Shown: positions 1 to 60,254 of the stretch, one piece after another
Position numbering within the stretch: position 1 is the stretch's first letter
Layout of the letters: the number at the start of each line of letters is the position of its first letter
NCBI GenBank assembly: GCA_044225365.1
Contig: JBGAIQ010000031.1
Location: 1-60,254, forward strand
Direction of reading: 5' to 3'
Length of the DNA: 60,254 bases
Source: Planctomycetota bacterium
GTDB lineage: Bacteria > Planctomycetota > B15-G4 > JADJEK01
The notes under the pieces: model-generated
What the model was told of the DNA's origin: nothing
Databases searched by the model: none
What the model saw: only the letters and a program-made list of their open reading frames with translations
Program-made: the position numbers and the translations under genes

Positions 1-942
1 AGCGGCAAGCCGATCCTCGACGGCCCCGGCGGCAATGTGATCGGTCAGATGGTCCCGACGACGAAGCTCACGACCGTGAAGGGTCCTTCGATGTCGAGCC
101 CGATGATCGACGGCGCCGGCAACGTGTGGTTCATCTCCGCAGTGGAGATGTTCAATGGCACCGCGCCGCTGTTCGCGCTCCTGCGCTCCGTCTACGACCC
201 CGCGAACTTCAAGTTCGAACTCGAGATGGTCGCCGAACTCGGCCACGTCTTCACGGGCATCAACTCCGGTACGAACTTCGCGCTCACCGACCTGCGCCTC
301 GCGGACTCCAACTCGATCGACTCGGGCAGCGTCTGGTCGAACAACATCAGCGAAGACGGCTTCATGGGCATCGACGGCGCGTGCTTCGATCCTTCCGATC
401 CGCGCTCGACGGGCGGCCTCGTGCTCGACGCGACGGTGATCTACGACACCGACAACAACGGCCTCTTCCAGGCCTGTGACCCGGCGAACCCGGGGAACAG
501 TCAGGACGAGCAGTATCGCGTCCTCCTCTACGTCGGCGCGAACGGCTCGACGGGCATCCAGAACTATGGCACGGGCTGCGGCGGTTCCGCGGGCGTCGTC
601 CCCTCGCTAGCGATCGACGGCCTGGCGAAGAGCGGCTGCACCATCGACTTCACGATCAGCGGCGGCATCGGCGGCCAGTCGGCGATCGTGTTCCTCGGCC
701 TCGTGCCGGGTTCGGTCGCGATCCCCGGCGCCTGCCATCTGCTCGTGACTCCGCTCCTACCGATCTCGTTCACGCTGCCGCTGTTCGGCAGCGCGACTCC
801 GGGCGGCGGCTCGATCAGTTTCCCGGCGACGATCCCGACCGTTCCGTCGGGATTCACCACGACGCTACAAGCGTTCTGCACGGACCCGGGTGTGTTCTGG
901 GGCTTCTCCGCGACGCAGGGCGTTCAGTTGAGCTTCCAGTGA
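1..942 (+). CDS. 5'-truncated secreted/surface protein with a C-terminal ~125-aa beta-sandwich-like domain
   Basis: Frame is open from base 1 to TGA at 940-942. Ends in NYGTGCGG...VPSL...PSG...LQAFCTDP...GFSATQGVQL, a pattern shared with the C-terminus of 22194..24734. Confidence 0.75.
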   Translation, partial: SGKPILDGPGGNVIGQMVPTTKLTTVKGPSMSSPMIDGAGNVWFISAVEMFNGTAPLFALLRSVYDPANFKFELEMVAELGHVFTGINSGTNFALTDLRLADSNSIDSGSVWSNNISEDGFMGIDGACFDPSDPRSTGGLVLDATVIYDTDNNGLFQACDPANPGNSQDEQYRVLLYVGANGSTGIQNYGTGCGGSAGVVPSLAIDGLAKSGCTIDFTISGGIGGQSAIVFLGLVPGSVAIPGACHLLVTPLLPISFTLPLFGSATPGGGSISFPATIPTVPSGFTTTLQAFCTDPGVFWGFSATQGVQLSFQ

Positions 943-975
943 CGTGAGTCGATTCGATCCGATCGATATCCGATG

Positions 976-997
976 ATCCCCGATGAACATCGGGGAT
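976..997. terminator. Hairpin between convergent genes (possible terminator)
   Basis: Perfect inverted repeat ATCCCCGATG-AA-CATCGGGGAT. No U-tract. Confidence 0.35.
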
Positions 998-1080
998 GAG
1001 CGAAGCTACGAGCAGGCTCGCGCTTCCCGCCTTCCGGTGGGTGGTGCGGGCCTGCGTCCGTTCGAGGAATCGACGCACGA

Positions 1081-2337
1081 TCAGTCGTCGAAGAGATGCT
1101 CGAGGTAGGGCAGGAGCTTGTCCGCGCGCGCGTCGAGGAGCAGGAACGTTCCGTCCTGATCGAGTAGATAACAAGTGGGGAACGCTTGGATGCGGAACTG
1201 GCGCATCAAGGGCCCCTTCGTTTCGCGCTGTGCGATCTGCGGCCACTTCATGCCTTTTTCGACGATCAGCTTCTTCAGCAATTCGAGTCGAGATTCATCT
1301 CCGCTGATACCGAGGATCTCGAAACCCTTCTCGTGATAGCGAGCGTAGGCTTCGATGAGTTTCGGCAACTCCGCCACGCACGGCGCGCAGCCCACGGACC
1401 AGAAGTCGAGCAGTACGTACTTGCCGGCGTAATCGGAGAGCTTGACGGACTTGCCGTCGAGATCGGTGCCCTCGAGCGCGGGCGCCGCCTCGCCGACGGC
1501 GATGTTCGCGCGCTCGGGGACGAACTCGGTCGTAGGGATCAGATCGAGGAAGCGACCATAACGATCGATCTTGAACTCATAGGCGTGGTCGAATAGCCGC
1601 ACGGTTCCTTCGTCGACTCGAAAGCGCTCAAGCGATTGCCGATTCTCCAACTCGAAATCGCCGCTCCCATCGAGATCGAAGAAAGCGAATTGATAGGAAT
1701 CGTCGAAGATCCCGCCGTCGGCAACGATCGCGACGTTCAGTTTTCGATCGCCGATTCGAGCCGTTCCCCGACGCAGCATCTTCTCGCGTAGGAAGATCAC
1801 CTTTTCGTGCGTGGTGCCCCCTGGGATCTCGATCTCTCCGAGCGTGAATTCCATTGCGCAATCGAACGGGACCGTTTCCGCCCCGACCTTGCCCTCGAGC
1901 GATCGCGAGAACGAAGCCACGGGTTCGCCGTTCTTCGGCGCGAATACGAGGGGAGTCTCGTCGTCGAGATCGCCGTCCGCGTCGAAATCGATCCACAGCT
2001 TCGCGGGATCCTTGCCGTCGTTCAACAGTGCCCAGGGTCGCGTCGTGCCGTCGATCTGCAGATTGACGCCGAAACGCATTGCCTCCGTCGCTTCGCGCGG
2101 CGGCTTGCCGAGGACCCCGAAGCGGTCCTTGAATTCGGACTTCAATTGCGCGGCGATCTTGCGATACGTCGCTTCATTCCACATCTGGAGGATCGCGCGC
2201 GGACTCGTGGTGACCATCTCGGCGGGGCCGAACTCGACACGAACGACTCCTTGCGGCGGGCCCGAAGGATCTTCCGCGGGGGCACCTTCGGCGGCGAGCA
2301 GGAGCGGAGCGAGGAGAAATGCGAGTGGCATGGCCAT
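1081..2337 (-). CDS. Exported TlpA/ResA-family thiol-disulfide oxidoreductase with a large N-terminal domain
   Basis: Signal peptide. C-terminal AhpC/TSA-type fold with GKYVLLDFWSVGCAPC and the FPT cis-Pro loop. Confidence 0.9.
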   Translation of the reverse strand: MAMPLAFLLAPLLLAAEGAPAEDPSGPPQGVVRVEFGPAEMVTTSPRAILQMWNEATYRKIAAQLKSEFKDRFGVLGKPPREATEAMRFGVNLQIDGTTRPWALLNDGKDPAKLWIDFDADGDLDDETPLVFAPKNGEPVASFSRSLEGKVGAETVPFDCAMEFTLGEIEIPGGTTHEKVIFLREKMLRRGTARIGDRKLNVAIVADGGIFDDSYQFAFFDLDGSGDFELENRQSLERFRVDEGTVRLFDHAYEFKIDRYGRFLDLIPTTEFVPERANIAVGEAAPALEGTDLDGKSVKLSDYAGKYVLLDFWSVGCAPCVAELPKLIEAYARYHEKGFEILGISGDESRLELLKKLIVEKGMKWPQIAQRETKGPLMRQFRIQAFPTCYLLDQDGTFLLLDARADKLLPYLEHLFDD

Positions 2338-2424
2338 GAGGACCCTCCGCGTCGTGTACGGGGCGGGATCGTCGGCGTTGGAGGCTTCGCTCGAAGTTCG
2401 AACTTCGCGCTACACTGCGTCGCA

Positions 2425-3066
2425 ATGCACCGAATCGTGAGAGCGCAGGACGCGATCGTCCGGCCGTGGAAGAACGGCCGCGGGGAGACTCTCGAGATCG
2501 CGCGCTTTCCGACGGAATCGGACTTCTCGCGAGGAGACTTCCACTGGCGATTGTCACGCGCGGTCGTCGCCGAGGATGGTCCATTCTCGCCTTTCCCAGG
2601 CTTTCATCGAACCCTCGTCCTGCTCGAGGGCGACGGTCTCGTCATCGACCATGGTGAGTCAGCGCCGCCGCGAACCCTCCTCCCGCTTCGACCCTATGGA
2701 TTCGAGGGAGAGTGGCCGACGTCGGCGCGTCTCCTCGGTTCCACCGTTTCCGACTTCAACGTGATCGTCGCGCGCGAGCATTGCTCGGCCGACGTCCGGA
2801 TGGTCGATGGAGGGACGCGAGAGGTTCGGCCGTCCGCAACCTGCGAGCACGTTTTGTTGTACGTCGTCGACGGCGCCCTGTGCGCAGTCTCGAAGGATGC
2901 GACGGGGCGGGGCGAACGACGGGTCCTCGAGACCGGAGATTGTCTCTGGATCGACCGGAGCGATGGAAGCCCTTCGCCTCAGCGACTCGCGCTGGACCCC
3001 GTCACTGCGCAATTCGATCCGATCTTCGTTGCGATCTTCGTACAGATCGAGCCGGAGAATCGTTAG
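2425..3066 (+). CDS. hutD: HutD/Ves family cupin protein
   Basis: PWKNGRGETLEI, FHWRLSRA, GPFSPFPGFHR and DFNVI motifs. ATG at 2425 lies inside track ORF 1807..3066. Confidence 0.85.
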   Translation: MHRIVRAQDAIVRPWKNGRGETLEIARFPTESDFSRGDFHWRLSRAVVAEDGPFSPFPGFHRTLVLLEGDGLVIDHGESAPPRTLLPLRPYGFEGEWPTSARLLGSTVSDFNVIVAREHCSADVRMVDGGTREVRPSATCEHVLLYVVDGALCAVSKDATGRGERRVLETGDCLWIDRSDGSPSPQRLALDPVTAQFDPIFVAIFVQIEPENR

Positions 3067-3309
3067 GATCGCGCTGGGCGAATAGGATCGTTCGAAGGGC
3101 GGCAGCCCGGTAAAGAAGTCGGCCCGCGCAGAGACCGAGCGAGAAGCGTCAGAGCGAGGAGGACAGCGGAGGCCTATCCATGAAAAGATATGGCGCCGAT
3201 GTCCGACGATGTCCTCGCGCTTCGCACCCGGGCGAATGCCGGCCGAGTTCTGCAGCGGGTGAACAGGGTGGGACACGCCCCGCTATGCCAAGACGAGGCG
3301 AGACCCGCT

Positions 3310-3345
3310 CCGAGATAGCCGAGTAAGCCGAGTACGCCGAGATTG
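3310..3345. repeat. 9-bp-period tandem repeat (CCGAGNNNG x4)
   Basis: ccgagatag ccgagtaag ccgagtacg ccgagattg. Confidence 0.7.
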
Positions 3346-3464
3346 CAAGGAAGCCAGGGGGGCGCCTCGAGCGCCACGGGAATGCCCTGCGATTGCCCTT
3401 CGATTGGTCTTGAGTGCGGATTCCATGCCCCGTCGTTCCGCTGGACGACTTTTGAAGAGACCCC

Positions 3465-4355
3465 ATGCGACGTGAACGGAACACCGAACGAGAAGGCCGC
3501 AAGTCGCCTTCGAAGTCGTCCCCCTCGACCCAACGAACCACACCGCGTCCGGAAGCGTCGACTGCAACCCGAATTCCTTACACGCTCGAGGAACTGGAAG
3601 GGGCGCTGCGAGATCGCCTCGCGCATCTTCGTAGCGAGCGAGAGCGTCTTGCGGCGGAGTTGCGGAACGTCGACGATGCACTGGCACGGATCGCGTCGCG
3701 CGCGGCGCAATTCCCTCGATCGCTGGCGGAAGTTCTCGAGAACTCGGTCGTGTTCGATCTGAACGAGGGAGAGATCGAGATGCCCTCGCGCAGGGCGCAT
3801 CCGCCTCTCGCTTCGTCTCGCCCAGAGACGTCCCGCATCGAGGCTCGCGAGATTCCGACGGACAGAATGATTTCTCGCAGCGAACCCGTACCGCCGAGGG
3901 CGCCGGTCGCATCCCCGGCTCCGAATCCCGTCGCGATGAGTGCGCCCGTCCGGCCGGAGAGCGTACCGCTCGTGGCCGCTCCCGCGGCGTTGCCGGCGCA
4001 ATCGCCGAGGCCCGCCGGCCCGACCGTTCCTTCCGTTTCCGCGATCCCGACGGAATCGCCCTCGCCCTTGACTGCGCCTGCTCCGCCCGCCGTACCCGTC
4101 TCACCCGTATCAAGAGAAAGGCGTGGCCCGTCCGTCGGCGCCCTCCTCCTCGAGGCCATCGCCGCGACACATCCGCAACCGCGAAACGCGAAGGACCTCG
4201 TCGACGCGATCGCGCCGCGGGCATCGACTCCGCCGACCGAGATCGCCGTGGTGCAGTCCTTGCGCGCCCTGCGTTCGAACGGCTTCCTACGAACGGACGA
4301 CGGCGAGTCCTACGGTCTCACACCCGCGGGCTGCGCTCGCGTCGGAATCGCGTAG
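3465..4355 (+). CDS. Hypothetical protein: coiled coil, Pro-rich linker, probable C-terminal winged helix
   Basis: Heptad segment LRDRLAHLRSERERLAAELRNVDDALARI. C-terminus VVQSLRALRSNGFLRTDDGESYGLTPAG resembles a wHTH wing. Start uncertain. Confidence 0.6.
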   Translation: MRRERNTEREGRKSPSKSSPSTQRTTPRPEASTATRIPYTLEELEGALRDRLAHLRSERERLAAELRNVDDALARIASRAAQFPRSLAEVLENSVVFDLNEGEIEMPSRRAHPPLASSRPETSRIEAREIPTDRMISRSEPVPPRAPVASPAPNPVAMSAPVRPESVPLVAAPAALPAQSPRPAGPTVPSVSAIPTESPSPLTAPAPPAVPVSPVSRERRGPSVGALLLEAIAATHPQPRNAKDLVDAIAPRASTPPTEIAVVQSLRALRSNGFLRTDDGESYGLTPAGCARVGIA

Positions 4356-4370
4356 AACCCGTTCGCCACG

Positions 4371-4433
4371 ATCCCCATGATCCCCATGATCCCAAGATCC
4401 CATGATCTCATGATGAACCCCATGCTCTCATGA
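4371..4433. repeat. Degenerate 8-9-bp tandem repeat (ATCCCCATG-like)
   Basis: atccccatg atccccatg atcccaag atcccatg atctcatg ...aaccccatg ctctcatg, between convergent genes. Confidence 0.7.
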
Positions 4434-4458
4434 TCGATCGAGGGAGCGGGGCGTCGGT

Positions 4459-5283
4459 CTAGGGTCTTCGAGCTCGAAACGTGTCGCCTTGCGCGAAGTC
4501 GCCGGTCTCGAAACCGAGGCGGAACCAGCGCGCCCGTTGTTCCGACGTGCCGTGCGTGAACGAATCGGGAACGACGGAACCGCGGGCCTGACGCTGGAGG
4601 CGGTCATCTCCGATCGCATTTGCGGCGCGTAGCGCTTCTTCGAGATCGCCCGGATCGAGGACGTGGAATCGCGTCTGCGCGGCGTGGGCCCACAGGCCCG
4701 CGTAGAAGTCGGCCTGCAACTCCAGGCGCACGGAGAGTTGATTGGCCTCGACCTCGTTCGACGAGGCCATCTGCGCCTGCACTTTCTTCGAAATGCCGAG
4801 CAGATCTTGCACGTGGTGGCCGACCTCGTGAGCGATGACGTACGCGCAGGCGAAGTCTCCCGGCGCACCGAAGCGCGTCGCGAGGTCGTCGAAGAACGTC
4901 GTGTCGAGGTAGATCTTCGCGTCGGCGGGGCAGTAGAACGGGCCGATCGCGGCGCTCGCATAGCCGCAGGCCGAGGTGGTGGCGTCGGAGTACATCACGA
5001 GCTGCGGGTCGACGTAGGTCGCTCCCATTCGCCCGAACTCGCTGCGCCAGAAATCCTCCGTCGAACCGAGAACGGCCGCGACGAAGGCGTGGGATTCATC
5101 GGCGACGCCCTTTCCCGCCGCGGGCGGATCCTCGGTCGTGAGCCATCGAGTGGGATCGATTCCGAAGTACCAACCGACGAGCGCGACGAGGAGCGTTCCT
5201 ATTCCTCCTCCGACTCCGAGGCCGACGCGCCGCCCTCGCTGATCGACGACATTCTCACTCGGACGTTCTTCTTGCCATCGCAT
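4459..5283 (-). CDS. ypfJ: Neutral zinc metallopeptidase, YpfJ family
   Basis: MRW...SENVVDQRG start, TM helix, GPFYCPAD, HEVGHHVQ zinc motif, ELQAD, DSFTHGTSEQR. Confidence 0.92.
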   Translation of the reverse strand: MRWQEERPSENVVDQRGRRVGLGVGGGIGTLLVALVGWYFGIDPTRWLTTEDPPAAGKGVADESHAFVAAVLGSTEDFWRSEFGRMGATYVDPQLVMYSDATTSACGYASAAIGPFYCPADAKIYLDTTFFDDLATRFGAPGDFACAYVIAHEVGHHVQDLLGISKKVQAQMASSNEVEANQLSVRLELQADFYAGLWAHAAQTRFHVLDPGDLEEALRAANAIGDDRLQRQARGSVVPDSFTHGTSEQRARWFRLGFETGDFAQGDTFRARRP

Positions 5284-5525
5284 TGCGGACTCCATGGGGC
5301 GACATGTTCGAGCGCGACGCACTCCTCGCTCCGAATCGGCCTGGAGCATAGGGCGTACCGCGAACGGAGCGCGGGACGAGATCGCTCGCTGACGATTCAC
5401 GCGTCCCGATCGATTTCGAAGGTTCGTGATTATCGAGAATCTCGCGACGACCGATGCGACATGAACGGAGCGTCGCGAACCGGCGCCGAAGTGGCCGCAG
5501 GCGCGAATCGAATTTGGAGGTAGGC

Positions 5526-7334
5526 ATGTCTTCGACACGATTCTCCCGCACCGGCCTCGGTGCGGGCTTCTTCATTCTTTGTTCCAGCGCGTTCGCGCAC
5601 CAGTTGCCGGCTCCCGGCATTGCCGGGATCGAGGTCATCGGCGAGAACATCGCGGGTGGCCCGGGCATCGTCTCCGCGATCTGGGATTTCGCGCCGAGCA
5701 CTCCGCTCGGATCCACGGTGCTGAGCGGACCGATCGATACGAGTCACAACTCCGGGCGCTGGCAGACGCCCGTCGGTCGAGGAATGGTCCCGATCTTCAG
5801 CGCGGGTCTTCCCGCTCCGATGGTTGCAGTCCCGACGACGGGGCCTGGCGGCGCGGTCAATGTCGAGTTCGTGAACTATCGGTCGGGTACGGTCCCCGCG
5901 TCCTCGATCGTGGTGGGTGTCGGCTTCGGGACGATGCCGTACGACCTGCTCGCGGCGAACGGTTTCGTCTACGCCTTCGTGCAGCCGGTCGGCGGCGGCC
6001 CCGCGATCGTGTACGAGATCACCGTACCCACGGGCGTCGCCAGCATCCCGTCGGTGACGGCCGGGTTCTTCTGCGCCTCTTTCGCGAGTCCGTACGTCTC
6101 CCGAATGCTGATCGATCCCACGACGGGCAACCTCGTCGTCGTCGAGAACGACCGGATCGAGACGTTCCCCACCGGCATCGGCGGCATCCCCGCGGTGATC
6201 AACAGCTTCGTATTCCCGACGAACGCGGGCGGCACGGCGTATCAGGCGGGTACCAACGCCGCGGCAGGATTCGTGGGCCCCGGCGGCCAGAACATGATCG
6301 TCGGCCTCCGTCAGCCGAATGGCGCGGTAGGTCACGCCTTCCTCGCGTTCTCGACCGGCGCTGGCGCCGCGGCTCCCATATTCTCCGGAGACAATCCGTT
6401 CGGGAATCGCGTTCTCGCTCCCGGGTTCCACGAGATCGCGATCTCGAACGGCTCGGCGTTTCCGGTGGCGACGTTCCTCGCCGATCAACTTCCGATCAGT
6501 ACGGGAGTCGGTGCGGTGGGTCAAGTCACGCTGAGCGGCGCGGCCTACAATGTGGTCACGACGAATTGTCCTCCACCGTACGGCGATCCGGAAGCGCGCC
6601 GCAACGCAACGGGTGATCCCGTCCTGTTCCTCTCGACTCTCGCGCCGAGCGCGAACGACGGCCTATGCGCGATCGGAACCGGCGCGGCGAACCCGCTCGG
6701 TGCTCTCGCGGTCAGCGGTGCACTGCCGGGACTCGTGGTTTCCACGCAGTGTGATCGCCCGATCAGCTTGCCGGTGGTGGGTCCGAATCACGAAGCGGTG
6801 GTCAGTGTCGGTGCGGGTGGATTCGTGGGGACGGTCGTATTCCCGATCGGTCCGGGTCCGGCGATCGGGGCTCCGACGCCATCGCCAGCCATCGGCAACG
6901 GTCCGGCAACGACCCTTCCGAACGCTCTCATCGGCGGATTGCTCGGTCCGCAGCCCGTCTTCGCGCAGGGCTTTCAGAATCTCGCCGGCGCCGGCCTCGG
7001 CCTCTCGGATCAACTCGTGCTCGGCGCGCCGCTCTCGGCCCCGCCGTCGTTCGTCTTGCTGAATCCGACGGTCGCGATGTCGCCGATCCCGGCCGGTCCG
7101 CTCGTTCTCGTGCCGCCGAATCCCGCGGCGCTCAACCCGGCGCTCGGCGCGCGCTCGACCTTCAATTTCATCAACGGCATCTCGACCGCCCCCGTCGTCG
7201 TCCATCCCCAGCACTTCTTCTTCGGGGCGATCTTTGGATTCAGCGGATTGATCGTGGAGAACCCGTTCGTTCCCTTCGGGACGCAGGCGTACTTCACGGC
7301 CAACCCGATCGTGACCGAGACCTACTCGTACTGA
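5526..7334 (+). CDS. Secreted Gly/Pro/Ala/Val-rich beta-rich protein of unknown function; lysine-free
   Basis: GGAGG RBS at 5516-5520. Signal peptide ending SSAFA. Coding-like codon usage. Confidence 0.8.
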   Translation: MSSTRFSRTGLGAGFFILCSSAFAHQLPAPGIAGIEVIGENIAGGPGIVSAIWDFAPSTPLGSTVLSGPIDTSHNSGRWQTPVGRGMVPIFSAGLPAPMVAVPTTGPGGAVNVEFVNYRSGTVPASSIVVGVGFGTMPYDLLAANGFVYAFVQPVGGGPAIVYEITVPTGVASIPSVTAGFFCASFASPYVSRMLIDPTTGNLVVVENDRIETFPTGIGGIPAVINSFVFPTNAGGTAYQAGTNAAAGFVGPGGQNMIVGLRQPNGAVGHAFLAFSTGAGAAAPIFSGDNPFGNRVLAPGFHEIAISNGSAFPVATFLADQLPISTGVGAVGQVTLSGAAYNVVTTNCPPPYGDPEARRNATGDPVLFLSTLAPSANDGLCAIGTGAANPLGALAVSGALPGLVVSTQCDRPISLPVVGPNHEAVVSVGAGGFVGTVVFPIGPGPAIGAPTPSPAIGNGPATTLPNALIGGLLGPQPVFAQGFQNLAGAGLGLSDQLVLGAPLSAPPSFVLLNPTVAMSPIPAGPLVLVPPNPAALNPALGARSTFNFINGISTAPVVVHPQHFFFGAIFGFSGLIVENPFVPFGTQAYFTANPIVTETYSY

Positions 7335-7441
7335 GTCGCTCGGCACGAACGCAAGGAAGCAGGGGGCCGGACATCGCTCGCGATGTCCGGCTTTTCTCGT
7401 GCAACGGGTCGTTACGCCGCTCGAATCCCGTCGTTTCGATC

Positions 7442-7450
7442 TGGCATAAT
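7442..7450 (+). promoter_or_regulatory. Possible extended -10 element upstream of the ECF sigma operon
   Basis: TGGCATAAT (TGn-CATAAT) in GC-rich DNA, ~60 nt before GTG 7512. Confidence 0.3.
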
Positions 7451-7511
7451 GGGTCGCTTCCTCGCACGTTCGCGGGGATTCACCCCACGATTCCCGAAAC
7501 TCCCCGCCGCT

Positions 7512-8096
7512 GTGACGACATCCACGGATACGGACTCGAAGTCCACGCGAGAGAACGACTTCACCGTCGTTCGGCTCGCAATCGATGGTTCGCGCGACGC
7601 AAGGGCGGCACTCGCGACCCGGCTGAAGGTGATCGGTCGGATCGTGACGGTTCTCAACCGGCGCCATTCCGGGCTCCTTTCAGCGCACGACCTCGAAGAT
7701 GTGATCCAGGACACCGTGGCCGCGGTGCTCTCGAAGCTGGCGACGTTTCGCGGTGAGTGCGCGCTCGAGACGTGGGTGTATTCGTTCTGCGTGAACGTCT
7801 TCCAGAACGCGCGACGAAAACACCAGCGACGCCGCCGGAAGGAGAGCTTCGACGGCGCGGAGATGGAGGACGAGACGTGGCCCGAAGATCGAACTCACGA
7901 GCGAGAAGCGATCGAGTCGTCGCTGCTCCGCGTGGGACCTCCCGCATCGGAAGTGATTCGGGAGCGAGTATTCCTCGGCTGGACGTTCGCCGAGATCGGA
8001 TCGCGCCGGAACGTCGCGGAGGCGACGATCAAGACGTGGTACTACCGCGGCATCAAGGAGCTCGGCGCCCTGCTTGCGAAGGATCAAGCGACGTGA
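7512..8096 (+). CDS. ECF-type RNA polymerase sigma factor
   Basis: Region 2 DLEDVIQDT...FRGECALETWVY and region 4 HTH WTFAEIG...EATIKTWYYRG. Start could be 7449 or 7512. Confidence 0.9.
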   Translation: MTTSTDTDSKSTRENDFTVVRLAIDGSRDARAALATRLKVIGRIVTVLNRRHSGLLSAHDLEDVIQDTVAAVLSKLATFRGECALETWVYSFCVNVFQNARRKHQRRRRKESFDGAEMEDETWPEDRTHEREAIESSLLRVGPPASEVIRERVFLGWTFAEIGSRRNVAEATIKTWYYRGIKELGALLAKDQAT

Positions 8097-8782
8097 AGGA
8101 CCCACGCGACGAATCCCAGGAGGCGCTCTTGCGCAAAGTCGCTCTCGGCGAGATTCCGGCATCCGCTCCGGAGGTCCGGGCGGCCGCGGATTCGTCGCCA
8201 GAGTTCGAGTCGGCTCTCGGGCGAATCGTTTCGACGCTCGAAGGCCTGACGGCGGCGCGATCGCATCGGGACTCGGTTCTCGAGGAATCCGCGCGTCTCG
8301 TCGGCTCGGAGTTCGATGCATCGATCGAACGGAGCGTTGCGAGTGAGTTCGAGCGTCTGGATCGGGAACGAAACGAACCGCGACCGATGAACCGGCCGTG
8401 GCGGCGCTATGCGGCCGCGGCGGCGATCCTGGTCATGGCACTCGGCGGTTGGTGGTTCTACGGTTCGCGGCGGTCGCCGGTCCTGCAATCGCCGACGTAC
8501 CTGGGCGGCGAGATCGAGTGCGTCGAACCCGTAGGAACCGTTCCCGAATTCAGGGGTTTCACGTGGCGGGGTTCCCCGCCCGCTGGCTGTTGGTACGAGG
8601 TGTCGATTCGCGATCCTTCCGGACGGGAAGTGGCGCATTCGGCGCATCTCACCGTGCCCGCGTACGAACCCACGCCCGAAGTGATCGCGAAATTGCCCTC
8701 GGAGATCGAATGGACCGTGCTCCTCAAGGATGGCGGCGGCACTCGCGGCACGGGCACGGCGCGCGCCTCGCGGTCTCACTGA
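8093..8782 (+). CDS. Putative single-pass anti-sigma factor with a small extracytoplasmic beta domain
   Basis: GTGA overlap with the sigma stop. ~100-aa helical N-terminus, TM helix YAAAAAILVMALGGWWFY, FN3/Ig-like C-terminus (FTW...WYEVSI...IEWTV). Confidence 0.75.
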   Translation: MKDPRDESQEALLRKVALGEIPASAPEVRAAADSSPEFESALGRIVSTLEGLTAARSHRDSVLEESARLVGSEFDASIERSVASEFERLDRERNEPRPMNRPWRRYAAAAAILVMALGGWWFYGSRRSPVLQSPTYLGGEIECVEPVGTVPEFRGFTWRGSPPAGCWYEVSIRDPSGREVAHSAHLTVPAYEPTPEVIAKLPSEIEWTVLLKDGGGTRGTGTARASRSH

Positions 8783-11133
8783 TTCGCACTCCCTGGTTCG
8801 TCGTCGCCTGCTCGTTCCTCGCTTCGGCGAATCTCTCCGTTCACGCCATCGCGCAGGATGCACCGGCGGCGGGGCGGACCGAGGACGATGCGGCCGAGGT
8901 GCGCGAGCTCGAGAAGGCGCGTGAAGAATTGACGAACCTCGCTGCCGCCGCCCTCGATCCTTCCAACACGCTCTGGAGTGCTTTCTCGCGCGCGTCGCAG
9001 TTGCGGGAACGCGGGCGGTTCGTCGCCGCCGAAGCGTGGCTCGCCACGGTGTCGAAGTTCGCGGCGAGAACGCCGGCCCGAGACGTGTTCGGCTTGTACG
9101 TCGCGGGCGAGCGCATGCAGATCTGCGTGCATCGCGGGGCCCTCGACCGCGCCGCGGTGTTCCTGAACGAGGTCGTCGCTCATTTCGACGCCGTCGCCAA
9201 GGACGATCCGAACCGCGATTACGCGATCTGCTCGCGGGCTCTCTACGAGGCCGATTATCGACTCGCGGTCCTCGACTTCGACGGAACGATCGAGGTCTGT
9301 GATCGAGCGGAGAGGGAACTCGCGGGGCGGCCCATTCCGCGCGAGATGACTCGGGAATTCGAGACCCGGCGATTGGCGGCGCTCTACGCACTCGGTCGGC
9401 GCGACCCGCGTTCGAATGCGAAGCGCGCGAGCGAGGCGCTGCGGGCCGGTCTGGAGACCGAAGGTCTCGCCACCGGGGTGAGGATTCGACGCGCCGTCGA
9501 ACTCGCCACGCTCGAGTTCGCGGATTCCGACCCGGTCGCGGCTCGTTCGTCGCTCGATCTCGTGAAGCCCCTCCTCGATTCGAAGGATGGGACGGCCGCG
9601 GCGGAGCTGCGCGCATGGTGGCTCGCGGTGCGGATCCGCCTCGCACGTTTCGAAGGCGATCGCCGGGAGATCGTCGCGCTGCGCGATTCGATTCGTGACG
9701 CGTTTGCGATCGCCAAGGGCGCGCGACTCGCGGCGACGGTCGACGCGTCGTCCGATCCGGCGGGATTCCTCCACTTCGCGGAGATCCAGGAGCCGCTCTT
9801 CGAGTGGCTGAGCGCGGAACTCGCGACGCGCACCGAGGAGGAGGCGTTCGAGCAGGCGCTCGCGGCGACGAGATCGGATGCGTTTTCTTCCAGTGCGGAT
9901 TCCGCATCGGATCTACCGGACTTGCGCGAGAGGGTCATCGGCGCAAACGGTGTTCTGCTCGTGTATCTGCCGTCGCCTGAAGGTACGCATCTCTTCGCGG
10001 TCGATGCGACGAGAGTCGCGCATTTCGCACTCCCGGCGGTGACCACTTTGAAGGCGTTCCGCGACGACCTCGATCCCTATCTCGACCGGCGACTGTCCGC
10101 CGAGGAGAGGTTGCGCTTCTCGCGTGCAGCAGAAGCGGCCGGCGCCATGTTCTTTCCCATGGAACTCCGGCAGTTCCTCGCGAATCGGACTTCGATCGCG
10201 ATCAGCGCGCTCGGACAACTGCACTCGGTACCGTTCGAACTCCTTCGAGTCGATGGTGTCGTTCTGGGAGCGCGTCGCGCGGTCTTTCGCGTTCCGTCGT
10301 CGTTTCGCGCGTCGCGGGATTCGCATGACGCGCAGAGCAACCCCTGCGTCATCGACTCGCAGGAGAGGATCCGACTCGTCGCGGCGACGCGACTCACGAA
10401 CTCACAACGCATGACATTCCCTGGCTTGCCCGACCTTCCGCTCGAAGCCGAGGAGATCTTGGCGATCGGATCGGCACTTCCGGATGGCGCATTCAAGGTG
10501 TTCCTCGGAGACGATGCCGATTTCGCCGCCCTTTGCACTCCCGATTCCACGCGAGTGCTCGAGATCCTGGCGCATGGCGTTTCCGACCCGTCGGGTCTCG
10601 GATCGCAAGCAATCGTCCTCGCTCCGTCGCGTTCGCCCAGCAGCGCGAGTCGGGATGGCGACGGTCTGCTCCGCTACGAAGACATCACCAGGCTCCGCGC
10701 GCCGCCGCTCGTCGTGCTCGCGTCATGCAATGCCGGGAACGGCCCGTTCCGGGCCGGCAACGAGCACATCCTCGATCTCACGGGTGCATTCCTGCAGCAC
10801 GGAGCATCCTGCGTCGTCCTCGCGACCCGCAGGATCGAGACGGCGAGCGCCGCCTCGATGCTCGCGGCGATCGACCGACGGCTCTTTCTCGGCGACGCTC
10901 CGGCGGAAGCGTTGCGAGCCGCACGCGAGGAGCTCCTGGGACGCAGCGAGTTCGTCGATCCGGTGGACCAGGGCTTCGTCGTGATCGGAGACGGGCTACG
11001 GCCGGTGTTCGCGAGACCGCCCGCGCCGTCGAACTCCCATGGAACGCGAATCGGCACGGCGATCGCGGTGATCGTCGTGGCGATGGTTGGCGTCATCGTT
11101 CGCGCGCGCCGGCGCGCGGCCTCACGGACCTGA
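8710..11133 (+). CDS. CHAT-domain (caspase-like) protease with helical TPR-like N-half, signal peptide and C-terminal TM anchor
   Basis: LHSVPFELL, catalytic His in EILAHG (10573-10575), catalytic Cys in VVLASC (10726-10728), LTGAFLQHGA, ALRAAR. C-terminal TM followed by RARRR. Start is ATG 8710 (GGAG RBS) or CTG 8779. Confidence 0.88.
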   Translation: MDRAPQGWRRHSRHGHGARLAVSLIRTPWFVVACSFLASANLSVHAIAQDAPAAGRTEDDAAEVRELEKAREELTNLAAAALDPSNTLWSAFSRASQLRERGRFVAAEAWLATVSKFAARTPARDVFGLYVAGERMQICVHRGALDRAAVFLNEVVAHFDAVAKDDPNRDYAICSRALYEADYRLAVLDFDGTIEVCDRAERELAGRPIPREMTREFETRRLAALYALGRRDPRSNAKRASEALRAGLETEGLATGVRIRRAVELATLEFADSDPVAARSSLDLVKPLLDSKDGTAAAELRAWWLAVRIRLARFEGDRREIVALRDSIRDAFAIAKGARLAATVDASSDPAGFLHFAEIQEPLFEWLSAELATRTEEEAFEQALAATRSDAFSSSADSASDLPDLRERVIGANGVLLVYLPSPEGTHLFAVDATRVAHFALPAVTTLKAFRDDLDPYLDRRLSAEERLRFSRAAEAAGAMFFPMELRQFLANRTSIAISALGQLHSVPFELLRVDGVVLGARRAVFRVPSSFRASRDSHDAQSNPCVIDSQERIRLVAATRLTNSQRMTFPGLPDLPLEAEEILAIGSALPDGAFKVFLGDDADFAALCTPDSTRVLEILAHGVSDPSGLGSQAIVLAPSRSPSSASRDGDGLLRYEDITRLRAPPLVVLASCNAGNGPFRAGNEHILDLTGAFLQHGASCVVLATRRIETASAASMLAAIDRRLFLGDAPAEALRAAREELLGRSEFVDPVDQGFVVIGDGLRPVFARPPAPSNSHGTRIGTAIAVIVVAMVGVIVRARRRAASRT

Positions 11134-12765
11134 TCCGTTGGTCGGCGGCGTGCCGCCGAATCCTCCACCCGTTCCGCCGGGATGGGGGACCGAGCCCCCC
11201 GATCCGATGGGCGTACCGCCGAGGTGGTTCACGATCCAGGAGAGATCGAGATCGATCGTTGCGACGGGCCCACTCGCCGTCACCTGTTGTCCGCTCAGCG
11301 TGACGACGCGGGTGGAGACCCAGTAGTGATTCGTGAACGTGAACGAAACCTCGGGCAGGTCGAAGGTGGCGGACAAACCGGAGGTTGGAATACCGGAGGC
11401 GATCGGGACATCCTTCACCGCGACCGAAGTCGCTTCGATCGGGGAATTCAACGGCTGCTTCCAGATTCGAATGGCGACGTGAGTCGCACCGGGGATCGTC
11501 ACGACCGGCGCGTTGAAGTCGAGCGTGACCTGAAGCTGGTTCGCCACGGTCTGTGCATTCGAGACTTGAAGGTAGGTGACCATTTGCAGTCCCGAGTCGA
11601 CGATCGGACTGAGCACCGCCGCGAGGGATGAGATCGAGTCGTCGCCGAAGACGAGGTCGGGATCGCCGTCGTGGTCCATGTCGCCCGAGACGAGCTGGCT
11701 CACTCGGTTCGCATCGGCGCCGCCCAAGCCGTCGAGCGCCGTGAGAACCATGTTCGTCGTCATGCTCGCGCCGTTGAACATGGGGCTCGCATTCGACCCC
11801 ACGCTGAGAAAGAGATCGGGAGCGATCTTCACGTTCATCGCGAGGTCCGTGATCGCGTCCTGAGTCATGTCGTTCACGGCGAGGCTCACGCCCTGGGTGT
11901 ACATCCCGAGCGGCAGCGTCGAATCGAGGCCGGTCGCTTGGGTGGTATAGATCCACTGACCCGAGCTTTGGAGCGTCGTCAGCCCGGCGAGTCGATCGCC
12001 GGTGCTCGTCGGCAGCGCTTCGAGATCGAGGTAGTCGTCGATCGGCAACCCGGTGGTCTGCGACTGGCCGGTCGGGACGAGGCGCTCGATCCGGACGCCC
12101 GAATTGTCCGAGATCGCGATTCGCTTCGTACCGCTCTTCGTCGGGTCGACCAGGGTGGCGCGGCGCGCGACGCTCGGCAGATTGAGGGTGGGACCGGCGG
12201 TGAAGGACTGACCGGATGCGAGCAGCGTGACGACGGAGAGTCCGTTACTCGCGACTCCAACGATGTCGACGTCGCCATCACCGTCGATGTCGCCGCAGAA
12301 GATCTGTTTCGCTTGCTTCCATGCCGAGGTCGATCCGGCCAGGGTGGTCGTGACGAAGCCTGTCGCGGGAGATCCTCCGCTCAACACCTGTGCAGCGCTC
12401 CATCGCCACTGAGTGAGGCCGTTCACGCCGGTGATCAGGAGCGAGTCCGGGCCGGAGCTGGCGGGGTGAAGGGTAGCGATGTCGGTCGCCGCCTGGCCCG
12501 TCGGGATCACGACGCCGTCGAACGACAGATCGTGAATGTAGTAGGCGTACCCGCCGCGGATCACCGCTGCGTCGGTCACGAAATCCCCATCGAAATCCCC
12601 GACCGCGGTGGCCGCGAACGATGCACTACTCGATGCGGGGAACGGCGCACGAGAAGCGATGACGGGAACGACGGGAAAGGACTGGGCGAAGATGCTCCCG
12701 GCACCCGCACCGAACAGCAGGACAAGTTGGACCAGTGGAACAGGAACGGTTCGAATCGTGCGCAT
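11122..12765 (-). CDS. Secreted FG-GAP/VCBS repeat protein with a Gly/Pro-rich C-terminal tail
   Basis: AGGAG RBS, signal peptide, GDFDGD, GDIDGDGDVDIV and GDMDHDGDPDLV repeats. 3' end overlaps the CHAT gene by 12 nt. Confidence 0.85.
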   Translation of the reverse strand: MRTIRTVPVPLVQLVLLFGAGAGSIFAQSFPVVPVIASRAPFPASSSASFAATAVGDFDGDFVTDAAVIRGGYAYYIHDLSFDGVVIPTGQAATDIATLHPASSGPDSLLITGVNGLTQWRWSAAQVLSGGSPATGFVTTTLAGSTSAWKQAKQIFCGDIDGDGDVDIVGVASNGLSVVTLLASGQSFTAGPTLNLPSVARRATLVDPTKSGTKRIAISDNSGVRIERLVPTGQSQTTGLPIDDYLDLEALPTSTGDRLAGLTTLQSSGQWIYTTQATGLDSTLPLGMYTQGVSLAVNDMTQDAITDLAMNVKIAPDLFLSVGSNASPMFNGASMTTNMVLTALDGLGGADANRVSQLVSGDMDHDGDPDLVFGDDSISSLAAVLSPIVDSGLQMVTYLQVSNAQTVANQLQVTLDFNAPVVTIPGATHVAIRIWKQPLNSPIEATSVAVKDVPIASGIPTSGLSATFDLPEVSFTFTNHYWVSTRVVTLSGQQVTASGPVATIDLDLSWIVNHLGGTPIGSGGSVPHPGGTGGGFGGTPPTNGSGP

Positions 12766-13136
12766 CTCGGCATCTCCTGATTTCGGTTGCTGGGTGGGGT
12801 GAGCGCACGGCCGCTTCCACTTCGGTATCGAAGGGCTCACCGGCAATCCTCACCGATCTACGCGCGCTCGATCCTATTTGCGCGCGCAACTCGTTCGTGT
12901 CACGACCCGCATGGAGATTCTCACTCCGAGGCGATCGATATCCAATGGAAACGAAATTCTTCGAAGAGGGGCGTCTGCCCAAGTCGGGGTGCCAGGACCC
13001 TATGCTGGAATCCGTCCGCACACGGAGGCGCGAGTCACGCGAATGACACGCAAATGAGAATGGAAGCGTCCGGTCCGTTCACGAGTTCAGGCGCCCGGAT
13101 CTCGATCCACGAAGTCCGGATCCTCGTCATCGTGAG

Positions 13137-14387
13137 GTGTCGCGGGTGACGGCGCGGGAGCCGACCCTCGACGACGACGGCGCTCGGACTCCGTGCGTCC
13201 CGCGCGAGTCCCTGCCGCGGCTGTTCCTTCGCTTCCTGCGCTTCGGATTCCTCGCATTCGGCGGACCCGTCGCTCAGATCGCGATGCTGCGCGAGGAACT
13301 CGTCGAACGCGAGCGCTGGGTCGCGCCGGAGCGCTTCCACCGAGCGCTCGCCGTCTACCAGGTGCTTCCCGGTCCCGAAGCGCACGAACTCTGTTGCTGG
13401 TTCGGCATGCTCTCGCGAGGGCGGATCGGCGCCCTCCTCGCAGGCCTCGGCTTCATGCTTCCCGGCTTCGTCCTCGTCTTCGCGCTCTCCATGGCGTATC
13501 GCGAGTTCGGCCTGCTGTCGCCTACCTCCGGTGCGACCGTCGCGGCGATCTTCCTCGGGATCCAACCGGCGATCGCCGCCTTGATCGGGCGCGCGGTCCA
13601 TCGCATCGGCGTGCACGTGCTCGTCTCACCGTGGCTCGTCTGCATCGCGGTCCTCGCGTTCGCGACGCCGTTCCTCGGCGCGTCGTTCTGGTGGGCCTTC
13701 GTCTTCGGCGGAGTCGCGTTTGCCCTCCGCACGAAAGGACGCACGACCGCGGCGGTCGTCGCGCTGCTCGTGCCCGTCGCATGGATCGTACTCGCCCTAC
13801 TCTCGGAGCCCGTCGCCCAGACCTCGATTCCCGTCGCGCCGTCGGTCGCCGATCCAGGTGGCGCGTCGGCGTGGACGCTGCTCGGCTCCGGCCTTCGCGC
13901 GGGGCTCCTGACTTTCGGCGGGGCGTACACCGCGATCCCGTTCCTGCGCCACGACGCCGTCGAGGTCGGAGGATGGCTCACGCGGGGTCAGTTCATCGAT
14001 GGACTCGCGCTTTCCGGGATCCTGCCTGCTCCGCTCATCATCTTCTCGACGTTCGTCGGGTATCTCGCGGGCGGAGCGGTGGGGGCGATCGCGATGACGA
14101 CGGGCGTATTCGCACCCGCCTTCCTGTTCACGATCGTCGGTCATTCCCTGTTCGAGCGACTCATCAAGAACGAAGCGGTGCATGGTTTCCTCGACGGGGT
14201 CACCGCGGCCGTGGTCGGACTCATCGCGGCGACCTTCATCGACATCGCGCGGACCTCGCTCACGAGCGGCGCCGCGGTCGTTGTCTTCGTCCTGGCCCTC
14301 GCGACGCTCCTCCTCTGGAGTTCGCGCTTCGCGGTGCTCGCGATCGTCATCGCTTCGGGAGCGATCGGTTGGGTCGTGTTCTCTTGA
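13137..14387 (+). CDS. chrA: Chromate efflux transporter (long-chain CHR family)
   Basis: Two homologous halves with FGGP/FGGA and LPGP/LPAP motifs, multiple TM helices. Confidence 0.92.
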   Translation: MSRVTAREPTLDDDGARTPCVPRESLPRLFLRFLRFGFLAFGGPVAQIAMLREELVERERWVAPERFHRALAVYQVLPGPEAHELCCWFGMLSRGRIGALLAGLGFMLPGFVLVFALSMAYREFGLLSPTSGATVAAIFLGIQPAIAALIGRAVHRIGVHVLVSPWLVCIAVLAFATPFLGASFWWAFVFGGVAFALRTKGRTTAAVVALLVPVAWIVLALLSEPVAQTSIPVAPSVADPGGASAWTLLGSGLRAGLLTFGGAYTAIPFLRHDAVEVGGWLTRGQFIDGLALSGILPAPLIIFSTFVGYLAGGAVGAIAMTTGVFAPAFLFTIVGHSLFERLIKNEAVHGFLDGVTAAVVGLIAATFIDIARTSLTSGAAVVVFVLALATLLLWSSRFAVLAIVIASGAIGWVVFS

Positions 14388-14451
14388 TCTTGCCGCGCGT
14401 TCTGCGACGATCCTTTCATCGCGGGCGCGGGTCGAGGAGGAGGACGATGCG

Positions 14452-16911
14452 ATGAATTCGAAAGCGTACGTCGGGCTTCGGGTCCTACTCGTCGCGGTCG
14501 CATGTGTCCTCGGACGACGAGCCTTCGCGAACGACTCGCTAGAACGGCCCAAGATCATCGTCCTCGGATTCGACGGTCTCGATGCGACGCTGACGAAGCG
14601 GTGGATGGACGACGGTTCGCTCGCGAATCTCTCGCGCCTCGCGGCGAGAGGGTCTTTCTCTCCGTGCGCGACGACGAATCCAGCGATCTCGCCCGTGTCG
14701 TGGGCGAGCCTCGTGACCTCGCTGAATCCGGGAAAGATGCACATCGACGACTTCGTGCGACGAACCTTCAATCCCACGAACGGCAATCCCGGCCCCGCGC
14801 TCGAAGGCTCCCGGCGCATCATGGTCGACGCGAAGGACCTCGGGAAGTACGTCTCGCTCCGACCCCACGAGGCGGCCGTGATGTGGGCGGTGAGCCCGTC
14901 GAATCGTGGGGAGGCGTCCGCGCTCGTGGCGATCGCGTTCTTCGTGGTGCTCTTCCTCTTCCTGGGCTCGACTCTCGGGGCGCTGCCCATCGCGGTCCTC
15001 GCGGTCGGGATCGGAGTCGCGACCGACTTCGCGCTCGGCTTGTTCCCCGAGCGATACCCCGTGACGGAATCCGAGATGCGAGGTGAACGGTTCTGGGACG
15101 TCCTCGCTCGCAATGGCGTGCGATTCACGGGCACCCAGGTTCCGGGCGCGTATCCCGCGAAGGCGGAGCCCGGGGCCCGCGTCCTGACGGGGCTGTTCAC
15201 GCCCGACGTGCAGGGTGGGCCCGGTGCGTGGTCGATCTACACGAACGACGAGTTCGCCCGGTCGGAACCGGAGTACACCGAGACGGGAGGGATGAAATAC
15301 CGCATCCTCGCGGACTCGCACGGAGAGTTCGAGTCGTCCCTGCGAGGAGCAGAGGACTTCGTCGCGAGGGACCGGATCGATCGCGACCTGAAGCGCTCTT
15401 CGGAAGAGGTTCGGCGCCTCGAGGAACTGCTCCCGGATGCGAAGTCGAGCGACGAGCAAGCCCGATTGCAGGCATCGATCGATCGCGAGAAGGATCGTCA
15501 CGAGGATCTCGAGATCCGACGTGAGGGCGGGTTCGGAGGCCGTCGCAGCGCGAGCGTTTCGATGCGGATTCGTCCCGATTTCGAGAAGCGCAGAGCGACG
15601 ATCACGATCGACGGGCGTTCGCAGGAGGTCATCGAAGGGGAATGGTCGGATTACTTCCCCGTGCGCTTCCGGCTCAGCGGCGGCGAGAGCGTCGATGCGA
15701 TCCCCGCGGTGTACGTGAGCAAGTGCTCGATCGATGCCGACGGCGTTCCGCGGCTCGTGCTCTTCGTCCCGCCGATCTCGATCTCTCCGAAGGACCCGCC
15801 TGTCTACGTGCCGCTCTCGAGCCCGCGCGATTTCGTCAGCGATCTGGCGAACGACATCGGTCTCTTCGAGACCATCGGTTGGGCCTCCTGGACGAACGCG
15901 CTGAAGGACGGCGAGATCGACGACGCATGCTTCCTGTCGGGAATTCGGAGGACCCTGACGTGGCGGACGAAGCAGCTCGAGCACGAACTCGCGCGTCACG
16001 ACTTCGACGTCCTCTTCCACGTCGAGTCGATCCCCGATCGCGTTGCGCACATGGTCTATCGCTTCCTCGATCCGCAGCATCCCATGTACGACGCGCACAC
16101 GTCCGACGGGCGCAAAGTGCGCGACCTCCCGATCGATCTCTTCGGCCGGCAGGGCCGGATCCAGGACGCGCTCCACGCCACCTACGTCGAGGTCGATCGG
16201 ATCGTCGGCTCCGTGCTCGATCGGATCGATGCGGGAGAGTTCGGCGCGAACGCGACGCTCATCGTCGTCTCCGATCACGGATTCGCGTCGTTTCGATCCG
16301 GAGTGAATCTGAACGAATGGCTGTTGCGGAGCGGTTATCTCGTGACCACCGGCGAGCCATCCTTCGGTATCTCGATGGACGGGATCGATTGGTCGAAGAC
16401 ACGGGCCTACTCCCTCGGGCTCGGCAAGATCTACCTCAATCTCGAGGGGCGAGAGCCGCACGGCATCGTCGCGCCGGCCGAGGCCGCGAAGTGGAAGGCC
16501 GAGATCCAGCAGCGTCTCGAGGCGTTCACCGATCCGCGGCAGGGTCACGCGGGCGTCCACCCGATCCTGCGGGTCTACGACGCGAGCAAGATCTACTCCG
16601 GTCCGTTCGTCGCGGAGGGTCCCGATCTCATCGTCGGATTCGATCGCGGATATCGGGTCTCGTGGCAGACCGCGCTCGGCGGCCTGGAGCCCGATACGCG
16701 CGGCGATTTCGGCGTCGGGTCGAATCCGTCGCCGTGGTCGGGCGACCACTGCAGTGTCGATCCGTCCCTGGTGAAAGGCGTCTTCTTCAGCAACAGGAAG
16801 CGAACCACCGCGAGCGAACCGTCGGTGCTCGACATCGCTCCGACCATCCTGACGCTGTGCGGCGTCGCTCGACCCGAGGAATGGGATGGAACTCCGATCC
16901 AACTGCGTTGA
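14452..16911 (+). CDS. Alkaline phosphatase superfamily / type I phosphodiesterase-like protein with an inserted TM hairpin
   Basis: GAGGAGGAGG RBS, signal peptide, VLGFDG, PAISPVSW nucleophile loop, DRVAH, VSDHGF, WSGDH, DIAPTIL. Confidence 0.88.
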   Translation: MNSKAYVGLRVLLVAVACVLGRRAFANDSLERPKIIVLGFDGLDATLTKRWMDDGSLANLSRLAARGSFSPCATTNPAISPVSWASLVTSLNPGKMHIDDFVRRTFNPTNGNPGPALEGSRRIMVDAKDLGKYVSLRPHEAAVMWAVSPSNRGEASALVAIAFFVVLFLFLGSTLGALPIAVLAVGIGVATDFALGLFPERYPVTESEMRGERFWDVLARNGVRFTGTQVPGAYPAKAEPGARVLTGLFTPDVQGGPGAWSIYTNDEFARSEPEYTETGGMKYRILADSHGEFESSLRGAEDFVARDRIDRDLKRSSEEVRRLEELLPDAKSSDEQARLQASIDREKDRHEDLEIRREGGFGGRRSASVSMRIRPDFEKRRATITIDGRSQEVIEGEWSDYFPVRFRLSGGESVDAIPAVYVSKCSIDADGVPRLVLFVPPISISPKDPPVYVPLSSPRDFVSDLANDIGLFETIGWASWTNALKDGEIDDACFLSGIRRTLTWRTKQLEHELARHDFDVLFHVESIPDRVAHMVYRFLDPQHPMYDAHTSDGRKVRDLPIDLFGRQGRIQDALHATYVEVDRIVGSVLDRIDAGEFGANATLIVVSDHGFASFRSGVNLNEWLLRSGYLVTTGEPSFGISMDGIDWSKTRAYSLGLGKIYLNLEGREPHGIVAPAEAAKWKAEIQQRLEAFTDPRQGHAGVHPILRVYDASKIYSGPFVAEGPDLIVGFDRGYRVSWQTALGGLEPDTRGDFGVGSNPSPWSGDHCSVDPSLVKGVFFSNRKRTTASEPSVLDIAPTILTLCGVARPEEWDGTPIQLR

Positions 16912-16937
16912 CGGACCTTGGCGATCGTGACGAAGCA

Positions 16938-16974
16938 GCGGGCCCGAGATCGAGTGAATCGATCCCGGGCCCGC
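16938..16974. terminator. Long hairpin between convergent genes
   Basis: GCGGGCCCG-A-GATCGA-gtgaa-TCGATC-C-CGGGCCCGC. Confidence 0.5.
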
Positions 16975-17004
16975 ACCGTTCTCCGGCTCTTCATTCCCGC
17001 GTCG

Positions 17005-18996
17005 TCACAGGATGTCGAGGACTTCCCGCAGCGACGAGATCTGCGTGCGATAGTTGATTCCCACCGAGACCGCTGCGTTCCACGGCAGGTCGGTCTTCTC
17101 CGCGAGCAGGCCGAGCGCGACGCACCCGAACCCGCGAGCGATCGGCGAGCTTGCCTTGTCGTTGATGAGCGAGACGAGGGGATGGATCGAGCTCCCGTCG
17201 CCGATGAGGCCGATGGCACGTGCCAACGAGGAGATGACGGAGAGGGTCTTCGCGTTGGCGTCGAACTCGTGAACGAGGAGTTGCGTTGCACCGACATCGC
17301 CGAGGAGTCCGAGCGAAGTCGCGACCTGGAGTCGGAACTTCGGATCCGCACCGTCCTCGATGTACTTGCGGATCGTCTCCTTCGCGTCCGTTGCCTTGAG
17401 CAGGCCGAGCGCGATCGCGCAGAAGCCCTTCGTGCTCCTCTCCTTCGTCGTATCCATCACGTCGAGGATCTTGCTCTTGCTGTGCTGGCAACCGCTGATG
17501 CCGAGCGCGAGCGCATAGGCCGGGCCGAAGCTCGGATTGGTCTCCTTCTCGAACTTCTCCTCGAGAGCGATCTGGATCGCGGGGCGCTCGCGGGAGTTCT
17601 CGGGATACGCATGCGCGACGATGCCGAGTGCGAGGCCGGCCCAGGGTTCGTGAGCCTTCTGCTTCGCCTTCTCGAGCTCGCCCATCAGCGTCTTGGAGAT
17701 CCCGTTCACGATGGCGCGATCGGATTCGGTGAGCTCGTCGTTCGAGATGAGGATGCGTTCCGCGATGTCGGCGAGCGCGATGATCGCGAAGTGGCGCGCC
17801 TGGTCGTTCTGGCCGTCATGGATCTTGTCGGCGAGTCCTGCGATGACTTCGGAGTCGCGACTCTGCGCGAGCTTGCCGAGCGCGATGACGGCGGATTCCT
17901 CCACGCGATTGGTAGTCTTGCGCGACATGGCGAGCTTGAGGAGGGTGGGCACCGCTGCCTCCGCGCCGAGTCGTCCGATCGCCACGGGGATCTGACCCGC
18001 GGTGTCGGCGTCCAGTTTCTCGTCCTTCAATTCGTCGAGCAGGAAGCTGACGATGGACTCCTTCTCGTCGCGGAAGAGACCGAGGGCGACGATCGCCATC
18101 GCGCGGATCGACTTCTTCTCGGCACCGTTCTTGACGATCGCGTCCTTCAGGATCGGGATCGTGTCCGGCGAACCGATGTAGCCGAGCGCGAGTGCGGCGA
18201 ACGCGCGATGCAGGTCCTGAACGCTGCCGTTCACCTTGAGCGCCTTGCGGGCGCTCGCCGTGTCGTTGAGGATGTCGACGAGCACCGGTACGGAGTCCTG
18301 ACTTCCGAGTACGCCGAGAGCGATGATCGTCGACTGCTGCACCGAGTTGATCGGGCTGGCGAGGGCGCCTTTCAAGTCGTCGATGACGGTACCCGCAGCA
18401 TCCTTCTTGACGATGCGACCGAGCGCGAGCACCGCGGAGTCGACGATGTCCATTTCATTGGTGGAGAGCGCGCGCTTCAGTGCCGGGATCACCTGAGTAT
18501 TGACCTCGTCGGCCGAGGGGCGCGACGAATTGGATGCCGTGACCTTCAAGCCCTCGCCGCCGAGGAATCCGCTCGTTCCGGAGGCGGGCTGACCGGCTTC
18601 GGCGAGCCGTTCCCGCACGTTGACGAAGCGGTCCTTGTTGTACTCCCACCAGAACTGCCACGATTCGAAACCTTCGCCAGGCGCGTGTTTCTTGATGTTG
18701 CCACCGCCACCGGTCGATCCGCCCCGGCCGCCACCGCCGCCGGCGGGGCCACCCGGAGGCCCGCCGGGACCACCGCCCGGCGTCTGCGGACCGCCGCCCC
18801 CCGTGATCGGGCCACCGCCACCGCCGCCGGTCGTCGTCCCACCGCCGCCGCCGCCGGTCGTCGGTCCGCCCGGGTCGGGCGGGCCCTGCACGTCCCCCGG
18901 GCCGCGGTAGGTTCCGCCGTGGGCGAGTGCGTGGGGGCTGACGACGCAGATCGCTGCACTGGTGAGGAGGGAAGCAAGCACCCATTTTCGCAACAT
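17005..18996 (-). CDS. Exported HEAT-repeat protein with a Gly/Pro-rich linker
   Basis: Signal peptide then HGGTYRGPGD, poly-Gly linker, WQFWWEYNKD, and many ALG-type HEAT repeats. GGAGAG RBS. Confidence 0.9.
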   Translation of the reverse strand: MLRKWVLASLLTSAAICVVSPHALAHGGTYRGPGDVQGPPDPGGPTTGGGGGGTTTGGGGGGPITGGGGPQTPGGGPGGPPGGPAGGGGGRGGSTGGGGNIKKHAPGEGFESWQFWWEYNKDRFVNVRERLAEAGQPASGTSGFLGGEGLKVTASNSSRPSADEVNTQVIPALKRALSTNEMDIVDSAVLALGRIVKKDAAGTVIDDLKGALASPINSVQQSTIIALGVLGSQDSVPVLVDILNDTASARKALKVNGSVQDLHRAFAALALGYIGSPDTIPILKDAIVKNGAEKKSIRAMAIVALGLFRDEKESIVSFLLDELKDEKLDADTAGQIPVAIGRLGAEAAVPTLLKLAMSRKTTNRVEESAVIALGKLAQSRDSEVIAGLADKIHDGQNDQARHFAIIALADIAERILISNDELTESDRAIVNGISKTLMGELEKAKQKAHEPWAGLALGIVAHAYPENSRERPAIQIALEEKFEKETNPSFGPAYALALGISGCQHSKSKILDVMDTTKERSTKGFCAIALGLLKATDAKETIRKYIEDGADPKFRLQVATSLGLLGDVGATQLLVHEFDANAKTLSVISSLARAIGLIGDGSSIHPLVSLINDKASSPIARGFGCVALGLLAEKTDLPWNAAVSVGINYRTQISSLREVLDIL

Positions 18997-19658
18997 GTGA
19001 ACTCTCCTCGGCCGTCTCGCGGCCGTGTGTCACTCGGACAGGAATGAGAAGGTTCTGGGTTGCGGGACCCGAACGGAGAGGTGCTCGGCGGGAGCGAGTC
19101 CTTCTGGCCGAACCGACAAAGGCATGAAGCGTGCCACGTTCCTGGAGGCGGCAGGAATGGATCGGAGCGCACTGCGACGGGAAGCTGAATTCGAGCTCGA
19201 ATGGGCGATTCTCGAGGTCCTGGCCCGATCTCGCCGTGCTCATCGAGCCTCGCGGCGAAGCTCGACGATCGGGGGGCGGATCCGATCGAGGGCTCCGAGG
19301 TCGTAACGCGGTTACGCTCGCGTGACCGCGTCTTCCCGCGAGCGGTTCTACAAAACACCACCGCCTGAGGACCGCCCCGGACCGCTCGGAGCCGAACCCC
19401 TCCTCGTGGAAGACGAGGTGAACAGCGACTTTGGGCTGGATCGAAGAGGACGATGCGGGAACCTCGAATCCTCCGACGTCGTGGCACTCCGCGTGTGAAA
19501 GGAATCTCCACCTACGAGCCCCGGAGTCCAACATGCATTCCATCCAGCCATCCCCCCGTGCCCGTCACCCTGTTTCCCCTTCGACGATCCACCCTCCCCG
19601 ATCGTCGCGCCCGCGACCGACGCCGTTCCGCCCGAGCAGTCGCAGCTCGCCCACGCGG

Positions 19659-19949
19659 ATGTCCAAGGCGACCGTGAGCAAGGTCGACCGCGTCTTCCAC
19701 GCGGCGCAGGACCGACTCGCGCAGGTCGGCGAATCCATCGTCGACGCCGGCTCGCGTGCGAAGCGCGCGGTCCGACGGGGAGGTCGGAGCATTGCCCGCG
19801 AGGTCGAGGCGCAGCATCAGAATGCAGTCGACACGATCCAGGCCCGACCGATCACGTCGGTACTCGTCGGCTTCGGGATCGGGATCGCCTTCGGCGTCAT
19901 CCCGTTCTTCCTGCTGAGGCGCGCGCGTTCCGGCTTCTTCTCGAACTGA
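19659..19949 (+). CDS. DUF883/ElaB/YqjD-like small tail-anchored protein
   Basis: Helical N-part, then IQARPITSVLVGFGIG TM and an RR tail. Confidence 0.7.
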   Translation: MSKATVSKVDRVFHAAQDRLAQVGESIVDAGSRAKRAVRRGGRSIAREVEAQHQNAVDTIQARPITSVLVGFGIGIAFGVIPFFLLRRARSGFFSN

Positions 19950-20021
19950 TCCCCGAGACTCTCCGATCCGACGGCCTCATCGTGGGGCCGTCGACGACGG
20001 TCCTTCGCCACGAGGTGAATC

Positions 20022-20633
20022 GTGCTCTACGTCGGTGTCGGTCTCTTCCTCATCGCGTATGTCCTCATCCTCGTCCTTCCCACGTGGCGTCGTCGACGAG
20101 CCCACGACGCGAAGGAGGTTCCCGGTCGCGTCCCGCCCGCGATTCGTCCCGAACAACTCGAGGAACGGCTCGAGAGTCTGGTGCTGGAGCATCCCGAGGT
20201 CGTCGTGGAGGCGCACGGCGAGCGGGTGACCGTGAGCTGGAATCTCGACGAAGCGGCGATGCGAGCGCGGCCCTACGAGAAGGACCTGACGCCGACCTAC
20301 GCCCTCGAATTGCAGATCACGGGCGAGAGCATCGTCAACGTGCGCTACGCCGTCGGCACGATCCTGTGGGAGGTCTTGGACGGCGACGGCTCGCGGCCGG
20401 CGCCCTCGATCGACTGGCAATGGCCCCTCGAGCCCGTTCCTGGCCCCGAACTGGATGCGAACGACCTCGAGGCGCTGGACCCAGGGACCGCGCCCCGACG
20501 AAGTCTGCGCCACCTCGTACTCCTGACGCGGCAGGTGGTGCTCGATGCCGGGTACACCTGGCAACCGGTGATCGACATCGTTCCGGGTCGAGGCGCAACG
20601 CTCGAAGCGTCACGCGGCGTCGACTCGCGTTGA
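20022..20633 (+). CDS. Hypothetical protein with an N-terminal TM anchor
   Basis: Hydrophobic N-terminus followed by RRRR. Coding-like composition. Confidence 0.65.
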   Translation: MLYVGVGLFLIAYVLILVLPTWRRRRAHDAKEVPGRVPPAIRPEQLEERLESLVLEHPEVVVEAHGERVTVSWNLDEAAMRARPYEKDLTPTYALELQITGESIVNVRYAVGTILWEVLDGDGSRPAPSIDWQWPLEPVPGPELDANDLEALDPGTAPRRSLRHLVLLTRQVVLDAGYTWQPVIDIVPGRGATLEASRGVDSR

Positions 20634-20642
20634 GCCGCGCGC

Positions 20643-21908
20643 TCAATACATGCTCGTGAAGCGCCAGAGCATTCCGTCGAGCTCGGGGTCGCACGGGGAG
20701 CCGTCGCCCGCACCGAGATTCTTGAGCGCCGCGGCGATGCACTCGCGCACGTGATCGTTCGTCTCCCGGTCGAGCATCCCCTTCAGCTTCGCTTCCAGCG
20801 CGCGCTCGCGCGTCGTTCCGACCACCCAGACCGCGACCCCGCGGACGCTCGCGCTCGAGTCGGTGAGTCGAGTCTCGAGGATCTTCTTCGTCTCGGCGTC
20901 CGGCTTCAAGGAACGCAGGGCGCGCAGGCCCCCCGCAGCGATTCCCTGGTCCTTGTCCAGGCTCGCCTTCTTCACGAACGCCTGGACCTCTGCGCTCTTC
21001 GGATCGCACTCGGCGAGAGCGCGCGGTATGTCGCACGCGACCATCGTGACGAGTTTCTTCTTCGTCAGTTTGAGGAGCGCTGGCGTGGCGGCCGGTAGTC
21101 CGATGCGACCGAGTCCGAGTACAGCGCCGTGCAGCACCGTGGTGTTCGAGTCCGAGAGACGGGCGACGATCGGCGCGAGCGCGTCGTAGTTCCCCTTGCT
21201 CGCCAGTGCGTCGATCGCATCGCAACGCGTGTCATCCATCACCCTGGGATCGAGCAACGCGATGAGGGCGTCGCGCGCGCGGACGTCATCGAGCTGACCG
21301 AGTTCCGCGATGGCGGGTTTGCGCCGCTCGGCGTTGTGGTCCTTCGCCGCCGCGATGAGTTCGGCGATGTGCTCAGCGGTCGGAGCGCCGCCGCGAATCG
21401 AGTCACCGGCCGATTCCTGCGCGGCATCCGCCTTCACGTCGGCGCCCGTTCGCATGGCGTTGTGCGCCATCGTCATCATCTTCAGCAGCGTCGCCTTGTC
21501 GACCTCGTAGGCTCGTCGAACGAGCACCTTCTTGTCCGGGGTCGCGAGCACGTGTTGGGGCGCGATCACCTCTTCCTTGCCGATGAATGCCGCGCGCGCT
21601 TTCTTCTCGACCGTGCGATGGTCGTCGCAGGTGATCGTTCCGAAACGCGAACAGGGATCGGAGGAACCGGCGGGGGAGTGGGCGAAGGTGCTGGCCACGA
21701 GGCAGACGAAGTCCGCGCTGCGTTTCACGAACTCCGGGTCCTTGTAGATCTTGACGAGCGAGTCGTTCGCACTCTCTCCGTCCATGTTGAAACACACGAG
21801 GACCGGCACGTTCCGTTCCTTCGCTTTGGCGAAGGCGGCGTCGAAGTCCTTTTCCCAGACAACTCCATTGCCGAGCAAAGCAGCGGCGACGATCCATGCC
21901 CCGATCAT
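20643..21908 (-). CDS. Exported thioredoxin-like (no CxxC) plus HEAT-repeat protein
   Basis: Signal peptide, WEKDFDAAFAKAKERNVPVLVCF thioredoxin_7-like start, C-terminal HEAT repeats. Confidence 0.82.
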   Translation of the reverse strand: MIGAWIVAAALLGNGVVWEKDFDAAFAKAKERNVPVLVCFNMDGESANDSLVKIYKDPEFVKRSADFVCLVASTFAHSPAGSSDPCSRFGTITCDDHRTVEKKARAAFIGKEEVIAPQHVLATPDKKVLVRRAYEVDKATLLKMMTMAHNAMRTGADVKADAAQESAGDSIRGGAPTAEHIAELIAAAKDHNAERRKPAIAELGQLDDVRARDALIALLDPRVMDDTRCDAIDALASKGNYDALAPIVARLSDSNTTVLHGAVLGLGRIGLPAATPALLKLTKKKLVTMVACDIPRALAECDPKSAEVQAFVKKASLDKDQGIAAGGLRALRSLKPDAETKKILETRLTDSSASVRGVAVWVVGTTRERALEAKLKGMLDRETNDHVRECIAAALKNLGAGDGSPCDPELDGMLWRFTSMY

Positions 21909-22193
21909 GACCCTCTCTCCTTCCACCCAGAACCGATTTCGCCCATTCCTTTGGCCGTTGGTTTGGCCATTCGGCGGGCCGCAGCGCGCCCAGACGCGTG
22001 TTGCGGCGTTTCGGTCGCGTGGTACGGAGCGCGGAGCGCTTCTCTTCGAGGCAATTCCTCCGAAACTCACGTGCGACCCACGATCACGAGGAACGTCACG
22101 GGAGCGACGTTTCTTGTAACAAGGACGAAGTTCCCGTTCGGGAGGCGGGAAGGGACTACGAATGGCGGGCGATGGACGCTCGCGAGGTCCCCG

Positions 22194-24734
22194 TCACGGA
22201 CTCTCGAGACGAAGGCCGTTGCTCGCGGCGTATCCGAAGATCCCGTGAGGATCGACGATCCAGCTCTGCAGATGAAGCGCGGTGCCCGATGGCACGCCGG
22301 TCGGCCACGTGGCGGAGAGGACGAGGCGACCTCCTTGCGACGTGGTGAAGGGAATGAGGATCTGCGGATTCGGAACCAGGGTTCCGCCCACGAGGGCAAC
22401 GTCGATCTCGTTCGCGCCCAGGACGAGGAGCGACGGCGCGAAGGGAGCGGCGGAGGAGAGCGCGACGAGGATTGGGGTGTTGGGTTCGAGCCATCCCGCT
22501 GCGTGCAGTTTCGGGACGAGATGCACTCCCGCGAGACCGTGGCCGAGGTCGGCGAACAAATGCGCGTGTGAGCGACTGCGGAATACGACCACCGAATTCA
22601 CGTTGGGCGCGGCGTTCGTCACGGCGAGGTCGGCGTGGCCATCGCCGTCGAGATCTCCGACCGCGATCCCCGTCGTTGCACTCTGGGCTGCGAAGGAGTG
22701 GCGCTGTGCAAAGTTCTGCGTGCCGTCGTTGACGAGGAGTTCGGCGGCATTGCCCTGGGGATCGGAGAGAGCGAGGTCGCCGAAACCATCGCCGTCGAAG
22801 TCGGCGATGGCGATCGCGGGCGCGATGCTCGCGGTCGGCCAGTCGTGGGGTGCGGCGAATCCTCCGGTTCCGGTCGCGAGGAAGACGCGAACGACGGGCG
22901 AAGCCTTGTCGGCGACGGCGAGATCGGCGACGCCATCGCCATCGATGTCCGCGATGGCGAGCGGTCCAGGAACGCCGGCGACGGAAACGAGGAGCGGCGC
23001 GCCGAGCGTTCCGCTCGGAAGACCGGCCAGGACTTCGATCGCGGGGGGACTTTGGATGCTGACGATCACGTCCGGAAGGCCGTCGCCCGTGACGTCGCCG
23101 ACGGCGATACCCGCGGGGACGCCCGACAGGAGCGTGACGCTCGGAGGGAGGAACCCGCCGCCGCTCGCGTGACGTACGCACAGCGTGCTCGCCGGCGCCG
23201 AGATCGTGAGCAGGTCCGAGTGACCGTCGAGATCGAGATCCGCGACCTCGAGTGCAGTCGGCGCCCCGGTCATCGGCCAGGCGGTCGTCGATCCGAGATT
23301 GCCATGGCCGTCGCCCGGCAGGACGTTCACCGCGGCCGCGGTGCCGATGTACGCGACGTCGGCGCGGCCATCGCCCGTCAGCTCGGCGACTCTCGCACCC
23401 TTCGTCCCGATCCCGACCTTGTAGTACGAAGGGCTGGACACGACGCCGGCGCCGTCGTTGCGCAGCACCGTGATGCCGCCGAGTTCGTAGATGTCCTCGC
23501 CCGCGCTCGCGACCACGACCTCGTCGTGCCCGTCGCCCGTGAGGTCACCGAGTGCAACCGCGATCGGTTTGTGGAGAGTGCCCACGCGCTGCGCGGCGGC
23601 GAACGAGCGCGCGTCCAGGTTGAGGAGGACGTTGATGCCCGTCGTGTAGCTCGCGACGAGGAGGTCGACGGGGCCGTCGCCATTCACGTCGGCCGCCGTG
23701 ATTCCATAGTCGCCCGCGCCGGCGGGGTACGAGAGCGTCGAACTGAAGTTTCCACTCCCGTCCCCGAACGACACGAACGCGTTCGCCGAGAACAGTGCGA
23801 AACCGGCGTCCGACGCAGCGAGGTCGAGATGGCCGTCTCGATCGAGATCCGAGACGACGACTTCGGCGGGCGACCCGGCGGCGGGAAGGAGTGTCGGCGG
23901 GAGGAATCCGCCGTGTCCATCGCCGAGCATCACGCCGAGCGCGTGACTCGAGAGCACGGCGAGCGCGAGATCGACCTTGCCGTCCTGATCGAGATCGGCG
24001 GCGGCCGCCGTGAGCGGTCCATATCCGGCGGGCCAATGCGTCGGCGATTGAAAGGTCCCAAGAACGTTCATCGCGACCGAGACCTGATGCGAGAACTGAT
24101 CGACGGAAACGAGATCGAGATCCCCGTCGTTGTCGAGGTCGGCGAGCACGACGTCGGACGGGTGCTGGCCGACGGACCAAGACTGCCAGGCGGTGAACCC
24201 GCCTGCGCCATCGCCATGCAACACCGAGACGGTGTCGTTGCCGTAGTTCGCAACGGCGATGTCGATCTTGCCATCGGCGTTCAGGTCACCCGCGGCGATC
24301 TCCCGCGGAGTCGTTCCTACGGGATACGCCGTCCTTCCCAGGAATCCTCCGGTCCCATCCCCGAGGCGGACCGAGATCGTATCGGCATTGGAATCCGCGG
24401 TGAGGAGATCGAGGTGGCCATCGCCGTCCACGTCGGCGAGTTCGAGATCGGTCGTCCCCGCGCCCATCGGATACGTCGTTCCGGATCCGAACCCCCCGAG
24501 ACCGTCGCCGAAGTGAACGGCGACGGCTCCCGTCGTCGCGTTCGCCGCAACGAGATCGAGGTGGCCATCGCCATCGAGATCGGCCGTCGCGACGTCGCTC
24601 GCACCCATCGGCATCTTCACGGTAGGACTGTCGAGAAGTGGGATCTTCGTCGCTTGCGCCGTGGCGATCGGGAGCGATGAGAGCGCGGCGGCGAGGGTGA
24701 CATCGGCGGGGCGGAAGCGGAAGGTCGGAACCAT
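22194..24734 (-). CDS. Secreted FG-GAP/VCBS repeat protein (probably two propellers) with a C-terminal beta domain
   Basis: Over a dozen (A/G)D(L/V/F)DGDGxxDL repeats and a signal peptide ending ATAQA. Confidence 0.92.
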   Translation of the reverse strand: MVPTFRFRPADVTLAAALSSLPIATAQATKIPLLDSPTVKMPMGASDVATADLDGDGHLDLVAANATTGAVAVHFGDGLGGFGSGTTYPMGAGTTDLELADVDGDGHLDLLTADSNADTISVRLGDGTGGFLGRTAYPVGTTPREIAAGDLNADGKIDIAVANYGNDTVSVLHGDGAGGFTAWQSWSVGQHPSDVVLADLDNDGDLDLVSVDQFSHQVSVAMNVLGTFQSPTHWPAGYGPLTAAAADLDQDGKVDLALAVLSSHALGVMLGDGHGGFLPPTLLPAAGSPAEVVVSDLDRDGHLDLAASDAGFALFSANAFVSFGDGSGNFSSTLSYPAGAGDYGITAADVNGDGPVDLLVASYTTGINVLLNLDARSFAAAQRVGTLHKPIAVALGDLTGDGHDEVVVASAGEDIYELGGITVLRNDGAGVVSSPSYYKVGIGTKGARVAELTGDGRADVAYIGTAAAVNVLPGDGHGNLGSTTAWPMTGAPTALEVADLDLDGHSDLLTISAPASTLCVRHASGGGFLPPSVTLLSGVPAGIAVGDVTGDGLPDVIVSIQSPPAIEVLAGLPSGTLGAPLLVSVAGVPGPLAIADIDGDGVADLAVADKASPVVRVFLATGTGGFAAPHDWPTASIAPAIAIADFDGDGFGDLALSDPQGNAAELLVNDGTQNFAQRHSFAAQSATTGIAVGDLDGDGHADLAVTNAAPNVNSVVVFRSRSHAHLFADLGHGLAGVHLVPKLHAAGWLEPNTPILVALSSAAPFAPSLLVLGANEIDVALVGGTLVPNPQILIPFTTSQGGRLVLSATWPTGVPSGTALHLQSWIVDPHGIFGYAASNGLRLESP

Positions 24735-24927
24735 GAGTGAGCATTCCTGCACGGGAGGAAGGGGCCAACGGTCAGGAAGCAAGCGTTGCGCCGCGAACTC
24801 GTTCGCGCCCGCCCGGCCGCGGATTCCGACGGTTCGTTCACATTTCGTTGGCCCCGCAGCGCGGTTCGTTTCGCACATCGGGAGGTCGCGCATGGCTGCG
24901 ATCCACCCGGATCGCGAGGAGACTTCG

Positions 24928-25677
24928 ATGGACCACGGCTTCGATGACCCTTCGACCAAGCAACCTCTTGGTCACCACCGTTCGATCGGAAGGCGCCCCG
25001 TCCTCGTGGCGGCGGCGGCGGCGATACTCGGGCCGGCCGGGGGTGCGTTCGCTCGACCGCATGCGAGGAACGAGGACGGTCCGGACTCCGCGATCGATCT
25101 CGAGGCATTCGTCGCGGGCGCTCGGCCGCTCGCGACGCAGTGGATCGGCGACACCAGTCGGATAGGACAGGATCGCTATCTGCACGCGATCGCATCCTGG
25201 GCCGTGCGACTTCGCGACGTGCCGATTCCAGCGATGAGGGAGACGACGAAGGATTCGGCGGGAAAGACCTTCATCGGGGCGAACGAGGCCGATGCACCGT
25301 TCACGATCCTGCATTGGAAGATGGAACCGAATTCGCAGATCGCTCCGCATCCCCACCTCTACGGAAACGTGGTGACTCTGTGTCTCGAAGGAGAGGTGCG
25401 CATCGAGAACTACGAGATCGTGGGCGATCGTGATTTCGACCGGAAGGACGCGTTTCCCGTCCGGCGCGTGCTGGATCAAGTCCTGCTCGCCGGCGACGTG
25501 AACCTGGTCTCGCTGGAGCATGCGTACATCCACGGATTCCGAACGGGTGCGACCGGCGCCCGCGGGCTCGACATCACGACGCGCATCCGGGAGAAGCGTC
25601 CGACACCGACCCTTTTGGTCGGTGCGCCGCAAGGAGATCCTGCCGATCGGCGATTCCTTGGCCGCTGGCAGTCGTAG
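24928..25677 (+). CDS. Tat-exported cupin, thiol dioxygenase (PCO/ADO)-like
   Basis: GAGGAG RBS, GRRPVLVAAAAAILG...AFA Tat-like signal, HPH...H metal triad, LDI motif. Confidence 0.7.
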   Translation: MDHGFDDPSTKQPLGHHRSIGRRPVLVAAAAAILGPAGGAFARPHARNEDGPDSAIDLEAFVAGARPLATQWIGDTSRIGQDRYLHAIASWAVRLRDVPIPAMRETTKDSAGKTFIGANEADAPFTILHWKMEPNSQIAPHPHLYGNVVTLCLEGEVRIENYEIVGDRDFDRKDAFPVRRVLDQVLLAGDVNLVSLEHAYIHGFRTGATGARGLDITTRIREKRPTPTLLVGAPQGDPADRRFLGRWQS

Positions 25678-25707
25678 CGATCGACGCGCGATCGGTGGCG
25701 ATTCCGA

Positions 25708-27207
25708 TCATTTCGACGAAGGACCTCGAGCTCCGACGTTCAAGTCGCAGCGCTGCATCAACTCCGCGATCCGAGCGCGGTCTTCGGTGCCGAAGCCCCG
25801 CGTCGTCGCCGCGATCGATCGCGCGCGCAGCAGATGTCGTCGTGCATCGTCGACGCGGCGGACGTTCAAGTACAGCGCTCCGAGGGTCATCCGCATCCGG
25901 CCTTCGGTCTCCGCGCCAATGTCCTTCGCGCCTTCGAGCCGCTGTGCAGCGGCATCGAGGGCCGCGACGAGGGCGACCTCGGAACCGGAGGAGCGCGCGA
26001 GGTCCTCGATCCAGCGCGCCGCCATCGCCGCCTGAGCATGGGCTCGCCAACCCGTTCGCGCCTCCTCGCGGGACGCCACGAGGCCGCGATACAGACCGAC
26101 CCCTCCGATCGCCAGGCACATCAGGGCCATCGCGCACGCGCTCGCTGCCACGGGGTTCTTGCGAACGAGGAGGGCGACCCGCCGCAAGGTCGACGGCGGA
26201 CGCGCGGTGATCGGTTCCTTGTCGCAAAAGCGCTGGACGTCCGCTGCGAGTTCGGCGACGGACGGGTAGCGCCGATCCGGGTCGAGCCTCAGCGCCTTCG
26301 CGACGATCGCGTCGAAGTCCCCGCGCAAGGCCTTTGGATCGATCGGATCCACGACTGCGTTACTCGGCGCGACGAACTCGCGGTCGGTTTCGCCTTTGAA
26401 GGGTCGTTCGTTCGTCGCGAGCTCGTAGAGCACGACCCCGAGACTGAACACATCGGTTGCGGTCGAAAGCACGTCTCCCCGCAGTTGCTCGGGACTCGCG
26501 TAGCCGGGAGTGAGCGCCGCGACACCGCTCGTCGGATCGTCTTGCAGCCGCGCGATACCGAAATCGAGCAACTGCGGAATTCCCTCGCGGGTGATCAGGA
26601 TGTTGGCGGGCTTCAGATCACAATGCACCACGAGGCGCTCGTGCGCGTGGGAAACCGCTGAGCAGATGGAGACGAAGAGTCGAAGGCGGGGAATCAGGGC
26701 GAGTCCGACGACGTGACGGTCGAGGGTCACTCCATCGATCAGCTTGGTCACGAGGAAGGGTCGTTCGTCGGGCAGGATCCCAACATCGACGAGAGGAACG
26801 ATGTACGGATGGTTGAGCTGAGCGAGCATCCGGCGCTCGCGTTCGAATCTGCGCTCGAGTTCCGCAGGCGGGCCGCAGCGTTTCAGGACCTTCACCGCCA
26901 CTCGCCAATCGATCGCGCCGCCGTCGCGTCTCCCACGATAGACCTGCCCGGTTCCGCCGAACGCGACCCGTTCCTCGAGGATCCACGGACCGGCGGCGTG
27001 ACCCGCGAGATCGCTCTCGATGGCGGGGCAGTCGAGGAATCCGGGCGCGGAATTCCAGGCGTCGAGGAGTTCGCGGGCGCTCTTGGCGAGCGCTTTGTCC
27101 TCGGCTTCGATGGCTCGTAGCCGTGCCGGTCGGTCCGTGGGCGGAAGAGCGATGAGTTCGTCGAAGAGCCGCTCGAGCCTTTGAGCCTCCGTGGTGGAGG
27201 TCGTCAC
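25708..27207 (-). CDS. Membrane Ser/Thr protein kinase with a C-terminal TPR-like domain
   Basis: FGGTGQV, VAVK, HCDLKPAN, DFG, TPGYASPE, DVFSLG, TM helix. GTGA overlap with the sigma gene. Confidence 0.95.
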   Translation of the reverse strand: MTTSTTEAQRLERLFDELIALPPTDRPARLRAIEAEDKALAKSARELLDAWNSAPGFLDCPAIESDLAGHAAGPWILEERVAFGGTGQVYRGRRDGGAIDWRVAVKVLKRCGPPAELERRFERERRMLAQLNHPYIVPLVDVGILPDERPFLVTKLIDGVTLDRHVVGLALIPRLRLFVSICSAVSHAHERLVVHCDLKPANILITREGIPQLLDFGIARLQDDPTSGVAALTPGYASPEQLRGDVLSTATDVFSLGVVLYELATNERPFKGETDREFVAPSNAVVDPIDPKALRGDFDAIVAKALRLDPDRRYPSVAELAADVQRFCDKEPITARPPSTLRRVALLVRKNPVAASACAMALMCLAIGGVGLYRGLVASREEARTGWRAHAQAAMAARWIEDLARSSGSEVALVAALDAAAQRLEGAKDIGAETEGRMRMTLGALYLNVRRVDDARRHLLRARSIAATTRGFGTEDRARIAELMQRCDLNVGARGPSSK

Positions 27208-27758
27208 GGCGTTCGACTCCGCGCCGTGATCCTTAGGTGGAGGAGAGCCTTCGCGTACTGCCAGCGGCGTTTGATGGTGCGAGCCGAGATCTGCAGCTCC
27301 GCTGCGATCTCGTCGATCTCGAGACCGCCGTAGAAGCGCAGCTCGACGAGTCGAGCGAGTTGGGGATCCGAGGCATGCAGATCGTCGAGCGCTTCCTCGA
27401 GTGCGACGAGATAGGAATCACGGTCGATGTCGCGCGGCTCTGGAACGGCATCGACGGGTACTGTCGCGGTGGGCGAATCGATATTCACACGACGGGCATC
27501 TCCTTCCGCTCGTTTCTTCGCATTGCGACGCCGCGCCAGGTCGACGAGCGTCTCGCGCATGGCGCGCACGACCAGCCCGAGCCCAGCTCCATCGACAGGT
27601 TTCGCAGATCGGTTCAGCTTGAGCCAGGTTTCATGCACCAGATCGGTCGGCGTTTGTGCCGAACGGGAAGACTCCCGCGCGAGACAACGCGCCGCCGCTT
27701 CACGGACCCAGCGATAGGTTCGGGTCGTCCACGGGGAGGACAGTCGGAGGTCGTTCAC
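27204..27758 (-). CDS. ECF sigma factor of the kinase-associated (TIGR02999-like) type
   Basis: QTPTDLVHETW, AMRETLVDLARRRNAKKR, LVELRFYGGL..EIA...SARTIKRRW. Start uncertain (27758 or upstream). Confidence 0.92.
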   Translation of the reverse strand: MNDLRLSSPWTTRTYRWVREAAARCLARESSRSAQTPTDLVHETWLKLNRSAKPVDGAGLGLVVRAMRETLVDLARRRNAKKRAEGDARRVNIDSPTATVPVDAVPEPRDIDRDSYLVALEEALDDLHASDPQLARLVELRFYGGLEIDEIAAELQISARTIKRRWQYAKALLHLRITARSRTP

Positions 27759-28199
27759 GAGTTCAGGCTCTTGCGTTCCTTGTCGACCGTTCACGGTTCG
27801 GGTCGTCCGGCGACCGACTCCGAGCCGCGGATGCATCGATGGACCGCTTCATCGACTCCATTCATCGAGACTCGACGAAGTACGTACCCCGGCCGCGAGA
27901 GTTGGTGGGTCCGTCGATCTCGTTCTCGGAGTGGTCGAGAGGTCCCGACTGGAGTTCCAGGGCGAGATCTTCCCGCTTCGTTCGATTCATGATGCGCTGG
28001 AGAAACGTCGATGAAGACCGTGCCGAATTCCCAAACCGGAGGTCTTCACGACTCTGTCGGTTGCCATCGACGCGGTCCGGATCGAGGGCGCTCACAAAAA
28101 AGGTGAGTGCTCGCGCGAACGTCGTTGCCTCGTTTCGCATGGGGCGCACGAGCTACCGGTTGCTTCCTTCCCATCGCGAATGAGATCGAAGGAACGGCG

Positions 28200-29633
28200 A
28201 TGACGACTCCGTTCCTGCTCATGTTGTGTGTGCTCGGGCAGAGCAGTCCGCCCGTGCCGGACACGCTCGATCTCCATGTGGCGCACATTCGGCGCGTCAG
28301 TGGCTCGTTGTACAACGGAGCCCTGCAGTCTTGGACGCTCGAGCAATTCGTCGCGAATGCGTGGACGCCGTTGAACTCCGGCGACTTCCTCGCGCCGCTA
28401 CCCAAGGTCAAGGCCGGAGCGGTCGACATCTCGGTTCCCGCGAATCAGGCGAGTCTCAGTGCCGGCGTCTCGCGCCTCCGCATCCACCTCTTCCCGCGCG
28501 GCGAGGGCGTCCTCGTTCCGGTGGAACTCGGTTCGGTGCCGTTCGCACTGGTCGTCGGGAACTCGACCGGCAGCGCTGGACCGGTGGGGCCAACGGGGCC
28601 AACGGGGCCAACGGGGCCGACGGGGCCACAGGGTCCGAAGGGCGATCCGGGAGCGGACGGCGCCGCGGGCGCGCCCGGTGCCCAAGGTCCTCCAGGACCC
28701 GCGGGTCAGGACGGAGCGATAGGACCGGCTGGATCCACTGGACCCGCAGGACCGACAGGACCGACAGGACCCGCCGGTCCCGCGGGAGCGGACGGAGCCC
28801 AAGGACCGCCCGGACCTCAAGGTCCGCCGGGGACGGCCGGAACACAGGGTCCCCAAGGCCCCGCCGGCGCCGATGGGGCGCCCGGTGCAACGGGCGCAAC
28901 GGGCGCAACGGGCGCAACGGGCGCGGACGGCGCAACGGGACTGCAAGGCCCTCCGGGCGCGGACGGCGCAACGGGACCGCAGGGACCCGCCGGCGCGCAA
29001 GGTCCTCCGGGTGCGGATGGCGCAACCGGACCGCAAGGTGCCACGGGACCGCAGGGTCCCGCTGGAGCCGACGGCGCAACCGGTCCGCAAGGTCCGGCCG
29101 GCGCGGATGGCGCAACGGGAGCGCAGGGACCCAGCGGACCGCAAGGGCCCGCGGGTTCCGACGGAGCGACCGGTCCTCAGGGCCCCGCCGGTCCCACGGT
29201 TCGCACGCTCGTCACGCTCTCTGCGGACGTCACGAACAACAATGCGGTCGCGAATACGATGGCGAACGTCACCGGTCTCAGCTTCAGCGTGACCGCCGGG
29301 TCGACGTATCGTTTCTACGCCGTCGTTCTCTATACCTCCGCGGCGACGACGACGGGCTCGCGCTGGTCGGTGAGCGGCCCCGCCGCGCCAACGCTCCTCA
29401 GCTACACCTCGCACTACCCGCTCACGGCGACGACGCAGACGACGAACAACGCCTCCGCGTACGACATTCCGGCGGCGTCGAACACGAGCTCCGCTTCGAC
29501 GGCCGGCAACATTGCAACGATCGAGGGCATCGTCACACCCTCCGCGAGCGGAACGCTCACCCTTCGCTTTGCTTCAGAGGTTGCGAATTCGGCGATCACG
29601 GCGAAGGCGGGCAGCACGCTCGAGTGGTGGTGA
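28200..29633 (+). CDS. Secreted collagen-like triple-helix protein with N- and C-terminal beta domains
   Basis: Signal peptide, ~70 uninterrupted Gly-X-Y triplets (28569-29198), Thr/Ser/Ala-rich C1q/BclA-like C-terminal beta domain. Confidence 0.92.
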
Positions 29634-29740
29634 TCCCTAGGGCCTCGCCTTCGCGCCTCCTCGCATCGAATGCACCCTGCCGATCCGGCCCGGCCGCAGT
29701 CCATTCCGAATCGTGAACGGCTCTCTAGACTCCACGATCG

Positions 29741-30859
29741 ATGATCGACGATTCCTCCCGCAGCCCGCCGAGCAAGGAGACTCGCGGCGTATCGACCGCG
29801 CAGATCGTCTTGCCCGGAGAACCCTTCGACGCCACGCTCGCGTTCTTCCGTGATCGACTTCGTTTTCGACTCGATGAGATCTTCCCCGCCGATCGGCCGC
29901 GAGTCGCGGTCGTCTCGCGACCCGGACTCGCGGTCCGGCTCGATGCCGCGTTCGAGGGTGCGCCTGGCGTCTTGCGGATCGTGGTGGACTCGCGCGCGGG
30001 CGGCGGCTCGAACGTCGTCGAGGCGCCCAACGGCACGCGCATCGAATGGGTCGAGCGCGAATCGTCGATGTTCGTCCCGCCACTTTCTCCCGAACTCGTC
30101 GTGACCCGACACGGCGCATCGCGGGACGGACGCGAGTGGAACGTGGGACGCGCGGGAATGCGGTATCGCGATCTGCTCCCAAGTCGCCTCGGAGGGCGAT
30201 TCATCGCATCGCACATCCACATCCCCGGCAGCGGACCGGTGCCGGACCACCCGCACTATCACGACGTCCGATTCCAGATGATCTTCTGCCATCGCGGCAG
30301 CGTTCGCGTCGCGTACGAGGAACAAGGAGAGACGTTCACGATGCACGCCGGAGACTGCGTACTCCAGCCGCCGCGAATCCGCCATCGCGTGGTGGAGAGT
30401 CGCGACGATCTCGAAGTGATCGAGATCGCCTGTCCCGCCGAACACGTGACCTACCTCGATCACGCGATGACGTTGCCGAATGCGGACGCGAATCCGGAGA
30501 CGGAGTGGTCGGGACAGCGCTTCCTCCGACACGTCGCGGCGAACGCCACGTGGGAGCCGTATCGAGTGCCGGGATTCTCTTTTCGCGACACCGGCATGAG
30601 CGCAGCGACGCGCGGCCTCGCGGCGTGTCGGATCGTGCGAGCGGCGTCGGGGGTCGCTTCATTTCGATCGGTTGCGATGGGGGAGCTGACGTTTCATTTC
30701 GTTCGCACGGGTCATCTCACGCTGCGGTGCGCCGGTCGCGATGAGTCGCTCGGAGCGGGCGACGCCTTCGCGATCCCGGCAGGCGTCCGCTACGAGTTTG
30801 CGGCGATCTCGAACGACCTCGAATGGATCGAGGTGATGCTGCCTGCCATCGCGTCGTGA
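29741..30859 (+). CDS. Multi-domain cupin protein (VOC-like N-terminus plus two cupins)
   Basis: GRAGMRYRDL, PDHPHYHDVRFQMIFC, GDCVLQPPRIRHR, second cupin LGAGDAFAIP. Confidence 0.85.
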   Translation: MIDDSSRSPPSKETRGVSTAQIVLPGEPFDATLAFFRDRLRFRLDEIFPADRPRVAVVSRPGLAVRLDAAFEGAPGVLRIVVDSRAGGGSNVVEAPNGTRIEWVERESSMFVPPLSPELVVTRHGASRDGREWNVGRAGMRYRDLLPSRLGGRFIASHIHIPGSGPVPDHPHYHDVRFQMIFCHRGSVRVAYEEQGETFTMHAGDCVLQPPRIRHRVVESRDDLEVIEIACPAEHVTYLDHAMTLPNADANPETEWSGQRFLRHVAANATWEPYRVPGFSFRDTGMSAATRGLAACRIVRAASGVASFRSVAMGELTFHFVRTGHLTLRCAGRDESLGAGDAFAIPAGVRYEFAAISNDLEWIEVMLPAIAS

Positions 30860-30949
30860 GTTCATTTAAGGCTGCGAGAGCGTGCGGGGTCGTTCGACTC
30901 CTCGCACGCTTCGCTCGCCCGTCTCGGGAAGAAACGACTCTCTACGCGA

Positions 30950-31315
30950 TCAGTTCCAGTACGGCTTCGCGTGGTAGTACGCGTAGGTGTCACGATGGAA
31001 CGTCGAGTCGGCGAAGTCTGGCCACTTGTCCTTGTCGAAGCCGGGCGCTCTCTCGAGTCGGTCCTTGTCGATGTCGAGGATGAAGCACTCGCGAGTAGTG
31101 TCGACCTGCAGAGCCGACCACGGTACTGCGAACAGCTTGTCTCCGAGTCCGAGGAACCCACCGAACGAGAGGACCGCGTACGCGACGCGCCCGTCGACGA
31201 TGTCGATCATGAGTTCTTTGATCTCGCCGAGGTCTTCGCCGGCTCTGTTCTTGACGGAATCTCCAGCAAGTGTGCTGGCGGAGAGACAGCGTGGATGTTT
31301 CGTGGTCGCGAGCAT
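30950..31315 (-). CDS. PRC-barrel domain protein
   Basis: AAGGAG RBS. GEDLGEIKELMID...YAVLSFGGFLGLGDKLFAVPW. Confidence 0.92.
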   Translation of the reverse strand: MLATTKHPRCLSASTLAGDSVKNRAGEDLGEIKELMIDIVDGRVAYAVLSFGGFLGLGDKLFAVPWSALQVDTTRECFILDIDKDRLERAPGFDKDKWPDFADSTFHRDTYAYYHAKPYWN

Positions 31316-31773
31316 GGGAATCTCCTTCAGAGGAATGACGAGAACGGGGATAGCGAGCTCGAAACGCAACGAGTCGAGCCGTCGCTCTTCGCATGAAGCG
31401 ATACGTTCGAGAGGACCTCGACCGTTCGATGGGCCTCTGAGCAAGACCCGTACCGTCGCCGAACGATCGGTTCGGCGCGTCCGCTTCCTTCGATCGTCAG
31501 CCGCTTGCAGAGCTCGATCTCTTCCCATTCGGCAATTGCGTACTCGCGATGGAGCTCGCGCTGCGTCGTGATCGGGTGCCGCGCTTCATGGGTCGATTCT
31601 GCAAACGCGAAAGAGGGCTGGAAGATCTGGGACAGGGACTCGAGGCACGGCGTGATGTGCGACGCGCTTGCGCTTGTCCACTCACGGCCCCCCGCGTTCC
31701 TCGAATTGGCTCGGCGCGTGCGTTCGCTCCGTCCATGGACTCCAATTCCCCAAATCGCGAAGGACCGAATCCC

Positions 31774-32130
31774 ATGGAACGCAAGTACGACGGCAACGAA
31801 CTGAACAAGGACAAGCCCGCGAACGACAAGAACGCCGCGAAGCCCCAAGCGGGGCATGTCGACTCGGCGAAGCCGAACGCTGCCGGTGGTAAGTCGGGAG
31901 AGAAGATCTCGACGGAGGTTCAAACCGACCGCCTCGTGAACGAAGGCGGTCCGTCGAGGCCGAGTGATTCCCAACCGAAGGCTCCCGCGAAGTCCCCTGC
32001 GAGCGCGAACGTGCAGAACCCTGCCGAATCGCAGGGAAACTCGAAGCCGAGCGGTCGCGACACTCGCGACGCGAAGGACGGCAACGCGCAACCGATGAAG
32101 AAGCCGAAGTCGAACTCCGCCGAGTCGTGA
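31774..32130 (+). CDS. Small hydrophilic, probably disordered protein (hydrophilin-like)
   Basis: AAGGA RBS. K/D/N/S/P/G-rich with almost no hydrophobic residues. Lies between stress genes. Confidence 0.6.
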   Translation: MERKYDGNELNKDKPANDKNAAKPQAGHVDSAKPNAAGGKSGEKISTEVQTDRLVNEGGPSRPSDSQPKAPAKSPASANVQNPAESQGNSKPSGRDTRDAKDGNAQPMKKPKSNSAES

Positions 32131-32310
32131 AACCGTCGTGAGGCACGGGGCGAATCGCGGACGGTCGCGCCGCTCGCGATTCGTTCGCCTTCGTCCGTTC
32201 CTCGAGGACGGTGCTACTCATCCGGTATCGAACGACCCGCGTCGATGTCGAATCGGTCCCAGGACCTCGCAGCAGAACTCTCGCAACGAATCCAGCCATG
32301 GAGATCACGA

Positions 32311-32859
32311 ATGTCGAAGAAGCCGTTTCTCACCAGCGTCAAGAAGCTCCGCGAGCGTGCTCGCAAGCACATCGAACGCGGTGCGATCACGCCGGGGTAT
32401 CAGGGCGATCCGAAAGCCGTGATCGAGTTGCTGAACGTCGCGCTCGCGACCGAGATCGTCTGCGTCCTGCGGTACAAGCGGCATTACTACATGGCGACGG
32501 GACTCTCGGCGCAGAGCGTCGCCGATGAGTTCCTCGCCCATGCGAACGAAGAGCAGGTCCACGCCGATCAACTCGCCGCTCGAATCGTCCAACTCGGCGG
32601 TGCCCCGGACCTAGCGCCCGACGGACTCACCACGAAGTCTCATTCGGAGTACGTCGAGGGCGACAGCCTGGTCGAGATGATCCGTGAAGACCTGATCGCC
32701 GAGCGCATCGCGATCGACAGCTATGCGGAGATGATCCGCTTCGTCGGCGAGGACGACACCACGACGCGGCGTCTCCTCGAGAGCATCCTCGCGATGGAGG
32801 AAGAGCACGCGGAAGATCTTGCGTCGCTCCTCGTGCGCTACTCGAAGGACGATTCCTGA
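32311..32859 (+). CDS. Ferritin-like / bacterioferritin-related (DpsL-type) protein
   Basis: LNVALATEIVCVLRYKRH, EEQVHAD, EDLIAERIAI and EEEHAEDL di-iron motifs. GGAG RBS. Confidence 0.9.
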   Translation: MSKKPFLTSVKKLRERARKHIERGAITPGYQGDPKAVIELLNVALATEIVCVLRYKRHYYMATGLSAQSVADEFLAHANEEQVHADQLAARIVQLGGAPDLAPDGLTTKSHSEYVEGDSLVEMIREDLIAERIAIDSYAEMIRFVGEDDTTTRRLLESILAMEEEHAEDLASLLVRYSKDDS

Positions 32860-32862
32860 GTC

Positions 32863-33807
32863 CTACTTGACGGCCTTCTGCGGCGACGCCGCGCGCAACG
32901 ACTCGACGAGCCGCGCGCGCGCGGCATCGTCGAATCCCACTTGCGAGAGCATCGCGCTGAATGCATCGATCTCTTCGCTCGAGCCCGGATAACCGAGATT
33001 CCCCTTCGGCAGGTCGCTCGTGACGAGAGCCTTGCCTTCCGCGTCGAGGAACACGAACCAGGGGATGCCGTCGTTCTTTGCGCCGCGGTAGCGCGTCATG
33101 ACGGCGTCGCCGTGCGTCATCCGTTCGATGTCGATCTTGACTTCGATCGCCCGCGATTCGAAGTCTTTCGCGACGGCTTCCGTGGCGAGCCATCCGTCGA
33201 GCTTGCGGCACCAGCCGCACCATGGCGCTCCGAAATGGGCGAAGACGACTCTCTTCTCGGCCTTCGCCTTGGCGATCGCCGTGGCCAGCACGGTTTCCGC
33301 ATCGAGGGGCGGCGCCTTGTGCTCCTTCAAGAATGCGACGACCTTGGCGGGATCATGATGGTCGCCGACCTCGAGCGGTCCGGTTGCTTGCTGATGGATC
33401 GGCTTGCCGTCGGAATCGAGGACCGTGAGGTAGGGGATTCCGGCGTTCTCGAAGGAGGCGCCGAGCTTCGCCGCGAGCGCCATGTTGGTGTCGGTCGCCT
33501 TCATGTGGCCGACGTCGACGAGCACGACCTCGTACTCGTAAAGAAACTCCTTCTGGATGTCGGGGTCCTTTGCGCAGAGGTCATGGAGCTTGTGGCACCA
33601 GCCGCACCAATTCGCTCCCCATTGCACGAGGACTCGCTTGTTGTCCTTCTTCGCCCGAGCGACCGCGTCTGCGATCTGCTGAGAGGCATTCGCGCTCTCG
33701 TCGTAGATGTTCGTCGAGCGTTGTTTCGCCGTGGGTTCGTCGGCGTGCGATCGCATCGCGATGGGAACGAGGAGGATCGCTGCGAGGGCGAAAGGGTGGA
33801 AGCGCAT
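32863..33807 (-). CDS. Exported tandem two-domain thioredoxin protein
   Basis: Signal peptide, two WCGWC motifs, two GIP cis-Pro loops. Confidence 0.9.
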   Translation of the reverse strand: MRFHPFALAAILLVPIAMRSHADEPTAKQRSTNIYDESANASQQIADAVARAKKDNKRVLVQWGANWCGWCHKLHDLCAKDPDIQKEFLYEYEVVLVDVGHMKATDTNMALAAKLGASFENAGIPYLTVLDSDGKPIHQQATGPLEVGDHHDPAKVVAFLKEHKAPPLDAETVLATAIAKAKAEKRVVFAHFGAPWCGWCRKLDGWLATEAVAKDFESRAIEVKIDIERMTHGDAVMTRYRGAKNDGIPWFVFLDAEGKALVTSDLPKGNLGYPGSSEEIDAFSAMLSQVGFDDAARARLVESLRAASPQKAVK

Positions 33808-34002
33808 GGGTACTCCATCTTGGCAGCGGCGCGAAGGCGCACATTCTATCGAATTCGTTCCGAAGCGGTGCGGCATCCGATCCGGACGAGCAGGGGCAAG
33901 AAAGACAAGACCGATCGCGACGCGGGAGCGTGGCGATCGGTCGGGGTCGAGTCGCTGAGCCCGCGTGGCATTCCTGCCGGCGCGCCGCACGCTCGCTCCT
34001 GC

Positions 34003-34080
34003 TTACTTCTTCTTGCCCTTCGCGGCATCCTTCTTCGGCTTCTTCGTCTCGCGCTTCTGGGCGCCTCGGTCCTTGGACAT
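34003..34080 (-). CDS. 25-aa Lys-rich small protein MSKDRGAQKRETKKPKKDAAKGKKK
   Basis: GGAGG RBS 5 nt before the ATG, TAA stop, strong AAG codon use. Confidence 0.65.
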   Translation of the reverse strand: MSKDRGAQKRETKKPKKDAAKGKKK

Positions 34081-34334
34081 GGTTGCCTCCAGTGGGGGTT
34101 CTCGAGTTTCGTATCGCTCCGCATTCGAACGACTCGCGAGTACGGTGTCCATCGTCGTCACGCGAATTGCACCGAAGGGGGACGATCCAAGCAGCGTATC
34201 GGGCGACGAGTTCGGCTGCATGTTATGGTCGAGTCTCGCGGCTTCGTGCATTGCATGAATCGTCGCTCGCGCTGCGAGCGACGCGGCGCACGCCGCTGCA
34301 GATTGGACGAAAGAAGAGAGTCGCGGAGTTGCGT

Positions 34335-35126
34335 ATGCGTTGGATCCATGGCGGTTCTCGAATCGCGGGCGCGGGGCTCGCCGCGTTCCTCTCTCTCGCG
34401 AGCGCCTGCTCGGACGACCACGTCTCGTCCTCCGCGGGCGTCTTCGGTGCGGCGTGCGTCCGAGCCGCGGAGCAGAAGAAGATCGTCGTCGTCGACTTCT
34501 TCACGACGTGGTGCGGGCCGTGCAAGAAGCTCGACGAGATCACGTGGCCGGACGAGAGTGTGAAGCAGTGGATCGCGGAGAACGCGATCTTCGTGAAGGT
34601 GGACGCGGAGAAGGATGTCGCTCTCGCCAGTCGATTCGAGGTCCAGGGCTATCCGACGATCCTGCTCGCGAAGTCCGACGGTCAGGTGATCGACCGTATC
34701 GTCGGGTACAAGAGTCCGAGCGAGTTCCTCGACGCGGCGAAGCAGGCGCTCGCTGGCAAGGACTCCCTGGTGCGGGCGAACGCCAAGGTCGACGCGGCGC
34801 CGCAGGACCCGATGGTGCGGATGGAGCGCGCACGAGCGTTGGCGGAGAAGGGCGAGAAGCAGCAAGCTCTCGACGACTACCTGTGGTGCTACGACCATGG
34901 GTGCGAGAACAGTCCCGCCTTCGTTGGAGTTCGCGTCTCCTTCCTTGTCGCCGACATCGCGGCTCTCGGCCGAAGCTACCCTCCCGCGATGGACGCGCTG
35001 CGTACGCGGCGGGACGCGGCGGAGAAGGCTTCGCACTCGAGCGATGCCGCGGAGGGTAGGCGCGGCGCCGCCGACCTCGCTTCGCTCGACCGCATGCTCG
35101 AAGCGATGAAGATCACCTTCAAGTGA
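34335..35126 (+). CDS. Thioredoxin-family probable lipoprotein with a TPR-like C-terminus
   Basis: LASAC lipobox-like site, DFFTTWCGPC, GYPT. Start uncertain. Confidence 0.82.
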   Translation: MRWIHGGSRIAGAGLAAFLSLASACSDDHVSSSAGVFGAACVRAAEQKKIVVVDFFTTWCGPCKKLDEITWPDESVKQWIAENAIFVKVDAEKDVALASRFEVQGYPTILLAKSDGQVIDRIVGYKSPSEFLDAAKQALAGKDSLVRANAKVDAAPQDPMVRMERARALAEKGEKQQALDDYLWCYDHGCENSPAFVGVRVSFLVADIAALGRSYPPAMDALRTRRDAAEKASHSSDAAEGRRGAADLASLDRMLEAMKITFK

Positions 35127-35150
35127 GCGGTCGCCGCGCTCCGGGCACGC

Positions 35151-35168
35151 GGGGGCTCACGAGCCCCC
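35151..35168. terminator. Hairpin between convergent genes
   Basis: GGGGGCTC-AC-GAGCCCCC. Confidence 0.45.
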
Positions 35169-35183
35169 AAGGACGGCAATCCT

Positions 35184-36641
35184 CTACAGCAGGATCCCCG
35201 CGATCGTCGCCGACATGAAGTTCGCGAGCGTTCCCGCGAGCATCGCGCGGAGTCCGAGCTTCGCGAGATCTCCTTTGCGCGTCGGGGCGAGTGCGCCGAT
35301 GCCTCCGATCTGGATACCGACCGATCCGAGATTCGCGAATCCCGCGAGCGCGAAGCTCGCGATCGTGAACGATCGCGGATCGAGGCTTGCCTTCAGCGGA
35401 CCGAGCTGCGCGTAGGCAACGAACTCGTTCAGCACCGTTCGCGTACCGAGCAAGCCGCCGATCGTGCCGCAATCGCGCCACGGCACTCCCATCGCCCACG
35501 CGATGGGGCGGCCGATCCAGGCGAGGACGCTCTGCAGATTCTCCGGGAACCACGGCAGGAATCCGTGGACCGCCGTCATCGCACCGTTGAGGAGCGCGAT
35601 CAGCGCCACGAACGAGATCAGCATCGCAATCACGTTGAGCATGAGGTGGAGGCCTTCGCCCGTGCCGCGGGCGGCGGCATCGATCACGTTCACGTCCGTC
35701 TTCGGGATATCGATCTTTACCTTTCCGAACGTCTCGGGCGTGCCCGTTTCGGGGACGAGCAGCTTGCTCATCATGATCGTGCCGGGCGCCGTCATGATGA
35801 CGGCGGTGAGGAGATGGCGCGCCTCGACGCCGAAGGCGATGTACGCCGCCATGATCGATCCCGAGATGTGGGCCATGCCCGCCGTCATCACGGTCATCAG
35901 TTCGGAGAGCGTCATCGTCGCGAGGAACGGACGAATCGTGAGCGGCGCCTCGGTCTGACCCATGAAGATCGACGCCGCGACGTTCATGCTCTCCGCACCG
36001 CTGACGCGCAGCACCTTGCTCATCACGACTGCGAGCGCCCGAACGACGAGCTGCATGATCCCGAGGTAGTACAGGATCGCGAACAGTGCAGACACGAAGA
36101 TGATCGCGGGAAGGATCTGGAACGCGAAGACGACGCCGACGCTCGAGTTCGACTTCCCGAGTTCGCCGAACACGAACTCGGAACCGGCGTACGAGTAATG
36201 CAGGACTCCGCCGACGAAGTCGCCGAGCTTCTTGAAGAGATCCTGACCCAAGGGGACGCGCAACACGAAGATCGCGAAGCCGATCTGCATGACGAGGGCC
36301 CAGCCGATCACGCCCCAGCGGATGCGCCTTCGATCACTCGACAGCAGGTAACCCACGGCGAGGATGAGGACCATTCCGAGGAGCCCGGTGAATCGACCAC
36401 TGCTCGAACTCGTGTCGACGGGGGCCGAGGGCGTGGTGGGCTCGCTCACTTCTCCGCTTGGAGTGGGGCTGGTTCCCGGACTCGCGTCCTTCGGGTCGTT
36501 CTTCGCGTCTTTCGTGGTTCCTTGAGCGAGGAGCGTGCCGACTCCGTGCCCGAAGACGCCCGGCAGGATCCACGCCGCCGCGAAGCCGAGTAGAAGGCAA
36601 ATCAGGACGACGAACGAGCGACGCGCGCGAGCTGCGATCAT
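35184..36641 (-). CDS. nupC: Concentrative nucleoside transporter (NupC/CNT family)
   Basis: FAFQILPAIIF, ASIFMGQTEAPL, NEFVAY, ALAGFANLGS. Confidence 0.95.
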   Translation of the reverse strand: MIAARARRSFVVLICLLLGFAAAWILPGVFGHGVGTLLAQGTTKDAKNDPKDASPGTSPTPSGEVSEPTTPSAPVDTSSSSGRFTGLLGMVLILAVGYLLSSDRRRIRWGVIGWALVMQIGFAIFVLRVPLGQDLFKKLGDFVGGVLHYSYAGSEFVFGELGKSNSSVGVVFAFQILPAIIFVSALFAILYYLGIMQLVVRALAVVMSKVLRVSGAESMNVAASIFMGQTEAPLTIRPFLATMTLSELMTVMTAGMAHISGSIMAAYIAFGVEARHLLTAVIMTAPGTIMMSKLLVPETGTPETFGKVKIDIPKTDVNVIDAAARGTGEGLHLMLNVIAMLISFVALIALLNGAMTAVHGFLPWFPENLQSVLAWIGRPIAWAMGVPWRDCGTIGGLLGTRTVLNEFVAYAQLGPLKASLDPRSFTIASFALAGFANLGSVGIQIGGIGALAPTRKGDLAKLGLRAMLAGTLANFMSATIAGILL

Positions 36642-36900
36642 GGAATCGACTCATCTCGTGGGAGCGGGTTCTCGAGCAGCGGGAGTGTAGCGACGGCCTC
36701 GCCCCGCGCGACCCCGAACGGGAATCCGCCCGGCCGGTCGCGCGTGTCGCGCGTCGAACGGTCCGATCCTCCGTGGCGGACACGGATCGCAGCCGCCGCC
36801 GCCGCGTGCCGGCGGAGACGGATCGCAGCCGCCGCCGCCGATCACGGAAGTGAGACATCTCGTGGGGGCGATTCTCGGCGGAGGGCGGGTAGCGACGGCC
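36636..36900 (-). repeat. Diverged ~60-bp direct repeat (nupC promoter/start region) enclosing two GC-rich hairpin units
   Basis: 36636-36698 resembles 36840-36900. CGGATCGCAGCCGCCGCCGCCG occurs at 36783 and 36819. Confidence 0.7.
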
Positions 36901-37010
36901 GCGCGGTGCGAGACCCCCAACGGGAGTCGGCTGCCCGCGTCGCGAGTTACACGGCTCGACCGAGCGAGTAGGATTCAAGAGGCGAGGATCCAACCGCGAG
37001 GGGTCGCATC

Positions 37011-37520
37011 GTGCGCGCGTACAAGTCGAGTAAGAAACGAAACCACAGACCATTTCGTCGCAGCGGATGGGCGATCGTCCTCGCTCTAGCGGGATGCGCG
37101 ACGCGATCCCCCGCCGGTTCCGATTCGCCGGCGCCCGTCTCGCGATCGATCGTCATCGAGAATCGAACGGGGCGCGATGTCGAGGATGCTCGCCTCGTCT
37201 TTCCGGGAATCGGGCAAGTCGTTCGTGTGGGATCGATACGTGCCGCGACCCAGTTCGCGACGAGGACAACCGTCGACATCGATACGATCTTCCTACTCGA
37301 AGGGAGGGTCGATGGCGTCTATGCGCGCACTCCTCCCGTTTGCGTCACGGGGCATACGAAAGCGGATCTCTCGATCTTCGCGATCCGCCTCACGAGCGTT
37401 TCGGCCCCCGCGCGGATGCTCCCCTTCGACGATCCATCCGACCCTCCGACGAGTTATCTCGAGTGGAGATGGGGAGGGATGGGCCCTCTCGAGTGTTCGA
37501 TCCCGGAGGCTTCGAGATGA
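37011..37520 (+). CDS. Hypothetical lipoprotein
   Basis: Basic n-region then AIVLALAGC lipobox. ATGA overlap with the next gene. Confidence 0.65.
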   Translation: MRAYKSSKKRNHRPFRRSGWAIVLALAGCATRSPAGSDSPAPVSRSIVIENRTGRDVEDARLVFPGIGQVVRVGSIRAATQFATRTTVDIDTIFLLEGRVDGVYARTPPVCVTGHTKADLSIFAIRLTSVSAPARMLPFDDPSDPPTSYLEWRWGGMGPLECSIPEASR

Positions 37521-38437
37521 TTCCGAGACGTTTCCTCCGTGCGGCCGTCGGGTCGTTCGTCTTCGCCACCGTGATCGGACGCGGGGCGTCGACGGACGCC
37601 GCTCGCCTGGACCGGGATCCCTCCGCCGTGTCGCCCAACGGCAAGTGGCGCATCGAGACGTATGCGATGTCCGGTACCGATCGCTCCAACATCGAGCTAT
37701 GGGCCACGGCGTCCGGGACCGAAACCCCGACCCCGACGAAAACGTGCGAAGTGATGTTTCCCGGGAAGATCCGCGATGTCGCCGTCACCGACGAGAGCAT
37801 CGTGATCGCGATCGGAGAGAGCGAGTCTCCACGGCAGGTGATCCTCGCCATCACGGACGACACGATCGGGGACAGGTTCCTCCTGCGCCAGGCGCGAACG
37901 TTCACGCGGACGATCCATGCGCCGCCCTGGAAGCCGCTCCCGCTCGGAGTCTTGCTCCATCGCTGGCAGCACGTCTGCGTGTTTCGACTTGGGGATACGG
38001 AACAATCCCGAACCGATGAGACCTGGATCGCCGCCGATCCGAGGGATGGTCGGCTCATCGAAGTGCGAAGGCCGCAAGACGGGCTCACGGTCCCGTCGCG
38101 TGTCGGTCGAATCGTCTCGGTCCTTCCGCTCGATTTCGAGGGATCCTTCCTCGTGCAGTGGACGCGATTTCCGGGCACCGAGTCCGATTACGGAACGCGC
38201 GTGGTCGGATTCATCTACGGGATCGTCGAGATCGGAAAAGGCGTCGTCTGGCAACTCGACTCGGAGGATGCGCTTCGAGGGGTCGACGAGGACGTTGCGT
38301 ATCGAATGAGGAACGAAGGCACGATCCAGCTCGACGGCCCATCCGGCTTCACGATCGACGAAAGAGGTGCAGGACGCCGTTGGGCCTACACGATCTCGCG
38401 AGGCGGCTCCGGGTTGCGAGTCGTGGATAAGCCGTAG
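37517..38437 (+). CDS. Hypothetical exported beta-rich protein
   Basis: ATGA coupling, GGAGG RBS, MIPRRFLRAAV signal (twin-Arg-like), SPNGKW propeller-like motif. Confidence 0.7.
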   Translation: MIPRRFLRAAVGSFVFATVIGRGASTDAARLDRDPSAVSPNGKWRIETYAMSGTDRSNIELWATASGTETPTPTKTCEVMFPGKIRDVAVTDESIVIAIGESESPRQVILAITDDTIGDRFLLRQARTFTRTIHAPPWKPLPLGVLLHRWQHVCVFRLGDTEQSRTDETWIAADPRDGRLIEVRRPQDGLTVPSRVGRIVSVLPLDFEGSFLVQWTRFPGTESDYGTRVVGFIYGIVEIGKGVVWQLDSEDALRGVDEDVAYRMRNEGTIQLDGPSGFTIDERGAGRRWAYTISRGGSGLRVVDKP

Positions 38438-38473
38438 CTGAGATTCGGCGCGGTCGATCGATTCATGATCCGT

Positions 38474-39292
38474 TCATTTCGGTCGCGGGCCGAACCGCGC
38501 GGCGAGGATCGTCATCACGGAAGGCGCGAAGCGGGAGAGTAGGTCGATCGCGCGGTATTGCGTTCCGATGACGACGCGAGCGGAGTTCTTCTCGATCGCG
38601 TTCGCGATGCGGCGCGCCACGATTTCCGCGGGGATCGCGTGGCGCTTCAAGTAGCGCGCTTCTTCGTCGCGGGCGCGCGCGTCGACCGCCGTACCGTCGA
38701 TCACGAGGCGCGTGTCGACCGGGCCGGGGTAGACCAGCGTGACGCCAACGTTCGTTTCGCGCAGTTCCGCGCGCAACGCCTCCGTGAATCCGCGCACGGC
38801 GAACTTCGAGGCGCAGTAGGCCGCCTTCGTCGGGAATCCGATCCACGAGAAACAGCTCCCGAGGTTCACGATGTGTCCGCGATCCTGTCCGCGATTGGGG
38901 CGACCGAGCTGCGAAAGGAACGCGCGACACGCGTGAACCGTGCCGTCGAAGTTGACCCGCATCACGCGCTCGAAATCTCGCGGGTCCGTTTCGACGAACG
39001 ATCCCGCCGCCGTGACGCCGGCGGAATTGACGAGGATCGCGACGTCCCCGTGCTCGCCGCGAATCGCTTCGGCGATCGCTTCGACCGCGGCCGCGTCGCA
39101 CACGTCGACGACGTGCGTCGAGATCCTCCGACTCGTGCTCGCGAGCCGTGCGCGCGCCGCATCGAGGCGGTTCTCGTCGATGTCGATCAGGGCGAGCGCG
39201 CATCCGCGGCGCGCGAGCTCCTGCGCGACCGCGAGCCCGATCCCGCTGCCCGCGCCCGTGATCACCGCGGGAGTGGACTCGCCGATGCGCAC
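38474..39292 (-). CDS. Short-chain dehydrogenase/reductase (SDR)
   Basis: TGAGSGIG, VNSAG, YCASK. Confidence 0.95.
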   Translation of the reverse strand: MRIGESTPAVITGAGSGIGLAVAQELARRGCALALIDIDENRLDAARARLASTSRRISTHVVDVCDAAAVEAIAEAIRGEHGDVAILVNSAGVTAAGSFVETDPRDFERVMRVNFDGTVHACRAFLSQLGRPNRGQDRGHIVNLGSCFSWIGFPTKAAYCASKFAVRGFTEALRAELRETNVGVTLVYPGPVDTRLVIDGTAVDARARDEEARYLKRHAIPAEIVARRIANAIEKNSARVVIGTQYRAIDLLSRFAPSVMTILAARFGPRPK

Positions 39293-39296
39293 GATG

Positions 39297-40475
39297 TCAC
39301 CTCTCCGGCCAGCGCCAGGTCGGCTTGCTGAGGATCGTTTGGCCGACGAGGTGAGTCTCGCCGAAGTCCTTCTCGAGGGAGAGGATCGTGGCGTCCCCGT
39401 CCGCTTCGAGCGCGGCGATGAGGATCTTCGAATGCGTGATCACCCACACCTGGCCTCGGCTCGCCGCGCGCTGGATGAGGCGAGCGAGCGCCGGAAGGAG
39501 GTCGGGATGCAGGCTCGTCTCCGGTTCGTTGAGGACCATGAGCGACGGCGGCTGCGGCGTGAGTAGCGCGGCGATCCACATGAGGTACCGCAGCGTGCCG
39601 TCGGAGAGTTCCGCGGTCCGCATCGGTCTCAGGAGTCCGCGCTGGGTCATGAGCAGTTCGAAGCGACCGTCGGATTCGAGGATCTCGATGGAGCCGCCGG
39701 GAAATGCATCCGTCACGGCGTCGACGAGCGCCTTGCGATCGCCATTCTCCCAAATCGTCTGCACGGCCGCCGCGAGGTCGCTTCCGTCGTGGCCGAGGAC
39801 CGGTGTCCGGGTGCCGATCTGCGACTGCCTCGCCGGCGCTCCGGCATCGGTGCGGAAATGGTCGTAGAAGCGCCAGGAGCGGATGAAGTCGCGCAGGCGA
39901 TAGACCGCGGGCGAAGTGGAGGGATCACCGATCTCGGTGAGGATGCTGTGATACGAAGCAAGCGTGGTCAGGACGGTGTCGAACGAATCTCGCGCGTTCC
40001 GCACGCGAACCGACGCGCCCCGCCGATCGACGATCATCCCGCTCGGATTCAGCGTCGTGCCCGCGAAGATGCACTCCGCCTTCAGGATCGGGTCCTTCGT
40101 GAACTTGGTCGCCTCGGGATGGGGCGGGGGAGGTGGGGGCAGTCCGACGTCGACGATGTATCCGAGCTCGTTCGTCGAGAAGCCGAGCAGGAGTCGAATG
40201 GGGCCGGTGCGCGGCCCGCCCTGCACGGGATGAAGTCCGCTTCGCATCGCCCGACTGATCTTCTCCGGTCCCGCCCACAGCGTTTGCGCGAGGCCTCCTT
40301 CCCGCGCGAGCGATGCGATGAGGTTGCCCGAGGCCGTGTCCGCGAGCAGCCGCAGCGAACGATAGAGGTTCGACTTCCCGACGCCGTTCTCGCTCGTCAC
40401 GACGTTGAGCCGGCCGAGCCCGAGGGTGAGCTCTCGGATCGAGCGATAGTTCGCGATCGCGAGGGTGGTGATCAA
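39297..40475 (-). CDS. ABC-type/SMC-like ATPase (COG4637/AAA_21-like)
   Basis: NYRSI, Walker A-like SENGVGKS, signature LSDGT, Walker B variant LMVLNEPETSLHP, ITHS. Confidence 0.88.
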   Translation of the reverse strand: MITTLAIANYRSIRELTLGLGRLNVVTSENGVGKSNLYRSLRLLADTASGNLIASLAREGGLAQTLWAGPEKISRAMRSGLHPVQGGPRTGPIRLLLGFSTNELGYIVDVGLPPPPPPHPEATKFTKDPILKAECIFAGTTLNPSGMIVDRRGASVRVRNARDSFDTVLTTLASYHSILTEIGDPSTSPAVYRLRDFIRSWRFYDHFRTDAGAPARQSQIGTRTPVLGHDGSDLAAAVQTIWENGDRKALVDAVTDAFPGGSIEILESDGRFELLMTQRGLLRPMRTAELSDGTLRYLMWIAALLTPQPPSLMVLNEPETSLHPDLLPALARLIQRAASRGQVWVITHSKILIAALEADGDATILSLEKDFGETHLVGQTILSKPTWRWPER

Positions 40476-40511
40476 GAGCGATGAGCTTCCGGGATCGAAG
40501 GAAGCGATCGA

Positions 40512-40901
40512 TCAGCGACGCCCGGAGACGCTCCACGGCCCGCTGCCCTTGCACGCGATGAACAGGAACAGGAAGCAGTAGACGACCGCGAGCTCACCCT
40601 GGTTGACGCCGGGCAGGATCGCGGAGCCCATCTGGAACTTCCAGTGGAACTGGAAGTACGCGACCGCCATCGTGCCGCTCGCGAGGAAGGCTGCGGGGGC
40701 GGTGAAGAGGCCGATCATCACGAGAACGCCGCACACGAGCTCGATCAGGCCGCCGTACCACATCTGCGTGCCGAACTCCGCCTTGAACGGACTGAGCACG
40801 CCGAAGATCTTCTGCAGGCCGTGGAAGCTGAACAGGAAGCCCGTCACGATGCGAAGCAGCGCGTAGGCACGGTCAGTGTAGGGGGAAAGTGGATTCGCCA
40901 T
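40512..40901 (-). CDS. DoxX family membrane protein
   Basis: LLRIVTG...HGLQKIFG, GLFT, ASGTMAVAYF, NQGEL, GPWSV. Confidence 0.92.
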   Translation of the reverse strand: MANPLSPYTDRAYALLRIVTGFLFSFHGLQKIFGVLSPFKAEFGTQMWYGGLIELVCGVLVMIGLFTAPAAFLASGTMAVAYFQFHWKFQMGSAILPGVNQGELAVVYCFLFLFIACKGSGPWSVSGRR

Positions 40902-40978
40902 GGGAGCCGAGATTACGCGGAGCGGGGGCTCCGTGAAGCGCGAATTCCCATGGCGAGCCGTGACCGAGTCAGGGAGGA

Positions 40979-42241
40979 TCAGGTCGCGACCGCGTCCGGC
41001 GTCTCGCCGCCGCCGGCCGTGACGAGATCACTGAAGAGCCGCTTCGGCACGTGCAGGAACGACTTGCCAAAGAGCTTCGCGGCTTCCTTGAAATCGCCGT
41101 TCAGCAGGAGTCGCACGGAGTTCTCGAGGTCGGACGCGAATCCGGTAACGGGATTCGTGATGGCCGTCAGGACGTTGCTCAGCTTGTCGAAGCCATGATC
41201 GAACGCGGAACCGACGAAGTCGAACCCCTTGCCGAGGATCGTGCGCGTGAACGATCCGATCGCGCCGGGAAGGAGCTGCGTCACGGCGTTCGCGGCGTCG
41301 TGCACCGAATCGATGGCGCCGCGCACGAGCTGCTTGGGGAACTGGAGGAAGGAGTCGTCGAGGCCTTTGAAGAAGGACTTGAAGGCGTCGCCGACGTGTC
41401 CCGTGAAGAGGTTCTTCGCGAATCCGAAGGTCATCTTCCCGAAGCCCGAGAAGAGGGTCGAACCGGCGTTCATCATGCGGTCCATGAATTTCGAACCGGT
41501 CTCCTTGATGGCGTGACCGAAGTCCTTCACGGCGTTCTTGACGTGACTCGCCGCGCTCTTGATCGCGCTGCCCACGCCCTTCACGGCCTTCTTGATCGAG
41601 CTGAAGGGGTTCCAGAACTCGACGGCGACCTGCTGACCGTTCACGGTGATCGTGCCGCGATCGTCGTCGCTGCGGATCTCCTTCACCTGTGCCGCGCTGA
41701 GCTTCTCACCGGAGAGCAAGCGGCGGAACATCTCGCCCTCGTCTCCCACGGTGTCGGACTTGTTCAGCAATGTGTCGATGTGCGCGCCGGCTTCCTCGAC
41801 GTAGGTACTCGCGGCAAGCTTCGGGTCCTTCGCGGCGAGGTCGGCGTTGATGAAGACCACGCCGTCCTTCGCGTCGTAGGCGCCGTTCGCGCCGTGCAGC
41901 GTCTGCGAATCGAGCAGCTTCACCGGAGGTAGCCACGAGAAATCGCCGGCGAGCGCCTTCTGGCGGAGGCCCTCGGCCTTCTCGTGATCGTAGCCGGCGC
42001 CGTAGACCTTCTGCATGAGGTCGTGGAAGCCGCGCGGGTCCTTGGCCGCCGTCGCGAACTGTTCCTTCATCGTCGACTGGAGTCGCGCTTCGAGCTGCGA
42101 GTTCGCTGCCGTCGAGCCCGAAGGCGGTGCGGCCCCCGAGGGGCGAAGAGGATACGCGTCGACTCCGCGCGACGTGCGAGGATGGAAGATGGAGTTCTGG
42201 AACGCGGACGCGGCGGATTCGTTGCGGATCGAGAGATTCAT
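40979..42241 (-). CDS. Hypothetical protein with a zincin-like EExG domain and an amphipathic helical C-terminal half
   Basis: GANGAY...VFIN...YVEEAGAHID...DTVGDEGEMF, then WNPFSSIKKAVKGVGSAIK. Confidence 0.78.
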   Translation of the reverse strand: MNLSIRNESAASAFQNSIFHPRTSRGVDAYPLRPSGAAPPSGSTAANSQLEARLQSTMKEQFATAAKDPRGFHDLMQKVYGAGYDHEKAEGLRQKALAGDFSWLPPVKLLDSQTLHGANGAYDAKDGVVFINADLAAKDPKLAASTYVEEAGAHIDTLLNKSDTVGDEGEMFRRLLSGEKLSAAQVKEIRSDDDRGTITVNGQQVAVEFWNPFSSIKKAVKGVGSAIKSAASHVKNAVKDFGHAIKETGSKFMDRMMNAGSTLFSGFGKMTFGFAKNLFTGHVGDAFKSFFKGLDDSFLQFPKQLVRGAIDSVHDAANAVTQLLPGAIGSFTRTILGKGFDFVGSAFDHGFDKLSNVLTAITNPVTGFASDLENSVRLLLNGDFKEAAKLFGKSFLHVPKRLFSDLVTAGGGETPDAVAT

Positions 42242-42470
42242 GGGAATGACCTTTCTCGTGCCTTTTGGATGGCGGGGAGGAGATTCGCGGAGTCCGGCGC
42301 CGGACTCATTCCCATCGAAGAACGAGTGCGCGGGGCGGACCGAACGGCAGCGCGCGCATGAATCGTCACGAGGATTCGAACCTCGGGACGACGAGAGCGT
42401 TCTACGGGCGGCGTCGCCCGATCGTTACCCTGCCCGTCCCGGGTGGTACGGGCGATACGCGAAAGCACGA

Positions 42471-44096
42471 ATGAAGCGCTACATCCTGCTCGGATCCATC
42501 CTCGTCGGCGGCCTCGTGGCGATCGCCTTCTCGTTGCTTCGCAGCAACGGCGCGGACGATCGCAGCGCGTCCACGCCCGACCTGGCGACGGGATCGCCGG
42601 GGGCGGAGGATCTCGATGCGCGCGCCGTCGGTGGGCAAGGCTCGCCCGATGGGCCGTCGAAATCCGCAGGGCCCATCGTTCCGCCAGCGCCACGGCGCAG
42701 CACGGAGCTCGGTGGCTCGGTACGTACCGGCCCGGGCTCCGAAGCGCGGAAGTTCGCCATGGACGTGAAGGTCGTCGACGACGATCTGGAGAATCCGATC
42801 GCCGGCGCCGAAGTGCGGGTCCGGGGGAGCGGGGACGAGCCGAGTCCGGGCGCCGATCGCCCCGGCGCGATCGAGATGCGCCTCTCGACCGATCGCGAGG
42901 GTCGGGTGCGATTCGAGCGCTTGCCGCACGCGACGGTCGAGGTCGAGGTCGTCGCCGCGGGCTTCGCGCCAGTTCGGCGCGAGATCGGCGTGGGATCCTA
43001 CGATCGCATCGAGACGATCCGGATGAGTGCGAAGGGGAGCGTCGTCGGCCGTGCGGTCGATGCCGGCGATCATCCGATCGAGGGCGTGCTCGTGACGCTG
43101 CTGCTGCAAGGCGAGAGCGCCGCGGCATCCGCGGATCGGGTCGCGGAGAGCGACGCGGCCGGACGGTTCGAGATCCGAGGGATCGACCTCAAGGGCGAAG
43201 CCGCGGTGAACGGACGCCTCGTCGCTTCGCATCCCGACTACGCCGATCGTCCCGAGCGCTCCCTCGCCGTCCTCCGTGCGAGCGAGGTGCGTTCACCCGA
43301 TCTTGTTCTCTCGAAGATGAACCCATTGCTGCGGGGAAGGGTCCTCACCAGCGAGAGCGTCCCGCTCTCGGGGATTACCGTCCATATCGCTGGCGCGTTC
43401 GGCGAGCGCGAAGCGGCGACCGACAAGGCGGGACGATTCGCGGTGCGCGTCGTTCCTGGTGCGGTGTCGCTCGAGATCGAGGACCGCTGCCTGCGCAACG
43501 CCGGGTACTTCGAAGCGCTCTCCGTCGCCGAGGATCGCGATCTCGATGTCGGGGACGTCCTCGTCGACAAGCCCGTCCTCGTGCTCTCGGGCATCGTTCG
43601 CTTCGACGACGATTCGAAGGGTCGCGGCGTGCAGCTCGCACTCGGCCGGGTCACGACGGTCACCGATCCCGACGGCTTGTTCCGTCTCGAACTGTGCGAC
43701 GTGCCCGGTGCTTCCGGGAGTGGGCTCGTCGCAAACTGGACGAATCGGGACGGTCAGGCCTGGACCCAGGATCTGCCGCGGCCGGCGTTCGACTCGAACG
43801 ATCTCGAACTCGTGCTGTCGGAACACGGTCTCGTCGTCGAGGCGCGCGAGGACGGGCGAGCGCTCGACGAGCGGACGGCGATGACCGTGAAGTGGCGCGT
43901 CGACGCGGTATCGCTCGACGGCAAGGACTCCGGTCCCGCCTTCGGCACGCCGCTCAAGCTGTCGCGTTCGCTACGTGGGAAGTTGCGCGGCACGATCGAG
44001 ATCGCGGGCTTCCGGGTGGAGACGTTCGAACACGAACTCGTCGCGGGCGACTTCGAGGCGGCGACGACGATCACCGTGGCGGTCCGCCGGCTCTGA
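42471..44096 (+). CDS. Membrane-anchored carboxypeptidase-regulatory-like (transthyretin-fold) repeat protein
   Basis: N-terminal TM. Repeated G.V.D....PI.GA.V ... TD..GRF units. Confidence 0.8.
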   Translation: MKRYILLGSILVGGLVAIAFSLLRSNGADDRSASTPDLATGSPGAEDLDARAVGGQGSPDGPSKSAGPIVPPAPRRSTELGGSVRTGPGSEARKFAMDVKVVDDDLENPIAGAEVRVRGSGDEPSPGADRPGAIEMRLSTDREGRVRFERLPHATVEVEVVAAGFAPVRREIGVGSYDRIETIRMSAKGSVVGRAVDAGDHPIEGVLVTLLLQGESAAASADRVAESDAAGRFEIRGIDLKGEAAVNGRLVASHPDYADRPERSLAVLRASEVRSPDLVLSKMNPLLRGRVLTSESVPLSGITVHIAGAFGEREAATDKAGRFAVRVVPGAVSLEIEDRCLRNAGYFEALSVAEDRDLDVGDVLVDKPVLVLSGIVRFDDDSKGRGVQLALGRVTTVTDPDGLFRLELCDVPGASGSGLVANWTNRDGQAWTQDLPRPAFDSNDLELVLSEHGLVVEAREDGRALDERTAMTVKWRVDAVSLDGKDSGPAFGTPLKLSRSLRGKLRGTIEIAGFRVETFEHELVAGDFEAATTITVAVRRL

Positions 44097-44115
44097 ACGA
44101 GCAGGAACATTTCTC

Positions 44116-45636
44116 TCAGAGCGAGATCTCGCTCTTCACGATCTTGCCCATCGCATTGCGGGGCAGGCTCGAGATGAAGCGGATCGACTTCGGCTTCTTG
44201 TACGAAGCGATGCGTCCCTTGCAGTGCTCGACGAGGTCGCTCTCCGTCGCGCTCGCGCCTGGGCGCAGGACGACGACTGCGAGCACCGACTCGCCGAGGT
44301 CCGGATCGGGCGAGCCGATCACCGCGACCTCTGCGACCGCGGGGTGGCTCTCGAGCGCTTCCTCGACCTCGCGCGGATAGACATTGAGTCCGCCGGTGAG
44401 GATCATCTCGCGAGCGCGACCGACGATCTTGAACTGACCGCTCGCGGGATCACTCAACGCGAGATCACCGGTCTGGAACCAGCCGTCATGACGCGACGCT
44501 TCGGTGGCAGCGGCATTCTCGTAGTATCCGGGGCCGACGGAATTGCCGCGCACGAGCAACTCTCCGGGTTCGCCGGCTTTCGCGGGATGATGATCGGAGT
44601 CGACGATCCGCACCTCGATGCCGTTCACGGGGTATCCGACGAAACCGGAGGGACGCGGAGAGTCGGCACGTTGGGCGAGCGTGATGAGCGTCTCACTCAT
44701 GCCATACCGTTCGGCGATGCGATGGCCCGTCGCGCGCTCGAATGCGTCCTTCTGGTCCGCAGGCAGCGGCGCGGACCCGGAGACCAAGAGGCGCAGCGAC
44801 GCGAGGTCGGATCTCAGCTTCGCCGGCGGTGCAGCGGCGAGGATGCGAGAGATCATCGTCGGGACGGCGAAGAGCATCGAACACCTCTCCGACTTGATCG
44901 CCGCAAGCACGGCGTTCGGGTCGAAGCGCTCGTGGAGCACGATCTCGCCGCCGATCGCGAGCGAGCCGTTGAGGCCGACGCAGAGGCCGTGCACGTGAAA
45001 CAGCGGAAGCGCGAGCAGGAGCCGGTCGGCAGCGGTCCAGCCGAATGCGTCGTGCAGTGCGACTGCATTCGCGGCAAGGTTGCCGTGCGTGAGCAGCGCG
45101 CCCTTCGAGCGACCCGTCGTCCCCGACGTGTAGACGATGAGCGCGGGATCTTGATCCTCGACGATCTCGTCGACGGGATGGACCGAGGTCTTCTTCAGCG
45201 CCTGATAGAACGGGTAGACGGTCTTGGTCTTGGGACCTCGTTCGCCCTCGCCGCGTTCGATCTCGAGCAGGGATCTCACACTGGGTGGTGCGAGCGCCGA
45301 CGCTCTCGCGATCCCGGAACGATCCGTGACGACGACGGATGGCGCCGCATTCTGGAGGATCCAGCCGAGATCGCTCTCGCGATACGCGGGATTGGCAGGG
45401 ACGACGATCGCGCCGAGCTTCAGCGCGCCGAGGTAGGCCAGCACGAACTCGATCGAGGCGTCGGCGTAGAGCAGCACGCGGTCGCCGCGATTCACACCGC
45501 AACTGCGCAGGACGCGCGCCGCCGCATTGCTGCCGCCCTCGAGATCCGCGTAGGAGAACCGACGAGTCTCGAACTGAACGGCGAGTTTGACCTGTTCCTT
45601 CGCCGCGCGGCGCCGCAGGAGGTCGAGCACGGTCAT
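44116..45636 (-). CDS. Acyl-CoA synthetase (malonyl-CoA synthetase MatB-like)
   Basis: YTSGTTGRSKG, LPLFHVHGL, ERYGMSET, WFQTGD, LPRNAMGK. ATGA overlap with the upstream peptidase. Confidence 0.9.
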   Translation of the reverse strand: MTVLDLLRRRAAKEQVKLAVQFETRRFSYADLEGGSNAAARVLRSCGVNRGDRVLLYADASIEFVLAYLGALKLGAIVVPANPAYRESDLGWILQNAAPSVVVTDRSGIARASALAPPSVRSLLEIERGEGERGPKTKTVYPFYQALKKTSVHPVDEIVEDQDPALIVYTSGTTGRSKGALLTHGNLAANAVALHDAFGWTAADRLLLALPLFHVHGLCVGLNGSLAIGGEIVLHERFDPNAVLAAIKSERCSMLFAVPTMISRILAAAPPAKLRSDLASLRLLVSGSAPLPADQKDAFERATGHRIAERYGMSETLITLAQRADSPRPSGFVGYPVNGIEVRIVDSDHHPAKAGEPGELLVRGNSVGPGYYENAAATEASRHDGWFQTGDLALSDPASGQFKIVGRAREMILTGGLNVYPREVEEALESHPAVAEVAVIGSPDPDLGESVLAVVVLRPGASATESDLVEHCKGRIASYKKPKSIRFISSLPRNAMGKIVKSEISL

Positions 45637-47585
45637 GGCGTCGTGTTCCCTTCGATCAGCTTGTCGATCGTGTTGCTCGACACCGCGTGATAGCCCGGTC
45701 GCGCCTTCTGGTAGATCGCCTTCGCGAGCGGCTTGCCCCAGTCCTTCGCGAGTAGATCCTGATACAGCGGCTTCAGGTACTTCCGGCGGCCCTGCATCGT
45801 GAGGAACTGTTCGATGGACGAATCGGCCGCTCGGTAGTCGTTGCGAATGCACACCCGGAGGAACTCGAATCGCTTCTCGCAATTCCCGGAGGTGAGGAGT
45901 TTGAAGACTCGATCGAGGTCGTCGATGCGCGACGCGTCGACGCGTTCGGGGAGCTTACGCAGGAAGTGGAGCCACTCGTGGGTCGACCAGTTCGCGACCT
46001 CGAGCGACGTCACGGGAGCACCGGCCGAGAAGCGCGTCACCTCCTTCTCGACGCGCGACAGTCGCGAACTCTCGGGCGGGGCGGCGTCGGCACGCAACCC
46101 CGGGGCGTAGAGCCACTCCTTCACGTTCAGCGCCGCGGCCCGACTCGCGTCGCCGTGGAACAGGACGTCGGTGATCATCCGTTCGAAGCGCTCCGTCGTC
46201 ATCGATTGGAATGCGAACGTGTCGAAGTAGCCGCGCAGGAAGCGATCGAACGCCGCGCGACCGACGGCGCCTTCGAGCAGGCGCAGGAACAACGCACCCT
46301 TCTCGTAGGGCACGCTCGAGAACGCGTCGTCCGGATTGCGTCCCTCGAGTTTGGTGTACAGCTGCGTGTCGCTGCTCGTGCGTCCGAACGAGTCGAGATC
46401 GGCGACGAGGTCCTGGAAGCCGAGCACCTTCAGCATGTCGGCGTAGTCCTTGCCGTACACCTGCTCCATGATGCGGTTCTCGAAGTAGACCGTGAAGCCT
46501 TCGTTCATCCAGAAGTCCTGCCACGTCGCGTTCGTGACGAGATTGCCGGACCAACTGTGCGCGAGTTCGTGCGCGACGAGCGAGACGAGCGAGCGATCCC
46601 CAGCGAGGATCGTCGGCGTGGCGAACGTGAGGCAGGGGTTCTCCATCCCGCCGAACGGGAACGATGGCGGGAGGACGAGAACGTCGTAGCGTCCCCAGCG
46701 ATACGGTCCGTAGAGCTGCTCGGCGGCCTCGATCATCTTCTCGATGTCGCGGAACTCGGATGCGGCGGATTCGACGACGCTGGGCTCCGCGAAAACGCCG
46801 CTGCGCGGCCCGAGCGACCGGAACTCGAGTTGTCCGATCGAGAGCGCGATGAGATAGGCAGGGATCGGATGCGGCATGTCGAAGCGATAGCTGCGCGTGT
46901 GGGGCGATCCCTTCACCGGCGAGCCATCGGGATCGATGCGGTTCGCGCTCATCACGGCGACGAGTTGCTCCGGCACTTCGATCGTTGCGTCGTAGGAGAG
47001 TCGGACCGCGGGCGAATCCTGGATCGGGATCCACGTGCGGGTGAGGATCGCCTGCCCTTGCGTGAAGAGGAACGGCTGCGTCTTGCCCGCCGTCTGCGCG
47101 GGATCGAGCCATTGCACCGCGGCGGCGGCGGGACTCGTCGCGTACTTCACGACGACCGCCTTCGTGTCCTTCTCGAGTTCGACGTGGAGGGCGTTGCCCA
47201 TCACGGGATCGCGCGGATCGAGTCGGTAGGTCAACTTCTTCCCGTTCGCGTCAGTCGTCGACTCGATCGCGAGGCCGTCGGTGTCGAGTACGACCTCGCG
47301 CGCGTCGGAGGTGCGATCGAGCGTCAGCGTCGCGCTGCCGCGAAGGATCTTGCTCGTGAAATCGGCCTTCAAGTCCAGCGACAGATGAGTGACCCGCGCC
47401 ACGTTCGGCTGGGCGGCGGAGTGCTGGTCCCTCGGGTACGTGAGGCGAGAGGCGGGGGAGTTCGACATCGAAGAGTTCTCCGCGGTGAGTCGCGAGAAGT
47501 CCGGAGTCTCTGCACACGCGGCAAGCAGTGCGCAGGCAGCGAGGGAGTGGAAGCGAACGTGAATTGCACGCAGGGTCGAGGCCAC
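45633..47585 (-). CDS. M1 family aminopeptidase (leukotriene A4 hydrolase-like), probable lipoprotein
   Basis: GGMEN, HELAHSW...NEGF, PYEKG, LLAAC lipobox. Start approximate. Confidence 0.93.
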   Translation of the reverse strand: MASTLRAIHVRFHSLAACALLAACAETPDFSRLTAENSSMSNSPASRLTYPRDQHSAAQPNVARVTHLSLDLKADFTSKILRGSATLTLDRTSDAREVVLDTDGLAIESTTDANGKKLTYRLDPRDPVMGNALHVELEKDTKAVVVKYATSPAAAAVQWLDPAQTAGKTQPFLFTQGQAILTRTWIPIQDSPAVRLSYDATIEVPEQLVAVMSANRIDPDGSPVKGSPHTRSYRFDMPHPIPAYLIALSIGQLEFRSLGPRSGVFAEPSVVESAASEFRDIEKMIEAAEQLYGPYRWGRYDVLVLPPSFPFGGMENPCLTFATPTILAGDRSLVSLVAHELAHSWSGNLVTNATWQDFWMNEGFTVYFENRIMEQVYGKDYADMLKVLGFQDLVADLDSFGRTSSDTQLYTKLEGRNPDDAFSSVPYEKGALFLRLLEGAVGRAAFDRFLRGYFDTFAFQSMTTERFERMITDVLFHGDASRAAALNVKEWLYAPGLRADAAPPESSRLSRVEKEVTRFSAGAPVTSLEVANWSTHEWLHFLRKLPERVDASRIDDLDRVFKLLTSGNCEKRFEFLRVCIRNDYRAADSSIEQFLTMQGRRKYLKPLYQDLLAKDWGKPLAKAIYQKARPGYHAVSSNTIDKLIEGNTTP

Positions 47586-47710
47586 GAGTCTTCGCTCCGA
47601 GTGCGGCGGACGTGCGACGCGATCGCACGATACCCAAGCGCGGCCGGCGAATCGAAGATCATGCTGGAACCAAGTGTCGCGGAGCAGGGGAGCAGCGGGC
47701 CGCAGCCATG

Positions 47711-47990
47711 ACCGCCGAATCCGGCGGCGGCGGACCGCGGCCAAAACCGCGGAACTTGGCGGCGGCGGATCGCAGCCGTGACCGCCGAAATCGGCGGCGG
47801 CGGATCGCAGCCGAAACCGCCGAACTTGGCGGCGGCGGATCGCAGCCGTGACCGCCGAACTTGGCGGCGGCGGATCGGAGCCGAAACCGCCGAACTTGGC
47901 GGCGGCGGATCGCAGCCGTGACCGCCGAAATCGGCGGCGGCGGATCGGAGCCGTGACCGCCGAAATCGGCGGCGGCGGACCGCGGCCAAG
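47711..47990. repeat. Tandem array of eight 35-bp hairpin-forming units
   Basis: ACCGCCGAA(ATC/CTT)GGCGGCGGCGGATCGCAGCCG(TG/AA) at 47711, 47746, 47781, 47816, 47851, 47886, 47921 and 47956, with partial units on both flanks. Confidence 0.95.
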
Positions 47991-48165
47991 ACCGCCGCGG
48001 CCAAATCGTGAACGGCGCCTCGGGAGATGACTCCGTCGTTACACTCCGCAGGTGGCTCCGCCGGTTTCAATTCACGAGTCCGGCGCACGCCGTATCCGGT
48101 GCGACGGCATCCCGCTTGCGCCGCGGTGTAGGTCCCGGTCGCAAGGTCATCCGTAAGAGGCACCG

Positions 48166-49290
48166 ATGTTCACTTTCCTGATCCCCTTCGCGATCGCTCT
48201 GATCCAGGCGGCGCCGCCCGCGAGGCCGCAGAATCCGTCGGAAGCTCCCGCCGCCGCGGCTCGGCAGCTCGCACCTCTCGAGCCCGAGGGTCGGCACATT
48301 CTGCATTTCTCGGGCCCGATCATCGGCGAGGGGGACCCGGCGCGCGACTACGCGAAGGCACTCGACACCGCGGCTCCCACGGGCAGCAGCATGTGGATCG
48401 ACCTGCCCGGCGCGCGCTCGTGGGACAAGTCGATCGAACATCTCCAGGAGCGACTTACCGAGTCGAAGGCCACCGGGATGCTCCTCAGCCTGACGGTCGG
48501 GTTCGACTCGGGCCGCATCGACGGCTTCGAGACGGCGGCGGACGCCGACTACGCGCAGACCGACAAGTACGACTCGATGGTGGGCAATCTCGCAAAGATC
48601 CTCGCGAGTTCGGGAGTCCAGGTCTTCCTGCGGATCGGCGGCGAGTTGAATGAGGAGTGGCAGGGGAATCACCCCTACGTCTTCCCGCTCGCGTTCCGCA
48701 AGTTCGTGAATCAGATCCGCGCGGCGGGCGCCAAGAACGTAGCGACCGTCTGGTGCATCGAGCCGCATGGCGATCCGGATCTCTTCGGCTCGGACGAGTC
48801 CGGGCGCGCGAAGTGGTTCCCCGGCGATGGCTTCGCGGACTGGTATGGAATCGACATCTTCTCCGCCGATACGTTCCGCATCGTCGGACGCGGAAGCAAT
48901 CGTGGATTCAAGGGCGCGCGGCGGCGCACCAATGCGTACGCGGTGACGCAGCAATTCATGGCGCACGCCAAGGCGGTCGGGAAGCCGGTGTTCATCGCCG
49001 AATCGACCTGTTACCCGTACACGATTCCGTCGCCGGACACCGATCCAGACGGCGTTGCTGCGCAGCAGGTCTGGAACGAGTGGTTCAAGCCGTTCACCGA
49101 GTGGCTGGACGAACATCCGGAAGTGAAGGGTTACTGCTACACGCCGCTCGACTGGTCGCGGACGCGGCAATACTCGGATTGGGGCGACGCGCGAATCCAG
49201 ATCAACAAGACGATCACCGATCTGTGGCGGGTCGAGCTCACCCGCGAGCGGTGGATCAACCGCGGACGCAAGTTCCAGCTCGGTCCCTGA
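48166..49290 (+). CDS. Exported GH26-like glycoside hydrolase
   Basis: Signal peptide, VFLRIGGELN acid/base motif, WFPGD..ADWYGID, KPVFIAES nucleophile, WGDARI. Confidence 0.8.
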   Translation: MFTFLIPFAIALIQAAPPARPQNPSEAPAAAARQLAPLEPEGRHILHFSGPIIGEGDPARDYAKALDTAAPTGSSMWIDLPGARSWDKSIEHLQERLTESKATGMLLSLTVGFDSGRIDGFETAADADYAQTDKYDSMVGNLAKILASSGVQVFLRIGGELNEEWQGNHPYVFPLAFRKFVNQIRAAGAKNVATVWCIEPHGDPDLFGSDESGRAKWFPGDGFADWYGIDIFSADTFRIVGRGSNRGFKGARRRTNAYAVTQQFMAHAKAVGKPVFIAESTCYPYTIPSPDTDPDGVAAQQVWNEWFKPFTEWLDEHPEVKGYCYTPLDWSRTRQYSDWGDARIQINKTITDLWRVELTRERWINRGRKFQLGP

Positions 49291-49549
49291 GACGCTTCGC
49301 CACGCTCGAGAGGCGACGGTCCGCGCCACACGGGGCGGTCCACTGCGCCTTTTTTCGTTCGTTCGAGTGGAAAAGTGGATTCTTCCCTTCGCCTTGGGTC
49401 GGGACCGCTTGAACTCCGATCAAGAATCATCTGAGATGATCACCCCGCCTCGTCTCGACCGGCGGGAGCGAAGCGATGTTCGCGGCACGGTGCTCGTCCC
49501 GATCGAGTGACCGCGGAGTCCCGTGAATTCGAATTCCTTGGAGCGTCCG

Positions 49550-50842
<1,293 letters not shown>

Positions 50843-50851
50843 GCCTCGCGC

Positions 50852-52147
50852 TCACAGCTTCGGCATCGCGAGCACGAACATCTGTTGCGTGCCTCCGGTT
50901 CCGAGCTTCAAGGATCCGGAGACGAAGAAGAGTTTCTTGCCGTTCCCGCTCAGGGCCGGCTTGTCGACGAAGTCGCTCGACGCGCAGACGTCGGGCGTCG
51001 CGGGCTCGATGACCGTCGACTTCTTCGCGATGCGATCATAGACGCGGGTGCGCAGCATGTTGGCGTTCTGCTGGAACGGATTCTTGTAGTACACGAGGAT
51101 TGCGACCCGACGACCGTTGTTGGAGATCGATGTCGTGTTCGCGAATTCTTGGAGCGCGGGGTCGAAGTCGCAGGGCACGCGTGAGATCTTGCCGGTCTTG
51201 CGATCGACGACGAAGATGTCTTCCGTCGAGCCGACGTCGGAGTCGGCCGTCAGATTGGTCGCGTACGAGACGAAGCTGATGTAGCGACCGTTCTCCGAGA
51301 TCGACGAGCCGAAGCAGCCGCTGTTGGGACTGGCTCCGTTCTGGGACTTCGAAATGAGGTACGTCGTCTGCGTCACGCGATCGCGGAGGATGATCTTCCT
51401 CGAGAGCACGGGCGTGTCGTCCGGCATGTTCGTCGCGTCGGTCTCGAACACGACGTAGCGACCGTCCTTCGACAGGTGGGCCACGAGCGCCATGTCATTC
51501 GCGAAGTGGTCCTGGTTGTTGACCGAGGCGAACTCGAGGGTCGTCGTCTTCGCATCGTAGACGAAGACATGCATGTGCACCGGAAGGAGAGGCATCATGT
51601 TCGGCGAGTCGTTCGTGAAGGTGACGACCGTTCCATCCCCGCTGATGTCGGGATACCACGAGCGCTTCGTTGCCACGTGGTTCAGCGTGTCCTTGGAGAG
51701 TAGCTTGAGCGTGTTCGCCGTGAGATCGGCGTAGTAGACCTGCTCGGCGCCATTCGATTGGAATCCGAGATTGGTCGCCGTGGTCAGGAAGACGACCTTG
51801 GTGCCATCATCCGAGATCTTGGGTTCGCTGCACGCGCCATCGGCGGGTTGGCCATTCCCATTCTTGCTGACGAGCTTCGTCTCGCCGGTCTTGCGATCGA
51901 GCCAGAAGATCTGGAACTGGGTCGGCGTGATGCCCGGAACGATGTTCGTCGCGCCGCACGCGAACGCGACGTATCGGCCGCTCTTGCTGGTGCCGAAGTA
52001 CGTCGTCGCGTGATCGAACGATACACCGCTGACCTGAGTGACGATCTTTGCGTTCGTCGTCGTCACTGCGGCGTGGGACACACTCTCTGCGCCGGCGAGC
52101 GCGAGAAACAGCGAGAGAACAATTCGTGAGTTGCGGCGCGGTGACAT
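50852..52147 (-). CDS. Secreted TolB-like (PD40) beta-propeller, paralogue 1
   Basis: Signal peptide. Repeated ISxDGRYVxF...ATN...DRxTG units. Confidence 0.88.
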   Translation of the reverse strand: MSPRRNSRIVLSLFLALAGAESVSHAAVTTTNAKIVTQVSGVSFDHATTYFGTSKSGRYVAFACGATNIVPGITPTQFQIFWLDRKTGETKLVSKNGNGQPADGACSEPKISDDGTKVVFLTTATNLGFQSNGAEQVYYADLTANTLKLLSKDTLNHVATKRSWYPDISGDGTVVTFTNDSPNMMPLLPVHMHVFVYDAKTTTLEFASVNNQDHFANDMALVAHLSKDGRYVVFETDATNMPDDTPVLSRKIILRDRVTQTTYLISKSQNGASPNSGCFGSSISENGRYISFVSYATNLTADSDVGSTEDIFVVDRKTGKISRVPCDFDPALQEFANTTSISNNGRRVAILVYYKNPFQQNANMLRTRVYDRIAKKSTVIEPATPDVCASSDFVDKPALSGNGKKLFFVSGSLKLGTGGTQQMFVLAMPKL

Positions 52148-52198
52148 TGGTTCATTCCTCGATCGGGCGGAGAAGCACGAGAAGGGGTGTGACGCTCG

Positions 52199-52233
52199 GA
52201 ATCCGCGGATCTCTCGCGAGGTCTCGCGGATTC
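52199..52233. terminator. Intergenic hairpin between propeller paralogues
   Basis: GAATCCGCG...CGCGGATTC with an inner partial stem. Confidence 0.35.
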
Positions 52234-52306
52234 AGAAGATGGGGGACGGTCGCAATCGGGGCATCCTTCGCTCGCCGATTCCAAGCGACCAGAAATAGAT
52301 TGCTCG

Positions 52307-53617
52307 TCAAGGTTTACCAAGGTTGAGCTGATAGACCTGATCGTTTGGACCGAGCTGGCCGTTGAGCGCCTCGGCGGGCGTTTCGAAGTACAACTTCTTG
52401 CCATTCGCGGTCAGGAAACCCATCCCGATCGTGTCGGTTGCCGCGGTGGTCTGTGCGGGCGAGGTGATCTGGAGCAGCTTCTCGGTGTGTTGAACGAAGT
52501 CGAACACCCGCACTCGACCAATCGAGTGGTTCGGCAATACGGAGCTGTCGTAGAGGCACGTCGCGGCGACACGCTTTCCCGAATCCGAGACCGAAAGCGT
52601 CACGACACCTTCGCTCAACGACGAGTCGAGCGCGAGTGGTTGACGTGCGACCTTGCCATTCGTGCGGTCGATGACGTAGAGCGCGCGCTCGCCGACGGGG
52701 GACCCGAGGGGGACGAGATTCGTCGCGGTGGAGACGAAGGCCACGAATCGTCCGTTGCGGGACTGGGTCACGTTATGGACGTAGTCGTTCGCGGGAACTC
52801 CGGCCTGCGACTTCGTGACGAGCGCGCAGTCACCCGTCTTCCGATCGTGGACCACGATCTTGGTGAACGACCCTCCGTTCGCGTCCGGCAGGTTCGTCGC
52901 AAACGTCTGGAAACTCACGAAGCGTCCATCCTTGCCGAGGAAGGGGTGATACGAATTGTCGTTTGCCCAGGCGCCGTCCGAATTGAAGGAGACGGTATCG
53001 AGCGTGTCCTTCGTGGAGTCGTAGACGAGGACGTGAGACGTAGGGGCGAGCACGCCGAGCAATGTCTGCGACCTCGTCGTGAAGGCGACGATGCGACCAT
53101 CACCAGAGATCTCGGGGTCGTAGCAGTGATCGTTCGCGATCGTGCCGTTCCACGTCTTCGAAATGATCTTTGCGGTTCCCGCTTTGACGTCCGCGTACGC
53201 GACCTGGGACACCACATTGGCGGGCGCACCGAAGTTCGACGCGAGGGTGAGGAACGTCACATGGCGGCCGTCGTCCGAGACGCGTGGGTTGCTCGAGTCG
53301 TCATCGCCGGGGTCACCGTTCGCGTTACGGCTCACCAACCTGGTCTCTCCGGTCTGGCGATCGATCCAGTAGATCTCGTAGATCGTGGCCGGCGGGTTCG
53401 CTCCTTTGAGGAAGTCCGCGTCGCGGGAACTGAAGACGAGGAAGCGGCCGTTTCGCGAGATACCGAAATCATAGAGGCCCTCGTCTGGCGCCTTTCCTCC
53501 CGGAGGCTTCGAGACGAGCTTCGAATCGAGGATGGAGGTTCCGGCGGACGCCGACAGGGGGATGGGCGCGAGGGAAAGTAGGGCGACGGCGACTTGGAGG
53601 CGGGACAGGAGTTTCAT
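52307..53617 (-). CDS. Secreted TolB-like beta-propeller, paralogue 2
   Basis: GAGGA RBS, signal peptide, same repeat units. SILDSKLV is shared with paralogue 3. Confidence 0.88.
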   Translation of the reverse strand: MKLLSRLQVAVALLSLAPIPLSASAGTSILDSKLVSKPPGGKAPDEGLYDFGISRNGRFLVFSSRDADFLKGANPPATIYEIYWIDRQTGETRLVSRNANGDPGDDDSSNPRVSDDGRHVTFLTLASNFGAPANVVSQVAYADVKAGTAKIISKTWNGTIANDHCYDPEISGDGRIVAFTTRSQTLLGVLAPTSHVLVYDSTKDTLDTVSFNSDGAWANDNSYHPFLGKDGRFVSFQTFATNLPDANGGSFTKIVVHDRKTGDCALVTKSQAGVPANDYVHNVTQSRNGRFVAFVSTATNLVPLGSPVGERALYVIDRTNGKVARQPLALDSSLSEGVVTLSVSDSGKRVAATCLYDSSVLPNHSIGRVRVFDFVQHTEKLLQITSPAQTTAATDTIGMGFLTANGKKLYFETPAEALNGQLGPNDQVYQLNLGKP

Positions 53618-53868
53618 TGCGTTCCTCGTGGCGGGTTTGGGGGGGAGGGGCGTGAATCGGTCGAGCCGGGGAGCGGGCCGGGATTCGATCCCGATCCAAA
53701 CCGGATGCCTCCGGAAAGGCCGCAACCGGGCTCGAGTGGACCGGGGCATCGATTTTTTTTCGACGGCGACGAATCACACGGTCTGCCGGGAAGGACTCGA
53801 TCCGAGGTCGTGCCGCGACGACCGGCACGACCTCGGATCGGATGTTCACGTCGGGGATGGGCTGGCGC

Positions 53869-55170
53869 TCAGAGGCCCTTGAGCGACAGTTCGAAGGCCT
53901 GGTTGCTCACCGGCTGGACGAACCCGAAGACGGAAGCGGACGAGAGGAAGAACAGTTTCTTGCCATCGCCGGTGATGGCCGAGCAACGCAGTGTGTCGTT
54001 CGTGTTCAGTGTGCCGCCGACCGGACCTGGATCCATGGTGACGACGTGACCGGTCTTGCGGTCGACCACGATGCTCCGGGCGAAGATGTCGAAGAAATCG
54101 GGCAAGATGAACCGCTCGGTCTCTACCGCGAGGCGCCGTCCATCGTCCGACAACGACACTGAATACACACCCTCGCCGGCAGCCACATCGAGAGGGATGT
54201 CGTTCCGTGTCACCTTCCCCGTGATCCTGTCTTTCACGAATACTTGGGTCGTGCCCGGCGGACCCGCATCACTCGTCAGGTTCGTCGCCGTCGAGCGGAA
54301 GGCGATGTAGCGGCCATTCGCCGACATCGCCGGAAAGTAACACGACGCATCGGCTGGAACTCCCTCCTTGGATTGCGACACGAGGTAGGAATCGCCGGTC
54401 TTGCGGTCGTGCAGGATGATCTTGGAGCCCATCGGGGCGCCATCGTCCGGTAGGTTCGTCGCGCTCGAGTAGTACACGAGGTAGCGCCCGTCCTGGGAGA
54501 GATGGGGGTCGAAACACGACTCGTTGGCCCACGATCCCGACGAGTTGAACGAGTGTGCTTCGAGCGTCGCCTTGTCGACGTCGTAGATGTAGAGATGAAC
54601 CACGTTGGAAACACTTCCGAACAGGCTGGATGCGGTCGTCGAGAACACCACGGATCGTCCGTTTCCTGCGATCTCACATCCCAAGACGTCTTTGTTCGCG
54701 AGGACCCCGTTCCACTTGCGCGAGACCACCGTGATTTCGCCGCTCGTCACGTCGGCCAGGAACGCCTGATACGAACCATTCGCGTCGGCTCCGAGATTCG
54801 TCGCACGCGAGATGAATACGACCTTCTTGCCGTTGCTCGAGACCTGGGGCGAGAGACAGTCCTCGTCGGCGTTCTGTCCGCCAGGCCCTCGACTGATCAC
54901 CTTCCTCGCGCCCGTCTTCGTATCGACCCACAGGATTTGAGCATGATTCGAGGACAGATACCCGGGAGCGAGATTCGCAGCGGTCGTCTCCAACACCACG
55001 TAGCGGCCGCTCTTCGAAGCGACGGCGGCGTAGATTCCGCCGGTTGCGATCCCACCGCCTGGGGGCTGTACCACGAGTTTCGAATCCAGAATGGAGATGC
55101 TGGCGAAGGAAGGGCTCGAGGCGAGGAGGGCGAGCGCGAACGAGGAAACGCGTGCGATTCGGCGGAACAT
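53869..55170 (-). CDS. Secreted TolB-like beta-propeller, paralogue 3
   Basis: AGGAG RBS, signal peptide, same repeat units. Confidence 0.88.
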   Translation of the reverse strand: MFRRIARVSSFALALLASSPSFASISILDSKLVVQPPGGGIATGGIYAAVASKSGRYVVLETTAANLAPGYLSSNHAQILWVDTKTGARKVISRGPGGQNADEDCLSPQVSSNGKKVVFISRATNLGADANGSYQAFLADVTSGEITVVSRKWNGVLANKDVLGCEIAGNGRSVVFSTTASSLFGSVSNVVHLYIYDVDKATLEAHSFNSSGSWANESCFDPHLSQDGRYLVYYSSATNLPDDGAPMGSKIILHDRKTGDSYLVSQSKEGVPADASCYFPAMSANGRYIAFRSTATNLTSDAGPPGTTQVFVKDRITGKVTRNDIPLDVAAGEGVYSVSLSDDGRRLAVETERFILPDFFDIFARSIVVDRKTGHVVTMDPGPVGGTLNTNDTLRCSAITGDGKKLFFLSSASVFGFVQPVSNQAFELSLKGL

Positions 55171-55296
55171 GGTCGACTCCTGACGATGGCGAGGGAACCG
55201 GGCGCCGCAACGTCGCGGGCCGCGTGACCCGAGAAGGTCGCGATCGGAGTCGACTGGACAAGTTTCTCGAGAATGAAGCGCTTCCCGCCGTCTCGT

Positions 55297-55662
55297 TCAC
55301 CCGCAGCGGCGCTTCAGTTCCTCGGCCGTGATCGAATGATGCGAAGCGTGCCACAGCACTTTTCCATTCTCGATCAGGATCGCCTGGGGCGATTCATGGC
55401 GCACTTTCAGGCGCTCGGCGATGGCGAGCGAGATCGGCCGCTGTTCGACGACGAGGACGCGAGCCGTTCTCGCCCGATCGGCGCCCGCGGAACTCAGCCA
55501 GTCCTCGTATTCCCGATTCGCGTGGGAGCTGATCGGGCAGCGAGTCGAGTGCTTGAAGAGCAACCACTTGCCGCCGCCCTCGGAGTTCAGCAGGGGATCC
55601 AGCTGGTCCATGGCGGTGAGTTCGAGGTCGGGTCGGGCGTTTCGTGGGTCTGCAAGGGTCAT
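55297..55662 (-). CDS. ytxJ: Monothiol bacilliredoxin YtxJ/BrxC (DUF2847)
   Basis: LFKHSTRCPIS, VRHESPQAILI, WHASH. Confidence 0.92.
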   Translation of the reverse strand: MTLADPRNARPDLELTAMDQLDPLLNSEGGGKWLLFKHSTRCPISSHANREYEDWLSSAGADRARTARVLVVEQRPISLAIAERLKVRHESPQAILIENGKVLWHASHHSITAEELKRRCG

Positions 55663-55792
55663 GGGCGAGAGGTTCCAAGGCTGCCGGTCGATTTCGAGAA
55701 CCGGGCTATAAGATAGCTTCGACCGGCGCGCCGACGGGCATGACCGGGCAACGATACGACACGACACGATGAAAACGATCCGGAGGATTGCG

Positions 55793-56434
55793 ATGGCGAA
55801 CTACGACGACATGCCGAACTACGACGAGGACGCAGTGGCTCCGATGCGCAGTGAGCTCGTCAAGGTAGGTTTCCAGGAGCTGCGGACGGCGGAAGCCGTC
55901 GACCAGCTGTTCGCGAATACGCAGGGCACGTCCCTCGTCATCATCAACTCGGTGTGTGGCTGCGCCGCGGGCGGTGCGCGCCCCGGTGTGTCGCTCGCAC
56001 TCCAGAACGGGAAGATCCCCGACCGTCTCGCGACGGTCTTCGCGGGCCAGGACAAGGCTGCTGTCCGGCAGTTCCGCGCCAAGCTGAACAGCGTTCCTCC
56101 ATCGTCGCCGTTCATCGCGGTGTTCAAGGATGGCAAGCCGGTGAAGGTGATGCAGCGCCACGATATCGAGGGCAAGGACGCCAATCGAATCGCGGCCGAA
56201 TTGACGGAGGCGTTCGATGCGACGTGTTCGCGTTCGGGCCCCTCGATCCCGCGCGAGGAGTTCGAGAAGCTTGTCGGCGTGAAGGCCTGTGGGTCGAAGA
56301 TCCCGCCGCACACCGTCAAGATCCAGGGCATGGAGACCGGCCCGTCCGCATCGCGTCCATCGGCCGCTCCGCAGAGCGCGCCGAGCGGGGCGGAGGGCGA
56401 TGACAAGAAGGGCTGGTGGAAGCTGTTCAAGTGA
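55793..56434 (+). CDS. Bacilliredoxin BrxA/BrxB family (DUF1094) with a C-terminal extension
   Basis: GGAGG RBS, PMRSEL...GFQEL, INSVCGCAAGGARP, TVFAGQD, PPSSP, RHDIEG. Confidence 0.93.
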   Translation: MANYDDMPNYDEDAVAPMRSELVKVGFQELRTAEAVDQLFANTQGTSLVIINSVCGCAAGGARPGVSLALQNGKIPDRLATVFAGQDKAAVRQFRAKLNSVPPSSPFIAVFKDGKPVKVMQRHDIEGKDANRIAAELTEAFDATCSRSGPSIPREEFEKLVGVKACGSKIPPHTVKIQGMETGPSASRPSAAPQSAPSGAEGDDKKGWWKLFK

Positions 56435-56562
56435 GGGGCCGAAGCGCCAACGGGACCTTTCCGACCTTTTCGGGGTTTCACTCGGTTCGAAGCGGTTCCT
56501 TGGTTTCCAACGCAACGCCTCGCGGATAACTTCACGACGCTGTTCGAACGGCAGCTTCCCCG

Positions 56563-57126
56563 ATGTTTCGGGTGGCTGCCGTTCGCGTTCGGAGTCCTTC
56601 CATCGTGAACCTGCGATCTCCTGCCTCGTGCTGCTTCCTGCTGATCCTTCTCGCCGTGACGACGAGTTCGTGCTGCGCGCTCGGCTCGTTCACGGATTGG
56701 GGCTGCGCCCAGTGGATCGGCAACCAATACACGAACGCTTCGTTCGACGACGTGTACCAGATTGCGTTCCATCAGGTCGACCGCGACTACGACATCGCGA
56801 AGACCAGCGATCCGAACAAGGGTCTCATCGAAACCGAATGGGACCACGGCTCGATCGCCGAGGCTTCGCGACTCATGCAGCGCGAGCGCGTGATCGTGCA
56901 GGTCGAAGCCGAGGCCGACGCCATCACGCTGAAGCTTCGCGTGCAACGACAAGTGCGGGAGAGGACGGGTCTTCTCGCGCCCGACGACAAATCGGACGAG
57001 GATTGGTCGTACTCGACCGACGACTTCGACCGCGCCCGCGTCGTCTTTGGTCGCATCCAGGCACTGCTCGATCGGGGCGGCCCGTCCGAAGATTTCCATC
57101 GGAAGCCGATCGATCCGACGAAGTGA
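56563..57126 (+). CDS. Hypothetical exported/lipoprotein
   Basis: Hydrophobic signal ending TSSCC. KGLIETEW is reminiscent of BamC/NlpB-like lipoprotein domains. Start may be GTG 56605. Confidence 0.65.
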   Translation: MFRVAAVRVRSPSIVNLRSPASCCFLLILLAVTTSSCCALGSFTDWGCAQWIGNQYTNASFDDVYQIAFHQVDRDYDIAKTSDPNKGLIETEWDHGSIAEASRLMQRERVIVQVEAEADAITLKLRVQRQVRERTGLLAPDDKSDEDWSYSTDDFDRARVVFGRIQALLDRGGPSEDFHRKPIDPTK

Positions 57127-57137
57127 GCGTGGGCGGA

Positions 57138-58754
57138 ATGAGCGCCTCCGCCGCACGGCCCTACAACCTCGCATCCGACCTCCTCGATCGGCATCTGCTG
57201 AAGGGGCGCGGTGAGCGCGCCGCGCTCGTGTTCGAGGACAGCGCCGGGTTCACGCAGCGATTCACGTATCGCGAGCTGTCGGTGCTCGCCAACCGATTCG
57301 CCTTCGTGTTGCGGGGCCTCGGAGTGGTGCGCGGGGATCGCGTCCTGTTCCGTGTTCCGAATCATCCAGCGTTCTACTACGGCGCACTCGGCTGCGCGCG
57401 CATCGGGGCCGTATTCGTGCCGACGAGTACGCTCTTCAAGGATCGCGAGGTCGAGTATCGCTTGAAGGATTCCGGCGCGGTCGTCGCCGTCACGACATCC
57501 AGTCTGGCGCCGGCGATCGCCGCGGCACGGACCGCGGCCCCCGATCTGCGCGAAGTACTTTGTGTCGACGACATGGGCGAGGAATCGCTCGGCTCGAACT
57601 CGGCGCGCGGGATGAAGAGCCTCTCGCGGGCGATCCTCGGCGCGAAGGACCACGTGCCCGGCGCGGACACGTCGGGGGAAGATCCGGCATTCCTCGCGTA
57701 CAGCAGTGGGACCACCGGCGATCCGAAGGGCATTCTCCATTTGCAGCGTTATGGTCGCGCGTACGACTACCTGATCTCCGAGTGGCACGCCTATCGCGAC
57801 GGTGATGTGGTCGCGTGTCCCGCCGAGATCGGATGGATGCTGCCCGTCGCGTCGACGTTTCTCTACGCCTTGCGCGCGGGGATCACGGTGCTGCTCTATC
57901 GCGAACGCGAGCCCTCGTTCCGCCCCGCGAAGTGGTTCGAACTCCTCGCGCGCCATCGCGTCACGAACTTCGTGGGGACGCCGACGATCTATCGCATGCT
58001 GCTCACCGTCGAGGACGCAGAACGTCGCTTCGATCTGAAGGCGCTGCGTCACGGCACATCGGCGGGGGAGCCGTTGCCCGCGCCCACGTTCGATGAAGTG
58101 AAGCGTCGTCTCGGCTTCCCTCCGCTCGATGGGATCGGGATGAGCGAGTGCATGGTCTACGCGCACAACCGCGCGGGGGAGTCGATCGTGCCGGGATCGT
58201 GCGGGCGCGCGGGGACGGGGCTCGAACTCGAGGTGTTCGACGTGCGCGACGAATCCTTGCGACCCGTCGGGATCGGCGACGAAGGCGTACTCTGCGTGAA
58301 GCGATCGACGCACGAAGGACTGATGCGCGAATACTGGAAGAAGCCGAGTGCAACTGCCGAGGTGCTTCGCGGCGAGTGGTACGTGTCCGGCGACGTGGTG
58401 CGCCGCGACGCGGACGGTCGATTCACCTTCGTCGCTCGCGCCGACGACGTGATGAAGTGCTCGGGATATCGCATCTCACCCTTCGAGGTGGAGAGCGCTC
58501 TGCAATCCCATCCGGCGGTTCTCGAGGCGGCCGCCGTCGAATGGCGCGATGAGCTTCGCGGCAACGTGATCAAGGCGTTCGTGACGCTCCGCGATCCCGC
58601 CGCGGCCCACGCCGATCTCGCCACAGCCCTGTCGGCACACGTTCGCTCGCTGCTCGCACCGTTCAAAGCGCCGAAGCACGTCGAATTCGTGCCCACATTG
58701 CCGAAGACCCAGAGCGGGAAGATCAAACGCCGCGAGCTCCGCGACGGCCGCTAA
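57138..58754 (+). CDS. Acyl-CoA synthetase (medium-chain/benzoate-CoA ligase-like)
   Basis: YSSGTTGDPKG, SAGEPL, DGIGMSE, WYVSGD, ISPFEVE, LPKTQSGK. Confidence 0.93.
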   Translation: MSASAARPYNLASDLLDRHLLKGRGERAALVFEDSAGFTQRFTYRELSVLANRFAFVLRGLGVVRGDRVLFRVPNHPAFYYGALGCARIGAVFVPTSTLFKDREVEYRLKDSGAVVAVTTSSLAPAIAAARTAAPDLREVLCVDDMGEESLGSNSARGMKSLSRAILGAKDHVPGADTSGEDPAFLAYSSGTTGDPKGILHLQRYGRAYDYLISEWHAYRDGDVVACPAEIGWMLPVASTFLYALRAGITVLLYREREPSFRPAKWFELLARHRVTNFVGTPTIYRMLLTVEDAERRFDLKALRHGTSAGEPLPAPTFDEVKRRLGFPPLDGIGMSECMVYAHNRAGESIVPGSCGRAGTGLELEVFDVRDESLRPVGIGDEGVLCVKRSTHEGLMREYWKKPSATAEVLRGEWYVSGDVVRRDADGRFTFVARADDVMKCSGYRISPFEVESALQSHPAVLEAAAVEWRDELRGNVIKAFVTLRDPAAAHADLATALSAHVRSLLAPFKAPKHVEFVPTLPKTQSGKIKRRELRDGR

Positions 58755-59113
58755 GCGGACCGCCGGGCTCTGCCCGGCATCTTCGGAGTTCGGGATCGTG
58801 CCACCATGGGAAGGACAGCACGTCGGGCGCGCACGGGGAGCTCCGTTCGACTCCGCGCGCGGAGGACCGCGCATGCTGCGCGAACGGACTCCCCGATGCG
58901 CTTCCTGTCCTTCGAGGGGAAAGGTCATGCGGAGGCCCACTTGAAATGGAAAGGCGCCTTGGCTGGATGCCGCGGACGGCACCCCAGCCAAGGCTTTCCC
59001 CACGTGTCTTCGCGACGAACCTTATGGGGTAGGTAGGAACGCGGTCACCTTGCGCGCCCGTAGCACGGTCATCTTTGAAGGCGGCCCGGATACCGGGGTC
59101 TACCCTTTTGTCG
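58755..59113 (+). repeat. ~350-bp structured non-coding element, copy A
   Basis: Begins immediately after the TAA stop with GGACCGCCGGGCTCTGCCCGGC. Homologous to copies B and C. Confidence 0.9.
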
Positions 59114-59117
59114 ACTT

Positions 59118-59184
59118 GGACCGCCGGGCTCTGCCAGGCATTTTCTGGCGCCGCCAAATTTCTTCGGGAACGCGCCACCGTAGA
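59118..59184 (+). repeat. Truncated fourth copy (REP-like head plus first segment)
   Basis: GGACCGCCGGGCTCTGCCAGGC ... CTTCGGGAACGCGCCACCGT matches the 5' end of copy C. Confidence 0.7.
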
Positions 59185-59186
59185 CC

Positions 59187-59549
59187 GGGCCGCCGGGCCC
59201 TGCCCGGCATCTTCGGACTTCGGAGAACGTGCGCCGTGGATAGGACAGCACGTCGGGCGCGCGCGGGAGCTCCGCGCTCCGCACGCATGAGCGCGCATCT
59301 GCGCGAACGGATCCTCCGCGCGCTGCCATCCCGTCGAGAGGAATGTTCGTGGGGGCAACTTCGAAATGGCCTGAGACGCATTGGGAAGGGCGTGCCGCGG
59401 ACGGCACCCCCGCCAAGGCTTTCCCCACGTGTCTTCGCGACGAACCTTATGGGGTAGGTAGGAACGCGGTCACCTTGCGCGCCCGTAGCACAGTCATCCT
59501 TGAAGGCGGCCTGGATAGCGGGGTCTACCCTTCGTCGGCGTGATATGGA
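59187..59549 (+). repeat. ~350-bp structured element, copy B (5' half diverged)
   Basis: Same head and order of stems. 3' core is essentially identical to copy A. Confidence 0.88.
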
Positions 59550-59824
59550 CCGACCTGCTGCGACCACAATCTCCCGTGTCGGGCTGTCCCTTCGCGGCGG
59601 CCACCGAACTCGAGCATCCTCTCGTCGAAGTGCAACAGCATGATGTCGTCTTCTGGATCAAAACCACGGCCCGCTTGCGGTGATCGGTTGCGGCAGGGGT
59701 TCGTCGTGGTTCGTCGCAGAGTCACTGGCAGTGCGCTGCCATCGGTCTCGCAGTTTTGCCCTGCGATAAATCCGCCTGAACGCAGCAAAGGCGCGATACT
59801 GTCGGGCTGGCCGTTTAAGAAGAC

Positions 59825-59846
59825 GCCGGGCAGAGCCTGGCGGTTC
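59825..59846 (-). repeat. Solo REP-like hairpin
   Basis: Reverse complement reads GAACCGCCAGGCTCTGCCCGGC. Confidence 0.7.
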
Positions 59847-59863
59847 GACCCTGATCGTCGCAT

Positions 59864-60229
59864 TCCTATCTCACGCTGACGAAAGGTAGACCCCGCTAAA
59901 AGGGCCGACTTCAAAGAGGACCGTGCTACGGGCGCGCAAGGTGACCGTGTTCCTACCTACCCCATAAGGTTCGTCGCGAAGACACGTGGGGAAAGGCTTG
60001 GCTGGGGTGCCGTCCGCGGCACTCCAGGCAAGGCGCCTCGATCCATTTCAAAGTGGGCCTCCATGACCTTTCCCTTCGAAGGGAAAGAAGCGCATCGGGG
60101 AGTCCGTTCGCGCAGCATGCGCGGTCCTCCGCGCGCGGAGTCGAACGGAGCTCCCCGTGCGCGCCCGACGTACTGTCCTATCCACGGTGGTACGTTCCCG
60201 AAGTTGCCGGGCAGAGCCCGGCGGTCCGC
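59864..60229 (-). repeat. ~350-bp structured element, copy C (inverted)
   Basis: Reverse complement aligns with copy A over its full length. Confidence 0.9.
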
Positions 60230-60254
60230 CATTCACGGTGGCGCAATCCCTAAA

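Follow-up and report, generated by a model that had tools for sequence, protein, structure and literature searches.

A conserved planctomycete locus with an ECF sigma factor, a putative single-pass anti-sigma factor, an exported TPR-CHAT protein and an FG-GAP protein

Results

Organization of the locus

Positions 7512–11133 of the window (the whole 60,254-nucleotide stretch of DNA analyzed here) hold three overlapping genes, which encode an ECF sigma factor, a 229-aa single-pass protein and an 807-aa TPR-CHAT protein. The coordinates of all features are listed in Table 1. The middle gene starts at GTG 8093, sharing bases with the sigma stop TGA (8094–8096) in the sequence GTGA, and it stops at TGA 8780–8782. 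ATG 8710, with GGAG 5 nt upstream, is the sole in-frame CHAT start that retains the signal peptide, so the middle and CHAT genes overlap by 73 nt. The three overlapping genes and the GTGA at 8093–8096 of the original prediction are thus borne out by the start and stop positions. Together with a convergent FG-GAP gene, we tentatively regard the locus as one copy of a four-gene envelope-signalling module.

Table 1. Coordinates of the genes and features at the locus (window positions)
Feature	Position	Strand	Basis or remark
Candidate ECF-type promoter, AAACT-N15-GACA	7497..7520	+	overlaps GTG 7512 start
ECF sigma factor, 194 aa from GTG 7512	7512..8096	+	Pfam, TIGR02937, tblastn
Putative single-pass anti-sigma factor, 229 aa	8093..8782	+	locus-homologue HMM; no Pfam family
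Anti-sigma TM helix, residues 103–125, N-terminus inside	8399..8467	+	model helix, K/R counts
Anti-sigma juxtamembrane linker, residues 126–141, PTYLGGE at 134–140; candidate cleavage region	8468..8515	+	
Anti-sigma outer domain, Ig/FN3-like beta sandwich, residues 142–227	8516..8773	+	model, Foldseek
TPR-CHAT cysteine protease (predicted), 807 aa, extracytoplasmic, membrane-tethered	8710..11133	+	Pfam CHAT, model, fold matches
Signal peptide region, residues 1–48, ...SVHAIA/QD	8710..8853	+	hydrophobic segment 20–48
TPR-like helical repeat half, residues 58–410	8881..9939	+	model helices, PDB profile matches
CHAT caspase-fold domain, residues 414–760	9949..10989	+	Pfam, model, dyad
C-terminal TM anchor, residues 779–806, Arg-rich tail RARRRAASRT	11044..11130	+	hydropathy, model
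Convergent secreted FG-GAP beta-propeller protein	11122..12765	-	Pfam, locus HMM, conservation

ECF sigma factor and candidate promoter

The sigma gene has three candidate starts, ATG 7383, ATG 7449 and GTG 7512. Its product matched Sigma70_r2 (7.5e-8) and Sigma70_r4_2 (6.6e-6) in Pfam, each over its cut-off, and TIGR02937 (sigma70-ECF) at 63.4 bits against a cut-off of 42.9. Pfam gave no match to region 3 of sigma-70 in this protein. By these sequence criteria the window sigma is an ECF (group 4) sigma-70 factor. When compared by tblastn with the sigmas of all 12 loci described below, it showed 30–44% identity. Two planctomycete ECF subfamilies were rejected: TIGR02984 (plancto1) scored 30.4 where 183.75 is required, and TIGR02989 scored 35.5 where 124.55 is required.

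The candidate promoter is the single match to AAACT-N15-GACA across the 60-kb window, with a chance expectation of 0.12. The same pattern was found upstream of the sigma gene in loci L001 and L004. A promoter common to all loci was looked for and not found.

Putative anti-sigma factor

Pfam, including zf-HC2, matched none of the 13 members of the middle-protein family, and the two named database entries of this family are both called hypothetical protein. An HMM built from 12 locus homologues matched the window middle protein at 119 bits (E 6e-36), with the next ORF at 7.3 bits. The best PDB match of the family profile was 3hug_B (E 0.0032), across the CPxC region, while RsiW 5wuq_C gave E 1.1. 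NF052375 (“anti-sigma factor”) matched the middle protein with E 3.3e-4 and 20.7 bits, below its cut-off of 100. In the ESM Atlas, 17 of 30 matches (top score 0.95) belonged to a zf-HC2-carrying set; in the cluster shown, this domain occurs in 48% of members. From these weak scores we call the protein a putative anti-sigma factor. We infer that it binds the sigma, in favor of which stand only the gene adjacency and the 4-nt overlap.

The AlphaFold2 model of this protein (mean pLDDT 85.6) has helices at residues 4–17, 26–34 and 36–94, followed by the TM helix and the beta sandwich; residues 126–137 are disordered (pLDDT <50). Hydropathy with a 17-residue window and a threshold of 1.6 placed the TM segment at 106–123, and a 19-residue window at threshold 1.5 missed it. 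Five K/R residues precede the TM helix and two follow it. In the family alignment, the L and G columns of the PTYLGGE motif are at least 70% conserved. Foldseek matched the outer domain to CopC (5icu, 1.1e-4) first and then to FN3-type domains.

The zinc-motif Cys residues are found in part of the family, as CxxC in 7 of 13 members and as HxxxCxxC in 2 of 13. The H-x3-C-x2-C motif of the ZAS subclass is absent from the window copy, which has SPEF at that place. Within the module reading as a whole, the helical inner domain could be class-I-like, and zinc-free in the window copy.

TPR-CHAT protein

The third protein matched Pfam CHAT (PF12770) at 1.2e-29 and 104.2 bits (cut-off 24). The dyad consists of His622 in LEILAHG (codon 10573–10575) and Cys673 in VVLASC (codon 10726–10728). 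Both residues were present without exception in 145 aligned sequences, which suggests that catalysis is under selection. Among PDB entries the family profile picked out TPR proteins, the strongest match having E 4.8e-10. When the model (pLDDT 88.0, pTM 0.87) was compared with PDB folds, DdvA of Myxococcus xanthus ranked first (8rot_A, 5.9e-13; 8rw5, 1.3e-12, TMq 0.52), followed by Csx29 (8eey_B, 1.8e-11) and separase.

The N-termini of all 13 homologues, inspected by eye, show an Arg-rich N-region, a hydrophobic stretch and an A-x-A/Q-type end. Hydropathy placed the C-terminal TM of the window protein at residues 777–803. An end of the C-terminal TM and Arg-tail type was seen in 101 of 150 CHAT family representatives; of the 11 locus CHAT genes whose 3′ end is intact, 4 encode a membrane anchor. 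In the window protein this tether places the catalytic domain about 18 residues from the membrane. The signal peptide, the C-terminal TM helix and the positive tail predict that the CHAT domain lies outside the membrane and not in the cytoplasm, as originally proposed.

The gene families given in the original prediction (an ECF sigma, an anti-sigma-like single-pass protein and an extracytoplasmic CHAT protein) hold, on the Sigma70_r2/r4_2 and CHAT matches and the topology. The helical N-domain, single TM and outer beta domain described for the middle gene are all seen in the AlphaFold2 model. For the CHAT protein, the signal peptide, TPR-like half and C-terminal TM with Arg tail were recovered by sequence, profile and model, and the His/Cys dyad is indeed intact.

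Conservation of the module

A scan with the CHAT alignment recovered 14 loci through the CHAT protein alone, and 12 of them are complete Planctomycetota loci. All relatives found come from Planctomycetota. The order sigma, one-TM protein of 212–240 aa, CHAT was the same in 12 of 12 complete loci, and Pfam confirmed the sigma in every one (L003 included). The sigma and middle genes overlap by 4 nt in 11 loci and by 8 nt in L003. Since order and overlaps recur in all 12 loci found through CHAT alone, the triad is beyond chance. In all 13 copies the anti-sigma and the CHAT protein each have their own gene, and no fusion was found among 150 CHAT relatives, against which the middle-protein HMM gave nothing below E 0.1. 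Likewise, HxxxCxxC was absent from the first 90 residues of all 151 CHAT sequences.

The gene after CHAT is a convergent ORF in 11 of 11 loci. In the window its longest form reaches 12846, and the likely start is ATG 12765, with AGGAG just before it. The product matched Pfam FG-GAP_3 (1.6e-8), and an HMM from 11 locus homologues matched it at 153 bits as one domain. As judged from sequence, the FG-GAP gene is a conserved fourth member of the module. The expected conservation of the sigma-TM-CHAT triad was therefore found, whereas the term “self-contained” applied to it earlier is too narrow, as the convergent FG-GAP gene is conserved with it.

Predicted complex of CHAT and anti-sigma

CHAT residues 49–776 and the outer part of the anti-sigma (residues 124–229) were submitted to complex prediction. 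The pair scored 0.71, whereas the best of three controls scored 0.01. Of 80 solved complexes, 58 reach the mark for this score, as do 2 of 110 mismatched pairs; these counts are only a rough guide here, where our own alignments were used. At least 69% of the contacts agreed between runs, with a partner pLDDT of at least 71; one of the three runs scored 0.00. The predicted interface joins CHAT residues 620–625 and 671–674, which flank the dyad, with anti-sigma residues 134–140; the residues that touch the dyad itself were not listed. The docking of CHAT on the anti-sigma outer segment, put forward as a check in the original prediction, is thus seen in the model, which supports binding of the CHAT protein to this part of the anti-sigma.

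Discussion

Proposed mechanism and alternatives

Taking together what the analysis shows (protein families and topology, a conserved module, fold likeness to DdvA and a predicted interface), the reading we lean to, tentatively, is that CHAT acts in trans as the site-1 protease of its anti-sigma within the four-gene module. At rest, the anti-sigma would hold the sigma at the membrane, and CHAT would be docked on the Ig-like domain with the PTYLGGE linker motif near the His-Cys dyad. A signal would switch the protease on, the sensor perhaps being the TPR half or the FG-GAP protein. CHAT would then cut the linker in trans, which would be the site-1 cut, and a site-2 protease of the RseP type, with cytoplasmic proteases, would clear the remaining stub. 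The freed sigma would turn on its regulon, which would probably contain the sigma operon itself and may also contain the FG-GAP gene. Activation by a ligand of the TPR region and a Cys-dependent cut, both proposed originally, are speculative parts of this scheme.

Another explanation, unlikely though to be taken seriously, is that CHAT is a co-sensor or shield instead of a site-1 protease. It would bind the Ig-like domain and guard the anti-sigma against RseP or other proteases, much as RseB guards RseA and as the bulky TPR-CHAT of DdvA blocks RseP. Its own protease activity would be aimed at another substrate, such as the FG-GAP protein or something foreign, and the cascade would start once the shield is released. 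The predicted interface with the Ig-like domain fits this explanation as well, and the conserved FG-GAP neighbor could be the real substrate. In the DdvA study, DdvA deprived of its TPR-CHAT becomes an RseP substrate, and the dyad mutants are without effect (PMC11506125). However, a pure shield needs neither the invariant dyad nor an interface that contains the dyad neighborhoods and the conserved linker.

It is improbable, in our judgment, that CHAT (as an induced periplasmic protease) and the FG-GAP protein (as a propeller) are products that the sigma turns on instead of regulators, with the anti-sigma sensing through its own Ig-like domain and serving as a substrate of general envelope proteases. 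Regulon members typically share a transcript with an autoregulated sigma, and AAACT-N15-GACA precedes the FG-GAP gene in L004 and L012. The Casas-Pastor classification paper also warns that context alone cannot separate regulators from targets. Against regulon membership stand the strict translational coupling in 12 of 12 loci and the specificity of the predicted interface relative to its controls. The pairwise identities of sigma and CHAT also track each other (Spearman 0.69), which is weak as an argument since relatives share history.

That the module is a switch for antiviral defense genes is very improbable: the CHAT fold resembles that of DdvA, which with DdvS controls a CBASS-CRISPR island (PMC11506125), but PADLOC gave no match for the triad and just two weak, repeat-level HEAT matches among the 15 proteins around it, and the scanned flanking genes of the 12 loci were varied and included no cas or CBASS genes.

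Significance

For members of Planctomycetota, it is possible, and we hold it with some reserve, that the CHAT protein is an exported, often tethered, caspase-fold site-1 protease acting in trans on its own coupled anti-sigma, with the FG-GAP protein as an extracellular sensing partner. If true, an ECF anti-sigma would here, for the first time, undergo regulated proteolysis of the caspase type across a membrane, in a natural two-piece form of a mechanism still only proposed for DdvA. The DdvA study leaves the question whether a periplasmic CHAT makes the site-1 cut of the anti-sigma, protease and substrate being one chain there. In the window module the protease and its putative substrate are separate, a surface on which they would dock is predicted and the conserved linker motif is short, so that this question becomes directly testable. 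The middle protein defines a putative anti-sigma family without a Pfam model, and the conserved FG-GAP partner is an addition to the module. The module also offers a first entry point into the mechanism of ECF signalling in Planctomycetota.

Comparison with known systems

To our knowledge, the site-1 enzymes described so far belong to the serine proteases or metalloproteases and have their genes elsewhere, whereas the candidate enzyme here is a caspase-fold cysteine protease translationally coupled to its putative substrate. In the RseA-type RIP scheme, as outlined in PMC11506125, a single-pass anti-sigma receives a periplasmic site-1 cut (DegS) and then a site-2 cut (RseP). CHAT-domain proteins have been noted in the conserved neighborhood of ECF54, and proteolytic control was proposed (PMC8999054). 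ECF54 is described as actinobacterial and without an anti-sigma, whereas the window module has a putative one.

The original prediction named the type III-E Craspase as the characterized link from CHAT to sigma. Its Csx29 is also a TPR-CHAT protein with a target (Csx30) tied to an ECF-like sigma (CASP-sigma). However, Craspase works in the cytoplasm, without a membrane step, and RNA-guided Cas7-11 activates it. Membership of this type was rejected, as the window CHAT is predicted to be exported and none of the scanned window ORFs is a cas gene. DdvA/DdvS (PMC11506125) is a closer published precedent.

According to that paper, the transmembrane anti-sigma DdvA bears a TPR-CHAT on its periplasmic side. 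DdvA, the sole relative studied so far, was proposed, not shown, to be its own site-1 protease, with an RseP cut to follow. The site-1 cut stays a proposal there because the dyad mutants had no phenotype and autoproteolysis was not seen; removal of TPR-CHAT leaves the stub that RseP accepts. Both systems combine an ECF sigma, a single-pass anti-sigma (a putative one in the window module) and a periplasmic TPR-CHAT with a His-Cys dyad. In DdvA a flexible juxtamembrane linker faces the active site, and the window anti-sigma shares such a linker. No similarity to DdvA was found at the sequence level; the likeness is one of fold, DdvA (8rot, 8rw5) being the best PDB match of the window CHAT model.

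Compared with DdvA, which carries the anti-sigma domain and TPR-CHAT on one polypeptide, the window module divides them between two genes. Its anti-sigma has an Ig-like outer domain of its own, and CHAT brings a separate signal peptide and, in this copy, a C-terminal anchor. The defense island of DdvA/DdvS has no counterpart detected by PADLOC near the window triad, and the module keeps a conserved FG-GAP gene in another phylum. We conclude that the module is a split, in-trans candidate variant of the DdvA type, so far unannotated, in a new phylum, Planctomycetota.

The sigma/middle protein/CHAT triad

The original prediction described three overlapping genes that encode an ECF sigma factor, a TM protein and a CHAT protease. 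Pfam, TIGR02937 and the ORF boundaries confirmed this arrangement. The sigma ORF matches Pfam Sigma70_r2 (7.5e-8) and Sigma70_r4_2 (6.6e-6), and scores 63.4 bits with TIGR02937 (sigma70-ECF) against a cut-off of 42.9. Its stop codon overlaps the GTG start of the middle gene in the sequence GTGA at 8093-8096. Five nucleotides downstream of a perfect AGGAGG lies a TTG at 8129, a possible alternative anti-sigma start; both the N-terminal homology and the 4-nt overlap, which is conserved, favour GTG 8093. From 8398 the CHAT frame is open. ATG 8710, with GGAG 5 nt upstream, is the sole start that retains the signal peptide. It gives a product of 807 aa and an overlap of 73 nt with the middle gene. 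The G+C content of the window is ~65%.

Features of the module and its surroundings (window positions unless a locus or residues are named)
Feature	Location	Strand	Remarks
Thiol-redox genes	1081-2337, 32863-33990, 55297-55767	-	scattered
Thiol-redox gene	55769-56434	+	scattered
626-aa protein	5454-7334	+	directly upstream of sigma; signal-like N-terminus
Sigma ORF	7383-8096	+	possible starts ATG 7383, ATG 7449, GTG 7512
AAACT-N15-GACA	7497-7520	+	candidate ECF-type promoter; overlaps GTG 7512 start
AAACT-N15-GACA, L001	3698-3721		candidate
AAACT-N15-GACA, L004	3195-3218		candidate
AAACT-N15-GACA, L004	9151-9174	-	candidate
AAACT-N15-GACA, L012	9032-9055	-	candidate
Middle gene (putative anti-sigma)	8093-8782	+	229 aa; starts at GTG 8093
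CHAT gene	8710-11133	+	
CHAT N-terminus	residues 20-48		hydrophobic signal segment ending VHAIA/QD; low confidence in model
CHAT helical repeat region	residues 58-410		model
CHAT domain, alpha/beta	residues 414-760		model
CHAT terminal helix	residues 779-806		model; followed by RARRRAASRT
FG-GAP gene	11122-12846	-	FG-GAP_3 1.6e-8; convergent; 12-nt overlap with CHAT gene
HEAT-repeat (two), FG-GAP and kinase genes	17005-18996, 20643-22070, 22194-24959, 25708-27207	-	6-16 kb downstream

Conservation of the gene order

Related loci were recovered through the CHAT protein alone. The query for the genome scan was an alignment of the window CHAT protein with ten relatives sharing the stretch PAEALRAAR. 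At least 599 stretches matched the pattern and at least 14 loci were confirmed by tblastn; of the 14 listed, thirteen are from Planctomycetota MAGs and one is from a Solirubrobacterales MAG. Two were left out of the count: L011, in which a contig end removes the CHAT 5′ part and everything upstream, and L014, which matches over 82 residues and lies in an unrelated context. Among the matches listed, all 12 remaining loci have a sigma gene, then a one-TM protein of 212-240 aa, then CHAT, which is the conservation that the original prediction had called for. L005 (without the sigma 5′ end) and L006 (without the CHAT 3′ end) are counted among the 12 though partial.

All 12 sigma proteins match Sigma70_r2 and r4_2. 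The sigma stop overlaps the middle-gene start by 4 nt in 11 loci and by 8 nt in L003, and in most loci the CHAT start lies inside the end of the middle gene. The TM segment of the middle proteins lies at about residues 85-130. When the 416 window ORFs were scored with an HMM of the 12 middle proteins, from which the window copy was excluded, the window's middle gene reached 119 bits (E 6e-36) and the runner-up 7.3 bits. The window's relatives in these loci are 27-35% identical and, among the matches listed, all from Planctomycetota. L002 and L003 are two separate modules of one MAG, so that more than one module per genome is possible.

For the 626-aa protein encoded directly upstream of sigma in the window, Pfam, NCBIfam and PADLOC gave no family, and none of the 12 loci has a counterpart. 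L001 (~3800-3860) and L004 (~3300-3360) share a conserved block ahead of the presumed sigma start. The differences between the two are mostly synonymous in one frame (...CESRCTRLAPV.ARQFF...), which suggests a sigma N-terminal extension or a small upstream ORF there.

A convergent FG-GAP gene

A convergent ORF of 560-753 aa was found close to the CHAT stop in all 11 loci with sequence beyond that stop (L001-L005, L007-L010, L012 and L013). The spacing ranges from a 4-nt overlap to a 105-nt gap. FG-GAP_3 or FG-GAP was matched at E ≤1e-3 by 10 of these 11 ORFs. The window gene probably starts at ATG 12765, which follows an AGGAG, and its product has a signal peptide. An HMM of the 11 convergent proteins spans this product end to end as one domain (153 bits); with the same HMM, the other FG-GAP protein in the window gave repeat-level pieces only (best 36.5 bits). 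By sequence, the gene for this predicted secreted FG-GAP propeller is a conserved fourth member of the module, and the encoded proteins form one family. The triad of the original prediction stands, and three genes are not the complete list. Pairwise identities of the FG-GAP proteins did not follow those of the other three proteins (Spearman -0.19 to -0.28), which is uninformative at ~20% identity and with approximate starts.

No further flanking genes were conserved around the loci. Further downstream in the window are genes for two HEAT-repeat proteins, a large 12-repeat FG-GAP protein and a Ser/Thr kinase. These are typical planctomycete-style signalling and surface genes, unlinked to the module in other loci. 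Thiol-redox genes are scattered through the window; they encode an AhpC/TSA-thioredoxin fusion, a thioredoxin-like DsbH-type protein, BrxC and a disulphide isomerase.

Promoter search

A count of k-mer pairs revealed no promoter common to all loci, no pair recurring in more than 3 to 5 of the upstream regions. A candidate ECF-type motif, AAACT-N15-GACA, occurs once in the window, where 0.12 matches were expected and 11 of 100 shuffles had at least one. It also precedes sigma in two loci, L001 and L004, and the FG-GAP gene in L004 and L012. In relaxed form it was found in 5 of 12 sigma upstream regions (background 0.068 per kb). In the window and in L006 the motif is inside the open frame at the proposed sigma start. 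A near-match upstream of the window FG-GAP gene had the wrong spacing by eye and was left uncounted. Sigma-70 promoter and terminator scans of 7200-13200 gave nothing above chance.

The middle protein

No Pfam family was found for the window copy of the middle protein, and none that was meaningful for the 12 locus copies. With the single sequence, a word-index search returned only the protein itself among 1575 candidates. A profile of the family alignment (13 members, the window copy and the 12 loci) found 6 proteins including the window's own, two of them named 'hypothetical protein' and from Planctomycetes.

An AlphaFold2 model built on the same 13 members has a mean pLDDT of 85.6. It contains helices at 4-17, 26-34 and 36-94, a TM helix at 103-125, a segment of pLDDT <50 at 126-137 and a beta sandwich at 142-227. 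The sandwich resembles Ig/FN3-like domains (best match CopC 5icu, 1.1e-4; 3 matches with E ≤0.001). Five K/R residues precede the TM and two follow it, which places the N-terminus inside the cell. The same bias is found in 12 of 13 family members; in L002 the two sides are equal.

When the family profile was compared with the PDB, the best match was 3hug_B (E 0.0032), a chain named membrane protein and aligned across the CPxC region; RsiW 5wuq_C was next at E 1.1. The 3hug entry is the SigL-RslA complex. NF052375 ('anti-sigma factor') matched the middle protein at E 3.3e-4, far below its cut-off. Of 30 ESM Atlas look-alikes (top score 0.95), 17 belong to a set that carries zf-HC2 (48% of the members of the cluster shown). 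CxxC is kept in 7 of 13 family members and HxxxCxxC in 2 of 13. The window copy has SPEF at the place of the zinc motif and would thus be zinc-free. Taken as indirect evidence, these matches point to a putative anti-sigma factor.

The CHAT protein

The 807-aa protein matches Pfam CHAT at 1.2e-29. Its model, built on 86 sequences, has a pLDDT of 88.0 and a pTM of 0.87. In profile comparison, TPR proteins match the helical half with E values down to 4.8e-10. An alignment of 145 sequences (the query and 144 of the 150 best relatives, after removal of six short fragments) shows no variation at His622 (LEILAHG) or Cys673 (VVLASC).

A single-sequence word-index search gave one distant match among 8000 candidates. 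An exhaustive HMMER search found 4446 representatives at E ≤1e-3, 698 at 1e-10 and 23 at 1e-30, many of them full length at 25-34% identity. Among the 150 best of these 4446, a terminal hydrophobic stretch with two or more K/R after it is present in 101, so that the membrane anchor is common and not obligatory; nearly all of the remaining 49 end right after the last CHAT motif (by eye). None of the 150 is a fused anti-sigma-CHAT form.

By eye, all 13 CHAT copies begin with an Arg-rich segment that leads into a hydrophobic one and an A-x-A/Q-like end, with no consistent twin-arginine motif of a Tat signal. The VVAC of the window's signal peptide was rejected as a lipobox, the Cys being absent by eye in the 12 homologues.

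Predicted complex of the outer domains

CHAT residues 49-776 (86-row alignment) and anti-sigma residues 124-229 (13-row alignment) were predicted together. Three runs gave 0.80, 0.00 and 0.71, for a median score of 0.71, and the best of 3 controls reached 0.01. Of 80 solved complexes, 58 attain this mark, as do 2 of 110 mismatched pairs, rates that apply roughly here, with our own alignments. Contact agreement between runs was at least 69% and partner pLDDT at least 71. The predicted interface, with residues listed per chain and not pairwise, comprises CHAT 620-625 and 671-674, flanking His622 and Cys673. On the anti-sigma side it comprises 134-140 (PTYLGGE) and strands of the Ig-like domain. 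PTYLGGE is the only conserved motif in the juxtamembrane linker. This complex model, which the original prediction had proposed as a check, supports binding of the CHAT outer part to the anti-sigma outer part, as model confidence and not as a measured interaction.

Mechanism and comparison with known systems

In a Foldseek search with the CHAT model, DdvA came first (8rot_A 5.9e-13; 8rw5 1.3e-12 with TMq 0.52), ahead of Csx29 (8eey_B 1.8e-11) and separase, among 45 matches with E ≤0.001. At the sequence level no link to DdvA, Csx29 or separase was found, the profile matching TPR proteins only. With the CHAT domain alone as profile query, no PDB chain was matched at E up to 10.

DdvA, the anti-sigma of the Myxococcus ECF factor DdvS, is described in the part of PMC11506125 consulted as a single-pass protein whose 900-residue periplasmic part is TPR-CHAT. 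Its authors propose there a signal-induced in-trans cut of its own linker within a dimer, followed by RseP (PMC11506125). That part also reports that truncated DdvA is removed by RseP, that dyad mutants are without phenotype and that autoproteolysis was not seen (PMC11506125).

The most likely reading of the module, held tentatively, is the proposed split, in-trans form of the DdvA scheme. About 18 residues separate the end of the CHAT domain from its anchor, and PTYLGGE, the candidate cleavage motif, lies 9-15 residues beyond the anti-sigma TM helix, a geometry that fits an in-trans cut. With lower probability, the CHAT protein would act as a shield or co-sensor. It is somewhat less probable still that the CHAT and FG-GAP proteins are outputs of the sigma factor. 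Control of defence genes by the module is very improbable, the triad having no PADLOC match.

In the main texts searched, we found no description of a sigma/anti-sigma/CHAT/FG-GAP module. In the part of PMC8999054 consulted, ECF54 has CHAT proteins in its genomic context and is said to lack an anti-sigma factor. The original prediction, which had taken the Craspase protease Csx29 as the characterised CHAT-to-sigma link, is partly supported; the closest known system is DdvA/DdvS, ahead of Csx29 by fold. The system is a variant of the DdvA type. DdvA carries the anti-sigma and TPR-CHAT on one chain, whereas in the window they are encoded by separate genes and the proposed cut would be made in trans.

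Follow-up and report, generated by a model that had tools for sequence, protein, structure and literature searches.

A Planctomycetota-like contig ends in a 1.5-kb array of a hairpin-rich, non-coding repeat unit of ~360 bases, present as three full units (A, B, and C) and two solo 5′ (L) modules. Judged from the sequences searched, the repeat is a new family with a narrow distribution, being found on four contigs in total and in 0 of 185,579 species genomes. Block-wise conservation of sequence is what stands out among the copies; conservation of pairing does not. The array is tentatively read as a small, lineage-restricted family of paralogous ~0.3-kb noncoding RNA (ncRNA) genes, locally duplicated and bounded by hairpins, with a small mobile element as the main alternative. 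The window analyzed, i.e., the whole stretch of 60,254 nucleotides, ends with the following features:

57138-58754, forward strand: acyl-CoA synthetase gene (AMP-binding), stop codon adjoining unit A, same orientation
58755-59116, forward strand: unit A, beginning right behind the TAA stop of the synthetase gene
58755-58811, forward strand: L module of unit A, containing hairpin 58762-58778
58812-58833, forward strand: 5′ box of unit A
58829-58901, forward strand: long hairpin H2 of unit A
58957-58993, forward strand: hairpin iii of unit A
58994-59066, forward strand: core of unit A, including the 3′ box at 59051-59060
59077-59108, forward strand: 3′ hairpin of unit A
59117-59185, forward strand: solo L module 1, directly 3′ of A, hairpin 59123-59139 with one stem mismatch
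59186-59548, forward strand: unit B, a diverged paralogue
59546-59613, forward strand: possible, strongly degenerate L module after B, stem destroyed, alignment support weak
59614-59782, no strand: spacer of unique DNA between the converging B and C arrays
59783-59855 (about), reverse strand: solo L module 2, directly after C, hairpin 59825-59841
59864-60229, reverse strand: unit C, an inverted copy, hairpin 60206-60222, TCGA-loop palindrome 60068-60087
60230-60254, reverse strand: end of an L-like module upstream of C, GCGCCACCGT being common to it and the end of solo L module 1

The initial annotation had placed three full copies and one fragment here; the copies lie as listed, the sequence features it described were all recovered at their coordinates, and fragments are indeed present, numbering two rather than one, namely the solo L modules at 59117-59185 (forward) and ~59783-59855 (reverse). 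Solo L module 1 comprises the hairpin, ATTTTCT, and a ~46-nt L-like stretch, and stops exactly where a body would start. The hairpin of solo L module 2 has one stem mismatch, at the base pair also mismatched in solo L module 1, and its position is occupied by a further unit in the contig of P0125, one of three relatives described below. The window terminates inside the L-like module upstream of C, and P0125 has a further hairpin just past that point. Both in the window and in P0123-P0125, head-to-tail units follow one another without intervening unique DNA. The degenerate L module after B was itself in the nhmmer profile, so its nhmmer match arises by construction and was not counted. The spacer at 59614-59782 showed no significant unit likeness beyond the L module, no Rfam match, and no Pfam match among its four ORFs. 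A fourth, decayed copy in this spacer was considered and rejected: its global alignment score of 54.5 (shuffles: mean 30.3, maximum 48.5) stemmed solely from the L module in the first ~65 nt.

Units A and C are ~90% identical over 362 nt (blastn E = 4e-137), and A and B align with E = 7e-96. The remaining 58.7 kb of the contig (1-58754) contain no further copy by blastn at word size 7 or by nhmmer --max. A 28-nt core word occurs three times in the window, with zero expected from shuffles, and a 17-nt hairpin, GCCGGGC-TCT-GCCCGGC, lies at five places (eight strand-wise matches versus 0.95 expected) with no copy in the other 58.7 kb. The element is multi-copy and hairpin-rich, as first described. 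An assembly artifact, named at the outset as a possible refutation, is rejected because the copies differ from one another and because related tandem units are present in three independent NCBI contigs.

The non-coding assignment and the frame-shifting indels first noted were likewise borne out. GC per codon position is flat, at 0.62-0.69 whichever of the six frames of A, B, or C is read, as compared to a GC3 of 0.73-0.91 in the likely genes of the contig (a set whose selection required GC3 ≥ 0.72). Pfam gave nothing at or near its cut-offs on seven translated frames or ORFs of the units, and the ESM Atlas gave no usable match for the translations, with a low recognition score. That the units are fragments or pseudogenes of a protein gene read antisense is extremely improbable. 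On the antisense strand, an open frame runs through C (59880 to the contig end), A, and B, and three NCBI contigs have it annotated as ORFs of 213-297 aa. However, in addition to the flat GC profile and the empty Pfam and Atlas searches, the frames of A, B, and C differ after the core, the antisense frame of C has no start codon until 60063, and R, G, P, and A are abundant in the translated sequences.

These three spurious antisense ORFs (P0123-P0125), one per NCBI contig and each covering two units in head-to-tail order, are the only relatives recovered; they are the three family matches found by this route among 1.84 billion representative proteins, and their units are known from protein translations (back-translation) alone. 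The units most like C in these long contigs share 80-92% pseudo-protein identity. Back-translation suggests that hairpin iii is absent from the P0125 unit and that an identical stretch of 9 nt is inserted into the CCTTATGG loop of two units, in P0123 and P0124. A further candidate, P0126 (1897 aa, 21 stretches, E = 7.6e-17), proved to be a genuine repeat protein and is no relative. Among the 185,579 species genomes, an exact 21-nt core word had no match, and of 336 matches to patterns back-translated from the antisense “protein” alignment none was confirmed by tblastn. The relative P0123 differs inside that word (R to G). Plasmid and phage collections gave no match (blastn, distant mode). The initial annotation recognized no known family, in agreement with Rfam 15, which had no match at gathering score over the whole window and nothing credible at E ≤ 10: seven matches over 58600-60254 were all far below gathering score, the best being to a plant miRNA model (27.5 bits versus a cut-off of 53). 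No description of such an element was found in the literature, a search that cannot be made by sequence and hence is no proof of novelty.

Constraint along the unit is uneven. Between A and C, the 5′ hairpin, 5′ box, H2, and core together show 2 substitutions per 187 aligned positions, as compared to 29 per 157 elsewhere (chi-square over eight segments, p = 1e-6, the blocks having been picked post hoc). B matches A at 72/72 positions of the core and 21/22 of the 5′ box, at 65% in H2, and at 54% in the middle. The near-invariant core noted at the outset is therefore real (58994-59066 in A; 71/72 or 72/72 identity between copies), and TGCCG-CGGA-CGGCA, AGGACAG(C/T)ACGTCGGGCGCGC, and GAAATGG are found in all three copies. 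In diverged units of P0123 and P0124 the core agrees at 37/43 and 38/45 determined positions; as it varies there, its identity within the window could stem from gene conversion. The best-conserved blocks are mostly internal, the 5′ hairpin excepted, which fits an RNA core better than transposon ends.

Less probable than either an RNA gene or a mobile element is a functionless tandem or inverted duplication of intergenic DNA, partly homogenized by gene conversion and slowly decaying, in which the hairpins would be inherited palindromes and the first of them the terminator of the synthetase gene. The near-identical tracts of 110-140 nt between neighbors A and B (96%) would fit conversion tracts; B has largely decayed in its 5′ two thirds, stem changes are mostly uncompensated, the solo L hairpins carry mismatches, and the family is as rare as the protein search indicates. 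Against decay, the unit remains recognizable in three other long contigs at the pseudo-protein identities given above, and H2 is identical at 69/69 positions between A and C and at 34/35 and 35/35 determined positions in two other NCBI contigs, whereas neighboring A/C blocks differ by about a quarter.

The claim that selection acts on structure was not supported, and the “conserved pairing” apparent in the three copies breaks down once pairs are counted. Of the 113 pairs in an RNAalifold consensus built from A, B, and C, 2 show changes on both sides, a number reached by 62 of 500 shuffles; the covariation score was 0.080 versus 0.066, with n = 3 sequences and hence little power. Ten pairs change to G-U, and 19 cells are left unpaired, 10 of them A.C, equivalent to G-U on the other strand; with 10 G-U in sense and 10 in antisense, the wobble evidence is symmetric and neither strand is favored. 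Folding energies were consistent with this symmetry, the sense folds of the three copies having z-scores of -2.95, -0.95, and -2.96 and the antisense folds z-scores as good or better (-3.9, -1.5, and -5.1), such that no strand preference emerged from either energy or G-U pairs. Copy B had been said to diverge while keeping its pairing; this rests on one A-U to G-C exchange, and its hairpin domains score z = -0.8 and 0.0 relative to shuffles.

For H2, folding stability greatly exceeds that of shuffled sequences in A (z = -6.1) and C (z = -4.0). The invariant core shows no such excess; if it differs from shuffles at all, it is toward less structure (z = +0.5 to +1.7). As first observed, the TCGA-loop hairpin pairs perfectly in C (60068-60087) but imperfectly in A and B; between units A and C, it and the TTGG...CCAA stem each hold uncompensated changes. 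A 10-bp long-range helix (helix 6) has both of its strands conserved in all three copies. Within a unit there is just one long inverted repeat, which in C is 28 nt with 79% complementarity (59917-59944 with 60152-60179); its equivalent in A pairs 58812-58839 with 59045-59072, 57 and 44 nt from the unit ends.

The main rival to the RNA-gene reading, possible but doubtful, is a non-autonomous element of the IS200/IS605 type (PATE-like), in which a Y1 transposase encoded at another site in the genome would recognize the same-strand end hairpins as folded single-stranded DNA; the conserved inner part of the element might encode an omega RNA scaffold that serves TnpB or IscB in trans. The same hairpin marks the 5′ end of each unit and recurs, in unchanged orientation, behind the bodies of A and C, copies occur in both orientations, truncated and decayed copies are present, and the P0125 contig carries a unit where the window has a solo L module alone. 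The distribution is narrow, the contig breaks off within the array, as expected at a repeat, and stem decay is uncompensated and without strand bias, as in DNA palindromes. On the other side, none of the 40 ORFs of the 60-kb contig encodes a transposase, reverse transcriptase, TnpB, IscB, integrase, or recombinase; conservation is highest in internal blocks, 5′ hairpin apart; and every copy belongs to a single 1.5-kb cluster, the other 58.7 kb being free of them. No consensus target motif emerges from the left flanks (CTAA in A, AGAC in B, and AATG in C; three copies, two of them adjoining other modules, so that the true boundary is uncertain). The HEARO and IS605-associated RNA models, which we take to be part of Rfam, gave no match even at E ≤ 10.

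Gene-less PATE-like elements, often encoding omega RNAs, have been described among non-autonomous IS200/IS605 elements (PMC10055086). The present units are comparable in being gene-less, a few hundred bases long, with same-strand end hairpins, without terminal inverted repeats or target duplication, and with a conserved inner part that is possibly an RNA scaffold. Same-strand subterminal hairpins are present in A (58762-58778 and 59123-59139) and C (60206-60222 and 59825-59841), while in B the left hairpin alone is intact. Unlike PATEs, the units show no consensus motif among the left flanks of the three copies and no tnpA, tnpB, or iscB in 60 kb, they are clustered head to tail rather than dispersed, and the end direct repeat runs ~45 nt past the hairpin; dispersal to many target sites was not seen within this contig, where all copies lie in 58755-60254. 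RAYT-mobilized REP/BIME elements are 20-40-nt palindromes bearing GTAG or CGTC as an unpaired tag on one side (PMC3733652). The short GC-rich stem-loop directly after a stop codon, repeated and clustered, is similar, whereas the present hairpin always accompanies the ~300-nt body or what remains of it and has no copy in the other 58.7 kb. REP/BIME membership was rejected in that the five hairpins have no consistent tag, their 3′ tetranucleotides being CATC (three), CGTC (one), and CAAC (one); GTAG is seen once, 10 nt upstream of the hairpin of B. HUH/RAYT mobilization, suggested at the outset, stays conjectural, the 60-kb contig encoding no transposase and the hairpin carrying no consistent tag of either kind. 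The units are not MITEs either, having no terminal inverted repeats at their ends (the long inverted repeat is internal) and no flanking target-site duplication.

A DNA-level site array, in which the core and hairpins would serve as protein-binding or recombination sites (att-like, integron-like, or partition), is improbable. Sequence rather than pairing is conserved and direct L repeats flank each body, like attL and attR, features that such an array would share; conversely, the window encodes no integrase or recombinase, ~360 nt is long for a binding-site repeat, and none of the 34 GTTRRRY matches in the window falls in 58755-60254 on either strand. In integron attC arrays, GTTRRRY and RYYYAAC core sites bound an imperfect hairpin and the cassettes all have the same orientation; an integron cassette array was rejected on the missing GTTRRRY matches and the inversion of C. 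A retron msr-msd RNA, in which stem-loops lie between inverted repeats beside a reverse transcriptase gene, was also rejected: a long-range inverted repeat (helix 6) exists, but no reverse transcriptase domain was found in the 40 ORFs and no ORF adjoins the units.

The preferred reading, as an ncRNA gene array, remains tentative and would work as follows. Each L module would consist of a 7-bp GC hairpin, a T-rich stretch, and ~40 nt more, its hairpin being a putative terminator or insulator between units. The body would be closed by the 10-bp long-range helix through pairing of the 5′ box CGGGCGCGCA with the 3′ box TGCGCGCCCG, and would hold replaceable hairpins (H2, the TCGA hairpin, and hairpin iii) together with a conserved, weakly structured ~55-nt stretch as the putative working part, i.e., a protein or target binding site; the unit would end in a 3′ hairpin and a short tail. 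Unequal recombination between the ~60-nt L modules may gain or lose units locally. We infer transcription of the units, the strand used, a terminator role for the L hairpins, and any function. Counted for this reading are the non-coding character, uneven constraint, conserved helix 6, stable H2 in A and C, modular gain and loss of hairpins, clustering, lack of a transposase, reverse transcriptase, TnpB, or IscB, head-to-tail abutment, and T residues after the hairpin (two to five within 8 nt on the sense strand). Counted against it are non-significant covariation, no favored strand, antisense folds as good or better, hairpins of B no different from shuffles, variability of the core in P0123 and P0124, and the inverted copy C, for which tandem duplication alone is insufficient. 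Also weighing against it, no sigma-70-like promoter site was found in 58600-60254, and the terminator scan did not flag the L hairpins as canonical terminators, a scan that showed no excess of terminator-like sites in the contig (27 found versus ~35 expected from shuffles).

Beyond the array itself, and with correspondingly greater doubt, the units may represent a new class of large (~0.3 kb) ncRNA genes in uncultivated Planctomycetota, with a closing helix, exchangeable hairpins, and a ~55-nt single-stranded platform, acting alone (e.g., by sequestering a protein, cf. GGA below) or providing, within a gene-less mobile element, the guide-RNA scaffold for a nuclease that is encoded elsewhere and uses it in trans. 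If transcribed, they would add a large RNA family to a phylum with almost no described ncRNAs and offer a tidy example of how RNA-gene arrays evolve when the hairpin modules at their flanks recombine. If mobile, they would bring a gene-less single-strand transposon, which may supply a guide RNA in trans, to a new lineage. As the family is narrow, wider importance is limited unless a function emerges.

The arrangement is reminiscent of CcsR1-4 and the “cuckoo” RNAs of alphaproteobacteria, in which paralogous small RNAs are encoded in tandem behind a gene. Head-to-tail paralogues likewise lie directly downstream of a gene on the same strand, each hairpin-bounded and with a conserved single-stranded motif; the present units differ in being three to four times longer, in having one copy inverted, and in that their transcription is putative. 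HEARO, or IscB omega RNA, is a large, ornate, multi-copy RNA sometimes found without its ORF and is similar as a large multi-stem non-coding element in several copies; the units, however, match no such Rfam model at E ≤ 10, and no IscB gene was seen in the contig. BOX and ERIC are modular mosaic repeats dispersed in many copies; they share modules varying in number and presence, richness in palindromes, and intergenic location, whereas no sequence likeness exists and the present family is seen in arrays only. Finally, GGA occurs 16, 11, and 15 times per copy versus ~7 expected, with TCC at 6-7, an approximately twofold enrichment on one strand that was noted post hoc and is equaled or exceeded by CTT and GAA.

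Alignment of the repeat units with one another and with the remainder of the window resolved three full copies, one of them inverted, and two lone copies of the L module that heads each unit, as follows.

58755-59116, + strand: unit A, aligned over its full length with B and C
59186-59548, + strand: unit B, aligned over its full length with A and C
59864-60229, − strand: unit C, aligned over its full length with A and B
59117-59185, + strand: solo L 1, a lone L module directly 3' of A
~59783-59855, − strand: solo L 2, a lone L module directly 3' of C

All motifs listed in the initial annotation were present, and its description proved accurate, save that a single fragment had been counted where two were found. 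Unit A matched C at E = 4e-137 and B at E = 7e-96 (blastn), and a 28-nt core word occurred three times in the window versus zero expected; searches of the first 58.7 kb (blastn at word size 7 and nhmmer --max) returned no further copies. The L module, which makes up the initial ~60 nt of each unit, consists of a 7-bp GC hairpin (GCCGGGC-TCT-GCCCGGC) and ~45 nt beyond it. This hairpin is perfect at the head of the three full units, while both solo L modules carry one mismatch, at the identical base pair. An L module precedes every body and also follows the bodies of A and C; B is followed by a very degenerate one at most. Upstream of C, the last 25 nt before the contig end are similar to the final part of solo L 1. 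The contig stops at this point (60230-60254), within the L-like module, and the break is probably repeat-induced.

The units had been described as non-coding, and this was borne out by flat codon-position GC, inconsistent antisense frames and an empty Pfam search. GC at codon positions 1–3 was 0.62–0.69 in all six frames each of A, B, and C, as compared to a GC3 of 0.73–0.91 and a GC2 of mostly 0.4–0.55 in the likely-gene ORFs of the contig, which were picked by requiring GC3 ≥ 0.72. One antisense frame is open through each unit, and beyond the core (the near-invariant 3' stretch) this frame differs among the three copies. Seven translated frames or ORFs of the units yielded nothing at or near Pfam cut-offs. 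That the units are remnants of coding sequence is accordingly a very remote prospect. The repeat matched no Rfam family at the gathering score, with nothing credible at E ≤ 10. A search for the exact 21-nt core word through 185,579 genomes, one per species, returned no match, and the repeat unit had none in plasmid and phage collections. Because the open antisense frame is sometimes annotated as a gene, protein collections were queried with it, and three proteins encoded on three NCBI contigs were recovered (P0123, 213 aa; P0124, 297 aa; P0125, 229 aa), each from an ORF crossing two head-to-tail units. A fourth match, P0126, was discarded as a false positive, being a bona fide repeat protein. 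Patterns back-translated from these relatives gave 336 matches in the species genomes, none of which was confirmed; the three contigs are thus absent from the species representatives. The protein route is insensitive, the window's own three units being absent as called proteins, and is biased to tandem pairs, which give longer ORFs, so it carries little information on copy number. The units constitute a repeat family that is real, non-coding, narrowly distributed, and not previously filed.

The relatives, whose units are known via back-translation with about two thirds of bases fixed, also revealed variation in the array. Along the C side of the window, the tail that follows C and the sequence up to the contig end included, P0125 agrees at nearly every residue, and it continues past that end into another hairpin and then other sequence. 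In place of the window's solo L 2, another unit begins in P0125, indicating that array length varies between related genomes. By back-translation, the P0125 unit corresponding to C lacks exactly hairpin iii, the 5' box is missing from one P0123 unit together with the 5' strand of the long hairpin H2, and P0123 and P0124 share, in their downstream units, a 9-nt insertion within the CCTTATGG loop of the core (PPSSW in antisense translation). The P0123 and P0124 arrays may be orthologous or may represent a second subfamily. Copy number differing between relatives and a contig break at the array, together with hairpins at both ends on the same strand, copies in both orientations, and truncated remnants, are consistent with a gene-less element of the IS200/IS605 type; PMC10055086 describes such PATE-like elements, which often encode omega RNAs. 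However, the copies are clustered, the left flanks of the three copies, two of which abut other modules, show no shared motif, and the 40 ORFs scanned in the 60-kb window contain no transposase, reverse transcriptase, TnpB/IscB, or integrase domains and no nuclease gene of this type; this main rival appears doubtful. MITE, REP, integron attC, and retron readings are each missing a defining feature.

Substitutions between A and C were unevenly distributed over eight segments (chi-square p = 1e-6). The L hairpin (0/24), 5' box (1/22), H2 (0/69), and core (1/72) were nearly free of them, in contrast to the rest of L (7/27), the middle (12/51), hairpin iii (3/37), and the 3' hairpin (7/42); pooled, this amounts to 2/187 versus 29/157, for blocks picked after looking. 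Unit B retains the core (72/72) and 5' box (21/22), and H2 drops to 65%. At determined positions, the units of P0124 and P0125 closest to C match the window's H2 (34/35 and 35/35) and core (42/43 and 43/43), with the core less alike in the diverged units (37/43 in P0123, 38/45 in P0124). Selection or gene conversion could be holding these blocks constant. Functionless duplication homogenized by conversion is an unlikely account of the units, and an array of DNA sites an improbable one.

Selection had been proposed to act on structure, which the pair counts did not support: in the RNAalifold consensus of A, B, and C, a sample of three sequences with little power, 2 of 113 pairs change on both sides, a result equaled by 62 of 500 shuffles. 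Ten pairs show one-sided changes to G-U, and 10 of the 19 unpaired cells are A.C, i.e., G-U on the opposite strand (hand count from pair types). With these counts balanced, stem transitions favor neither strand, as would be expected of unselected DNA palindromes. Entire units folded more stably than their shuffles whichever strand was taken, the z-scores for A, B, and C being −2.95, −0.95, and −2.96 on the sense strand and −3.9, −1.5, and −5.1 on the antisense strand, with similar G-U counts on both. A and C both have a very stable H2 (z −6.1 and −4.0), B does not (−0.8), and the middle domain gave −3.45, 0.0, and −2.8 (A, B, C), while the invariant 3' part was structured no more, or even less, than shuffles (+1.7, +1.1, and +0.5). 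Relative to the perfect TCGA hairpin of C, that of A shows four changes, two of which are mismatches; the TTGG...CCAA stem is perfect in A, with two mismatches in the C copy. In all three copies the 5' box (CGGGCGCGCA) is complementary to part of the core (TGCGCGCCCG), forming a 10-bp long-range helix 6. Constraint is visible in the sequence, not demonstrably in the pairing.

Our tentative preference, short of an even chance, is that the units are a small family of paralogous candidate non-coding RNA genes, which would expand and contract via recombination between L modules. Consistent with putative RNA genes, the conserved blocks are mostly internal rather than terminal, peripheral hairpins are gained or lost in modular fashion about a closing helix and a weakly structured stretch that are both conserved, and each body is delimited by a GC hairpin and, after it, a T-rich run on one strand. 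Head-to-tail units abut with no unique DNA between them, and a single cluster holds all copies with no mobility gene nearby. Against RNA genes stand the lack of significant covariation and of a strand signal, a promoter scan of 58600-60254 that returned zero sites, and the inversion of C. GGA occurs 16, 11, and 15 times on the sense strand of A, B, and C versus ~7 expected from shuffles (~twofold), and its complement TCC 6–7 times per unit. GGA forms part of the CGGA loop in hairpin iii and is reminiscent, post hoc, of protein-sponge RNAs with GGA loops; enrichment is as strong or stronger for CTT and GAA.

The window spans one complete contig of 60,254 bp and resembles a chromosomal fragment from an uncultivated Planctomycetota-like bacterium. 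GC is 61–69% along its entire length, and no tRNA genes were found in it. In a protein database search, the best relatives of the acyl-CoA synthetase (57138-58754) reached at most 76% identity, those from Pirellulales and Planctomycetia ~53–55%. A domain scan of 40 ORFs identified a planctomycete-type ECF sigma factor, FG-GAP and HEAT repeat proteins, and a Ser/Thr kinase. Antisense within the synthetase gene, at its 3' end (58728-58746, − strand), is a terminator-like hairpin tailed by TTTGATCTT. Were A read on the minus strand, this hairpin would lie just downstream of it; it may reflect chance (one found in the region versus 1.4 expected). A 9-bp GC hairpin followed by CTTCTTCATT (5545-5566, + strand) is similar in style to the L hairpin (GC stem, CTTC-rich tail) but unrelated in sequence. 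A divergent thiol-redox pair, a BrxC-type bacilliredoxin and a disulfide isomerase family protein (55300-56431), lies just upstream of the synthetase, and several thioredoxin-like genes are also present on the contig. A large CHAT-domain (caspase-like) protein (8398-11130, + strand) is encoded directly 3' of a sigma-70-family factor (7383-8093, + strand). An AAA_21 ATPase (39300-40475, − strand; E 2e-23), of the kind named after AbiEii toxin/type IV toxin-antitoxin systems, could be defense-related. The ORF at 28107-29630 (+ strand) contains four stretches of collagen triple-helix repeats (Pfam E 5e-33), which are unusual, though known, in bacteria.
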